DNA from: Anthoceros angustus
Taxonomy: Eukaryota; Plantae; Anthocerotophyta
Length of the DNA: 64,000 nucleotides
Direction of reading: 5' to 3'
NCBI GenBank assembly: GCA_010909165.1
Contig: MU008225.1
Location: 1-64,000 of the forward strand
The translations under genes were made by a program, and so were the position numbers. Numbering within the stretch: the first letter of the stretch is position 1; each line of letters begins with the position of its first letter. This document shows, piece after piece, positions 1 to 64,000 of this stretch. The notes below the pieces were generated by a model that saw only the letters and a program-made list of their open reading frames with translations, did no database searches and was not told where the DNA came from.

Positions 1-899
1 AATGCCAATGCCTGGAGCAAGTTCCGGCGCTAATTTGGGAATTTCACGCAGTGATAAGGCTAAGGCCAAGGTGCCACCACCGAGAAGGTGGCCTCCCTGA
101 GGCGTTTATTGCCTCACCGCAGATGGCGGCACTCATGGCCTACCTCTGAGCTGCCAAGCGCCGCCTTGTTCCACAAAGTGCGGATGAGGAGGACTATGGG
201 CCACCGTGACGCTGTGGTCATTGTTGCCCACCACCGAGCATCCTTCAACACCGCCACCACATGGGTAGGCTAAGAGTTGCCTTCCCATTGACGCTGCATC
301 CGGATCTCTGGACCAGTACTCGATCATGCAGCCATGCACTCCCAAAGACACTACCACTGGAGCCATCCCTATTCGATGCCTGACCATTTTGGGAGAGCGC
401 ATAGATAACACTCAGGATAGCACGGGAGAATCCACTTGAATCACCCCTCTTGCCTCAAGCTCACCGAGCAATTGAGATTTTGATGTCCCGGTTCACCCTC
501 CAAGACATGGGGATGGGTCGATCAGCATTGGAGACAAGGCTAGCAAGAGGATTCATCTGCCAGCCAAGCGATCGGCCCTTGAGGACTTAGGGCGGGTCTC
601 GCCCCATGGGCTGGATCACAGGTCGTGAAGCGTTTGGGAGTCCGTCGAGTATGAGCTGTCTTGGGCACCCACCAATCTTAATCAGGAGGGGACTGTGGGA
701 CCCATGTCCTGTGCTCCTGCAGCCCCTGGAGTGGAATCGCCATGTCCCATGGCAGACAGCCCTTGCAGGCTTCCTCGCCTCGTTACGTGCCCACTTATCG
801 GCAGATTCGGACCGGGCCAGAGCTCCCGACTGGGCCAAAGTTTCTGCAGCCCGAGTATGAGTCTGGAAAAGGTCTCTTGCAAAGAACAAAGTATGCCGG

Positions 900-1260
900 G
901 AGAGCATCTGCCCCTAAATTGAATTTTGAAGCCCACCGGAGAGGACTTGCATTACGGGCAAAGGAGGTTTGCATCGTGAAGGACTCCTTGAAAGCACAAG
1001 TGGTTTCTTTGAGTGCCCGTCGGAATAAGAGCGGGGTGGCGATTTGTTGGAGGCTGGCCAACAAACACTCGATGTTTGGCGATCTGGGCGGATGGTAATG
1101 ATGAAGACACGAGATGGGAGCGAGGACTCGAGGGCTTTGGTTGAAGTCGACACTTTCGATGAGGAAGAACTTGAGCGGATCTGAACTTGGCTGTAGTTTA
1201 TGATTCGTGTCGGCGCACCTGAGTCACAAGTTAGCCCAGGGCGTAGCGTTTGTAGTTGTG
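900..1260 (+). repeat. Unclassified dispersed repeat with coding-like content, homologous to 27370-27730
   Basis: Shares CAAGTGGTTTCTTTGAGTGCCC (~997 vs ~27459) and GAGTCACAAGTTAGCCC (~1221 vs ~27690) with colinear similarity between them. Confidence 0.6.
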
Positions 1261-1624
1261 AACTATTATGCATGCTAGTGGTCAATTTTGGCGGAACCTA
1301 AAGCAGGATGGTCTCCCGGCTTGCAGACGACGTACCCATACCTAGTTTTGTTGTGTTATTACTAGGCCTTTTGTCAATGTGGAAATGGATCATCGCACAA
1401 AACAAACTACTTTTGACTACTGCGCGCCGGCCACAGCCCTTGACCCTTCCTTGGTTTTGTTGTTTCACAAACTGCGCATTTAGCTGTAGGAATCATTGTC
1501 CATGGAATGGGACACCTGGAAATCCAAAAAAACACGGTTTTGGGAACCATGTGTTATTAGTGAAGGAGGTTTCGTTCAACCAGAAGCGGGTTCGGATATT
1601 CACCCCCTTCACTGAATAGCGTGT

Positions 1625-2480
1625 TAACTATCATATTCGGGAGAACAAGGCTCTTACCAAGCAATTGGCAGCTCGAGAGGAGAAGGTGGAGCAACTTGCT
1701 CACATGGTGCGCACATGGGAAAAGAAGGCGGAAGACAAGCAAGTGCTGCTAATGGAGGAAAGGTCAAGACGAGAGCAATCTCTGCAGCAAATGAGGACAG
1801 CACAAAGGCAAGTAGGCGCACATGAGCGGGTCATAGCCACACAGGCTGTGAAGATTAGTGACATGGAAAAGGAGCTGGGAGAAATCCGCCGGAGGCTGGA
1901 ATTGAAGGAAGAAGAGCTGGAAGAACGGACACATTTTGTCCAAAGATTGGAAATGGAGCAGAAGTCCAACAAGGAGATGCACAACTCCCTAGGAGGATAG
2001 GGGAGTTGGAGGAAGAAATGGCAAAGGAGAAAGGCCGTCATGAGGCGGTGGTGCGAGCATATGTTGGCGGTGAGGAGGCGAGATTTGGTGATTATGCCCT
2101 ACAAGAGAGATTGATCCATGCTGCAGAATGAGAGGACGGAGAATGTGGCTCTCCATGTCAAGGCGGTGAGCTGGCCTTGGGCGAGATGCTTACAAAAGCA
2201 AGTGTGAGCATGGGTATGGCTTGAGGATTACGAATTGGAGATGGCACAACAACGATTTGCGGCCCATCTTCACAACAAGGTGCTCAAGGCCACTAACGAG
2301 TTGTTGCGACTTCTTTGAGAGGAGGATGTTGGGACCTCATGGCGATGATAGGGAGGCCCTCATGCAAGTCAACCGGAAGCCTTAGACTTGGAGAGTGTCC
2401 CAAGCAGGGGTGAAGAAACTTGGGGAAGCAGTGAGCGGGAAGCTGCAGTGGAGAATCACCCGGAAGGGGAAGAAGAAAGA
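1625..2480 (+). CDS. Frameshifted C-terminal coiled-coil part of the LTR-internal protein
   Basis: ORF 1665-2000 is E/K/R-rich heptad-like (AAREEKVEQLAHMVRTWEKK...ELKEEELEERTHFVQRLEME). The same peptide recurs at 50540-50860 (+) and 54170-56160 (-). Confidence 0.55.
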
Positions 2481-2482
2481 CC

Positions 2483-2572
2483 CGGTAGGAACTCCTACCG
2501 TGGTAGGAGGAGTTCCTACCGTGGTAGGAGGGACTCCTACCGTGGGAGAAGGTCCTACCATGGTAGGAGGCC
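2483..2572. repeat. ~21-bp-period array of the CCTACC(A/G)TGGTAGG palindrome
   Basis: Four to five units visible directly. CCTACCATGGTAGG is a perfect 14-bp palindrome. Confidence 0.85.
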
Positions 2573-3107
2573 GGGAGTTCAAAGGTTGCTAGCATGGATT
2601 GTGACGGCGGGAGGCAGTACCTTGGCCCTTGCGGAAAGAAGGAAGAGGGGTTGATCTTGCGGAATGGAGCAAGAATCACAAGGAGAAGACCAACCTCCTA
2701 ACATGGGTGCAGGGCAAGGAGCTCACTTGCTCCACAAGTGAGAAGGAGGAGAAGGCGAGGATGAGCCGGTGGCTAAGAGCCGGGCTATTTTATTGGAGGA
2801 AGGAACTCAAGATAGGCATCAAGATAAGGAAGGGATTCATAAGAAGTCCTTAAATTAGCTTGAAGACATGGGGCAAGATGCCACTTGGGAAGACTTTTCT
2901 TTAGAGGAGGACATTAATGCTTGTCACCCGAGAGTGTGTTGACTAGCTAGATAGGAATGTTGGCGAGCCATTAAGGCTCACATAGGTGAATTTTGCTAGA
3001 ATAGAATTTTACCCAAGATGCTTGGATGTCGAACTTAAATTAAATAGGATACACTAAAATAAGGAGTAAGGCGGTGCAGGAGGCGCGAGAGGCTGTGAGG
3101 ACCTCCC

Positions 3108-3113
3108 TATAAA
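3108..3113 (+). promoter_or_regulatory. TATA box of the canonical LTR promoter
   Basis: CCCTATAAAGGAGG about 850 bp from the LTR 3' end. Conserved at the equivalent position in copies at ~9520, ~10585, ~38583, 52120 and 53176. Confidence 0.6.
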
Positions 3114-4499
3114 GGAGGAGCTTGTGAAGTAAAATTATCGTGTCTTGCGCTCCCATCCTCCAGTCCTTCACTTTGTGCAGAATTTCGTCACGCCAACGCG
3201 ATGTCTCGTAGAGAGGAGAACGCGGTCGGAGTCGGGTGGAGGGCTTGCTCTTTGCAGCGCCCCTGCTGTGAATGGTTCTGTGTGAATTGTTTTGCTTTGA
3301 GTGTGTGGCGATGCTCAAGGAACTCTCGGCTTGAGGGTAGACTCAGGAAAGACTCCACGGAGGTTCTCGCTGTCTGGTACAAACCACATAGCGCCCAAGG
3401 AAGAACTCGTTAATTTCGGACGGACCCAGGCGGTTGTGCGTGGAATTAATGAGCCAATTGGTGTTAGAGTAGGAGATTGTGGAGGAAGGAAGGGTAGATG
3501 AGTAGAGAAGAAGAGGCGTTGTTGATTGAGAGAGTTGTGAGGAGAATTAGAGTGTAGGAAAAACGGAAGGCCACAGTCAGAGCCTAAGGGACGAATCCCA
3601 AATCTGCAAGTAAGAGGGCGCTCCCTGTGTGGAGAAGAGTGTCTTAGGAGTAGGGACGAAGTTGCGGTGTGGGTCAGGGGGTCCCTGGGCGCCCGTGATA
3701 GACACCTTGCTGTTAAGACGTAACCTGCAATTGTGTGGTGTCGTTGTAGGTTGAGGTTTGGTGAGTTCTGAGCGATGCAGCGTGCTGCTGTAGAGGCGTG
3801 AGAGGCGCCTTGCTTGTTTAGAAGGCTGAGGTAGTGTGTAGGCTGGTAGTGGTGATTTCTCAAGATTGTTCCACAAGTCTCATGGGACGAAACCCAGCGT
3901 CTAAAGCAGCGGTGGGATAAGTGTGGCGGAGAGGGTGCATCTCGAGCCCCGGATCTGCCTCCCACAATCTTTCGTGCGCCCCGCGTCCGTTCAACTAGAG
4001 GGGCCGGTGAGGCCGAGACGCGCCCACTCGATCGCAGCCGAGGCGATAGCCGAGGTCTCACGCGCTAATTGTGCTATGCACCCGGCTTACAACTCCCTTT
4101 TCTCTCTCTTTCAAGTAAAACAACTATCAGTTTTTGACTTTCGCACATTAAAGTGTTCGAGCTATTTTCCACCGTTTTACCAGAGTACTTTTAAAGTTTT
4201 ACGGACTTATGACATACTTCCTAGGTATATTCTACCGGAGTTGAAGGAGTGTACACCGGTGATTTTGGATGTGCCTGGTCTTCAGAGTAATATTTCTTCC
4301 TCTGCTCATTGTACGGCCCGGATAGAAAGTTTATCATTTCGAGTATCTCGTCCAAACGCGAATATTTCTACAGGCAATTACAATGTAAGAAACTGTGCAA
4401 ATTGAATATAACTATTCAAAATCTTATATACTAACCTCAAACAGTGCAAACAACTCCTTTTGATTCTTTGATAGCTACAAACAAAGGTAAAAACAGGTT

Positions 4500-5940
4500 A
4501 ATATTTTACCTCAATTTCAAGTCGAAGTAGATCTTGCTCGGTAAATACCTTTCTGACTAATGTTAAGCAATGGCTGTGAAGATTTTCCACATTGCGGAAA
4601 TGTGATTATGCGTTAAGAGACACAACCAATTTCCATATTTTTATATATAGAAATCTTAATATAAACAGACCTTTTGAATGTTTTTTGTTGTTTCTGGATC
4701 TTCCATGAGGGACAACAAGTCTGTAGTTTTCAGCTCCTTATTTTCGATGGCTTCCGATATCTCTACATTACCAAAATACAAGGTATTAATAGTATTACTT
4801 CACACAAACCAATTAATCCAAGAATCTTACTTCTCTGTATCTCCATGTGCTGTTGTAGTGTTGGTGTAGACCCATCTTCATTGAGGATTGGCTGCGCTGG
4901 ATCTTTAAGACTATGTTCCCAAATGGGAACATATTTGTTTTTGAAATCTTGGAATACTTGTGGATATTGGAAGTTATTCATCCATTTTCCATAATCAGCA
5001 AATTCTCTCGACGGGCCATACGTTGGTGCATAATCTTCGAACTCGTCTATTTTTCTCTTTTTCTGCTTTGGAAATACATCAATTAGTTTAAGTTGCTAAA
5101 ATCAAACGTGCAAATAGCCAAATTATGACTTTAACCAACCTGATGAGAGATGGCTGTTTTGTCGATTTTATCGTCCATTACTTCTATTTTTTCCTTTTTT
5201 TCCTTAGCATCAGCTGCTTGTTCTGCAACACTCTGTAAACAAAGATTAATAAATATTTTTTATTCATAATATACTGCAACTATTAATGGCAGCAGATTAT
5301 TTGTTAAAATACCTCCAATATCGACTGAATCGAGATTTGATGTCCGTTGAACCTCCTGACCAAAGTCATTGTCTCCAACTCTAATTGAGCAGTTGATCTT
5401 AGATTCTTCTTTATATCCTGCAAGCATTAGACAGTCATTGTAAGCATTCTGATAACAATTCTCCAATCCTATAATCTTAGAGTACATGGTGTCGAAAAGT
5501 TTTGCCTTTTTAATTTTCTCCAGTTGGGCAGGCACCTGGCAAAGGAGTTGCAGGTCTTGTTTGTCCATGGATGTGAACATAGTGTGCTCTGTGAGAACTG
5601 GAGAACATACATTGAGTGAGATATATGCCTCTCAACTTTCCAAATAGGCATGTGACAAAATAGTACCTTTCTCAACTATCTTTCGTATTTCGAGGAGGGG
5701 ATTTGAATCTCTGGTCCTGCGCCATATCCTGGATCCCCATGGGTGGGAACATGATTGTCTAACCGCCAACTATTGTTGTTTGTTGGCTCTATGCTCCTAT
5801 GGTCGCTTTCTGCAAAAGTATTGTTTTGATTACCAGTTTTCATCGTTTTGAACTTCTTAAACTAGGAAAATGAGGTAAGTGGTTTACCTTCTTCGATATC
5901 GACCATTTCGTCGTTGCTTTCATTCATTGATACCATTTTG
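4500..5940 (-). CDS. Probable multi-exon gene or pseudogene of unknown function (AT-rich, possibly transposon-borne)
   Basis: Minus-strand open segments (5260-5580, 4763-5085) are separated by short AT-rich intervals with GT/AG-like edges. No recognisable domain. Confidence 0.3.
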
Positions 5941-5989
5941 AAGACGACAAAGACAGTTTAGTACGTGTTTCAATACATGCCGACCAGCA

Positions 5990-6150
5990 ATGAGCCGCAT
6001 GTGGGCGCATGTCGCCAACGCCGTCAGATGCGGTGCGTCACCGCTCACATGCCGCCGGGCACATGCCGCCGCGTGCCGCCACATGCCGCCGGTCGCCATT
6101 ACGCCGCCGCGTCCAGATTCCACGCGATATTAGGCGCCCACATGCGCCGC
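5990..6150. repeat. Cluster of CACATGCCGCC motifs
   Basis: Three exact copies at ~6054-6090 plus degenerate copies in a GC-rich island. Confidence 0.7.
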
Positions 6151-6969
6151 AGTATATCAAGAAAACGGGTTAACTAGCATTTCATTGGTGAACTGAACGG
6201 AAAATTCGGGTGTTGATCGGACGCTAAATCGAAACCTTGAGATCATGGACTTTGAGCAGACACATTTGACACTAAACGACTGTTTAGCCTCACCTTGCCG
6301 TTTGTCAAAGTCGTGTTTGTTGACGTCGGGACACCACGCCCGTTATTGCACGTCCGCTTCCTGCAAAAGGCGAGCAGTCAGATTGTCAGGGGTTGTAGAA
6401 TACATGGCAAAAAAGGCGAGTTCTTGAAACTCCTGCAGACAGTCTGAAATATATGGCGCCATAAGCAAACAGATAAGGAAGGGTGTGGAAGAACTGTAAA
6501 TTTCAGCAAGAACGCACATAGACACGCAAATACCCTTCACAGTTGTCCAGCAACAGAAGCTTCAAATCACTGCTCAGTAAGAGAACCGCCCTTAGAAAGT
6601 GCCTGGGAAGCAGTAAGAGAGGTTAGTGACGGGTGCGGATGGAGCTCAACTTTAGACGACGGACAAAAGCTGGATGGATGCAGCGCTGGGCGAAGTGAGG
6701 TGGTTGCAGCCTGGAACAAGACAACTACATGAGCAACGGATACTGATGTATTCAACTGATGTATTCGTGCAAGGATATACCAAACCTGGCAGAGTTTAGC
6801 AAGTCGTTGTGTATTCCTGCAAAACCATATGACGACATGACCATATGGCGATGAGAAAGGGCGCTAACGTCAGTGTGCTGGCGAAAAGCAAGAGAAGCTA
6901 CGTATTTACCTTAGCAGTTGCAAACCCAGCTTTCCTGGTGGGCTCTAGCGAGACACGCTGTGTTCTCGG

Positions 6970-7325
6970 TCGTTGGAGCGTAACCAGAGAACGAGAGCTT
7001 TTGCAGACAGCCGTCCACCACCTGGCTGCAGACTGTCCGTTGCAATCAAGTTGCTGGGCAACAAAAATGAGAAAACACTTAAACTGTGGGGCGGCCGCGC
7101 TAACCATATTGCGCAAGAAAGGGCGATAACAACTCAATGCCTGCTTGCGAAAAGAACAAGGGGAAGCTACTGTTTTTACCTCAGCAGAGCACTTGGTGGG
7201 CTCCGTTGTTTTTGCTGACATCATCTGCTCTAGGTCGTTGGAGCATAACCAGAGAACGAGAGCTTTTGCAGACAACCATCCACCACCTTGCTGCAGACTC
7301 TCCGCTGAAAACAAGTTGCTGGGCC
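6970..7325. repeat. ~90-bp direct repeat (6970-7059 and 7236-7324)
   Basis: TCGTTGGAGC.TAACCAGAGAACGAGAGCTTTTGCAGACA...CAAGTTGCTGGGC is present twice. Confidence 0.85.
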
Positions 7326-7466
7326 TAACAGAAAACAAGAAGAGACCGCTCGCGCTCCTGTCACACCGCGCTCGCGCTCCCATCACAGACGGAGGCAAAT
7401 GCTTGACGGCAGAGGGACAACGGTGGGCAGGGACGCACGGCAAGACCACAACTCTCCGCCATCGGG

Positions 7467-7769
7467 TTTATATAGCAGAATGTTAGGGTTCTCAATGTTT
7501 CCAGCCGGAAGTGTGCGTGGCACTTTCTGATTCGTCGGGAGGTTCGTCTTACGCCCCGGCGGTTTTCGGTTTGGTAGTTTAAGTTTAGGTTTGGCAAAGT
7601 CGGGCTAGGTTTGGGAAGGTAGGGTGGCGGCGGCTGACCAATCGCAGACTTAGTTAGGTTTGGTCACCGGCTCGGAAATCTAGGTTCGGAAAATTCAAAT
7701 GAGGCCTAGTAGAGAGAGAACGGCGGTGCAGCAGAAGGAGAAACCCTAGGGTTTGATAGGCTATTTAAG
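7467..7769. promoter_or_regulatory. Candidate divergent promoter
   Basis: Minus-strand TATATAAA at 7467-7474, palindromic telo-box AAACCCTAGGGTTT at 7741-7754, plus-strand CTATTTAAG at 7761-7769. Strand T-richness switches across this interval. Confidence 0.4.
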
Positions 7770-7808
7770 CGCTTTCTCCACATTTCAAGGTCTTTTCCAC
7801 TTCCCGCT

Positions 7809-8074
7809 CCGAGGGCCAAGGTTCTTGCATCTTTTGGTTTGTTCTTTGTCTTAGTTTTGAACGTCCGAAGCCCGAGGTCTTCCTGTGTTTGCTCCGTTTT
7901 TCTTTGGTATGTTGCACGTCCGAAGGCCAAGGTCATCTTGGTTTGCGTCCTTATTGCAGGGATAGGTATGTCCGAAGGCCAAGGTCTGGTCTAGTTTAGT
8001 AGTTGTTGTTCTGTTGTGATGGTGATTCGTTTTTCATCCAGTAGGCCATCTGCCTCTTCCCGAAGGCCAAGGTT
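7809..8074 (+). repeat. Five spaced copies of CCGAAGGCCAAGGT
   Basis: Copies start at 7809, 7865, 7920, 7972 and 8060 (first two have mismatches), with T-rich non-identical spacers. Confidence 0.8.
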
Positions 8075-9776
8075 GGTTGGTTTCGATGGCTAAGTTTCTA
8101 GAGGTTAAAGGCGAAGATCCTCCTTATGTTTGCACCTTTGTTTGGTGTCGTCTTTTTTGTCTGTTCCTGGTTTTGCGCTGTTGTGCCAGTTGTTTTTCGG
8201 CCTCCTTGATTGTTGTTGATGTTGCGGCTGTCCTCTGTGTGCGGCGCTGTACTTCCTTGTCACGTTTGCTTGTTTACTTCTATCTCGCTTCTCGCCCATT
8301 TGTATTTCGTTTCGAACGCTGTTCGCTTTCGAACGATGTTGTTCGCCAAGGTCAAGTTTCGAGATTAAAGGCTGTCTTTTCCGTGTTGTTTTGTGTGGCG
8401 GTTTGCTCTCGCTTACCGCGCTGCTGTAAGTGTCCTTGTTTTCTAGTTTGTGTCCTATTGTCTGTACTGTTGTGGCATTTGCATGGCGGTTTTGCCGGTC
8501 TTCTGTTGGTATTGGTGCGTGTTTTTGCCGCTCAAAGGTTGTTGAAGGCCTTTAGGAGACGGTTTGTGTATGTTTGTTCATGGTGTTTGTGTGGTACCTG
8601 ATAAGGTCAGTTCTTCTCTTTCTGTCAAGGTTTGAAGTTTTGCGTGTCTTTCCTCTTGTTGTCGCTGTCTATATATGTCCGTATGTGCATTTCCAATGAA
8701 GTATGTCTGTGGGAGGGAAAACCCCGGGGCTTCCGAGGCTTCCCCCTCTAGCGGCCACACTTATCCCACTATCGCTCAGACGCTGTTTCCATGAGACTTG
8801 TGTAAAAGCTCGAGTCTTGTGGAAAACAATCACACACAACCATGACCTTCTAAACAAGCAAGGCGCCTCTACTCTCCCTCTGACTTGCACTGCCTCCTAA
8901 AATCACCAATCCTCGACCTACAATGACACAACACAATTGTGTGTCTTGCCTTAGCTGAGGAGCCTATCACGGGCGTCCAGGATCCACCGCACCGTCCTAC
9001 TTCAAAGACCAATCTTCTCCACACTGAGCGCCTTTTGCAGCATTTGGGATTCGTCGCCTTAGGCTCGCCTGCGGCCTTCCACTAGCACCACACTCTAATC
9101 CTCTTTTCATCTCCTCCTCTTCCTCCTATTAACCTCGCCTTCGCCTTGGCTCGCCTCACGGCACAACCGCCGCGAGGTCGCCCTACACCGGCAAGTTCTT
9201 CCTTGGGCCGGTTGCAGTTTGACACAGACAGAACCTCCAGAGTCTTTCCCTGTAGTCTACCCTCAAGCCGAGAGTTCCCTGGGCATTGCCACACACCCAA
9301 AGCAAAGCAATTTCACAGCAACCATTCACAAGGGGAGCAACTCGTTTAGGCACTTGCAGGGAGCAAGCCCTCCACCAAGCACTCCGACCACCGCGACTTC
9401 CTCTCTACCAGACGCTGTGTTGGCTCACAGCTGGCACAAAATTCCTTTACAACGGCAAAGGACTTGCGAGTATGGAAGCGCAAGACGTGATACTTTACTT
9501 TGTGAAATCCTCCTCCTCTTATAGGAGGCCTTCCACATACAACCTCCCTTGGGTGACCCTTCTGCAGGTCACCTTTTCCAATATTCTATTATTTCCTACC
9601 GCCAACATTTAAGGCTCATCTAAGTCTGCTGTCGATTCTTCTATTCCTCTTCACCTAAGATCATCCTTAAAGGATGTCACCATCTCACCTATCCTTCCTA
9701 TTCTCTCCTAGTTCATTTATGGCCTTTGACCATACCTAGTCCTAATCCTCTGAGGTAGGGCGTCTCCCATGGATTG

Positions 9777-12700
9777 TGTGGTAGGAAAACCCGGGGCTCA
9801 GATCCTCCCACTCTAGCGGCCACACTTATCCCAGCCCCGTGGGTTTCGTCCCATGAGACTCGTGTGTGAAAGTTTGAGGTCGTGATGATGCGATCGCTAC
9901 TGTTGACACACTTTCGGCCTTCTAAACAAACAGGCGCCCTACTCTCCCTCTTCAGTGCACTTGCTTTCAGAAAAATCACCAATCCTCGACCTACGACACA
10001 ACACAATTACGGGTCCTGCCTTAGCGAGGAGCCTATCACGGGCGCCGGGGACCCCCAGTCCACACGCATTTTGTCCCTACTTCTAAGACCACTCTTCTCC
10101 ACTCGGGGGCGCTCTTTTACTTGCAGTTTGGGATTCGTCCCTTAGGCTCACTGTGGCCTTCCACTAACACCTACCTCTAATCCTCTCTACTTCTCATCAT
10201 CCTCTTCCTCCTATTCTAACCTCGATTCGGGCTTCTTGCCGCTACTGGCTGCTGCACAGGTCGGCCTCCACCAAGTTCTTCCTTGGGCGGTTGCTATGAG
10301 TTTGACACACGGCGAGAACCTCCGAGTCTTTCCACTGGTCTACCCTCAAGCCGAGAGTTCACAGGCATTGCCACACACCCAAAGCAAAGCAATTTCACGG
10401 CAACCATTCACAAGGGAGCAACTCGTTTAGGCACTTGCGGTGAGCCCTCCACCAAGCACTCCGACCGCGACTTCCTCTCTACCGGGCGTTGGCTCACGTG
10501 CACGAAATTCCTTTAATGGCAAAGGACTCGGGGAGTATGGGCGCAAGGACGTGATACTTTACTTTGTGAAATCCTCCTCCTCTTATAGGAGGCCTTCCAC
10601 ATACAACCTCCCTTGGGTGACCCTACTGCAGGTCACCTTTTCCAATATTTTATTATTTCCTACTTGACATTTAATAGGCTGGCATCTAAGTCTTTATAGT
10701 CCTTGGTAAATTCTATTCTAGCAATTTCACCTAAGCTCATCCTTAAAGGATGTCAGCCTACCTCACCTATCCTTTCTATTATTCCTCTCATCATTTATGG
10801 TCTTTGACCATATCTAGTCTTCACCTTTGGGGTGGTGGAGCGTGTGGATTGGCTCCCTCGCCCTCCTTTTGCTCCCTTCGATCCTTGTCATCTTCCCAAT
10901 GTGTGGGGCAAGTACAATCTTGCCCCTTCCTCCATCTCATGAGGCGCCTGATTCCTGTCTCCGCGCCGCTCGGCCTCAGCGCCCTTTCCGCTCCTCTGTA
11001 GTCTGGCGGACTCTGGTGGTGACCATGGTAGTCGATCCTTCTCCTTCTTCTCTTCTTCTCCATCTGATGTCTCTTGGGTGGAATCTCCTTGCTCCTTTCC
11101 TCTGTTTGATTTGTCCATACCATGGAGCATTTCTCAAAGTCTTTCCCCAATTGTCGATGTCTAACTTCTTGGGCCCTTTTGCATCACTCTTCTCACTGGC
11201 TCTTCCCTTATCCGGGGTGAGGAATTTCCTACCCTCCCCTTCCTCGCGTGGGACCCGTCCTTGGTCTCCCGGTGGGGTTGTCTCCCCACCTCCTCTTCTA
11301 TTCCAGGGGGTGTGTCACTAGGCCCCGGCTCCTTCCTCGGCCGGCCTCAGCGGCTCCCAGCCAGCGGTGTGCCCACCCCGGTGGTCGCGGACTACGGCGT
11401 GGGGTTGTCTACCACGGTGGTCTGGCGGACTACCGTGGTGAGGTGTCACCGTGGTAGGTGACCCCGGGGCTGTCCCCCTCCTCCTTGCTCCTTTCGCTCT
11501 CACCTTACTCCCAGTTCCTCGAGTCCATGTCACTTAGCCTCGTGAGTAGGCCTTCCATTTACTGCTGGCTCCTTCCTCATCATCATCATGAGGACCAATG
11601 TCCTCCTCTTACCGTAGACCTCATTGTTGGCCTTCAAAATCTATTGTGGAGGTGAGCCCCTATGAATCGCATTTGGAGATCATCAATCTCCATCCTCTCC
11701 ATCCACCTACCCTTGTAGGCGTCTCCTTGGTGGTCAATTCTCCCACCTTGACATGGAGGTCACATTCTCCTCCCCTTCCTTGGTGGGCCAATTTTGCTGA
11801 AGGGCATAATCGCCCAAAACCTTCGCTTCCTTACTACCCGGCATCCACCACCTTCTTGTGGTGCTCCTCCTCTTGGAACCTCCTTTGTTCCTCGGCCATT
11901 GCTTGGCAAGTCTCTCCCTCTCCTCCACTTGCGCACCCTTTTGCTCAACTCTTGTAGTCTTGGTCTTGAGCCTCAGCTCAGCGCTTCTCCTCACTTCGTC
12001 GTCCCAATTCTTTCCATGTCCGGATCTTGATGGCTTGGGTAGCCATCACTTGTCGTCCATTTGTTGGACGCCACCTTCTCCTTCCTAGAGCCTCCGTTTT
12101 GCCCTTCTTCTTGCTCTAATTGGGCAAAATGCTCCTCCATATACGCCTCCAAGAGTCCCTTTGGGTTGTGCCGAATGGCTCTCCTCTGTTGTGACAACCT
12201 TCCCTCAGGACCTTCTCAGTTGATCCACAAGGTCATGGCTTCTCCACCTCTCCAGCTTGGCTGCCTTCTCGTCGGACTCCATGGCCTCCAATTGCCATTT
12301 GGTCCTGCCTTCCTCTCGGCCATGTCTTGGGCTTTGACTTCCTCTTGCATGCCCACAAGGAGGCTGCTAGCTCCTAGCCCCTTCAAATCCACATGGTGAG
12401 TGCTTCACAAGCACTCGGTCTCTAAGGGCCCAAATTCCCTGTTGGCCTTGAAATCTCCAGCTCCTTGCATTCGCGGCCATCCTTGGGTCCCCTCACAGTC
12501 GCCCCATCCGCCCTTCCTCCAGCGGTGGTGGTGGCCTGGCGCGCCCGCAGCTTGGCTTCTCCTTCCCCTTCCCCTCGAGGCTGCTTTCTACGTGGGGTGC
12601 CTCTGTGAGGCTGCTCCCCCCAGCGGTGGTCGCCTACCTACAGTGGTGGTGACTCCCGATGGTCGCCCTCCTGGGTGGTGCCTCCCTCAGGGTGGGGCGA

Positions 12701-14663
12701 GGTGCCTCTGGGCACAAAGCGAGATGGTGGGGACTCCCCCACCCTTGGGGCATCACCCCTCTGTGTAGTCCTCCTCTCATAGACTACCATTCGGCCTTCC
12801 TCGGCGGTTCTGTTCCTCTCCTCTTCCTTGCTCTGTGGGAAAAGATTCCCACTCGGCAACCTTGTTGCCTCTACATCCTCGCCCTTGCTCCTAGCATGCT
12901 TGTGGAGTCGACCTCCCAGTCTTCCTCAATGCAAAGGCAAGGCCTTTCCAAGCTTGGTGGAGATGGATTATCTCAGAAGGATGCCAAGCATCTTCCAACT
13001 CCTTGCTTGTGAGAAGTCCCTCGTTTCCACAAATGCACCAAATAGGTGCTAAGGTAGCAGGCCTTGGCCCTTCCTCATCCAGAATTTGCAGGAGCTTCTC
13101 CTGGTGGATGTATCTTCATAATGGTGTTCCCCAATCGGCTTGGCTCCCATGGAAATCTTCCACGGAGGAAGTTGGTCTTTGAAATAAGAAGTCCTTTGGT
13201 AATTCACCAACCCACAATCTTGCAAGAGCCTCCACTTGACTCCTTGATGCTCTCTTTTCCAGCCATTCTTGGCATGGGCCTTCACTCCTCCGTCCATCAT
13301 GTCGAGGAGCTCTTGCGGAATTTCGGAGAGTCCTCTTCCTCCATTCGACCTTCGAGGGAGCAACTTCGAGCTTTCCTCCTCCGGTCTCCCTGTCGAATGC
13401 TCCTTACGGTCCGGCGAGGATCCGTTCGAGCATTCCTTCGTGTGAGGGCGCCTCGATTGATGGAGTTGATGAAGCACTCCTCAATCAACTCCAAATTGGT
13501 GTAGGCCCATTGGCGTATACACCCATCAATTGGATGTTATCCTCCTCCGCCCATTCGAAAATCAAATCGCGGGGTTGGCACCGCAAAACAAGTGAATTGG
13601 GGCATTATAAATCGCCTCCCACAGCGTGGCGCTTTCTTTTCCCTTTCCTCCTCTCGAGGAGGAACCTTTTGTGGCTCCTTCCCTTGCTCTTCCAGTCGTG
13701 GCATGGCACCTTTCTCACTTCCAAGCGCTTCTAGGAGAATTACTCTCCAATTTGTGGGCTCCAAAGCTTTACTCCCAAACACTCCTTCCTTGTCACTGCA
13801 ATACCCAACAGGCACAAGTACACGTTAGCCACAGGCCTTCTAGCTAATTTCCTCGATTTCTCCTCCGGGGCAAGGTGAGCGCTTCCTCTTTCTCCTTAAT
13901 TTGCTCCTCCTCGTCTTCAATCCTTCAATCTCACAGCGCTAGGCTCCTCGACTTGGCTCCGCCCTTGTGATTCCCCGCGCTCCTTCCGCGCTTCACGGTA
14001 AACACCGTTGGTGTTCGGGCGCTCGATCTCCTCCTCCTCTCCTTAGCTAGGGTTTCCTCTGTTGCGCCCTCCTCTTGCTCACAAGTCGCGGTGATGGCGG
14101 CTTCCTTTTTTCGCGCTTCTACGCTCCGGCTCAGTCTCGGTCTTCGTGAAGTAGGCGCCTCGGCTCGAAGAGGAAGTTGGCGCCCCAAAGCGCACTTTGC
14201 CTTCTTTGGATGGCCACACAGGCACAACCCTAGATTTGGTTCATCATTTACAAAATCCTAATCCTATCTAAACGCCTATCTTTTCTATTCTCTACCCTAA
14301 TTAACCTATATATTTATTCCCCTATTGATGAGCATATATAGTGGATATCCCCTATATTCATTGCTTTTCTGGCGAGATCCGATCTACATGATAGTACGCC
14401 ACCCTTTACCGGCGTAGTGTGGCGACCTACGATGGTGAGTACGCCCTACCGCCCTTTGCCATTACGCGCTGGGGGTCGTTTTGACCCGTTCTTTGTCTTG
14501 GGATATCTTCTTCGACTTCCTAACAATATCCTACAACTTCAGCTTCAAGGTTTTCAGAAAATTTCCTGACATGCTCCTCTTCAATCATTTTTAGCCAAAG
14601 AAAATCAAACTTGTTTGCCTTCTGGCTCTTTTGGACTGGTTGCCCAAACTTTTGCGTTCCACA
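9777..14663 (-). mobile_element. Complete 4887-bp solo LTR, subfamily A (copy A2)
   Basis: TGTGG...CCACA termini with 5-bp TSD GATTG (9772-9776 and 14664-14668). Its right end GTTGCCCAAACTTTTGCGTTCCACA is identical to the PPT-adjacent end at 60941-60965. Confidence 0.9.
11560..14230 (-). CDS. Frameshifted LTR-internal coding region (globular domain plus coiled coil)
   Basis: Peptides NLELIEECF, KAHAKNG, FKDQLPP and CYLSTYLVHLW are conserved between diverged copies (12400-13600, 20570-21320, 56780-57400, 59050-59600). Confidence 0.6.
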
Positions 14664-15310
14664 GATTGGCTCTCTTGCCCTCTTTTTGCTCCTGTCCCCT
14701 CCCCAAATTCTGTCTTCTTCCTAGCTTGTGGGGCAAGTACCATGTTGCCCCTTCCTCCCCTTTCTGCGGGCGCCACATTCCTCTTGTCATGCGAGCAATC
14801 GCGCCCTTGGCTCGGGCGTCCATTTTCCAACCTCCGGCTGGCGCTCGCCTATAAGCACCCTACCGCGGTAGTCAGCGGACTTCACAAGGTGGTGACCACC
14901 TCTATGGTAGTCTGGTCCCCATCTCTCTTCCTTCCTTCCTCCTCATCGGTGGCGTCCCACAGGTTGGAATCCTCTTTGCTCCTTTCCTCACATTTGGTTT
15001 GTCCATACCTATCATGGAGCATCTTCAAGAGTCTTCATTCCCCGTTGCTTTGGTGATGTCGCCACTAACTCCTCCGGGTCCTCTTTTGCGTTGGTCTCCT
15101 ATCACGGCCCGGGCTCTTCCCTTATTCGTGGGGTGAGGAACTTTCACCCTCCTTCGGGTCGGACCCCGCCTCGATCTCCTCCTCCGTGGGCTGCTTCTCC
15201 ACCACCTGCCTCCTTCTCCGGGGTATGCCTGAACCCCGGCTCCTTCATCCCAGTTGGGCCGTTGACTCCCCATCGTGCCCCTCGCTGCGAGCACTGCCCT
15301 AGTCAGTAGA

Positions 15311-18300
15311 TGTAAACGATCGGACTCGGAAACCCCAGGATGTGCCTTGAAGTGTTTTTGTTTTTTGGTCAGTGTGGTGTGAAAATAAGTCGGGTTGTTG
15401 AGGCAAGGGTATTTATAAAAGCGTCCTTGGCCTATGGTTTTTCTTGTTTTATTTCTTAGGTTAGATAATAAAGGGAACTCGATGTTCCTTGGCCCATGGA
15501 CTTGGGATGTCCACTAAAGGTCTATATATGTGAGGTAGGGGGTTGGTATAATTAGGGAGTGATAGGTCTATGGCTTGGAGTTGGAAGTTAAATGATAGGC
15601 GAATGAGTGTGGGGTTGTGGATTGGTGTGGGCGGTCGCGGTCGAGAGCAGGGGTAGGGGAACACAGGAACTTAACCCTAGGAAATGTGATCCGTTCGGAC
15701 AGCAGGCCTGTGGTGGAGGCAAAGCGGCGCGATAGAGGCCCAGCAGTCGAGGAGTTGCATCCGGGAGAATACCGCGATCTGAGGCGCGAGGCGCACACGA
15801 GGGAAGGAGCTCAGAACCCCATCCGCGACGCGGTGAGCGCTAGGAGCGGCGGTTGGTGAGGTAGGAACCACAGGACCCGCGGGTAATTGCGTGATTTGGG
15901 CGCAGGCCGGGAGACTCTTGTGGAGGATGGCGCCCAAGGTCGCGAGATTGTGCTTGCTCCATGGCCAAACATGGATCATTGGAAAGTTCGGTGAGGGAAT
16001 TGGTGAAGGAGGTGAAGCTTCATGGAAGAACGGTGGAATTACATGAACTTGGGAGTGCGCGCCACAGAAGGACAAGCAGTGGGCGGGGAATTAGGCGAGT
16101 TGGGACACAGGTTGGTTAGGAGAGGGTGTATAGGAGGAGGGAGGCGGTTTGGTGATGGAGCCGTCCGGAAAAGAACCACACAGTTAAAGTGATTGGGGAA
16201 TAACGGTTTGCTTATTGTGTGATTGATGGAGTGCAGCGGATGGCTCCTATGTTTCTGCAGCACAAGAAGCGGATTATTTGTCGACCACTTCTGCTGTTCC
16301 TTCCATGAAGTGGTCAAGGGCAATCGATTGGGGACGAATTCTCTTCGACAAGTTGTGTGAAGAGAGGTTGAACTTGATTTCTCCTACCCCTCGACCCTCT
16401 CTAATTTCACCATTTCGGTCCATCTTTATGTGCATGCTAGCGCACGCGGAGGTGGAAATTGGCCTCCCTCCACATGTGGAAGCCGGTTAGGGAGGTGAAA
16501 TGGAAGGCGGAGGAGCCCAAGGAGGAAATCGAGGAAAAATCGGATAGGCGAGTCGTGGCGGCAGGCGATTCGAGGAGAGAAATTTCTACCAGGAGGAAGA
16601 CCGGGGTGGAAGGCGGGCCTCGTGAAAAGGTGAAGGCGGGCCGCGTCACCGGTCAGCAGGCGCGCTTCTGAAAATGAAGGCCAAGCAGCGGTTGAGGTGG
16701 CGGAAGAGGCGCGATCCAGGAGGACAATTTCTTGACGGATCACGGATGATGAATCAACCCGGAGGGTTAGGGTGACCTCGAGCGGACCCCTCCTCGGCAT
16801 GGGAAGAGATTTTCAAGGGACTCCAGCGGAGGTGGATGCAAGCCGAATTGGTGAGTGCGCACCCTTTGGAAGGAAAGTTCTCGGCGGAGGGATGGCGTGG
16901 CGCGGGCCGCCACAACAAGTGGACTGAGGCCGCCATCGATGATCCGGGCCCAAGCGGTTGTTGGATCAAGCGGCTTTAGCTCTCCACAGCTCGGTGTGCA
17001 AGGGCGGCGGGAAGTGGTGAAGGCCGGGTTTGAAGAGGAGGCCAAGCGCAAGCAGAGGAAGACAAGCGGGTCTAGAGGAAATAAGGGCCAAGATTGAGAA
17101 GATTTGTCGGGGCCGGGAGAAGTTGCAGAGCCATGGCAGGCAGCGGGAAGCTCATGGCTCAAATTAAGGATGCCCAGGCAGAACCGGAGATGTTGTTGCG
17201 AGCCGGGAGGCGGGCGGCCTCGGTGGAAGGCCCATAGGCCAGTATATAAGCGGAGGCGGGATGAGGCACGTGGCGGGCGAGAAAAGACAAAGGGAAGAGG
17301 AAGCGGGGACACGGACCAGGGGTAGTGGAAGGAACTACGAGCGAAGGAAGCGGCAAGGTGGCAAACACCTACGAGGTTCTTTGAGCGAGCGACGATCGTG
17401 GAGTCCTCTGATGTGGGCTACCGACATTGGCGCAACCAGCCGGTCATGGCGGAACAGCGGGGCTGACGCGGCACCCGCAGGACATGGACCGAGCAGCAAC
17501 GGTGTAGCCTCACGGGAGGAGGGTAAGCACCTCATGCAGGGAGGTCCCATTATGTTGCACATGGATGAGAAACTTATGTTCGGTCTATATGTGAATGGAG
17601 CAGCGTGCTTAACCTTTATCCATGTGCGTGTGGAAATAGGAGGGATCGGGGCCTACCTCACAAGTGAGGACCCAGTGCATACTTCTACCATGCGCAGTGT
17701 GGGGTTGGCCCCTATTATCACGGGCGACTTTGGAGGAGTTAAGTGAGGAGGAGGTCCGAGCTTGGGTGGGCGAGGCAGTAATAATCCTCGGCAATAGGCG
17801 GCAAGCGGAAGGCGGAAGCTCGGCGTACACCTCAAATTAGGGCGTCAGCGGTGGTGAGGTGGAAGTATTGTGGGAAAACACATCGGATCGGTGGAGGGCT
17901 CGTGGCGGCGGTGGAGGCGAAGGCCAGGGCCAGAGTCGAGATAAGCGTGGCGGAGGTGATAGCATCCTAAGGATAGATTTGGTTAGGATCTTGCACTGGA
18001 CCTAGGCGCTCGGTGTGGGCGCGTCCCTTTGATAGCCATCTTAGGACCTAAAATCCGGGGCATGGCGCGCCCGGGTATAAGAGGCGGTTATGCCTCTCAC
18101 GTGAGATAATTTGGTTGAGATCCCCACTGCTGTGGCTGGTTGGAGGCGTCCAATTAGCGGAGGCGGTGTGCGAGGCAGCTCCTAGGAATGGTCGAGAGCT
18201 TGCTCCTGGAGGAGGAAGGGATGGGCGTCTTGGCGACAAGGGGAGGAACAAGGGATTGGCGGGCGGGTGCAGGCTTGCTCTGCGCTGCTTGTGGCCACAG

Positions 18301-18995
18301 GCTCTTCTCCCTTCCTTCTTTCCTCGCTGGTTGTGTTCAATTGAGGGTGTGTGAGTGGTGGATGCAGGCGAAGGGGAGGAGAGAGAGAAGGAGTGAGAAG
18401 CGGTGGGAAGGAGATTAAATCTTGTCGATGCGAGGTGTGAGATCGTGAGTGGGAAGGAAGAGCATGGAGAGGTCATGGTGAATTGTGTGTGAATCGCGAA
18501 TTGAGCGGTCTTTTGCGGAAGTGCGCGCATGGGGCGTGTTTCAGGAGGAAATAAGGTGGTGTGGCGCCCGTGTGTGTGTGCATGTGTGTGGATTGAGGGT
18601 AGGAGGCCTAGGTCCCTGTCGAATCGGTGGGCATAGTGTGGGGTAGAATATCACGGACTACGGTGGGGACAACCCGTGCGAGATCCAGCCTTGAGTCGCT
18701 AGGGTTTGGTGTGGGACCCACCTCGGTGTTGTTCCACTACACGGTAGTGTGCGGACTACCGGTAGTAGAGCAGGGGGCAGTCGGGAGTTAGATCCGTGGT
18801 AGTTGGACAAGGCGGAGGTAGTAGTAGTTGAGTAGATAGGTGTGAGGTGGTAGCGGTGTCCCGGCGACTTAGCTAGGCGGTGGTAGTGATGATAGAAGCG
18901 TCTCTTGGCACAAACCATTCCCTTGGGAATCCCGGGACTAGCGACATTGAGGGTGAATGTGGACCTCCGTGTCTCGGGACACGAGATTCCACTGG
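15311..18995 (+). mobile_element. ~3.7-kb solo-LTR-like insertion (family B) containing coding remnants
   Basis: Starts TGTAAACG and is flanked by GTAGA at 15306-15310 and 18996-19000, after which the host LTR resumes. The 3' end (CCACTGG) is not a clean CA. TATA-like boxes at ~17245 and ~18076. Peptide IDWGRILFDKLCEE at ~16320. Confidence 0.65.
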
Positions 18996-21535
18996 GTAGA
19001 CTAGGCGTGGTGGCGGCCTAACGGTAGTCGCGGTCTGGTGGTGGGGTGACCCCCTATGGTTGTCCCCCTCCTTGCTTTCGCGCCATCTTCCTTCTTGGGC
19101 AGCGGTTCTCCTCTCCTTGACTCTCAGGACTCCTCGGAGTCCATGTCATAGCCTCATCAAAGTCACAGGGCTCAGGCACTTTGCAGCTCCTTCCTATCAT
19201 CATCATGAGGACCTATTGTCCTCCTCTTATGGCCAACGCCGTTGTTGGCCTTCAATATCCTGTTGTGAAGATGGGCGCCCAGACTATGATATTGCATTTG
19301 GAGATCATCCAATTCCGTGGGCCACTCTCCATCTTCACACCTACCCTTGTAGGCATCCCTTGAGGTGGTCGATTCTCCCACCTTCACATGGAGGGTCACA
19401 TTCTCCTCCTGTGCTTCCCTCAGCTGGTTGGCCAACTTTGCTTGAAGGGCATAATGCCACACCTTAAACCTTCCTCACCACCGATTCTATGCACCACACC
19501 TATTACGGTGCTCTTCCTCCTGGGACCTCCTCCTCCAAGTCCCTAGTTGTTGAGCAAGCTCTTCCCTCTCCGCTTGCAAGCACTCTTTCGCTCCAACTCC
19601 TACGTTCTTTGGTCTTGAGCTTCTAGCTCACGCTTCTCCTCCAAATTATCTGGGTTCTTATTCTTCTTCCATGTCCGGATCTTGATGGCAGTAGCCATCA
19701 CTTGTTCTTGTATCCACTTTGAACACTTTGTTTTTCTCCCTAGAGCCTCGATTTGCTCTTCCTTTCACGCTCTAGGTGGGCAAAGTGCTCCTCCGCCTTT
19801 TGCCTCCATGAGTCCCGATTGGGTAGTCATCGACAGCTCTCTTGGTTTGAGCCAACCTTCCCTCCAAGACCTTCTCCACTTGATCACAGGTGTGAAGCTT
19901 CTCCACCTTCTCCAACTTGGTGCCTTCTCATCGGACTCCATGGCCTCCAATTGCCATTTGGTCCTGCTCTCCTCTGTCATCTCTTGGGCCTTATTAAGAT
20001 TTCCTCTGACATGCCCATAAGGTGGCATTAATTCCCTAGCCCCTTCAAATCCACTCGGGTGAGTGCCTCATAGCACTCATGCAAATCTCTAGGGGCCCAA
20101 ATTCCGCCCTTCGGCCTCTTCTTTGAAATTTCCAGCCTTTCCACTCCTCGGGCCATCGGCGATGGCGTGAGCCCTCGCCTGCTTACCCCATCCGCTCGCC
20201 CGGTAGCGGTTGATAGTGGCTTTGGCGCCGCCCATGGCCTTCCTTGACGCCCTTCCTTCTTTCCGCGTAGAGGCTAACGCCTCGCGGTGGGGTGAGACCC
20301 CCGCGTGCTTTGCACCTCACGTGATAGGGGTGGCGCCTACCACTGATGATGCGCCTCCCCACAGGAGTGGCTCACGGTGCCTCTTCCTAGGCACCCACGA
20401 GATGGTGGGACTCCTCCACCCTTGGGGTAAATCACCCATCTGGTGGTGGTCAGCCCCTCATAGACTACCACTTGGCCCTCATGGCCAGATCTTGCTCCCC
20501 CTTCCTTGCTCCTCTTGTGGGAAGGCCTCCCACTCGCGGCCTTGTTGCCTCCGCCTCCTCACTCTCGGTCCCTAGGGTCCTTGTGGGTTTGTCCTCCCAT
20601 GGTCTTCCTTAGGCAAAGGTAGGGCAGCTCTAAGCTTGGTGGAGGTGGATAATCTTGAAGGATGCCAAGCATCCTCAAGCTCCTTCTTGGGAGCCCCGTC
20701 CCACAAATGCACCAAATAGGTGCTAAGATAGCATGGCCTTGGCCCTTCCTCATCCAGAATTTGGCTAAGAGCTTCTCCACATGATGATGTAGGCCTCATA
20801 CATGATGGTGCCCCAATCCGGCTTGGCTCCTCGAAATCTTCCACAAAAAGCGGAGGAAGTTGGTCTTTGAAATAAGGTTGATAGTTACCAACCCCAACAC
20901 AATTTTGGCAAGAGCCTCCACTTGACTCCTTGATCTTGTCAGTCTTCAAGCCATTCTTGGCGTGGGCCTTCACTCCTCAGTCCATCATATCTAGGACCTC
21001 TGCGGAATTTCGAGAGGAAATCCTCTTCCCTCCATTTGTCCTCTCGAGGAAAGCAATTCCTCTCCTCCTCCGGTCTCCCATACACTTGGCGAATACTCGG
21101 ATGTCGGCCGGATCGGTCCAGGCATTCCTCTCAACCGGCAAGGCTCTTCCGATTGATGGAGGTTGATGTAACACTCCTCAATCAATTCCAAATTGGTGTA
21201 GGCCTACTGGCGGCCATACACCCATCCCAATTGGATGTTCTCCTCCTCCGCCCATTGCCTGAAATCTACCAAGTCTCTAGGATTGAGCTGCCCTGCAAAG
21301 CATGTAAATTGTGGCGTCTCAAAATCTTCTCCCCCTGGCGGCGCAGCTCCTGGTGCTGGCAAGGAGGAGCCCTTGGCGGGCGGTTCCTTCCCCCTGCCCT
21401 TAGCAGCTCGAGGCATGGCGCCTTTTCACGCAAACTGCTGCCAAGGAAGGGAGCTACTCCCCAATTGCGAGTTCTCTCGCCCTTCTAGTGTCTCAGCCCA
21501 GAAAACACCCCTGGTGGAAAGCAACTTTGTCACAC

Positions 21536-24500
21536 TGTGGACTGCGGACTCTCCCCTAGGGTAGGAAATGAGTTAGGTTTTGTTTTTTTCATAGGCGCGG
21601 AGTGGAAAATAAAGGCGGAAAGGAAGAATAAGTCGGGTGCTCGAGACTGCACTCGGAGTAGGTCAAGGACTTGGAGTGGGTCGGAGGACTCGGGGTGGGT
21701 CGGAGGACTTTGGGTGGGTCGGAGGACTCGGGGTGGGTCGAGGACTCGGGATTAGGTCGGAGGACTCGGGAGTGAGAAGGACTCGGGAGTAAGCGGAAGG
21801 ACTCGGGAGCACACTCCCAGGAGCTCTGGACTACACTCTGAGGAGGCCGGACCGCACCACAAGTGCACAGTAAGTCAGGACTACACTCGGGAGCGGACAG
21901 TGCATCGCAGTAAAGTAACTTGGAGTCGGGTGTATTTTAGGCGAGGAGCCCGTGGGCCAGTGCGAGAGGTGGGCGGGCATGCAGTGAAGGGGCCAGAGGG
22001 TTTGCAGTGGCCGTTATAAGCGAGGTATTCACGCTCAGAAATCTGTGTGGCGTAAAGGCTAAATCATGGCGGTATAGGCAGTAGCCGAAGGCGTAAGGTG
22101 GGGGTAAGCCATGCGAGGCCTCGGCGATTCTGGCGCCCTCCTTGGCAATTCTGTCGTACGGAGTGGACCGGGACGGAGGTCATTCTTCAAAACAACCTCG
22201 TGGCGGTTCTGATCTCTCTCCTTTCAGACACCCGGCTCTGGCGTTGTCTTTTTGGCCTCAGGCACCCTCACGCAGCTCGACCTTGTGGTTAGAACAGCCT
22301 TGGCGGAGGAGCAAGAGATTGTTGAGCTGCATTAAGCGGAACAAGGCGCGGAGATGGGACAAGCGGGGCGGAGGTGTAGGAGCCATGGCGCTTGGTGGGC
22401 AACATCATCACCACTACCTCGACTTGATGCATGGGCTGGAGGAGGCGGAGGAGGCTGGTGGAGGACTAGCACTGGATATTTTTCCGGTATACGGACCTTG
22501 ACATCGCTAGTCAGGGAGTATGCGGAAGATGTGGCAGCAGCAACAAGGAGTCGCTCTAGAACACAGGAGGACCCCAAGAAGGTGGGCCGTGGAGGTCACG
22601 AGGCAGTTTAGAACCGCCCAGTAGAAATGGGGAGTGGTTCGGGCCCCAGAAGGTGAGGTGGGCGGCGAGGCGGCCCTCTTGCGACTAGGGCCAGATCCTC
22701 CAATGGGTGGCTAGCGCCGGACCTCCTCGGCGAGGAGGGTGCAGTCGGTGCGAAGATCACCGTCAACTGGAATATGCTCACCAAGGGTGACCACCTTGGG
22801 GATAATCCTGTTCCTCCACGACTTCGAGGACGCGGGGATCATCTTCGCAGATCAACCCGGAGGCTCGGAAGGCGGGAAGTGACCACCCGTCCAGGCGTTG
22901 TCAGCGTTCATCATCCAGCGTGGCGGGGCACATGAACCTTACTCCGAGGAGGGAAGAGGCGCTGAAGGGCTGGCGCACTTCTACGGGCAGCGGAAGGAAG
23001 AAGCAGGCGGTCCCGACCAACCGGACCTGTGGTCGGAGGAGGACGAGCCCCAGGAGGATTGGGACTCTATACATCTCAGCGGACCCCCCGCCACCCGTGG
23101 AGGCGTGGGAAGACATTCCCAGCTTCTCTCCTCGTTCCCCACGGAGCACCCTGCGCAGGCCGCCAGGGCCAGGGAGCTAAGCAGTCGCCATGCACCGCCC
23201 GCTGCCCAGCCCAACGACAGTTCTTCAAACCCGCGGGCTGGCGGGAAGCGAAGACGGAAGGCAGCCTACCAACGCAATACCAGATGGCGCCAGGTGCCCT
23301 ACCTAGCGGAGTGGCAGGAAGCGGAGGAGGCGTGCGGGCGGAAAGTGGGCCGGTTGGAGGCAGCGCAACCCACTGAGTCCGTCATCTCCAACCGGAAGAG
23401 CAGAGGCTGGTTCGACCCTTCACCACCCTCAAGGCCCTAGCGAAAGAAGGCGGAGAAGGAGCTGTGAGAGGGCCAAAAGTAGAAGGCCGGGACCCAAACC
23501 TGGACCCGAGGGTCCTCATTGTCTGGAGAGCCCCGACTCTCCTCGATCGGTGATGTGTCCTAACGGACGGGGAGATGCCACCACGGCGGACTTTCGGTGT
23601 CTCTCAGTGTGGCCGTGGAGGAAACATGGCGGAGTTTTGGCTACCGTCATGGGCCCGGTATGCTTTGGGGTCTCAAGGAACAGAAGACCCAAGAAGTGGA
23701 GGCCACCCGATGGATGGTGGAGCTCCGAGGCGGTAGAGGCGCCCAAGCGAGAGGCGGAGTCCCTCGCAAGGATCGAGGAGGAGAGCGGGCGGGCGGAGAG
23801 AGGCGGTCAGGTCAAGCTGGGCCCTAGGATCACTCAGTGTCGAGCAATTTGAGGCAGTCTGAGAGGCCCAAGCACAGTGAAGACCTCTGAGACGGAGGAA
23901 GTAGCCTTGAGAGGGAGTCGGAGGAGGCCGAAGACAAGCGGAGGCGGGCCGGGACACAGCCAAGGCGGCTCAGCGGGAACAAACCTGCCAAGAGGCTCGG
24001 TGAAAGCGCGGAGGCGGGAGGCGCGGCTTAAGCCAGAGACCATTACCCGTGAGGCAGAAGCCGGTGGAGAAGCAGCGAGCACAGTGTCAGAAGCAAGCCG
24101 CCATGAGTGGCACGGCCCGGAGAGAAGGAGGCCGACAGCAAGGAGATGGAGGATCTCGGACCCAGCTACAGGACGGGAGGCGTCGGCGAAATGGAGGACC
24201 ACAAGGAAACCTTGGGCTGCGGCTCAAGACCACAGTTGGACATGGAGCCCTCCATGAAGTGATCGCCGGACCTGAGCAGGAGAGGTAGGCGGCTTGAGGC
24301 ATGTTTGAGGGCGGTGAGTTGGCGGCGATCCGAGTTGGACATCGCCCGAGGTTGGAGAAGGAGGCGGGAAGTCGAGGGAGCCAAGGCGGAGATCTTGGGC
24401 CCAGGAGAGGGAGTTGGCGGACCTTGCAAAAGATGGACGGAGGGAGGGGGCCTTTGAGAGGAGGCGGCGCTTGTCCGGGTGCGGAGGCGAGGGAGAGGCG

Positions 24501-25710
24501 TGGCTCCATGGCCCGGCAAGCTAGTCGAGCTACAACAGCAGCAGGCGGGAGGAGGAGCACGTCGGCGGCCAACAAAAGGCTGCGGGAGGTGTCGAGGCGG
24601 CCTTGGCATCCTCAAGGTGCCCGGCAGTTGGCGAGTGGCGTGGCCGGAGGCGGCTCGGCGGGCGGACGCATGAGCTCTTTGGAGCACCTACAGGAGGAGG
24701 GTCTTGGGTTTCCGGGCTCATGTGGAAGAAATTCAACAATTCATTGAGACTTTGCCTATTACCATGCGAGCTCCTCAAGGCTCTAGAGGTCTGCGTCACC
24801 CTCGGCGGATGGGCCGGACCCGGGGCGGGTCGAGAAGGAGGGCGAGGAGGAGGCCCGGAGCAGTCTGGCAGGGACCTTGGGAGCCCCATTGTTGGCAACG
24901 GCGTGAGGGAGGAGATCGGTGAAAGGCGGGGGCGTGGGGATGCTGCACTAGGTAAGCACTCTGCACCTCGGCGGCGTAGATAGGCGAGAATAGTGAAATA
25001 GTAGGCGGCGGCTAAGACTGGTGGCCACCAGCTCGAGAATAAAGTGTAATAAAGCGCCCGACCTTGGCGCAGATATAAGAGGGCCGGAGTTGCTCTAGTA
25101 AGGATCTTTCTCTTGGGGTGAATCTGCGTTTCCTTGTAGACCCTTGTGCATCTTTTGCTAGCGTGAGTCTGAGTCAGGCGACACAGCAGCTCGAGAGAGA
25201 GGCAGTCAAGGTCTGGTGAGGACCCCTAGCGTGTGGTGGTGTGTGCGGGGTGGGCGATCAGGGGACCCTTGCTCGTCCAGGCGGCGGCCTTCGTCGGACG
25301 GGCCGGAAGGCAGCCGTGGTGAGGGAACTCACGGAGGGTGTGAGCCGGAGGCGGAGAGGCGGAGGAGGAGGTCCGAACCACGCCGACCCACCACTCTTTT
25401 CCAAGAAAGATGAGTGTATTGAGAGGAGTGAGAAGAGCGGACTAGGGATGGAGCGGATCAGATGCAGACCTTGAGCAGGTCCTTAAAGCGTTTAGCCACC
25501 GGGCTGTTCGGTGAACGTTAAGAGTGGTTAGTTGTGGAACGCGTGCACAGCGGGCTCGAGTGCAGTGGTCATGACGTGGGGTGAAATCGGTCGGCGTTAA
25601 CGGACCTATCATTCTCTTGGGAGCGGACCTTGCTACAACGACCTTGGGATTGTCTTGGCGCGGTGGCGGTCGGTGAGTCATACGATGAGCTTCCATGTAT
25701 ACCTATCACA
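21536..25710 (+). mobile_element. ~4.2-kb LTR-like element (family C) with an internal coding remnant (~22066-24980)
   Basis: Starts TGTGG exactly where the A1 homology stops and shares AATAAGTCGGGT with family B near its 5' end. TATA-like boxes at ~22015 and ~25073. Possible end TATCACA at 25710, but no matching TSD. Confidence 0.5.
21650..21900. repeat. GGACTCGGG-based minisatellite (~20-bp unit)
   Basis: GGTCGGAGGACTCGGGGTG is repeated and degenerates rightward. Confidence 0.85.
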
Positions 25711-26550
25711 AAAAAAGAACCAAGAGTTAGAAATAGAATGAGCTAAGGACCACCTAAACCGCTTGCATACCACACCTCTACCCACCACTTCCGCCACCCA
25801 TACTCAACACATCCCCGCTTCAATCCACCACTCCCATGCCACCCGTACCCAGCAGTTCCCTGCCACATCGACCCAACACTGCTTCGATCCAAAGCCCTTC
25901 TCAAAGGAAAAGTTTATCAAACATGTAGTGATCCAAGCGGTCTAACCTCGCTCACACATAATTCGATTTTCATACACTACATACCTTAAGCCAAACCGCA
26001 AGATAAACCTACTCTTCGCTTTATGTGTGCTGAGATTTGCTTCCTCACAGCGCGGTGGTGTGATGGTGACCTCTTCTCTAAGAGCAAATACAAACAGTGT
26101 CTCCAACCGGAATCCGCTTCCTCTTAGTGCTGTGAAGTATCACGCGCGGCAACTCAAATTCGTTGACTTACACGCTGACGATCCGTTTGCTCATCTCAGA
26201 AACATATTATAAAATGATTGAGGTGAAGGGCCCACGTGCCCACCTATGGTTTCTTTTCCATGGTCCCACTTCGTAAACATATTGTGACAAGTGCCTGCTG
26301 AGTGAGACAATGCCCGTCCCAAATAGTCTCTAAATTTAGACTTTCATTTTGAATATTTTCATGAATATTTTAATTTTAAATTTTAACCTCATATAGAAGT
26401 AATATATTTGTATACCCTATGAAAAATCAGATAGAAGAAATAAATTAGATAAAATTATTAATGCCCAATGAGGAAAAAATAACAATGTTTCATCTGTTTC
26501 TAACTAATGTGAGCACCAAACCATGCTTGGACCCCTTTCTAAACTTCCAG

Positions 26551-27330
26551 ACGTCTTCAAACATTTCATTTTTTGAGGTAAATAATTGGAAAGGACTGGA
26601 AGACGAGCAGTGTGCTTTGACGGACAAGGACCAAGAGGAAGGACTGGAGGTTTTCATTGTTGCATCCACAGAAAAACAGGCACAATATCAAGTGAAAAGT
26701 AGAGATGTTTTAGACATGCAAGGTTTCTCAAAGGACGGAAGTACACACTCCTGGTAATGGACGTTCCAAGGGGGTTTGACATCGGGCCTATGGACTTTTA
26801 AAAGGGTGGACAAGCAAATTATGGATATTGTTTTGCAGAGCTTTGAGGAAAACTACTATGCAATGAACTTAGGATGATTGTGATGAGTGATGTGGAGGAG
26901 GCACACAGTTAGAGAGCCCGTGCAAAATGGAGCGAGGAAAGGGGCTTAGTTTCATTGTATAGGACAAGACGAACATGAACAATGACAGGGGCAAATTTGA
27001 AATTGTGGAGTATGTGACAGTGGGTTGGGGCGTCAAAGATGCATGTACAAAGGACATAGCTGCAATGATACCAAACACCATGCATGGGACTTTTAACAAT
27101 GGGAGGTCAGTCATCATTCATGACACCGTTTTCAAAAAACATATGTACATGTCACATGACAAGTTGGTGGTATGCCCATACCAGAGGCCGGCTGATGATG
27201 AAACTTATCAAAACCTTCTCCAAAGAGGCAGATTGGGTTTTGGATACATCTACCGTAGTGGACAACTTTATTAGCAAATTTTACATGCAGACGGATTGTA
27301 TTGCTATTGGTGACTTGAGGTGCAAGTACA
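26551..27330 (+). pseudogene. N6-adenine/N4-cytosine DNA methyltransferase-like (beta-class motif order) remnant
   Basis: Across frameshifts: KYTLLVMDVPRGF (26739-26777, DPPY-position), CPYQRP (27173-27190, cf. HPTQKP), LIKTFSKEADWVLD...SG (27204-27262, cf. LI..S..GD.VLDPF.GSG) and CIAI (~27297). Confidence 0.5.
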
Positions 27331-27369
27331 TTCCATAAAGGATCCAATGGTAGGAGGTTCTTCTAGATG

Positions 27370-27730
27370 CAGGGCGAGAATTGACCTTCGAGGACCGTAG
27401 GAGAGGACTCCAGGTTCTCGGGCGGGGCGTATGCATTAGCGAAAAGGACTCTCAGGCGCAAGTGGTTTCTTTGAGTGCCCATTGGATGAAGACCAAACTG
27501 AAGCATTGTTGGTAGAGGGCCAACAAACCCTAGATAATGTATGGGACCCTTCGCCGACTCCTTAGACGGGGCGAAACGTGGAAGACTCGGGGCCTTGGGT
27601 GAAAGACGATAACTTCGATCAACAAGAGCTGGAGCAGATTCAAAATTTGTCCGTTGTTATGGATTCAAGTTCCGCTCGAGGCATCGGATGAGTCACAAGT
27701 TAGCCCTGATGAATACGTTTTTCTAGCTGT
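27370..27730 (+). repeat. Second copy of the unclassified repeat at 900-1260
   Basis: Direct sequence similarity as described for 900-1260. Confidence 0.6.
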
Positions 27731-28554
27731 AGCCCTCCATGTGCTTGTTCTCGCTTGACTTGTCCTTATCTCGTGGATGGGGCCAGCGAGCTTACATTGT
27801 CCATATTTAATTTATTTTGGGTTTTCAATTGTGAACCAGTTTCAAAGTGACAATGGATTTCAAGATTGTACCTCTTTGTTTAGAATGTATAGGGAGTCCA
27901 GACATTCCGAATAAGGCCTTAAGGTTTGACATCCGCAGAGAAAGGGTTGTATTTGTCATAAATAGCCAAAATGCTTATTTCAGATTGTGTCAATTGAAGG
28001 GGTTCAAAACCAAAAGAAGGGGTCTTGATATTCACGCCCTTCAAGAAATACCATGTTTGGCTGTGGAAGTAATTGTTGGAAAATAGGATTTGGGGTGCTG
28101 ATTTTACTAAATGGATCCGAAATTTCTATAATGTTTCTTGAAATCGATGTCATTTGCTAAGCTCGAGATGCCTGACACTAGTATTGGAATGGAACATATG
28201 GGTGCCTGATTTTGGTGGGCCTATTGTCATTTGTAACTTTGAATACATATTAGAGTCCAACGGAAAATATACTAGTATATTTTTTTGACCTAACTCTTTA
28301 TTGATAGGCCCTCATGGTTTCTAATATGTATTCTTAGTATGCGTTAAAGACACTAGGAGATATGATTTCAAAGACCATTAGGGACTAAGGATAGATCTAG
28401 CTCCAATGATCTCCGATATATATCTTTATCTTCTAAAGTGGTCTCCTACATCTATATATGGTTCCTAGTGATATCTTTTAGCTCTCAATTGTCTCCTCCT
28501 TATCCATGTCCTAGTCCTAGTTGTCTAGATATACATGTCAATTAATGATTTATT

Positions 28555-28815
28555 TTTAGCCCCTAATAGGTCTCTTCCTTAGCCCCTAGCAATCTAGGGC
28601 ATATGTGCTTAACCCCTAATGCTCTCTTCCTTAGCCCCTAGCAATCTAGGGCATATGTGCTTAACCCCTAATGGTCTCTTCCTAGCCCGGACTACAATAT
28701 ATATGCTTCATCCTAATGATCACTTCTTAGATCACTTCGTAGCCCATTATAATGTCTCAAATATATTCTTAGCCCCTAATGGATTTTTTTTAATTCCACA
28801 TATCTTAGCCCCCTG
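28555..28815. repeat. TTAGCCCC-motif array including a 52-bp tandem duplication (28571-28674)
   Basis: TCTCTTCCTTAGCCCCTAGCAATCTAGGGCATATGTGCTTAACCCCTAAT occurs twice, with further TTAGCCCC motifs nearby. Confidence 0.8.
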
Positions 28816-29107
28816 AATTTTATTAACCTCAGAATGGTCTTCTGTACCCCGGTTTCCGAACCCAGCAGGCCTAAGCTCATTGGTACATGGTCCAGTAGGC
28901 TGTCCCTCTGCTATAGGGTCTCTATTGACGATATCGTCCATTCGCTGATCCACTCGTGTTAGCTATTCGTATTAAAAATGAAATGATTTCGGATAATTTC
29001 ACTAAAAGAAGCTCGAAGACTTTGGGACCTGTGAAATGGCAAAGTAGACTAGGTCCAAAATTTGGAGAGCCCTGAAAAGAGCTTGTAATTTGGGAAAACC
29101 AGGGAAG

Positions 29108-29186
29108 GCGGCAGGCACCTCAAGAAGGTGGCAGTCACCTCAGGAAAGATGGCAGGCACATCAGGAAAGATGGCAGGCACCTCAGG
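29108..29186. repeat. ~21-bp minisatellite
   Basis: GGCAGGCACCTCAGGAAAGAT, about four copies. Confidence 0.85.
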
Positions 29187-29227
29187 TTCCAGGAGACGAA
29201 GGTCGAGGCTGAAGGGTTCTCGACAGG

Positions 29228-31766
29228 TTGGAAGGCAGGTCACAGCAGCCAACTCTCTGTCATGACGCTGGGAGCGCTGCCCGTTCCTGCCTCCGACTCC
29301 GCCTGCAACCAATGCTGCCTTCGAGAGGCAGCCTGGGTACAAGTTTGATGTCCCCCCTCCGCTACGAAACACACAGACGTAATACTTGCATAGATTTTGC
29401 CTTTCCTCTTGTTTTGTACAATGGGTTGATGGAATCACAGTGCAAGAGCCACATACGTTGTATGTAAGAGATGTTGAGGAGGCAGCAGACGAGCGAGGGA
29501 TGCTCTACCAGCCCTTGGGGAGTCCAGCTACCAAAGCCCCAAGCGTCCGGTCCACAGCAACATTCCATTCATGCCCTATTCTGGCACGGGCCTGCTGCCG
29601 AACATGGGCTCGCAACCTGCCATCCAGGCACTGGTTTACAGACAATGTGCCATGACTTTCTGCATCTGCTTGGAATTTCAGATTTACACCTACCTCCACA
29701 GGGCGAGGTGGGGGTAGACGTCCGCCGGAAAGTGTGCCCGCTAGCTCAGCCGTGGAATGCCATAGCATCTTCTCCTGATAAGCGAAAACCCCCAGCCCAA
29801 ACAGCAATCCGAGGCTACTTCCTAGCAAGCGCTCCTACCATCAACAAACCATCAGACCTAAGGCCCCAGCCGACATGACAGTGAGCAACACGTGAGGAGA
29901 GAGGACGCAACATACCTGCATCAACAGGGAGTTCATGGCGCTGAGGCTGCAGAGGCTACTGAGGCGATGCTGCAGAGGCACTATGACACACCGGCACCAA
30001 CGATCCCCTCTCCGACGATCAAAGAACAGGCGACGCCGTTCGGGTCTAAAACCGCCGTGGCGACCGGGTGATTACTGGCACGACCGGTGACAGGCAGCCC
30101 TCCTGACATGTCAACCAAAATTCGACATTCCTGCCACTTTTCGTTTCGCCATAGCTAGCCTTGATGGACTCCAGGAGTCCACTGTCACCCCGGCTGCGGC
30201 AGGGGCGGCAGGTGGCGGAGCTCGAAGGTCTGCTCAGGTGCACAGTGACCCTCCAGTGAAACGCGCAGATCATTGGCATGCCCTGCAGACTCCTGGCGCC
30301 GACAGCGGACTGCGGAAGCTGCAGCAAACCATCGGAGAGATAGATTATGGAGGCCTGCGGTAGTTTCCATCAGCCAGTTGGCAATGCTGCCAGGGGATCC
30401 GAAACGCGCAGCATCGGTGGAGAAAGCAAGTATGCCTGGGGCGGAGGGATACTGCCACGGCTACGGCTGCGGCTGCTCATCCGCTTCACTCCTGATAGTC
30501 CGGTGCTACCACAGAAACAGGAGTCTGACTCAGGTGTTCGTCCGATGTGACATTGGCGGCATCCTTGAGTGCACCTATCCCTGCTGTCCCTGATGCTCAC
30601 GCACCTCAATCTGCAGCGGAAAACGTAGCGGACAACCAGGCCATTTTATCGGAAGGAACGCCTCCTGCGGATGCCGCCGTGAGGAGCAGAGTGAGGAAAC
30701 GGCAATTTTCAGATTCGCATCTCGATCGACACGACGAGGGTGGTACTTCACCAGTTGCAGCACAGGGTAGAGTCGGACTTGCACCTCCGTTTGCTGCTTC
30801 CGACAGTGATGGGAACCATGCGTCAGCTGCCATGTCCAGAGCCTTGCCCATTCCTGAGGTTCATATTGTTCAGGCTAGGAGACTTCAGCTTGTGGAGCTT
30901 ACTGAACGAATGAAGAAGGTAGAGAGCATTGCCGATAACCTGTCAATGCTGCGGTCCGGCAATTTCATGCCTAACCTAACCGGAAAGTGCGCCAGGTGCA
31001 GAACGAAGTCAAGGATGTTCAGCAATGTCGTCGCTGTTTATGCGGCGCAGAGATGATATAGTCGAACACCGTCAAGGTGGCGTGAAGAAGGCGAACAGTG
31101 GATCTCGTGAAAATGAGACTTGCTCCTCGGTAGACGGGAGGAAAATCTCTTTCACGACAGATGAAGACCATTCTTGCACAGTTCGCTCCTTGCGCTTTAG
31201 TGCGGGTCATTGTTTGAAGACTTTGCGCATGTCATCGAAAGTTTCAGTGTCGGGTGGAGGTCCAACCATTCCTTGAATCACCTTGGTGTCGGTATGTTTA
31301 GGTCAGGAAACATCGAAGCCTCCATTCCTTATTCCTGGACGCAGCTCTCTATGACCTTCGAAATTACCACCAGGTGAGCTTTTCTCATACATACGAGCCT
31401 GNGGCTCAGTCCACTAGTTTACTTTGGGCTTACCGGGTGCGCGTTGTAAAGAGTCTGCTGGGTGTGGGATGTTGTTCATTTCAGCGAAGCTGATCAATGA
31501 TGCTTACTCAACTCCACAGGGGTCCACCTCAACCCCACCCACCCTTACACTGAATGGTTCTTGGTTCAGTCTCTGCTGATGTTGTGCCCTCTGCCAAGAA
31601 GCAGCATCCTTATGCATTTAGGGGCACGACAGTCTCTTCCATGCCCATGCATGATTTACTACAACAATTAGAAATTGGAAGCTTTGCTGCAGTTTTGCTG
31701 GCTCATGGAGTGCGAGATATCAGAGCAGTGGAGGCTGCACTTCTATTTTTCTGCGCGCCAGTATAG
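29228..31766 (+). CDS. Probable low-complexity multi-exon gene, possibly ending in a SAM-like helical segment
   Basis: Ala/Pro/Ser-rich open segments (e.g. 30547-31056 with CxxC) and splice-like sites at ~31373 and ~31485. MHDLLQQLEIGSFAAVLLAHGV (31554-31766) only weakly resembles a SAM domain. Confidence 0.3.
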
Positions 31767-32010
31767 ATTAGTACAAGTCGCTACTGAGGCTTTCATGCAC
31801 TAATTTAGACCAATCCTGTAGCTCTCAAAGAGCAAGTACTCTTTGACAGAGTGGGTCATCGTTTTGGGAATTTGTGAGTCCATCTCAGGGAAGCCGATCT
31901 TGTATTTCCTTAGCCTCGTGTACTATTTTAGTCAGCAAATTTTGTGCCCATGTACTGTTGCGAAATATTTTTTGCTGATTTGGCAATCTTTATTGTGGAT
32001 CTCCTGCCAG

Positions 32011-33440
32011 GTTTTAGAAGCCCATGACAATGAAGTATGGTTTTTGCAATTTTCGCATGATGGAAGGCACCTTACTTCAGCTTCAAAGGACTGCACTGGC
32101 AATTATATGGGAGGTTTGTATTCTTCGATTGTTCCTTGTACCTGCTGATGTTGCACATCTGGTTTGGCGTTTGTCACGAGGGCATTAAGGTTTTGGTTGT
32201 ATCCGTTGTGAGGAGGGTTCAGATTGTGACACCGATATTGTAGATGGCTAGCTGACTGGTTGGTGACGCCTTGCCGAAATCTGAGTCTAGTGTATTTTTG
32301 TGTCTCTGAGTTTGACCTCGAAGACAGGTGTAAACTGTGAACTGTGAGCGGAATCTTACACTGGGTAGGTCCTCCTGGTGACATCTACAGGCTGGAACAG
32401 ATGTTGAATATTGTTGTAGGACTCAAAGTCAAGCTGCATGCTTCTGGTGCATTGCTCGACAGGAGACTCAATTGCTAATGGGACGCTATGTGATAAGCAG
32501 GTTGTCGATGAGGCCTATGTGAAGTTGAAACACACTCTAACGGGTCATCAAGCCTGTCTCGTTTGTGGCATGGAGCCCAGATGATGGTATACTTCTCACA
32601 TGCGGAAACGAGGAGTGTTGAAGTGGAATGCTCAAACAGGAGAATGTAGACACACTTATGACAAGCCAGTGGTTGTTTCACTTCATGTGCATGGTTTCCA
32701 GATGGTCAAGGTTTGTGTCCGGTGGAAATGACAAGTGCATTTATATGTGGGACTTAGAAGGAAAGAATTGGAGTCCTGGAAGGGTATAAGGATGCCTCGC
32801 ATCAATGATCTTGCCATAACTCTGGATGGCAGTCACATGGTGAGCTTGTGTGGAGACAGTCACATTCGGATATATAATTTGAATGAAAAGACAGAACGAG
32901 TGATTGAAGAGGAAAAGTCTATACTTCCTTCTCGGTGTCCAAGGATGGAGATACTTGCTGGTTAACCTGTGAATCAGGAAACCCACAGGAGTCAGAAATC
33001 CACCTGTGGGACATTTCTGCAAACTCAAGTCACCATTCAGGTACAGGGGACACAGGCAGGGCGATACGTTATCAGGTCATGTTTTGGTGGATCGGACCAT
33101 GCTTTCATCGTCAGTGGGGTAGAAGACTCTCAGGTTGGTAATATAGGCTGCAATAGAAAGTTGCTCATCTCTGGTTTTCTGGGAGCTGCTGGGCTACATC
33201 TCGCTTTGTCGATGACCAGTGTTTGTTTTGTGCGTTCCCAGGTGTACATCATCTGGCATCAGCGTAACAGGGGAACTTCTTGAAGTGCTACCTGGTCACT
33301 CTGGCACAGTGAACTGTAAGCTGGAATCCTGGCAATCCTCACATGTTTGCATCTGCTAGTGACGATCATACTATACGGATTTGGGGTTTGGGCAGGACAC
33401 CTCAAGCTCATGATGCAGACACCAGCAATGGCATAGGTCA
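32011..33440 (+). CDS. WDR26: WD40-repeat region of a WDR26/GID7 (CTLH complex) homologue; exons 32011-32113, 32501-33133, 33242-~33440
   Basis: [27 protein letters not shown]; [19 protein letters not shown]; [20 protein letters not shown]; [30 protein letters not shown]. Canonical GT-AG introns. Several 1-bp frameshifts. No N-terminal LisH/CTLH exon was found. Confidence 0.9.
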
Positions 33441-34433
33441 TCTAGTAAACGGTGGAACCAGTGATCTCATGGAGAATTTAAGACCCTTCGGATTATGAGC
33501 TACGAGGCCCGCCCCCCGCCCTTCGAACTCTGTTGTCCAGCTTCTCGGGTTCTGGTGTTGAGGTTTCCGTTGTAGTAGAAATGTGTCAAGCTTGTTGGGC
33601 AAGTTCAGGGACCCAAAGCTGTATGGGAGCTAATTGATGTATATTTCAAATTGGTTTAACGTTACTCGTAGTACCTACTGTAGTTGCCTTGTATTGGTTG
33701 GGCACGTTGTTACGTACTATATTACTTAGGGACAGATGTCCACGTGAGCTGCCACAGACTTCATGCGGGGAGTTTCAGTCGCAGCCTTCACCAATAAAAA
33801 GATGGATGGAGGGCCGTTAGAGAGTGGGTGCGTCGCGGCAAGCACGGCAGACAGGGCGGCGTTCAGCTAGGGTAATGAAACTGCTGTACTTCACAGTTTA
33901 CAGTTCTCGTCGAGAGTCGTTCTTACGTCAATGTTTGTGGTGAAGGCTGCGGACGATCCTGAAAATGTGGATTTTGGAGGACCAGGTAAATACAGGGGCC
34001 CTGTTGCGCCTACAGTTTGCGTGACGTATCTACCCTTTGCGTGCCGGGTCTTTGCAGGTCCGGGTACGGTATCCACTGTCGACAAAAGACAGAACCTATT
34101 CCTGTGGTTGACCGTGAGGTGGAGTATGAAGGAGAATAAGTCCTATACCAGGGGCATGCTCCCAGCTTGACAGATAAAGAGATCAAAAGTGGGCAAGCAT
34201 ACTTCTCTGCACCAACACTGTCAGTCTCCATTTGTATTGGGCTGCCTACGTATCAACTATAGATAATTGGGCAGATATGGAAAAGACGGAAGCTGGAGGA
34301 GGCCAGTGAGTGGTCGAAATGACTCAGAACGGTCCTCTGCCGTGTGAAGTGGAAGACACGTTGCCTGAGGAGAGGAGAGTTCCCAGACGATAGAGGGTGG
34401 TAAACTTTGTACACTTTTATAAATCTGAGTGTG

Positions 34434-35156
34434 TCAACAATTTTTGCCAAACCTTCTGCGCGCACTGATCACACCAGACAGCAAACCGGCCATAGCTAGC
34501 ATCGCAGAGTCGATAAAACCTTCCTTGGACCATCAGTGATGGAACTCAGAGCAGTGTACTATCAAGCACATCACACAATGGAGAATGTCTTGATGATAAA
34601 CTTTCGACAATCACCCGCCCTTGCGCTCTCAGCCTATGAAACCCTTAACATAGAATCTTCAACGGCAAGCTACCAGCGTAACCCACGAATTCCGCGCAAG
34701 CGCATCAAACTAATCCGTTTGGCATGCTTGGTAGATATGAGACCAGATTTCATCTACCATGTGCAAGGCAGCCAGCTATTAGAGGAGTTACAACACAATA
34801 AAGGCACTTGGCATGCTGGGAATGGAGCCTACCAGCCACAGCACTTGCTCGAGAAGTAATAAGTGCCTTCACGCGTGTGCCAGGAGATAGAGAGCTCGTA
34901 GATGTAGACTGTTGCAGCTCTCAGATATCAAACCGAGCGCGTTCACGTTCTGCACAAACTTGCCGGTCGCAACGCCTTTCGGCTTAGGTTGACCCGCACA
35001 TCAAACTGTTCCAGACGCCGCGAAGATCGCTCCTCTCCTCGTCCCCTACTAAACCAGCCAAAGCCGAGTAGCATATCGGATAATCTTCAAGGTTTTGTCA
35101 ACACCGTCACGACGAGCGAGGAAAACCTCCAAATGCTGCACATCCTCCCTCGCCAT
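34434..35156 (-). CDS. PEX11A: Peroxisomal membrane protein PEX11A homologue; two exons, intron 34754-34832
   Basis: Manual translation across frameshifts: MAREDVQHLEVFLARRDGVDKTLKIIRYATRL...SRKALR.GKFVQNVNAL...EGTYYF.EQVLWL|MKSGLISTKHAK...AEFVGYAGS...AGLLSGVISA. Not present in the ORF track. Confidence 0.88.
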
Positions 35157-36019
35157 GACGACTCCAGCGCTCTACTCTTCAGCATCCAACGTGCTGAGCT
35201 GAGCCCAGAGAGCAGAGCGGCGGCACTCCCGTCACCAGCATCCCGATTCCCTTCTCGCTACGCCGCCGAGAGATTCGGAGAGTCGAACGGCAGGGAGAGG
35301 ATCTTCCTGGGCTGAGCTTCTCTTTTCCATGACCCCGCTATTCTTTGAATTCTTTGCAAAAGTCATACCTCAAGGGGGAGGGGGCTCCGTCTATGCTCAC
35401 TAGCTGCCCTCACCTAAGAATCCGCAACTCTTACACCTTCCCTCAGCATACTCATCAAATTCCTCCACTATGGAAACAAGACAAACGTCCTGAACTTCGT
35501 ACCATGTTTTTCTGCGAAAAAACGAGACGAAAGAAGTTACGCAAAAGCCAAAACCCTAGATGGGTTATGTCAGCCATGATTTTACGTTATAAAGAAGCCC
35601 GGGGATGCAGGCTACTCGTACCCAGCTTGCATCCACGCACACCTTCATAGTAGAGGAGAGAATTAGAGGTGGCTAGCAGCGTGAAGAGCTTCATAAATGT
35701 GTCTTGCTCAGCCATATAACCCTTTACACCAAAGCTTTTCTTGCTGGCTGTGGATAGCATTTGGCCATCAATAATAAAAAAATGAGTTATAATATATTAG
35801 TTATAACTCTTAAGATTTATTATAATTAATGGATTAGTATATATATTATAGAAGTTATTATCATTAGGAAAATTAAGAAAAGATATTTATGCTATATTGT
35901 TTAATAGGCCATTGAACTTTTGTAAGCGTAGAGTACCAAATGCTTAAAAAGTTATTCAAATGAAAATAATTTTATTCATTCCTAATGCAATATTTTAGTT
36001 ATACTCGAAGACACTTTTA

Positions 36020-37200
36020 TGCTATTTGTGTAACTTTATGTCTACAGTGGAGGCTGAGTACATGGCATCCACACAAGCTACAAAGGAAGCCATTTGGTTG
36101 AGAAGGTTCATGGAAGAAATTGGGTATCAACAAGTACAGCCACCTGTTCTTCAAAGTGACAACCAGGGAAGCATGGCATTGATCAGGGACCCGGTGCACC
36201 ACTCAAGGACAAAGAAATGGTAAGAGGACTTGAGCTTGGAGAGGAGGAAGATATTGGTATTTGTAGAGGTTGCATGATGGGAAAGCAACATCGATTTCCA
36301 TTTCCAAAGGGAGGAAATAGAGCTAACCATGTGCCGGTGCACCACTCAAGGACAAAGAAATGGTAAGAGGACTTGAGCTTGGAGAGGAGGAAGATATTGG
36401 TATTTGTAGAGGTTGCATGATGGGAAAGCAACATCGATTTCCATTTCAAAGGGAGGAAGTAGAGCTAACCATGTGCTAGATTTGATTCACTATTGTGGCC
36501 CCATGAAGACCACATCTCTAGGAGGGGCCAAGTATTTCCTCACTTTCACGATGACAAGTCAAGGTATACCAAGGTTTACTTCCTCAAATCCAAGGATGCC
36601 TATTTATCAAGTTCAAGGAGTATAAAGCACTTGTGGAGAATCAAATTGGTAGAAAGATAAAAGTTTTAAGGAGTGACAATGGAGGTGAGTATATGTCCAA
36701 GGATTTTGAAACTTTTGCAAGGAGCACGGAATCATGCAACAATTTTCGCCCTTACACTCCTCAGCAAAATGGAGTTGCGAAAGGAAAAATAGAACTTTGG
36801 TAGAATGTGCTAGGAGCATGCTTCATCATCAACAATTGGGCTATGAGTTTTGGGGAAGCCATTGCAACTGTCTACCTACTAATAGAAGTGCAAGTGCATC
36901 ACTAGAGGATATGACACCGGAGGAATGCTGGTTAGAGAGGAAGCCTTTTATTGCTCACTTGCATGTGTTTGGGTGTAGAGCCTTTGCACATAAACCCAAA
37001 GAAGTCAGGAGTAAGCTCGAAGGGAAGGCATTGGAGTGCATTTTTGTGGGCTATGATATTGATAGAAAGGCCTATAGATTATATGACAAGACATCTAGGC
37101 GCATCATCATAAGTAGAGATGTTTTTTTTTGATGAGAGACTATAGATAGAGAAATTTCCTATTGTTGATGCTCATGAGGTTGTGATACCTCAAGAACCAA
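36020..37200 (+). mobile_element. Rearranged Ty1/Copia pol fragments (RNase H followed by integrase)
   Basis: STVEAEYMA...SDNQGSMAL...HHSRTK (36040-36213) is joined to ICRGCMMGKQHR, CGPM, LRSDNGGEY, ERKNRTLVECARSML and CIFVGY...SRDV. Confidence 0.9.
36191..36476. repeat. ~143-bp tandem duplication spanning the RNaseH/integrase junction
   Basis: CCGGTGCACCACTCAAGGACAAAGAAATGG...GCTAACCATGTG is present twice, nearly identical. Confidence 0.9.
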
Positions 37201-37267
37201 TTGGAAAAGATGTCATTCCGATTGATGGAATGAAATGATCCTAGCGAGGAAACAATGAGGAAGAACC

Positions 37268-37465
37268 CTTTCTCTTTTCTCTGCACTTTCTTTTCTCTCT
37301 TTCTCTTTTCTCTTTTCTCTTTTCTCTTTTCTCTCTTCTCTCTTCCTCTCTTCTCTCTTCTCTCTTCTCTCTTCTCTCTTCCTCTCTTCTCTCTTCTCTC
37401 TTCTCTCTTCTCTCTTCTCTTGCTCTCTTCTCTCTTCTCTCTTCTCTCTTCTCCTCTCTTCCTCC
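37268..37465. repeat. Polypyrimidine (CTCTT-type) microsatellite
   Basis: About 200 bp made almost entirely of C and T. Confidence 0.95.
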
Positions 37466-37732
37466 TGAAAATCTACCTCTTCCACTCTTCCTAGCACCTT
37501 CGCCATTACAAACCTCACAGCTCCCCACTAGTGCCTCAGAGCATAGGGGAGTGCCACCTCACGGTCCTATTGAGACATCTAGGCGTGGCAGTGAGACCTC
37601 GCCTTGTTGGAATTTACTGAGGACCTCCCTTCCTGACCTTGTATAGTCCTGCCTGCAACCACCGCGCTCCCTCGCGCTCAAACCTCCCCGGTGCTACACT
37701 CAGCAAAGCGTGGGCCCGGTACCACGGTCACT

Positions 37733-39778
37733 TGTGGGAGGAGAAAACTCCGGGTCTTCGAGGCTTCCCCTCTAGCGGCCACACTTATCCCACTTTGTCC
37801 AAATGGTCGTTGGGTTTCGTCCCATGAGACTTGTGTGAAAGTTCGAGGTCTTGTGATAATATCGCTACTGCGGTGACACACTTCGACCTTCTAAACAAGC
37901 AAAAGGCGCCTCTACTCTCCCTCTTACGGTGCACCACTTGCCTTTGCTCAGAAAATCACCAATCCTCGACCTACAATGCGACACAACACAATTGCGAGTC
38001 CACCTTAGCGGTGAGCCTATCACGGGCGCCGGGGACCCCAGTCCACACACAATTTCAGTCCCTACTTCTAAGACCACTCTTCTCCACTCGGAGGCGCCCT
38101 TTTACTTGATTTGGGATTCGTCCCTTAGGCTGCCTGTGGCCTTCCACTAACTCTACCTCTAATCCTCTACTCATCTCCTCCTCTTCCTCCTATTCTAACC
38201 TCGGGTTCGGGCTTCTTGGTTCGGCTCGCCCTTACGGCTGGCCACAGGGTCGGCCTCCACCGACAAGTTCTTCCTTGGGCGGTTGCTATGAGTTTGACAC
38301 AGACGGCGAGAACCTCCGGAGTCTTTCCTGTAGTCTACCCTCAAGCCGAGAGTTCCAGGCATTGCCACACACCCAAAGCAAAGCAATTTCGCAACCATTC
38401 ACAAGGGAGCAACTCGTTTAGGCACTTGCGGTGAGCAAGCCCTCCACCAACACTCCGACCACCGCGACTTCCTCTCTACCCGGGGTTGGCTCCTGGTAAG
38501 CACGAAATTCCTTTACAAGACAAAGGACTCGGGAGTATGGGCAAAGACATGATACTTTACTTTGTGAAATCCTCCTCCTCTTATAGGAGGCCTTCCACAT
38601 ACAACCTCCTTGGGTGACCCTCTGCAGGTCACCTTTTCCAATATTCTATTATTTCCTACATGACATTTCTGGCATCTAAGTCTCTTGCGATTGGTAAATT
38701 CTATTCTAGCAACTTCACCTAAGATCATCCTTAAAGGATGTCGACATCTCACCTATCCTTTCTATTCTCCTACTCAACATTTATGGTCTTTGACCATACC
38801 TAGTCCTCACCTTCTTTGGGATAGTGGCGTGTCCGCGTGGGTTGGCTCCCTCGCCTCCTTTGCTCTGCGCCCCTTCCCGGATCTTGTCATCTTCCCTGTG
38901 TGGGGCAAGTACAATTTTCCCCTTCCTCCGACTCAGCGGTGGCCACGATTCCCCTCATCATCCGGTGTGCACCCCTTTCCCCTCAGGCGCCCTTTAGCCT
39001 CAGCCTCACGGCGCTCCTTCTTTCATCACCCCACTTGGTAGTCGGCGGACTAAGGGGTAGGTGACTTACCTACCATGGTAGTCGGTCCCCTTCTCCTTTC
39101 TTCCTTCCTTTTCATTGGCGATGACCCTTGGGTTGGAATCCTCTTTGCTCCTTTCCTCCTGTTTGGTTTGTCCATACCTATCATGGAGCATCTTCAAAGA
39201 GTCTTCATCCCCCATTTGCTGGCCGATGTCGCTACTAACTCCTCCGGGCCCTTTTCGCGTTGGTCTCCTCTCCTGGCCCGGGCTCTTCCCTTATTCGTGG
39301 GGTGAGGGAACTTCTCACCCCTCCCCCTTCCTCGACGGGTCGGATCCCGTCCTTGTCTTCCACCGGTGGGGCTGTTTCTCCCACCGCCTCGTCTCCTTCC
39401 CTAGGGGTATGCGATCGGACCCCCTGGCTCCTTCAGCCACAGCCAGGCCTTCACGGCCCGACTCCCCATCGGGCCCCTCGCCGGGTACCTTCCCCACCGG
39501 TGTCCAGCGACCACGGCGGTTGTGATCTACCGCAGTAGTCTGGCGGACTACCCGCTGTAGGGTGGTCACCTCTGTTAGGGTGACCCCCTATGGCGGGCTC
39601 CCCCTCCTTGCTCTCCACACCATCTTCCCCCAGGCGCGGCTCCTCCATCTCCACCATCTCCTCGGACTCCTCGGGTCCATCACCTCGTGGCCCCGTCAAA
39701 GTCGGGAGGCCTCAGCACTTGCCTGCAGCCTTCTTCCCCGCCATCATCATGAGGACCCAATGTTCTCCTCTTGTGCCA
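37733..39778 (-). mobile_element. Truncated long LTR, subfamily A (copy A3)
   Basis: Starts TGTGGGAGGAGAAAACTCCGGG, is colinear with 9777-11610, and breaks abruptly at ~39778. Confidence 0.85.
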
Positions 39779-39784
39779 ATCGTT

Positions 39785-40948
39785 GGTTCATCATCAAGAA
39801 GGCGAAGAAGATGCAAGCTTGGATACATGGCGTGACCCGGATCCAAGGGCAAGGGAAGAAACCTCGGCACTACGAGAGAAGATAGCTCGGAGGAAGAAGA
39901 GCGTCTTGACACGCGGTCACGGAAGACACGGAAGGAAGCTTGGGATCCTCTTCCAGAACCTATGCCAAGATGCCAAAGTCGTTTGAGCCATTGCCAAGGA
40001 GCGCGGAGCAACATCAAAGTAGTGGGCGATGTGGAGAAACCCATGCAGATTCTTGTGAGGCGATGGCACAAAAGCTTCACGGAGATGCCATGTTTGACCT
40101 ACAAGACATGGGGTTGGCGTGAAGGAAGTCGGGGTTTGACTCGGCGGATGTTGACAAGGCTTGAAGCAAGTGTCCAAGATTTGCCACCCTGCAATAGCAA
40201 TGATGTCATTCTTGACCTCGGCAAGCATCTCTGTGGAAAAGCGGAATCTTGCAGTGGGGGTGGCTTTGGTCAACAATGGAGAGGCATATTGAAATCAATG
40301 GATTCGCACCAAGGAGGTGTTGATTGACACGGCCGGTGATCGTTGGAAGAAGAGTGAAGAAGCGTTGGGTCTCCACCAAGAAAGGTTGAAGGAAACCAAG
40401 TGGAAGATCCGGACCGCATGGGACCACCGAGCATGTGTTGGGGTAACAAGGTACAATGAAGGTTTCATTCAAACCAAGAATGAGACTTCACCTTTGTCAG
40501 CCATGCTTGGTCAGCGATGCGAACACATTTGATGTCTTCTTTGGGCGGGCCTTGTACAAACACAGGTCATGGTGGATTTGTGGGCCGAGGCAGTCTACTA
40601 TCGACAGTGGAGAAGGCTGGAGCAAAAGCAGGTAGCAGTTGCTGCATCCCTCTGCGGTACATGGCAAGGATCATGAGAACCTCATTGCCAGCAGCGTCTA
40701 CCCAATGTTTGTGCCGTGGTGAAGGACACGCCATCGTGCTTGAACCTCTTGGTGTGTGTCTAACAACCATAGCGGCACTGATGGAGGATTTTGGCGAGGA
40801 GGAGGAAGACAAGCTAGGGTTGCAACCACCCTCGGAGGAGGTTCTTCAAGTCAGCCGGACGGAGCTGGTGACTGCAGCAATGAGCCGTGAAAAAGCTATG
40901 GAGGATGGTGCAAGAGGACCAGTGTTCTATGAGCCGGAGAACTGCTGT
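39785..40948 (+). mobile_element. Retroelement polyprotein, left part: retropepsin-like aspartic protease plus linker
   Basis: IEINGFAP.EVLIDT(G)..PVIVG....LGL (DT at 40326-40331), WKIRTA and CLVSDANTFDV.LG (~40504-40546). The frame stays open up to the Copia insertion. Confidence 0.65.
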
Positions 40949-41127
40949 TGTTAGGAATGAAACCCTAACATAGTTTATTCCTTAGTTTCTATACTAGAGG
41001 TTAGATACGTAACTCAAGAGACACATCAATTTTGTATTTAAGATATTCTCTGTTCATTAATACATACTCTCTTGTGTGTTATGCTTTCTAGCCTAAGTGT
41101 CTTATAATGCATGATATAAAGTAAACA
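40949..41127 (+). repeat. Copia 5' LTR (179 bp)
   Basis: TGTTAG...TAAACA, matches 47371-47553. Confidence 0.95.
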
Positions 41128-41138
41128 TGGTATCGAGC
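41128..41138 (+). promoter_or_regulatory. Primer-binding site (tRNA-iMet type)
   Basis: TGGTATCGAGC directly after the LTR; this is canonical TGGTATCAGAGC minus one base. Confidence 0.85.
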
Positions 41139-42349
41139 ACTATGATGCTTGAGTCTTCCGCTACACTAATGTTGTTGAGTCTAATGGTATCTAGGTTGAG
41201 TTGTTGTTGTGAATACTTGATCTAGAAATCACCATTGTAGCTAGATGAATTCTAGCTATTCTCCTTAGAAAATGACTAGAAGGAATGGTAGACGATGGGA
41301 TAGAAATCCAGACGTCACCGGTTCTTTCTAGGTCATCTAGGATCGATACATCTTACGTCATAATCGATCCGAAGGTTGGATTGCGGACGGAGGGCGGTGA
41401 GGGCAAGCAGTGCATTTAATCTTGAGCAAGTTTTGGCCAATCCTAATTCTATGAGGCGTACAAGCTCATAGGGCGAATCCTAGCACTGCAAGGAAGAAAG
41501 CGGTGGACGTGGAGCGTCCACCTCGCAAGAGGCGTGGAGAATTAGAGAGGAAACCCTTATCTCTCCACCAATCCATGTTCAACGATGATCATTACGCTGG
41601 AAGTGCTAGAATCGGTGTTGTTGCGATTTGTCATCAACACTTCACCGTTCTTGGTGGAAATCTCTTCCGACATTGAATTTGTTCGGAGGGAAGTGCTGGT
41701 GGCGAATGATCTGTCTAACCTAACAGTCCAACATCGCCCAGCCCCAATCTCAAGTTCAATTAGAGACACTTGTGCCTACGAGAGAATCCTGTGGTGCAGG
41801 CTCACAGTGAGGCAAAGGATGCAAATCTGAACGGCGGGAATCAATCAAGGCGGGGAGGCGTGCAAGTCTGCAGCTGACCCAATCGGCGCCCGATCAAGGT
41901 GCCATTGGGGTGGTTGCCGACCTTGCACGCTCTTGCTTGGTTGGACTAATGCTTGACCTTCAGATCTCTTCGTGCCTCCCACGCCACCACCTAGGTCGAA
42001 GGCACTTGTTAGTTTGGTTCATGTGAGTTTTCCGGTATTTAGGGTTTTGAGTAGCGTTTCATTATTAAACGTACCTCTTGCTTTCTCGTGAGACACCCGT
42101 TCACATAGGCTCCTACATTTACCTTTAACATGTAGCGAGCTTGCCGGACTCTAGCCGGAGGAAAGCATGAGTGAGTTAGGATCACCTTCCCTCTCTCCGT
42201 GCTTCCCTAGTCCACACCTCTGCAGTCCCCACAGTTAGCTTAATTCACATGTCAACACAGACATAACTTACTTGTAGTTTATGTCCATATTTGATTCGAG
42301 ATAGTGATTGATTAGAGCCATTCTTTTGGCTATTTATTCTCGCCCATTA

Positions 42350-45300
42350 TCTCCGATGATGTCTACATACACTCCTGTTACAACATCTCCGGGCTCATCC
42401 TACTCGGTGAGTTCAAAGAAAAGGATGATTTGTGGGACAGTCCGATTTGAAAGTTGGAGAGCTCGCATGAAGGCACACCTCACGCTCGCGTGTGGGAGTA
42501 TGCGATGGTTCTCTCCGGATCCTTCCATTGTTCTCGGTGAACAACAACCGCATGTGATGTCATAGACAAGTGGAAGAAGGGCAACAAGATCGCTTTGCGA
42601 TCCTGCGTCGTGGATGAAACCACACGTTCGAGGTGGAGTTTCTTACAACATGTTGCATGAAAGCAATAGTCGACACGTGCAAGTCTGAGAACATACTTAC
42701 TTTGGTAGCTGCCGGAATGCTTTCCATGCTTTGCGTCTGAAGGATGGAGAATCTGGGAGCACATGTGTCCAAGTTGCGCTATCTTAGAGCAGCTTGGGCT
42801 CAATAGCAAAATCTCGAGGTGGACATGATGCTCAGCTCATTGCCACCTCCACACTCATATCAGGGCGTTTGTGTCCGGGAATGCATCTCTTAGGGACTCA
42901 TATCTTGCTGGCTGGCAGTAGATCATCCACCATTAACTTCAATGAAGTTGTTGGTGCTCTCCTTCAAGAAGAAGCAGTCGTAAGACAATTTGGAGGTCGC
43001 CTCGTGGTGACAAGGTCCTATTCTAAGGGCAAAGGACCTTGGAAGGAAGGATAAGAAAGGAGAAACATATAGCAGTGGTGTCCGAATAAACATACCTTCT
43101 TGGAGGAGCTACCAAACAGCTGGCTGGTGTGGAATTCAATCCGGAAAGGGACTATGGAAGAAAAGCAGGGAGCCAAAAGTTCCAAAGCCAAGCTAATGTA
43201 ACTTCTAAGAGCAGGCGATGCAGTTCTCAACACAAGAGTGGGAAGTCTTGTCCTCACAGTTTTCACGTCTTATAAAAACGAACATCCTCTGTTTGTGGAT
43301 TGGGTGCCTATATCTGCAACAAGCGTGACACTTCTCCAGTCATAAGCAGTCACCTCAATGGTGTATGTGGGTGATGCTCGAGGCGTGGAGGTAAAGGGGC
43401 GAGTTCGGTGGACATACCTCATTTGGTGGCGCAGCCTTGCATCTAGTTGGCGATTACGTTTGTACAGATGAGCAAGAATCTTCATTAGAGCTCTTGTCAG
43501 TCGGTATGGCTTTAAGTTTGAGCACGAAGTGCTATATATATAGGCTCACTGATGTATTAGTTGCTAAAGTGGTACTAATGACTTCTGTCGAGTTAGTTCA
43601 TCACAAGTCTAAGGTCGGGCACTAGTTCTTTGCTTATAAGTTGCGAGGCTAATCTCGCGCCGTTTAGGTCATGTTAACAAAACTAAGCTAGATCTAATGT
43701 CGTCGTCCATTGCAGAGAACAACTTCCTACATGTTTCAAACATCTTGGCGTCAGCTCATGTGTCTTATCTAAGCCAAAAGAGCTACCCTTTAATAAGTCA
43801 TTCAAGGCCACCTAGTCTTAGAGCTCATTCATGCGATATGTTTGGAAAACTTCTATTAAGTCTCTTGGGGGCGAATACTATCTCTCTCTCAGATGATTTT
43901 TCCGTTACACTTGGACATTTCCTTTAAAGCTTAAAAGTGACGTCTTTGAGACCATTGCTTCACAGATTCCAATGGTTCAACGTCAAGCGGAGAAAATTAG
44001 TTAAGTGTTTCCGGACCCGGACGGGAGAATTCACAGTTATAAGTTTGATCACTGTTCGATTTGGTATCATTCGACAATTGGTTGTTTATACCCAGCGAGC
44101 AGTTGCTTGAGCAAGAATCAGCGATGGGGATGACCAGAGCATGCTTTCTGGCCTCCACAAGATTACAGGCAGGTGACCCACATCATCAAGTGGTCACTTC
44201 ACTCTTCCGGACGGACACCCTATGAAGGCTTTTGGGGGCGGAAACCTAGTCTTCTTCATCTTCGTGTTTTGGTTCCACTTTTGCTATATCCTCAAGCCAA
44301 AAGAGGAAGTTAGATGATAGGTCAAAACCCTTGATCTTTACGGGGTATTACGAGGAGTCTAAAGCCTACAAGTTATATGACCCTCAAACATCCAAGATTA
44401 CCTTATCACGACTATACTTTCAAAGAGTTGTACGCTCCTAAGCGCACCATTGATCCATTTGGTTTCACCTTCCCTCGAAAGAAGATCCTTCTCCATATCT
44501 CCTTACACATATCACATATCGAGGAGATCCACCGATCACAGGATCACGAGGGCAGTCAGTACAAGCTAATGGCAACATAAATAATGAAGCCGGGCGAGGA
44601 TTTGCTTGGATACCTTACTGCGCTCCTACTCTTACTTTGAGATGACTTGGATGCGATTGGGAGGATCTTTGAGGATGTACCTCCTGCTGCGATGGATGAT
44701 GATGAGCTGTCCATGCAAGGTTACGATGATGTGTTTTCCGATGTTGATTTCCATGTTGGTGATCCTCGCACGAGACAATCATCTAGATGAAGTTCACCGA
44801 GACTAGGTACCCAACTCGTGAGCAGCGAACAAGGGAAAATTGGCTGGAACCACCTTATCAAGCTCAGATTTTCGAGACTGCGCAGCGTTTGCATCTTTAT
44901 GTACCGATGTTAGACCGGATCCTCGGACTTACTCGGAGGCTCTGAATGGCCACGATGGGGAACACTGGAAATCCATAGATGACGAGTATAGCATCTCATT
45001 AAAACAATACATGGGAGCTTGTTGACTTACCAGCGAAGAAAGCCCATTAGTTGTAAGTGGGTCTTCAAGACCAAGTTGAACTCTGACGGAACAATTGCAC
45101 GCTATAAATCCGGTTAGTTGCGAGGGGTTTAGTCGGATCCTCAGTATAGACTATGGTGAGACGTTTTCCCGATGGTTAAGCCCCGTCCATTGAATTTTGC
45201 TTGCAATGGCGCGGTACAACTTGGAAGTGCACCAGATGGATGTGTGCACAGCATTCCTCCACGGTGAACTCGAGGAAACTTTGTACATGCTGCAACCAGA

Positions 45301-46420
45301 AGGGTTCATCAGTAAGAAGGCTGCTAAGAAAGTCTGTAAACTCCTCAAGACAATTTACGGGCTGAAACAGAGCCCTCGGGCCTGGTATAAACGTATTATG
45401 AAATACTTGCGTAAGCTGGGTTTTCTTCAAAGTCCGGCGGATACCAATGTATTTTATCTGGCTACAGGTGCTCTGTTTGTCATCTTGGCCTTATATGTGG
45501 ATGACTGTGTCCTTCTTAGTAATGACCTAGGCCAGATGGACAGAGTTAAAGACATGTTACGGCAGGAGTTCGAAATGACGGACCAGAGTGAACTACAATT
45601 CTGCCTAGGAATTCAGATTCTTAGAAACAGACAAGCAGGCCAGATTACATTACACCAGACTAAGTACCTTAAGGAAATACTGAAGCGGTTTAATTTGGAT
45701 GCGGCTCGTCCTGTGGCCACACCATCAGCTGTGGGGGAGAAGTTGACACATGACATGTCACCACTGAGTCCTGAAGAGATCTCTGATATGAGTCTTGTGC
45801 CTTACGCTGAAGCTGTGGGTTGCTTGATTTTTCTAGCAAATTGGACGAGGCCAGATATCAGTTATGCAGTAAGCCAGGCTTCCCAATTCCTCAAACAACC
45901 TGGACGGTTGCATTGGGCAGCCGTTAAACGCATATATAGATATCTCCGAGGAACTATCTCCTATGGCCTACAATATACATCTAGTGGGAGTAACAGTTTG
46001 ACACTTATCTCTTATCGCCGATGCCGGGCGTCGATCGACACTCGCAGAGTCCGCCGCATATTGTTTCTTCTTGTCCTCGAGTGCATCGGTGGGCGAAGCG
46101 AGACTTCACTTGCTCGCCCTCAATCGAGGCGGAGTACAAAGCTCTTCTGGATGCCGCAAGGAGACCGAATGGCAACGAGTTCTGAGAGTCGGCCAAACTC
46201 GGGAAGGCCCTACTGTTTTGTGACAACATGAGTGCTATAGCCCTTGTTTCTAATCCGGGTTCCACGCGTACTAAGCATATAGAATTGTACCATCACTATA
46301 TTAGGGACGTGGCAGCGAGGGCTATCAAGGTGCAATACATAAGCACTCACGAACACAGGACATATTTACTAAAGGGCTCCCAAAGGCCAAACATTTTCAG
46401 CACATGGCTGCCTTAGGTCT
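42350..46420 (+). CDS. Copia gag-pol polyprotein (frameshifted)
   Basis: Gag FESWRARMKAHL; RT HQMDVCTAFLHGELEE, IYGLKQSPRAW and LYVDD (ORF 45197-46231); RNase H RTKHIELYHHYIRD. Confidence 0.9.
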
Positions 46421-47370
46421 CAAGCGGTTCGGCTACTCTAAGAAAGCAACCGACTATCTCAGTGGCTATGGCTAAAGCAGAGATCGCTGCTATTCACACA
46501 TAGGGTGTGCACCTTAGTGGCCACCGCCACTATTACGATGAGGCGACGGGCTCATAAGCCATTCCGCAAGGAAGGTCAGTCTTAGATTAGTGGTGTCGGC
46601 ATGCATGTCCGGAGGATGAAGCTTTAGCTTGAAATCAAAACGGACATGGAATGCAACAGATTAGGTAGAAAACCCACCTTATACGGTTTCTTCCCACAGT
46701 GAAAGCAGGCAACTACGGTATGCACACACTTCGCCGCTCCTTCCGCTCTGTTGATCCCTATCTTGTCGAAGGCTTCGTCGGCGGCAGCTACTGTTGTTCA
46801 CTTCTCTTCTACCTGCTGCCGGGCCACCTCGCCTCTTTACGCCCACAGAGCTTCCATTTCATCCGGGGTTGCCATGACGGCAACTTGCCGTTCTAGCATA
46901 AGTGCGTGGGAGCTCTTCCTCCACCGGCTTGATGATGAGGGAAGCTCTCCACAGTCAGAGTCGTCGGTGGTGTTGTCGATGTCTATGTTGGTCATGTCGG
47001 GTTGAGACTGGAGGATTCCAGCTCAATTAAAATTGGAGCCCTTCTTGGGCGCCACGGCAATCGGGGCGCTGTGCGATTCTGCCACTTGCTCGTGTCGCAG
47101 ACGTCGCGTGCCCCACTCCCGCCAAAGGTTGCTAGCTCTCTTCATGTTGGTGTGTCGAGGACTCGGCGAGCTTGGGCGTGAAGCTCCAGGCGTGTCTTCA
47201 TCTTTAGGTTTGTGCGTAATCAATCTGCTGAGCAGATATCCAGCCAGATACAAGGAAGACGAGCTCCATGCGGTGTATCACCTGGGAGTACGCCATTGAG
47301 AGTAGTCATGAATTGTATACAATGATTGTAAGTTCAAACCTATGGTTGTATAAACCATGTTGGTTTAGTG

Positions 47371-47553
47371 TGTTAGAATGAAACCTAACATAGTTTTATA
47401 CCTTAGTTTCTATACTAGAGGTTAGATATCGTGAACTCAAGAGACACATCAATTTTGTATTTAAGATATTCTCTGTTCATTAATACATACTCTCTTGTGT
47501 GTTATGCTTTCTAGCCTAAGTGTCTTAGCTGAATGCATGATATAAGGTAAACA
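47371..47553 (+). repeat. Copia 3' LTR (183 bp)
   Basis: Matches the 5' LTR and is followed by TSD GCTGT. Confidence 0.95.
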
Positions 47554-47558
47554 GCTGT

Positions 47559-48490
47559 AAGTTCTTGCCTAGGGTTGAGCCTGTTTGTGACCTAAACACC
47601 CAGGTGATCACATGGTGACCTCGGGAAGACGACATAGTGCTGGTGGAACTCTTTGGAGGCATCAGTACCGGCTTGGAAGCAGTGCTGAAGTGTGGCATCA
47701 AAGTACGAAGATACGTGCATTGTGACCCGAATCCAAAAACAAGGATTGTGTCACAGAAGCGTGTAAGGGACTTGATGGGGAAGTACCCTAACCTCCTGAC
47801 GTGGGAGTTAGTGAAGGGTTACTAGAAGGCACTGCCGATGGATGTTCACATGATATGGTTGTCCCATTTGAGTTGTCTTGGGCAACCGGTGGACCTTGTC
47901 ATCGCAGGTTGGGAGTGTCAAGGACTATCCTCTGCAGGCAAGGGTCAGGGTCGAAGGATCCGACGACATTGTTCTATGACTGATGAGGATCTTGCGCTTG
48001 ATCCAAAAGGCAAGAAAGGCCTTGTGGATACATGTTGGAGAATGTGCGGCATGCATGAGCGTGAAGAAGCAAGTCCGGAGGACTTTGCCACGATCCAGGA
48101 GTGTTGGGTCGGGAGCTTCTATTGGATGCGACTCAATTTGGTTCGAGGGCTCATAGGTTGAGGTCCATGTGGACTAACCTTGCTCCTTGGAACATTTGAA
48201 GTGTGCGAGGTCATTCACCAAGCGACCTAATCATGTTGTCAAGGATGTGCTAGCATCGGGAAGGCATGCCCAACAAGTCATCAAGGCCGACAATGCACTT
48301 CTCTGTGAACACGCTGGACACCCCATGGTTCCCTGAGGCGTAAGACTTGGACTTGGACACAAGGTTGGCCTCGAGAGGAGTTGGCCATGGGATTTTGCGA
48401 GCCACGAAGACACCGGGAGTGATCGAGAAGGAACGGTGTCTATTACTTGGGCAAGCATTGACATGAACATGATGACCTGGTTGTTTAGCG
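47559..48490 (+). pseudogene. DNMT3-like C5-cytosine DNA methyltransferase domain within a retroelement polyprotein
   Basis: Motif I LVELFGGISTG (47640); IV DLVIAGWECQGLS (Cys at 47916); VI YMLENV (48029); VIII LDATQFGSRAHRLRSMWTNL (48122; cf. DNMT3 AHRARYFWGNL); IX ER.LAMGF (~48373); X ERCLLLGQ.IDMN (48431). In-frame stops at 47616 and 47823. Confidence 0.9.
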
Positions 48491-48755
48491 GTGGAGTCGC
48501 TTACCAACTTCGAAACCAGAAGAAGGCGGGGTTGAAGCAGCGGATTCGGTGGGTGAAGGACATTCCAGCACTCGCATCTCAACAGGAGAAGGCGAGTTGG
48601 GAGGGCCAGGAGAGTGAGCACGTAGAGGAAGCGTGCAAGCCATCTAAGCCACAGCCACACGAGTGGTTAGGCCGAGTTGAAGAGAAATCAACGCGCTAAA
48701 GAAGTTGTTGGAGGCATCGCGACATGTGTTTGCTTTCACGCTTGGAGATTAGGTC
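48490..48755 (+). mobile_element. Linker and Gypsy-type pre-RT segment, truncated
   Basis: EINALKKLLEASRHVFAFTLGD(L)G at 48684-48754 resembles the L..LL....DVFA....LG segment that precedes Ty3/Gypsy RT. Confidence 0.55.
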
Positions 48756-50109
48756 TTCTTTTGGGCTCGGATGCATGGGCTGTGGGTTCTAAATCACTAA
48801 AAAGTGAAATGAGACATGTGCATTTACGGATGGTTGGGGCCAAAATGGGGTTGGACAAACCCCTATGCCGAGAAACGTTATGCACGATCCTCACTTTGTC
48901 ATTCATTGGTACATGACACACACAAATGTATGAAGGAAGATATGTTGAAGAATTTATAATCCGATATGAAGGGCAGTGACCAAACCGGGAAAAAGGAGGA
49001 AAGCTAATTTGCCCAAAACGCATGTAAGGTTTTTGAACAAAGCGGTGATCTTATATTATGGTTTCAACTTGAATGCTCGCAAACATTTATATGCTAAGGA
49101 TAAGAAGGCGATAAAACAAAATTCAATGAATTACGCTTCATACAACCGCTAGCCAAAGTGGCGCGAAAGATAGTGAAGATAGCGGTGTTGATGCCGAACC
49201 TGCGACGATGATGGCGCAAATTCAGGATAATCGAGTACATGAACATGTGTGCACGGGTCTTTGTCCGAGAGACGTGAGTTTTCTTCCTTCATCTCCATAA
49301 GTTTCAATAGATTAACATCTATTGTCTGTGCATGGCTATTTTTCCCAGCGCATTATTAAACCGGTGTATTCCGCCAAGTTTAGCCATTACTATTCGATAA
49401 AGAGCAATGGAAACTGCCTACCGCAGACCTTGAATTCCATACGGGGCGATATCGACGGAAGATGGTGTTTATCTGCAACATGCATTGCAGACGAAGCGTT
49501 AACCAAACCCCAATATTGTTTGAATTTCTAAGGGCCAGTCCTAAGTGACTTGTCTTAGTGCATGACTTCTCTGATTGTTACGGTTCACCCCAACACGTGG
49601 GGAACACTATTTCTCTTACACGTGTACAATGAGGGCGACAACTCACCAGCGTCAATGGGTGTCCATGGACGAGGAGTGAAGAGGGCGCCGGTCGGCCGGC
49701 GCCCGCATTAAACACCAGCATGAGAATTGTGTTTTCCAGAATACAAGGGGCCCACATTGACCATGGACCATTGTACTTATGGCAGGCGAGCGGTTCACTT
49801 GATAAAAAAGGCCCCACGCACCATGTTTTTCGCGTTGAGTTGCCGGGGTCTGCTGATCGGTCTTTATCATCACCGGCACAAACGGACGTCGCACACGGGT
49901 CCGAAATGGATCCACATGGATGTATGAGGGGTCATCAATACCCTTTGCCTCCTTGATCCATACGAAATTGTGTCTATGGCGATGGACACCCTATTTTTAG
50001 GCTTTTGGACCACGATAATGAAAACCCTAAATGCACCCATTGGAAATCCTCTCATTGCCGATTAAATGGCGAAAACCCCCATGGTGCATATTAACCTCCT
50101 TACATGATT

Positions 50110-52299
50110 ATGTTCACGGTAGGAGAGAAAGGAAGTCATGGTTTGAAGCTCCCAAGCGAGATAAGAAGGCAACGGGCCTTAGGCGGGCGAGCGGATGGAG
50201 TCACGGAGGGGTTGCCCACCAAGTGATGAGCGGGAGCTCGTCATAAGGAGGTAAGGGATGTAAGATCCCATGAGAAGGCAAAGGCCTTGAGTCTCCCGGA
50301 GCAAGGGAGGAGACTTGGATATGTTGGAGGAGATGCACATAGGGGAAATGCTCAAGGTAGATATGGAAGCGCCAAGAGGAGGGTCGAATTCTTGAAGGAA
50401 GTGAGAAGACAAGAACCTATCAAGCAAGAGAAGTTGGGTAGGCGAAAGGAACCCAACGCAGGAGGATACCATGAGGATGGAAGCTCAAGTGGAACACTTG
50501 GAAAAGAATCTTGAAGCAAGACAACGAGAGGTGGACAACTATATTAGAGAGAACAAGGCTCTTACCAAGAAGCCCGGAAGAAAAGGTGAAACAACTTGCC
50601 CACATGGTGCATACATAGGAGAAGAGGCGTAAGACAATCATGCCGATGGAGGAGAGGAAGAAACAAGACAAGTCCTGTATAAATGAGGGCACAAAGGCAA
50701 GTGGAAGCACATGAGCAAGTCATGGCCACACAAGCTATGAAAATCCTTGACTTGGAAAGGGAGTTGGGGAAATCCACTAGGAGGTTGGAACTAAAGGACA
50801 AAGAGCTGGAAGAACGAGAATGGAGATGGAGCGAAGTCCAGTGTAGAGAATGCACAACTCCCTAGGAGGATAGCGGAGTTGGAGAAGGAGATAATGAGGA
50901 GGAAGACCGCCATGAGGCGTTTGTGTGACTATGTTGGTGGTGAGGGAGCGAGATTTCTGATTATGCCCTACATGAGAAGTTGATCCACCGGCCGCAGAAA
51001 AGAGTGGAGAATGTGGCTCTCCACGTCAGGATAGGTGAGTTGACCCTGGAGCGAGACGCTTTCAAAAGTAAGTGTGAGCGTGGAGTATGGCTTGAGGATT
51101 ATGAAGAATTGGAGATGGCACAACAATGATTTGCAGCCCATCTTCACAACAAGGTACTCAAGGCAACTAATGAATTGTTGCAACTTCTTGAGAGAAGGAT
51201 GTTGGGTCCTCATGATGATGATAGGATGCCCTTATGCAAGTCCAAACAAAGCCTTAGACTTGGAGAATGCCCCAAGCAACATGGGTGAAGGAACTCGCAA
51301 CAGAGAAGGAGCGAGAAGCGGAGAGGCTTCACAGAGGAAAGAACCACCTCATGAAGGGGTGGTGAAGAAGAAACGGCCCCGGTAGGAACTCCTACTGTAG
51401 GAGGAGCTCCACTGCGAGGGAGCTCTACCTGGTAGGAGGAGCTCCTACAGGAGGAGCTCCACTGGTAGGAGGAGCTCACTGCAGGAGGAGCCTACTGGGA
51501 GGAGGAGAGCTCCTACCTCTGGTAGGAGGAGCTCCACGTAGGAGGAGCTCCTACCAGCTCACTGCAGGAGGGGAGGAGCAAAAGAATTCAAAAGTGCTAG
51601 CATGGATGTGACAGGAGGAGGCGAGCACTCGGCCCGCAGAGAAGGAGAAGGGGTGGTTGATCTTGCGTGAATGGACTTACAAGGAGAAGGCCAACCTCCT
51701 AACATGGGAGCAGGAGCAAGGAGCTCACTTGCTCGACAAGTGAGACAGAGGAGCAGCCGAGTGAGCCGGTGACTAAGAGAGCCTGGGCTATTTTATTGGA
51801 GGAGGAAGCTCTAGGTAGGCAACAAGATAAGAAGGCAACAAGATTCATGAGAGTCCTAGATTTAGCTTGAAGACATGGGACAAGATGCCACTTGGAGGAG
51901 ACTCATAGAGGAACAAGCATAAATGCTTGTCAAACCAAGAGTGGTGTGTTGACTAGCTAGATAGGAACTTTGTGATGAGCCATTAAGGCTCACGAGGTGA
52001 AGTTTACTAGAATAAATTTTACCAAAGATGCTTCAATGTCGAACTTAAAGTCCGGTGAGGATACACTAAAATAAGGTGTGAGGCAAGGAAGGCGTAAGGG
52101 AGGTCATATGAGGTCCTCCTATAAAAGGAGGGAGCTTGTGAAGTAAAATTTCGTGCGCCTCCCATCCTCCCAAGTCCTTCGCTTTGTGTGCAAGAATTTC
52201 GTGCTGCAAGCCAACGCGGTTTGGTAGAGAGGAGAATGCGCCGAGTGCCGGGCGGAGGCTTTCGCAGCGCCCGCCACTGCTCCCCTTGTGAATGGTTGC
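50110..52299 (+). mobile_element. Partial long LTR, subfamily D (diverged), interrupted at 52300
   Basis: Colinear with 1620-3280 and with the reverse complement of 53000-55080. TATAAAA at 52120. Expanded GGTAGGAGGAGCTCC repeats at 51380-51570. Confidence 0.85.
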
Positions 52300-55200
52300 T
52301 GTGGAGGAAAACCCCGGCACTCCGAGATTCCCCTCTAGCGGCCACACTTATCCCAGCTGCTTTGACGCTGGGTTTCATTCCATGAGACTTGGGAACTACG
52401 AATCTTGAGAACCACCACCGCAGCTACACACTACCTCAGCCTTCTAAACAAGCAAGGCGCCTCACGCCCTCTACAGAGCCACGCCGCCTGCATCGCTTCA
52501 GAACTCACCAAACCTCAACCTACAACCCACACACAATTGCAGTGTGCCTTACGAAGGTGTCTATCACGGGCGCCTGTGGACCCCCGACCCACACCGCAAC
52601 TTCGTCCTACTCCTAAGACACTCTTCTCCACTGTGGAGCGCCTCTTACTTGCAGATTTGGGATCTGGCCTTAGGCTCGCCTGTGGCCTTCCGTTTTTCCT
52701 ATACTCTAATTCTCCTCACAACTCTCTCAATCAACAACGCCCTCTTCTTCTCTACTCATCTACCCTTCCTTCCTCCACAATCTCCTACTCTAACATCGAT
52801 TGCTGGCTCATTAATTCCAACTCGCCCTTACGGCACAACTGCATCCGTCCGGAAATTAACGAGTTCTTCCTTGGGCCGGTTGCTATGCGGTTTGTACCAG
52901 ACAGCGAGAACCTCCAGGGAGTCTTTCCCTGCAGTCTACCCTCAAGCCGAGAGTTCTTTGAGCATCGCCACACACTCAAAGCAAAACACCACAAAGAACC
53001 ATTCACAAGGGGAGCAGCTAGGGCGCTGCAAAGAGCAAGCCCTCCACCCGACCGACCGCGCGTTCTCCTCTCTCTACGACACTGCGTTGGCTTGCGACGA
53101 AATTCTGCACAAAGTGAAGGACTCGGGAGGATGGGAGCGCAAGACACGATAATTTTACTTCACAAGCTCCCTCCTTTTATAGGGAGGTCCTCACATACCT
53201 CTGGCGCCCTCCGCACGCCTTACTCCTTATTTTAGTGTATCCTATCGATTTTTAAGTTCGACATCCAAGCATCTTGGGTAAAATTCTATTCTAGCAAAAT
53301 TCACCTATGTGAGCCTTAATGGCTCTGCCAACATTCCTATCTAGCTAGTCAACACACTCTCACGACAAGCATTAATGCCCTCCTCTAAAGAAAAGTCTTC
53401 CCAAGTGGCATCTTGCCCCATGTCTTCAAGCTAATTTAAGGACTTCTTATGAATCCCTTCCTTATCTTGATGCCTATCTTGAGTTCCTTCCTCCAATAAA
53501 ATAGCCGGGCTCTCTTAGCCACCGGCTCATCCTCGACTTCTCCTCTTCCTCTCACTTGTGGAGCAAGTGAGCCTTGCTCCCTGCACCCATGTTAGGAGGT
53601 TGGTCTTCTCCTTGTGATTCTTGCTCCATTCTGCAAGATCAACCCCTCTTCCTTCTTTTCCCGCAAGGGCCAAGGTACCGCCTCCTTGCCGTCAAATCCA
53701 TGCTAGCAACCTTTGAACTGCTTCCGCCCTCCTACCATGGTAGGACCTTCTCCTACCACGGTAGGAACTCCTCCTACCACGGTAGGAGTTCCTACCGGGT
53801 CCTTTCTTCCCTCACCTTCCCGGGTGATTCTCTCCCTGTGCAGCTTCTCCGCCACTTGCTTCTCCAGGTGCAAGTTTCTTCACCCCCTGCTTGGGACACT
53901 CTCCAAGTCTAAGGCTTCCGGTTGGACTTGCATGAGGGCCTCCCTATCATCTCATGAGGTCCCAACATCCTCCTCTCAAGTCGCAACAACTCGTTAGTGG
54001 CCTTGAGCACCTTGTTGTGAAGATGGGCTGCAAATCGTTGTTGTGCCATCTCCAATTCGTAATCCTCAAGCCATACTCCATGCTCACACTTGCTTTTGTA
54101 AGCATCTCGCTAAGGCCAGCTCACCACCTTGACATGGAGAGCCACATTCTCCGTCCTCTCATTGCCATGGATCAATCTCTCTTGTAGGGCATAATCACCA
54201 ACCGCCTCCTCACCGCCAACATATGCTGCACCACCTCATGACGGCCTTTCTCCTTTGCCATTTCTTCCTCCAACTCCCCTATCCTCCTAGGGAGTTGTGC
54301 ATTCTCCGTTCTTTGGACTTCTGCTTCCATTTCCAATCTTTGGACAAAATGTGTCCGTTCTTCCAGCTCTTCTTCCTTCAATTCCAGCCTCCGTGGATTT
54401 CTCCCAGCTCCTTTTCCATGTCACTAATCTTCTGACTGTGGCTATGACCGCTCATGTGCGCCTACTTGCCTTTGTCTGCCCTCATTTGCTGCGAGATTGC
54501 TCTTGACCTTTCCTCCATTAGCAGCACTTGCTTGTCTTCCTTCTTTTCCATGTGCGCACCATGTGAGCAAGTTGCTCCACCTTCTCCTCTCGAGCTGCCA
54601 ATTGCTTGGTAAGAGCCTTGTTCTCCGAATATGATTGTTTGCCTCCTGTAGCCTTGTTTCAAGACTCTTTTCCAAGTGCTCCACTTGAGCTTCCATCCTC
54701 ATAACATCCTCCTGCCGCTGGGTTTCCGCTCGCCTACCCGCAATTTCCCTTGCTTGGTAGGTCCTTGTCTTTTCCGCCTCCGTCTTCAAGAATTCAACTC
54801 TCCTCTTGGCGGCTCCTATGTCTACCTTGCTGAACATCTCCCTTATGCGCAGCATCTCCTCCAACATGTCTAAGTCTCCTTTCTTACCTCCGGAGACTCA
54901 AGGCCTTTGCCTTGCTCATGGGATCTTACATCCCTTGCTTCCCTATGATGAGCTCCCGCTCATCCGGTGGGCAACCTCCCACCGTGACTCCGCTCGCCCA
55001 CCTAGCAGGGCCGGTTGCCTTCTTATCTCCCTTGGGAGCTTCCAAACCGTGACTTCCTTTCCTCCTACCGTGGTAGGAGGTGCTCCTACCAGTAGGAACT
55101 CCTCCTACCGTAGGAGTTCCTCTCGTTTCTTCTTCCTTACCCCTTCACAGGGTGATTCTCTCCACACAGCTTCTCCCGCTTCACTTGCTTCTCCACAGTG

Positions 55201-58200
55201 CAGTTTCTCCACCCTGCTTGGGACACTCTCCAAGTCTAAGGCTTCCGGTTGGACTTGCATGAGGGCCTCCCTATCATCGTCATGAGGTCCCAACATCCTC
55301 CTCTCGCAACAACTCGTTAGTGGCCTTGAGCACCTTGTTGTGAAGATGGGCTGCAAATCGTTGTTGTGCCATCTCCAATTCTTCGTAATCCTCAATACTC
55401 CATGCTCACACTTGCTTTTGTAAGCATCTCGCTCAAGGCCAGCTCACGGTCTTGACATGGAGCCACATTCTCCGTCCTCTCATTGCGGTTGGCGGATCAA
55501 TCTCTCTTGTAGGGCATAATCAGCCCGAAATCTACCTCCCTCACCGCCAACATATCTTTTCCGCCTCATGGCCTTTCTCCTTTGCCATTTCTTCCTCCAA
55601 CTCCCCTATCCTCCTAGGGAGTTGTGCACTCTCCGTTCTTTGGACTTCTCGTTCCATTTCCAATCTTTGGACAAAATGTGTCCGTTCTTCCAGCTCTTCT
55701 TCCTTCAATTCCAGCCTCCGTGGTTTCTCCCAGCTCCTTTTCCATGTCACTAATCTTCCCACTGTGTGGCTATGACCGCTCATGTCGCCTACTTGCCTTT
55801 GTCTTGTCCTCATTTCTTTCGAGATTGCTCTCGTCTTGACCTTTCCTCCATTAGCAGCACTTGCTTGTCTTCCTTCTTTTCCCATATGCGCACCATGTGA
55901 GCAAGTTGCTCCACCTTCTCCTCTCGAGCTGCCAATTGCTTGGTAAGAGCCTTGTTCTCCGAATATGATTGTTTGCCTGTGCCTTGTTTCAAGACTCTTT
56001 TCCAAGTGCTCCTTGAGCTTCCATCCTCATAACATCCTCCACGCCTGGGTTTCCGCTCGCCTACCGCAATTTCCCTTGCTTGGTAGGTCCTTGTCTTCTC
56101 CGTCTTCAAGAATTCAACTCTCCTCTTGGCGGCTCCTATGTCTACCTTCTTGAACATCTCCCTATGCGCATCTCCTCCAACATGTCTAAGTCTCCTTTCT
56201 TACCTCCGGGAGACTCAAGGCCTTTGCCTTGCTCATGGGATCTTACATCCCTTGCTTCCCTATGATGAGCTCCCGCTCATCACTTGGTGAACTCCTCCCA
56301 CCGTGACTCCGCTCGCCCACCTAGCAGGGCCGGTTGCCTTCTTATCTCCTCTTGGGAGCTTCCAAACCGTGACTTCCTTTCCCTCCTACCGTGGTAGGAG
56401 GTGCTCTCCAGTAGGACTACTTCCTACCGTGGTAGGACTAATCGCCACCGTAGGCCTTGTCATGAGGACGAAGGGGTCCCAAACCACGTGGGAACACCTC
56501 CCACCCTCGCGGAGATTCGCCATGGTAGGATCTATCCTACCTTCCATCTCCGCATCCTCCGCGTCCAAACTTCAAATCCCCTACAACTTCTCCTTGCAAG
56601 TCCTCCGCATCCTCCGGCCTATCTTTGGAGGATTCCTTCCGGCAATAATGTCCGGTGGTGCTGCGGCACCTCCTCCTTTAGCCGCAAAGCACCAAGCACT
56701 CCTGTCCCTCTCGCTGTAAGTACACAATGTTAAAGGGATGCTTGGAATCATCCAACTCCTTACTTGTGAGTAGCCCTCTACTTCCCACAAATGCACTAGA
56801 TAAGTGCTAAGATAGCATGGCCTTGGACTGCCTTCATCCGACGGTTTCGAACTTCTCGGTGGTAGGTGTATGCTTCATACATGATGAGCCCCAATCCGGC
56901 TTCGCTCCTTGAGTGATCTTCCATAGAAAATGGAGGAAGGTAGTGCTGAAATATGACACCTTGGATTGCTCACCAAGCCCAAAACAATTCTTGTGAACAA
57001 TCTCCACTTGGGCTCCAAGATTTGGTCCGTCCAACCGTTCTTGGACTTAGCCTTCATGCCCTTGCATAAGTGTAAGGGCTCCCTTGGGAAGATCCGCCGT
57101 TGATGCACGCTTGCCTCCAATCGTTCCTTCCATCAACGTGATTCCGCTATCCTCGCTATCCGGCACCGCCATATGCGTATGCTCCTTACAATCCAACACC
57201 GTGGATCCGTCCGTGCGTTCTATCCGGTAAGGCGGCCAATTCCTCTTCTCTGCTGCAAATTAGCAAAACACTCCTCTATCAATTCAAGGTTGGTGTAGGA
57301 CCAATAGCCCATACACCCACTCTAGCTATTCTCCTCTGCTGCCCAAGGTCGAAAGTCGAAAGGTCTCTAGAGGATAGCTGGTGCATAGCACGTAAACAAG
57401 GGCATGTCAAATTTCCACCTCCGGTCATCCTCCCGCCTTAGACCTCTTGCTCCTGCGCCACCTCCTTGGTGGACGCTCCTTCCTTAGCTACTACCTCCTT
57501 GCCCTTGGTCATGGTGGGCTTGGTCATGGCCTCCTTGGTTAGTACTTGCACGAAATTGAAGAAAAGTGATGCCTCTCCTGCAATTCCTGCGGCTCACCCT
57601 TCTTATCCTTGCAGTTTCTCCTCCTCGGTGATTTGCTCTTGCTCACAGCTCAAAAGGTCCTTGCCCTTGCCTCCTCCTGCAGTCCTTACACCTTGGCGTC
57701 CCGAAACCCCGATTTCTCCTGCAGAAAGCTCACCAAAATTCCCCGGACTCTTACACTTGCCACGGCAATTTAGGAGCCCTTCCTGCACGGTTTCCTAGCA
57801 ATCTTGCCACGCTCCACCCTCCTAGGCACCCTCACGAGCTTGGCAAGTGATGCGCCCCAACCTTCTTCTCCCTTCTCTTCTTCCTCAATTCCTCGCCGCT
57901 CCTTGCGCCTCTTCCACCTCCTAGCTCACGCCTTCTTCTTCACCTTGCCACAAGCCACCTGGCCTTGCACCCAGCCTCCCAAGCACCAACTCTCCCATGA
58001 TTTACACCTCCTACCACGGTAGGAGTTTCTCCTCACGGCACAATTTAGGAGCCCTTCCTTCACAATTTCCTAGCAATCTTGCCACGCTCCACCCTCCTAC
58101 CTCACGAGCTTGGCAAGTGTTGGGTTGCCAACCTTCTTCTCCCTTCTCTTCTTCCTCAATTCCTCCTTCTTCCTCTCTTGGGCGCACAGCCTTCCTCCTC

Positions 58201-60965
58201 GCTGAGCTCACGCCTTCTTCTTCACCTTGCCACAAGCCACCTGGCCTTGCACCTCCTTCAAGCACCAACTCTGTTATGATTTGCGCTCCTCCAAAGTTCC
58301 TGGGCTTACACTTGTGGTTTGGGGCCTTTCCTTCACAATTTCCTAGCAATCTTGCCACGCTCCACCCTCCTTCTCCTCCTGCAGTTAGAGGTGTGGGCCT
58401 GCACCTCGTTCCTTCCTCTTTCTCTTTTCCTCCTTCAACTTGCGCCTCCTTCTTCCTCAACATGGGCGTGCACGGGCGCTGTATGGGGCCTTGGGCAGCT
58501 TGAGGTGTGGCGGCGCCTTCTGCGAGGCCGCCTCAAGTTTACGAGTTGTGGCCTCTCTGCACCGACCACTTTTATAAGTCACCCAAGGGTTAGAAAAGTA
58601 ACTACCATTCTATCCTGCCCTTGGATGTGTGCCACGTGGCCCCTTTCTCACCGTTGATGTTAGTTTCCTAATTCCTTATACTAAAATACCATTTCCCTAT
58701 TTTCTAATTTCTAATTATTGAAAATTAGCCTCTAATTTCTTAATTACCTATTTTGGCCTATTTATCTAGTCCACTAAAAGACTCTATATATAGCAAGCCT
58801 ATCCCTAAAACATAAGCTACTTCCTTAGCAACCTATCTCCTACCGTGGTAGGACATCCTCCTACCATGGTAGGCGTTTTCCCTTTCTCCTACCACGGTAG
58901 GAGTTACTCCTACGTAGGATACCTTCCTACCTCCTACCATGGTAGGAGAATCCCACTGGTAGGTGATCAAAACACTAGCGGTCATTCTCCTACGGTGGTA
59001 GGATCTCTCCTACCCTCGTCTACCATGGTAGGAGTTTCTCCTCGGTGGTAGGTGTATGCTTCATACATGATGAGCCCCAATCCGGCTTCGCTCCTTGAGT
59101 GATCTTCCATAGAAAATGGAGGAAGGTAGTCTTGAAATATGACACCTTGGATTGCTCACCAAGCCCAAAACAATTCTTGTGAACAATCTCCACTTGGGCT
59201 CCAAGATTTGGTCTCAAACCGTTCTTGGACTTAGCCTTCATGCCCTTGCATAAGTGTAAGGGCTCCCTTGGGAAGATCCGCCGTTGATGCGCTTGCCTCC
59301 TCGTTCCTTCCATCAGCGTGATTCCGCTATCCTCGCTATCCACGCCATATACCTGGCGTATGCTCCTTACAATCCAACACCGTGGATCCGTCCGTGCGTT
59401 CTATCCGGTAGGCGGCCAATTCCTCTTCTCTGCTGCAAATTAGCAAAACACTCCTCTATCAATTCAAGGTTGGTGGTTGGTGACCAATGTCGCCCATACA
59501 CCCACTCTAGAATATTCTCTCTGCTGCCCAAGGTCGAAAGTCGAAAGGTCTCTAGAGGATAGCTGGCCTGCATATGCGTAAATAAGGGCATGTCAAATTT
59601 CCACCCTCAGGGGTCGATCCTCACCTTAGACCTCTTGCCGTTCTGCGCCACCTCCTTGGTGGACGCTCCTTCCTTAGCTACTACCTCCTTGCCCTTGGTC
59701 ATGGTAGGCTTGGTCATGGCCTCCTTGGTTAGTACTTGCAAATTGAAGAAAAGTGATGCCTCTCCTGCAATTCCTGCGGCCTTGCCACTTCTCCTATCCT
59801 TGCTCTTGCTCACAGCTCAAGGTCCTTGCCCTTGCTCTCCTCCTGCAGTCCTTACACCTTGGCGTCCCGAAACCCCGATTTCTCCTGCAGAAAGCTCACC
59901 AAAATTCCCCGGACTCTTACACCTTGCCACAATTTAGGAGCCCTTCCTGCACGGTTTCCTAGCAATCTTGCCACGCTCCACCCTCCTAGGCACCCTCACG
60001 AGCTTGGCAAGTGTTGGGTTCGCCCCAACCTTCTTCTCCCTTCTCTTCTTCCTCTTTTCCTCCTTCTTCCTCTCTTGGGCGCAGTTTACGCCTCCTTCTT
60101 GAGCTTGCGCCCTCCTTCTCCTCCTCACCGGGCGCGTGTGCGGTAGCGTTGCTGTATGGGGCCTTAGCTTGAGGTGTGGCGGCGCCTTCTGCTGTGGTAG
60201 TCTCCTCAAGTTTACGAGTTGTGGCCTCCTGCGGGCACTGCGACCACTTTTATAAGTCACCCAAGGGTTAGAAAAGTAACTACCATTCTATCACCTTGCC
60301 CTTGGATGTGTGCCACGTGGCCCCTTTCTCACCGTTGATGTTAGTTTCCTAATTTCCTTATACTAAAATACCATTTCCCTATTTTCTAATTTCTAATTAC
60401 TGAAAATTAGCCTCTAATTTCTTAATTACCTATTTTGGCCTATTTATCTAGTCCACTAAAAGACTCTATATATAGCAAGCCTATCTTGCCTAAAACATAA
60501 GCTACTTCCTTAGCAACCTATCTCCTCCGTGGTAGGACATCCTCCTACCATGGTGGCGTTTTCCCTTTCTCCTACCACGGTAGGAGTTACTCTGACGGTG
60601 GGATGCCTTCCTACCCTCTCCTACCATGGTAGGAGCTATTCCCTACTGGTAGGTGATCAAAACACTAGCGGTCATTCTCCTCGGTGGTAGGATCTCTCCT
60701 ACCCTCGTCTACCATGGTAGGAGTTTCTCCTCGGTGGTAGGACACCTCCTACCACTCATGTAGGTTACCTTTTCTCCTCACCAGAGGTCGTTTTGACCCG
60801 TTTCTTTTCCTGCATATCCTCTGCCTTCCGACATGGTCCTACAACTCCCGCTCAAAAGGAGCAAAAATTTCCTTGCATGTCTTCACCAAACCATTTCTAG
60901 CAAAGAGTGTGGGCTGTTCAAAGCAAACTCATTTAAGCTTGTTGCCCAAACTTTTGCGTTCCACA
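52300..60965 (-). mobile_element. 8.7-kb 3' LTR (subfamily D) with two internal tandem duplications
   Basis: Begins (minus strand) TGTGGAACGC directly after the PPT and ends GTTTTCCTCCACA at 52300. Both termini match the TSD-defined solo LTR 9777-14663. Confidence 0.85.
55100..58463 (-). CDS. LTR-internal coding unit (charged repeats, globular domain, coiled coil), frameshifted
   Basis: Minus-strand TATAAAA at ~58570-58576, ATG at 58463 (MLRKKEAQVE...), then NLELIEECF, CYLSTYLVHLW and the coiled coil. Confidence 0.55.
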
Positions 60966-60979
60966 TACTCCCCTCCTCA
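60966..60979 (-). promoter_or_regulatory. Polypurine tract (duplicated at ~60995-61008)
   Basis: Minus strand TGAGGAGGGGAGTA immediately precedes TGTGG. Confidence 0.85.
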
Positions 60980-61029
60980 CTGTTTGCGTCCACATACTCC
61001 CCTCCTCACTGTTTGCGTCCTCGCAAACA

Positions 61030-61720
61030 CAGATCTCTGAAGGTACTTCTTAACCTTCCACCCATTCACTCTAGTTGGCCAAATCCCCATCCGGCTGCGT
61101 GGTTGCGGATCCATTCTCATACTGCCACCACCTCATAAGGTCCCATCCATCTCAATCTAAGCTTCCAGGAAGTCCATATAACGGCTATCATATAGAAGAA
61201 CCAAATCCCGGCCATGATAGCTTCTTGCTTCCTCAACTTCCCATCATGCCTATCCTTTCTAAGCTCTGAATTTGAGTTTCTTCTAAAGCATCTTCCCTCG
61301 TTCCTCATGCTCTATGAAAGACTCTAGTCTAACTTCCCACTATCCTCTGATCATCGCTCATCCTCCATGATTCTATAGGTAGGTACTTCAAATTCCAGCA
61401 TCACGGAGACATGCCATATGTTAAATAATAAGAGGTCTTCTTGGTTGTCACCTTCACTCTCCTAATGCCTGCATCTAAGATCTTCTTCACCGTGATTTGC
61501 TGAATAATGGCCCAACCTCTTACGCATGCAAAGCTTCTTTAAGAAGCTTCCTTCCTTCAAACAACGTCGGATCTTCTCATCCAAACCAAGCTTGTATAAG
61601 ACCCCATCTCTTAGACAATAAGGCTGCTCTAGGGAGAAAGACAGCACGCCCTTCCCTAGACAAACTATCCAACATGATTCCGTGCTCCAAGAAATTTCAT
61701 ACCTCACCATTCAATAACAT
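61030..61720 (-). pseudogene. Ty3/Gypsy integrase N- and C-terminal fragments (core apparently deleted)
   Basis: Y.LRDGVLYKLGLDEKIRRCL...GHYSANH (61462-61710) and KLRLRWMGPYEVVAV (GPY/F motif, ~61120-61165). Confidence 0.8.
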
Positions 61721-61729
61721 GGACATGGG

Positions 61730-63900
61730 AGTCCTTCACGTTCTAATCTCCTCCTTCCACGCATACCACGTCGCCTCTAGCTCGCCCACCAGCAGCCCCG
61801 GCGTTGTTCCATCCACAAATCCAGTTTCTCCCGCTTTGTCCATCTGCAAGTTTTGAGCTGCTGACGTTTGCATGCTCCTCCTCCAACAACGTTCGGATTT
61901 CTTCCATTCCTGCTGGTCTAGCCTCGTGTCCAGGTCCAGCTCGTGCTCCCATGGCGACCTCCTGCCTGTTTGCACCCCATGGCCACCTCATGAGTGATTT
62001 CCCATGAATCGCCATTTCTTCTCTGCCGTTTTGCTCAAGCTTCTCATGGGATGCATCTCCTTCCTCGCCCTCTGGCGCACCTACCTCCCTAGGGCCTTCT
62101 CCTCCTCGGCCCCATGGCGCCTGGCTTGACCTCTAGGCCAGCCACGCCTTGTTCCATCTAGCTTGTTCACGGTGGATGTTGGTCTTTGTGGCCACAACCG
62201 CCTTCAACTCTCACAAAACTAGCTTCTCCACCGTCGTCTGCGGGCATCCCATGGGTCGTGGACTGTGCATCATCGCTGGTACACCATCTCCCGACCTTCT
62301 AGACTCATGTCTGGCCCTAGATCGCTCTAGCGATCTCCTTACATTGCTGCGGTTTTCGCAGCAATTTCCACAATCGACCGTGAATTGGTCGGCTCTCCTT
62401 CTTGCAATTCCCTGCAAGCATATCTTGAGGTGTGATTTCTCCACAATCCTCCTTCATACACATCACCATAGAGCCATCCTCGCTCCTCCTGGCTCTAGCG
62501 CAGACTCCTCGGCACACCATTTTTTGTGCCACTTCTCCTTCCTCCAAATTGTGATTTCTTGCAATTTCTCCATCATCCTTGCCACCATCGTGGCCTCCCT
62601 AACTCGCTTACCAGCAGACCCAGGGCGTCGTTGCCACGGCATGCTCAACCTCATTCACAAAACCGTTTCCTCCTGTTTGCCAATGCAAGTTTTTCGGCTT
62701 GCGGTCTGGCAGCTCCCTTCACCAAGTTCCGATTTCCTCCCCTTCTTGTTGGCCTAGCCTCATGTCCAGGTCAGATCGCGCTCCCATGGCGACCTCCTCG
62801 CCTTGCTGCACTTCCATGGTGAATTTTGGTGATTGCCCACAGATCGCCAACTCTCCCCGGTTTACGCTCAAACTTTTCATGAAGCGCATCTCCTCCTTCG
62901 CCCTCTGGCGTGTCCACCTCCCTAGGGCCTTCTCCTCCTCGCCTCGCACGGCTTATGACCTCGCCAAGTGGGGCGCCTTTTCTTTTTTGACCGGCGCTCC
63001 CATGTCCGTTTTGCTTCTTTCTTTTGCCAACGGCTGGCCTCCACTTGCAGCCTCCTGACTGCTCACCCTTGAGGAGCATTCCAGCCTCCTCCTCGCCCCT
63101 TGGCGCCCTTTTATCCTCTCGGTTTGGATTGTCTCGCCTTTCACACGCTCCTTCTTGCTCATTTGACCTCCTGGCAGCAAGGCTTGCTGATCAATCCTTA
63201 GGCCGTCTACAACATGCTCACGTCCTCCCCTTCACCCAGGCCGTGGCAACCAACTCCTCGTCGAAATCGGTCATCGTGGCCTCAAGTCGCTCTCCGGTTT
63301 CGATCGAAAAATGAAACTGCATTCTCATGCTCTTCCTGCACCTTCTTAAACTCTACCATCTCCTCTACACTTAGAAATCTTCACCACCTTACCACATTCT
63401 AGCTCTAATTTTCTATGACACATGGATCTACATGTGTTCCCTCTAACTCCTTCCTGCTTTCCCCAACTTTTATCAAGAAAGGTCATACCATAGGCCTTGC
63501 TTTTGAAGGCTACATCCTTGGTGGTGGTACTCTCTCCTCTATGTAATCATACAAAGACTCCTCCTCTTCCTTGAGTCCTCAACGGACCAGCGTGTGATGT
63601 GCATAGCTTAAGCCACAAAACCGGTTCAAAGATACAGCTCTCAAATCATCCCAATCCAATGGTGATGCCCATACGTGACTATACCCTGCTGGCCATGACC
63701 TCAAGTACTCTAGGAAAATTTGGAGACAATCCACCGAGACTTCCAAATTCGCATGAGTCACATGTTCAAAGTTTGCACAAAAGCCTCAGCATCTTCACCT
63801 CGTTGCTTCTCCCCAAATCTCCCATATTGCTGGCTGTGGGGTGGTGACTTCCACCACCTCCACTTCCTCCACTCATGGTTGAGGCGTCCACAAAGTGGGC
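61730..63900 (-). pseudogene. Gypsy gag-like remnant followed by a repetitive charged region
   Basis: EDAEAFVQT...LDWDDLRAV..NRF...EESLYDY (63540-63800). The block EVAMGAR.DLD.RL.QQE occurs at ~61910-61965 and ~62740-62800. No RT or RNase H motifs seen before integrase. Confidence 0.5.
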
Positions 63901-64000
63901 ACACCTCCCAGACTCCAATATCCGGCGTAAACAAATGCCTGCAAGCGGGATGTACTATACAGACTTGGGCACACAAGCGCCTCAGTCCTCTAACAAGCAA

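What the first reader, a model, noticed from the sequence alone, without database searches (positions are those of the whole stretch)
9777..14663. A 4.9-kb solo LTR that contains a protein-coding region
Seen: TGTGG..CCACA ends plus TSD GATTG define one inserted unit, and its end is identical to the end abutting the PPT of the Gypsy at 60965, so the unit is an LTR. About 2.5 kb of it encodes peptides conserved among diverged copies (NLELIEECF, CYLSTYLVHLW, coiled coil), upstream of the canonical TATA and therefore in U3. Established: U3-encoded genes are known in some retroviruses (MMTV superantigen, HIV nef overlap), while plant LTR elements usually keep extra ORFs between the LTRs. Inference: every solo LTR left by recombination would retain an accessory gene.
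Basis: partly seen in the sequence, partly recalled or inferred. Interest (0 to 1): 0.82.

Follow-up and report, generated by a model that had tools for sequence, protein, structure and literature searches.

The report
Protein gene inside a giant LTR
A 4.9-kb leftover end repeat (solo LTR) of a jumping gene, likely from a plant, carries a frameshifted protein gene whose core was kept by selection in a part that is normally non-coding, and its product would likely bind a short palindrome repeated along the element to help it escape silencing.

Summary
9777-14663 has TGTGG..CCACA ends and a 5-bp target duplication that is single at the matching empty site. Its first 24 bases equal the end abutting a polypurine tract at 60965; its other end is shared by 5 of 5 copies and runs into TTT-TGG in one short-read contig. 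A 72%-identical subfamily copy has the same order, so the unit is one LTR. About 2.2 kb reads as a broken sense-strand gene between two TATA-like sites. The N-terminal 0.75 kb is under purifying selection (pN/pS 0.25, p=0.002); the coiled-coil part showed no significant signal. No homologue, Pfam family or usable fold was found, no intact two-LTR element was seen, and U3 placement rests on a TATA box alone. A 14-bp palindrome occurs 21 times, only inside family copies. Most likely this is an Athila-type extra ORF absorbed into U3, acting as a sequence-specific anti-silencing factor (function about 0.35). The scan noted the same layout before in liverwort-like and fungal genomes (unchecked notes); my six literature searches listed no plant case. 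New variant of a known kind; interest 0.6.

The parts
9772..9776 (.). Left target-site duplication GATTG
   Evidence: single at the matching site in copy C and inside the unit
14664..14668 (.). Right target-site duplication GATTG
9777..14663 (-). Copy A: 4,887-bp solo LTR, sense on the minus strand, nested in an older copy of its own family
14640..14663 (-). 5' end of the LTR, 24 bases identical to the end that abuts the polypurine tract at 60965
14305..14340 (-). TATA-like sites upstream of the gene (possible internal promoter, inferred); counterparts at 60474 and 60254 in copy D1
11500..13704 (-). Frameshifted coding region, about 730 codons: candidate ATG at 13704 (shared with copy B), basic N-terminus, conserved domain, low-complexity linker, coiled-coil-like tail; 3' end approximate
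12900..13640 (-). Conserved domain under purifying selection (NLELIEEC, PDWG in B and D, CYLSTYLVHLW, ELEDAWHP)
   Evidence: 3-base periodicity p=0.001; pN/pS 0.25 against null 0.50, p=0.002
11540..12450 (-). Coiled-coil-like tail; peptides shared with B and D but selection not significant
   Evidence: p=0.34 and 0.07
11409..11420 (.). One-mismatch copy of the family palindrome CTACCRYGGTAG; looser cores at 11022, 11432, 11448
10580..10587 (-). TATA box conserved in 6 of 6 copies; likely the element's main promoter (inferred)
9777..10555 (-). Inferred R/U5; no coding signal
   Evidence: boundary placed 30 bases below the TATA box, not measured
8708..21466 (-). Copy B, older family member in three pieces (8708-9776, 14664-15310, 18996-21466), split by A and by a second insertion
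37733..39772 (-). Copy C, truncated 3' part of the LTR
52300..60965 (-). Copy D1: 3' LTR of a diverged subfamily, 8,666 bp with internal duplications, about 5,150 bp without them; same order of parts as A
60966..60978 (-). Polypurine tract abutting the 5' end of D1 (inside a 29-bp tandem duplication)
60979..64000 (-). Deleted internal region: gag-like piece near 63650, integrase-like pieces at 61605 and 61164-61043, no reverse transcriptase seen
   Evidence: labels from recalled motifs, no Pfam hit
1626..3966 (+). Copy D2, truncated 3' part with coiled-coil frame, TATA box and LTR end
50115..52304 (+). Copy D3, inverted partial copy next to D1

Best explanation
The unit is a solo LTR of a likely Athila-like Ty3/Gypsy family that carries a selected protein gene inside the repeat, likely in U3, and the protein would act as a sequence-specific DNA-binding accessory factor that helps the family escape host silencing. 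Shown: one inserted unit with LTR ends, the same layout in a diverged subfamily behind a polypurine tract, purifying selection on the sense strand of the N-terminal domain, and a family-specific palindrome in arrays. Inferred: the 3' extra ORF that such elements normally keep between pol and the 3' LTR was drawn into U3 when plus-strand priming moved to a purine tract upstream of it; reverse transcription then copies it into both LTRs, and LTR-LTR recombination leaves it behind with an upstream TATA-like site, as a possible stand-alone transcription unit. The conserved domain would bind the palindrome as a dimer or oligomer through the coiled coil. Odds: one LTR holding a selected gene 0.88; U3 0.75; DNA-binding anti-silencing role 0.35.
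For: Ends, target duplication and empty site. 5' end identical to the purine-tract-abutting end, 80 bases below the last integrase-like motif. 3' end shared by 5 of 5 copies with unrelated flanks; of 29 contigs laid, 6 loose ends were shown, one reads end-TTT-TGG and one end-TTT-T, as a primer-binding site would begin. D1 has the same order and about 5.15 kb without its duplications. Selection: substitutions in phase in 43-45% of pairs against 35% expected, p=0.001; pN/pS 0.25 and 0.24 against null medians 0.50 and 0.52, p=0.002, sense strand only; R/U5 controls not significant. TATA box in 6 of 6 copies below the gene. Palindrome CCTACCRYGGTAGG 21 times with up to one mismatch, all in family copies, 0.03 expected, like the arrayed target motifs of VANC proteins (PMC5735166, passages). 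Sense 3' extra ORFs and LTRs up to about 5 kb are known in this group (PMC6317226, passages).
Against: No intact element with two LTRs was seen. The gene is broken by many frameshifts in all copies here; near-identical duplicates differ by more indels than substitutions (ratio 1.1-1.9), which points to sequencing error but leaves intactness unknown. The two significant selection tests share copy D1; A against B gave p=0.056-0.07; the coiled coil and linker were not significant. No hit in Pfam, PDB sequences (40, 65) or protein collections (35, 37, 64); the fold was unusable (pLDDT 42.8), so kinship with Athila ORF-1, Transposase_32 or VANC is a recalled motif likeness only. The palindrome is dense in subfamily D (19 of 21) but sparse in copy A, and repeated motifs in LTRs are often host transcription-factor sites (own knowledge). 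Only three bases of a primer-binding site were visible.
Confidence: 0.55

Rival explanations
1. The gene is inside the LTR but serves particle assembly, nuclear import or RNA handling, not anti-silencing; the palindrome is a host transcription-factor site.
For: Extra ORFs of plant elements are heterogeneous and of unknown function (PMC6317226 passages; PMC7264820, parts 1-2 of 3). Athila-domain proteins are predicted to oligomerise through coiled coils (PMC13547354, passages). No fold or homologue ties this protein to VANC.
Against: Family-restricted palindrome arrays and a basic N-terminus fit a nuclear DNA-binding protein.
Confidence: 0.35
2. The gene is in the LTR but in R/U5: the TATA-like sites near the 5' end are the main promoter and the gene is the first ORF of the genomic RNA, like a 5' extra ORF.
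For: TATA-like sites at 14340 and 14312 in A and 60474, 60254 in D1, upstream of the candidate ATG. No start-site data.
Against: The TATA box at 10587 and its context are conserved in 6 of 6 copies, whereas the 5' 0.9 kb does not align between A and D beyond 190 bases. Minus-strand strong-stop DNA would have to be over 4 kb (inference).
Confidence: 0.15
3. The gene was functional in ancestral elements but copy A and most solo copies are dead relics; nothing is expressed from solo LTRs. This can hold together with the best explanation.
For: About a dozen frame changes in 0.75 kb of copy A; nested, repeat-dense surroundings.
Against: The indel pattern is window-wide and typical of long-read error; short-read contigs differ from the window by many single-base indels (12 shown, 97 more not shown); A has a perfect target duplication and sits on top of B, so it is relatively young.
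Confidence: 0.4
4. The unit is not an LTR but a rearranged or non-autonomous element (short LTR pieces around an internal extra ORF), or an assembly chimera.
For: The assembly is noisy and D1 holds several tandem duplications. No contig bridged the unit.
Against: No direct repeat between the unit's two ends; the purine tract lies upstream of the gene, not downstream; three diverged copies (A, B, D1) share the order; exact target duplication with an empty site.
Confidence: 0.08

Closest known systems
Sense 3' extra ORFs of OTA non-chromoviruses: Athila ORF-1 (PF03078) and Transposase_32 (PF20167) (PMC6317226, PMC11728184, passages; PMC7264820, parts 1-2 of 3)
   Same: Sense orientation, 3' of integrase, about 5-kb LTR, 5-bp target duplication, domain plus coiled coil; motif order resembles the Transposase_32 pattern (recalled, not from a call).
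   Different: Lies downstream of the polypurine tract, inside the LTR, not between pol and the LTR; no Pfam hit on the broken frames.
sag of mouse mammary tumour virus (PMC4667437, passages)
   Same: Gene mostly in U3 of the LTR, retained in solo LTRs, under selection.
   Different: Animal retrovirus with an immune function; no sequence link found; the gene here is about 730 codons in a retrotransposon.
VANC anti-silencing proteins of VANDAL transposons (PMC5735166, abstract and passages; VANC-MAIN structural link in PMC13547354, passages)
   Same: Element-encoded accessory protein together with a short family-specific motif arrayed in the element's non-coding parts.
   Different: DNA transposons; VANC21's motif is not palindromic; binding and fold are not shown here.
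Giant-LTR elements with internal extra ORFs: Retrosat2/RIRE3 ORF0, Ogre (PMC3485330, PMC4408406, passages)
   Same: LTRs over 3 kb, many solo LTRs, an extra ORF under weaker selection than pol.
   Different: ORF0 is described upstream of gag-pol, not in the LTR, in the passages seen.

Membership tests
Solo LTR | TG..CA ends with a 4-6 bp target duplication | tested here: met
   TGTGG..CCACA and GATTG on both sides; single at the empty site
Solo LTR | 5' end follows a polypurine tract in a 3' LTR | tested here: met
   24 identical bases at 60942-60965 behind a purine tract
Solo LTR | 3' end precedes a primer-binding site in a 5' LTR | tested here: inconclusive
   0 of 5 window copies; one contig reads end-TTT-TGG, one end-TTT-T; only three bases visible
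Solo LTR | Two copies of the whole unit flank an intact internal region | not testable with these tools
   No genome held; no related loci found
Ty3/Gypsy, OTA, Athila | RT-RH-INT order and RT phylogeny | not testable with these tools
   The internal region in the window lacks RT and RH
Ty3/Gypsy, OTA, Athila | Integrase ends in a GPY/F-type module with no chromodomain | tested here: inconclusive
   GPY motif at 61164-61135 and last motif at 61043, 65 bases from the purine tract, leaving no room for a chromodomain; motif identity recalled; no Pfam or protein hit
Ty3/Gypsy, OTA, Athila | No archaeal RNase H (separates Athila from Tat); primer tRNA type | not testable with these tools
   Region deleted; primer site not readable
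Athila ORF-1 / Transposase_32 extra ORF | Match to PF03078 or PF20167 | tested here: inconclusive
   No match in 9 full frames with stops as X or in open fragments, but each frame is correct only in short stretches
Athila ORF-1 / Transposase_32 extra ORF | Position between pol and the 3' LTR | tested here: not met
   The gene lies downstream of the purine tract
Athila ORF-1 / Transposase_32 extra ORF | Sense orientation and purifying selection | tested here: met
VANC-like anti-silencing system | Family-specific short motif arrayed in the element | tested here: met
   21 matches, all in family copies, 0.03 expected
VANC-like anti-silencing system | VANC/PMD fold | tested here: inconclusive
   Single-sequence model of 110 residues, pLDDT 42.8, not searched; no PDB sequence hit
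VANC-like anti-silencing system | Binding to the motif and loss of methylation | not testable with these tools
   Needs experiment
U3-encoded gene (sag-like layout) | Gene lies upstream of the transcription start | tested here: inconclusive
   Conserved TATA box below the gene in 6 of 6 copies, further TATA-like sites above it; no start-site data

The most novel reading that the evidence does not exclude
In early-diverging land plants, several non-chromovirus families have moved their accessory gene into U3, so that each solo LTR is a self-contained unit with promoter, gene and the protein's own palindromic binding sites: a dispersed, recombination-proof anti-silencing circuit that acts in trans on the whole family. 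Two further nested units in this window (15311-18995 and about 21536-25770) would be more families of the same design.
Probability: 0.25. Interest if true: 0.85.

Novelty: new variant of a known kind. Interest (0 to 1): 0.6.

Why it matters
LTRs are treated as non-coding and solo LTRs as the dead end of element removal. If a family keeps a selected gene in its LTR, the host's main removal route (LTR-LTR recombination) leaves the gene behind in high copy, and annotation that looks for extra ORFs only between the LTRs misses it. The pairing of a conserved domain with a defined palindrome makes the long-open question of what Athila-type extra ORFs do directly testable.

Tried and rejected
No whole genome is held. 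Homologue searches found nothing usable: phmmer over 1.84 billion representatives gave 2 hits, both tandem-repeat proteins that I rejected; word-seeded searches gave 0 of 70 candidates, none and 0 of 7,993. Pfam: 23, 18, 15 and 12 translations scanned, the only curated-level hit was a Copia reverse transcriptase elsewhere in the window. PDB sequences: none. Metagenome and viral contigs: no match. The protein atlas was unavailable. The fold of a 110-residue piece had pLDDT 42.8, so no fold search was run. Sequencing runs: one DNA holder with a share of 0.11, possibly the source sample, so not independent; no RNA holder listed; the possible RNA run laid one contig over 24 and 21 bases, which I take as chance. 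Contig depth was not used to rank parts. dN/dS with distance correction was set aside because synonymous sites are near saturation and best-frame picking lowers the ratio in non-coding controls; one search replaced it with a permutation null. I looked by eye for an older purine tract between the gene and the TATA box and found nothing convincing. Rejected: DNA transposon with terminal inverted repeats (only 5 bp inverted, and one end abuts a purine tract); TRIM/LARD-type element with paired short LTRs (no repeat between the ends).
Full report
What was checked. The window is a repeat-dense eukaryotic stretch with one N and 51% GC. No whole genome is held, so the work rests on the copies in the window, one short-read contig set and searches. 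An earlier unchecked note on this genome calls it a likely hornwort; I did not test that.

The unit. 9777-14663 starts TGTGG, ends CCACA and is flanked by GATTG on both sides. The flanks are an older copy of the same family (B): the left flank aligns to 9777-10833 at 80% and the right flank continues at 10847. At the matching position copy C and the unit's own interior carry the site once, so the duplication was made by insertion. There is no repeat between the unit's two ends.

It is one LTR. Read on the minus strand, the first 24 bases recur exactly at 60965-60942 (2 matches, 0.00 expected), directly behind a purine tract that follows integrase-like motifs at 61164 and 61066. From there copy D1 runs through the same parts in the same order to the same end at 52300; it is 8,666 bp, or about 5,150 bp without two tandem duplications. 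The other end is shared by 5 of 5 copies (8708, 9777, 37733, 52300, 3966), each with a different flank and none with a primer-binding site. Of 29 short-read contigs laid on the end of B, 6 loose ends were shown and 3 were not; one reads end-TTT-TGG and one end-TTT-T, the way a 5' LTR meets its primer site. That is three bases only, from a run that may be the source sample. No intact element was seen.

It holds a gene. On the sense strand a candidate ATG at 13704 is shared with B, and peptides shared with B and D run to about 11570, about 2.2 kb. All copies are broken by frameshifts. Near-identical duplicates in the window differ by 1.1 to 1.9 indels per substitution, and short-read contigs differ from the window by many single-base indels, so much of the breakage is likely sequencing error; intactness is unknown. 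In gap-free blocks of 12900-13640, substitution pairs are in phase in 43% (A-D1) and 45% (B-D1) of cases against 35% expected, p=0.001 each; A-B gave 44%, p=0.07. With frame picking built into the null, pN/pS is 0.25 and 0.24 against medians of 0.50 and 0.52, p=0.002, on the sense strand only; these are the 2 significant results of 20 tests, and they share D1. A-B gave p=0.056, the coiled-coil zone 0.34 and 0.07, the linker 0.49, and the R/U5 controls 0.79-0.97 on that strand. So selection is shown for the N-terminal third; the tail is coding by shared peptides and a clear heptad-rich frame in D2 only.

Where in the LTR. A TATA box with conserved context lies 810-880 bases from the 3' end in 6 of 6 copies, below the gene; weaker TATA-like sites lie above the gene in A and D1. 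The simplest reading is U3 with an internal promoter, but no start site was measured.

What the protein is. Pfam, PDB sequences, two protein collections and two contig collections gave nothing, and a single-sequence fold was unusable. These blanks are weak, because each frame is correct only in short stretches. From memory, the order of motifs (LIEECF, then DWG, then YL..YL..LW) resembles the Transposase_32 / Athila ORF-1 group; that is a lead. A 14-bp palindrome, CCTACCRYGGTAGG, occurs 21 times with up to one mismatch, all inside family copies (19 in D, 1 in B, 1 in C), 0.03 expected; the 12-bp core occurs 25 times, once in A. Most copies sit in arrays upstream and downstream of the gene, some in its linker. 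VANC proteins bind such arrayed family-specific motifs (PMC5735166). Host factor sites are the obvious rival.

Mechanism. Inferred: a 3' extra ORF was absorbed into U3 by an upstream shift of plus-strand priming, is copied into both LTRs, and survives recombination in solo LTRs; its product binds the palindrome and counters silencing. I give 0.88 to one LTR with a selected gene, 0.75 to U3, 0.35 to this function.

Comparison with print. Extra ORFs of plant elements are described 5' or 3' of gag-pol in the internal region (PMC7264820, parts 1-2 of 3 read; PMC6317226, PMC4408406, PMC3485330, PMC11728184, passages). LTRs up to about 5 kb are known in non-chromoviruses (PMC6317226, passages). A gene in U3 that stays in solo LTRs is known for sag (PMC4667437, passages). 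PMC13547354 (passages) links VANC to MAIN and predicts coiled-coil oligomers for the Athila domain. PMC13468544 (passages) added nothing on extra ORFs. Six searches (listings and abstract starts only) showed no plant element with a gene inside its LTR; the library lacks most subscription papers, I did not read Steinbauerova 2011, and I opened no supplements, where the element tables of PMC6317226 could hold such cases. The scan's own unchecked notes report the layout in liverwort-like and fungal genomes.

Verdict. Real feature, new variant of a known kind, interest 0.6. The structure is well supported; function and expression are open.

Noticed in passing
window 15311-18995: A 3.7-kb insertion inside copy B with a 5-bp duplication (GTAGA) and a TG start but no CA end. 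It has TATA-like sites around a coding-like plus-strand stretch with IDWG and PSLISPF motifs at 16323-16415 that recall the family domain; tile 16001-17000 ranked joint second of 68 non-family tiles in a frameshift-tolerant search. Weak.
   Followed up: partly
window about 21536-25770: A further unit with a tandem array at 21651-21809, a long coding-like plus-strand stretch (LVREY at 22507) and TATA-like sites at both sides; tile 22001-23000 ranked first of 68 non-family tiles (score 198, mean 132, sd 19). Ends not established. Possibly another gene-bearing LTR.
   Followed up: partly
window 52300-60965: Copy D1 holds tandem duplications of 1.3 and about 2.2 kb at 90% identity whose junctions fall at palindrome arrays; either template switching or assembly error.
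   Followed up: partly
window 60979-64000: The internal region goes from gag-like to integrase-like pieces in under 3 kb with no protease or reverse transcriptase seen, and holds a 400-bp duplication (61749-62133, 62573-62962): a likely non-autonomous derivative.
   Followed up: no
window 50115-52304: Inverted partial copy at 78% identity directly against D1; nested insertion or fold-back artefact.
   Followed up: no
window 45194-46231: 345-codon frame with a Copia-type reverse transcriptase (RVT_2, E 2.3e-48); Copia-like sequence also appears near 36000-37250, by eye.
   Followed up: no
window 6800-8707: Repeat-like stretch with several CCGAAGGCCAAGG motifs and a 265-bp duplication, into which copy B inserted.
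   Followed up: no
window 37271-37453: TCTCTTC microsatellite of about 26 copies.
   Followed up: no
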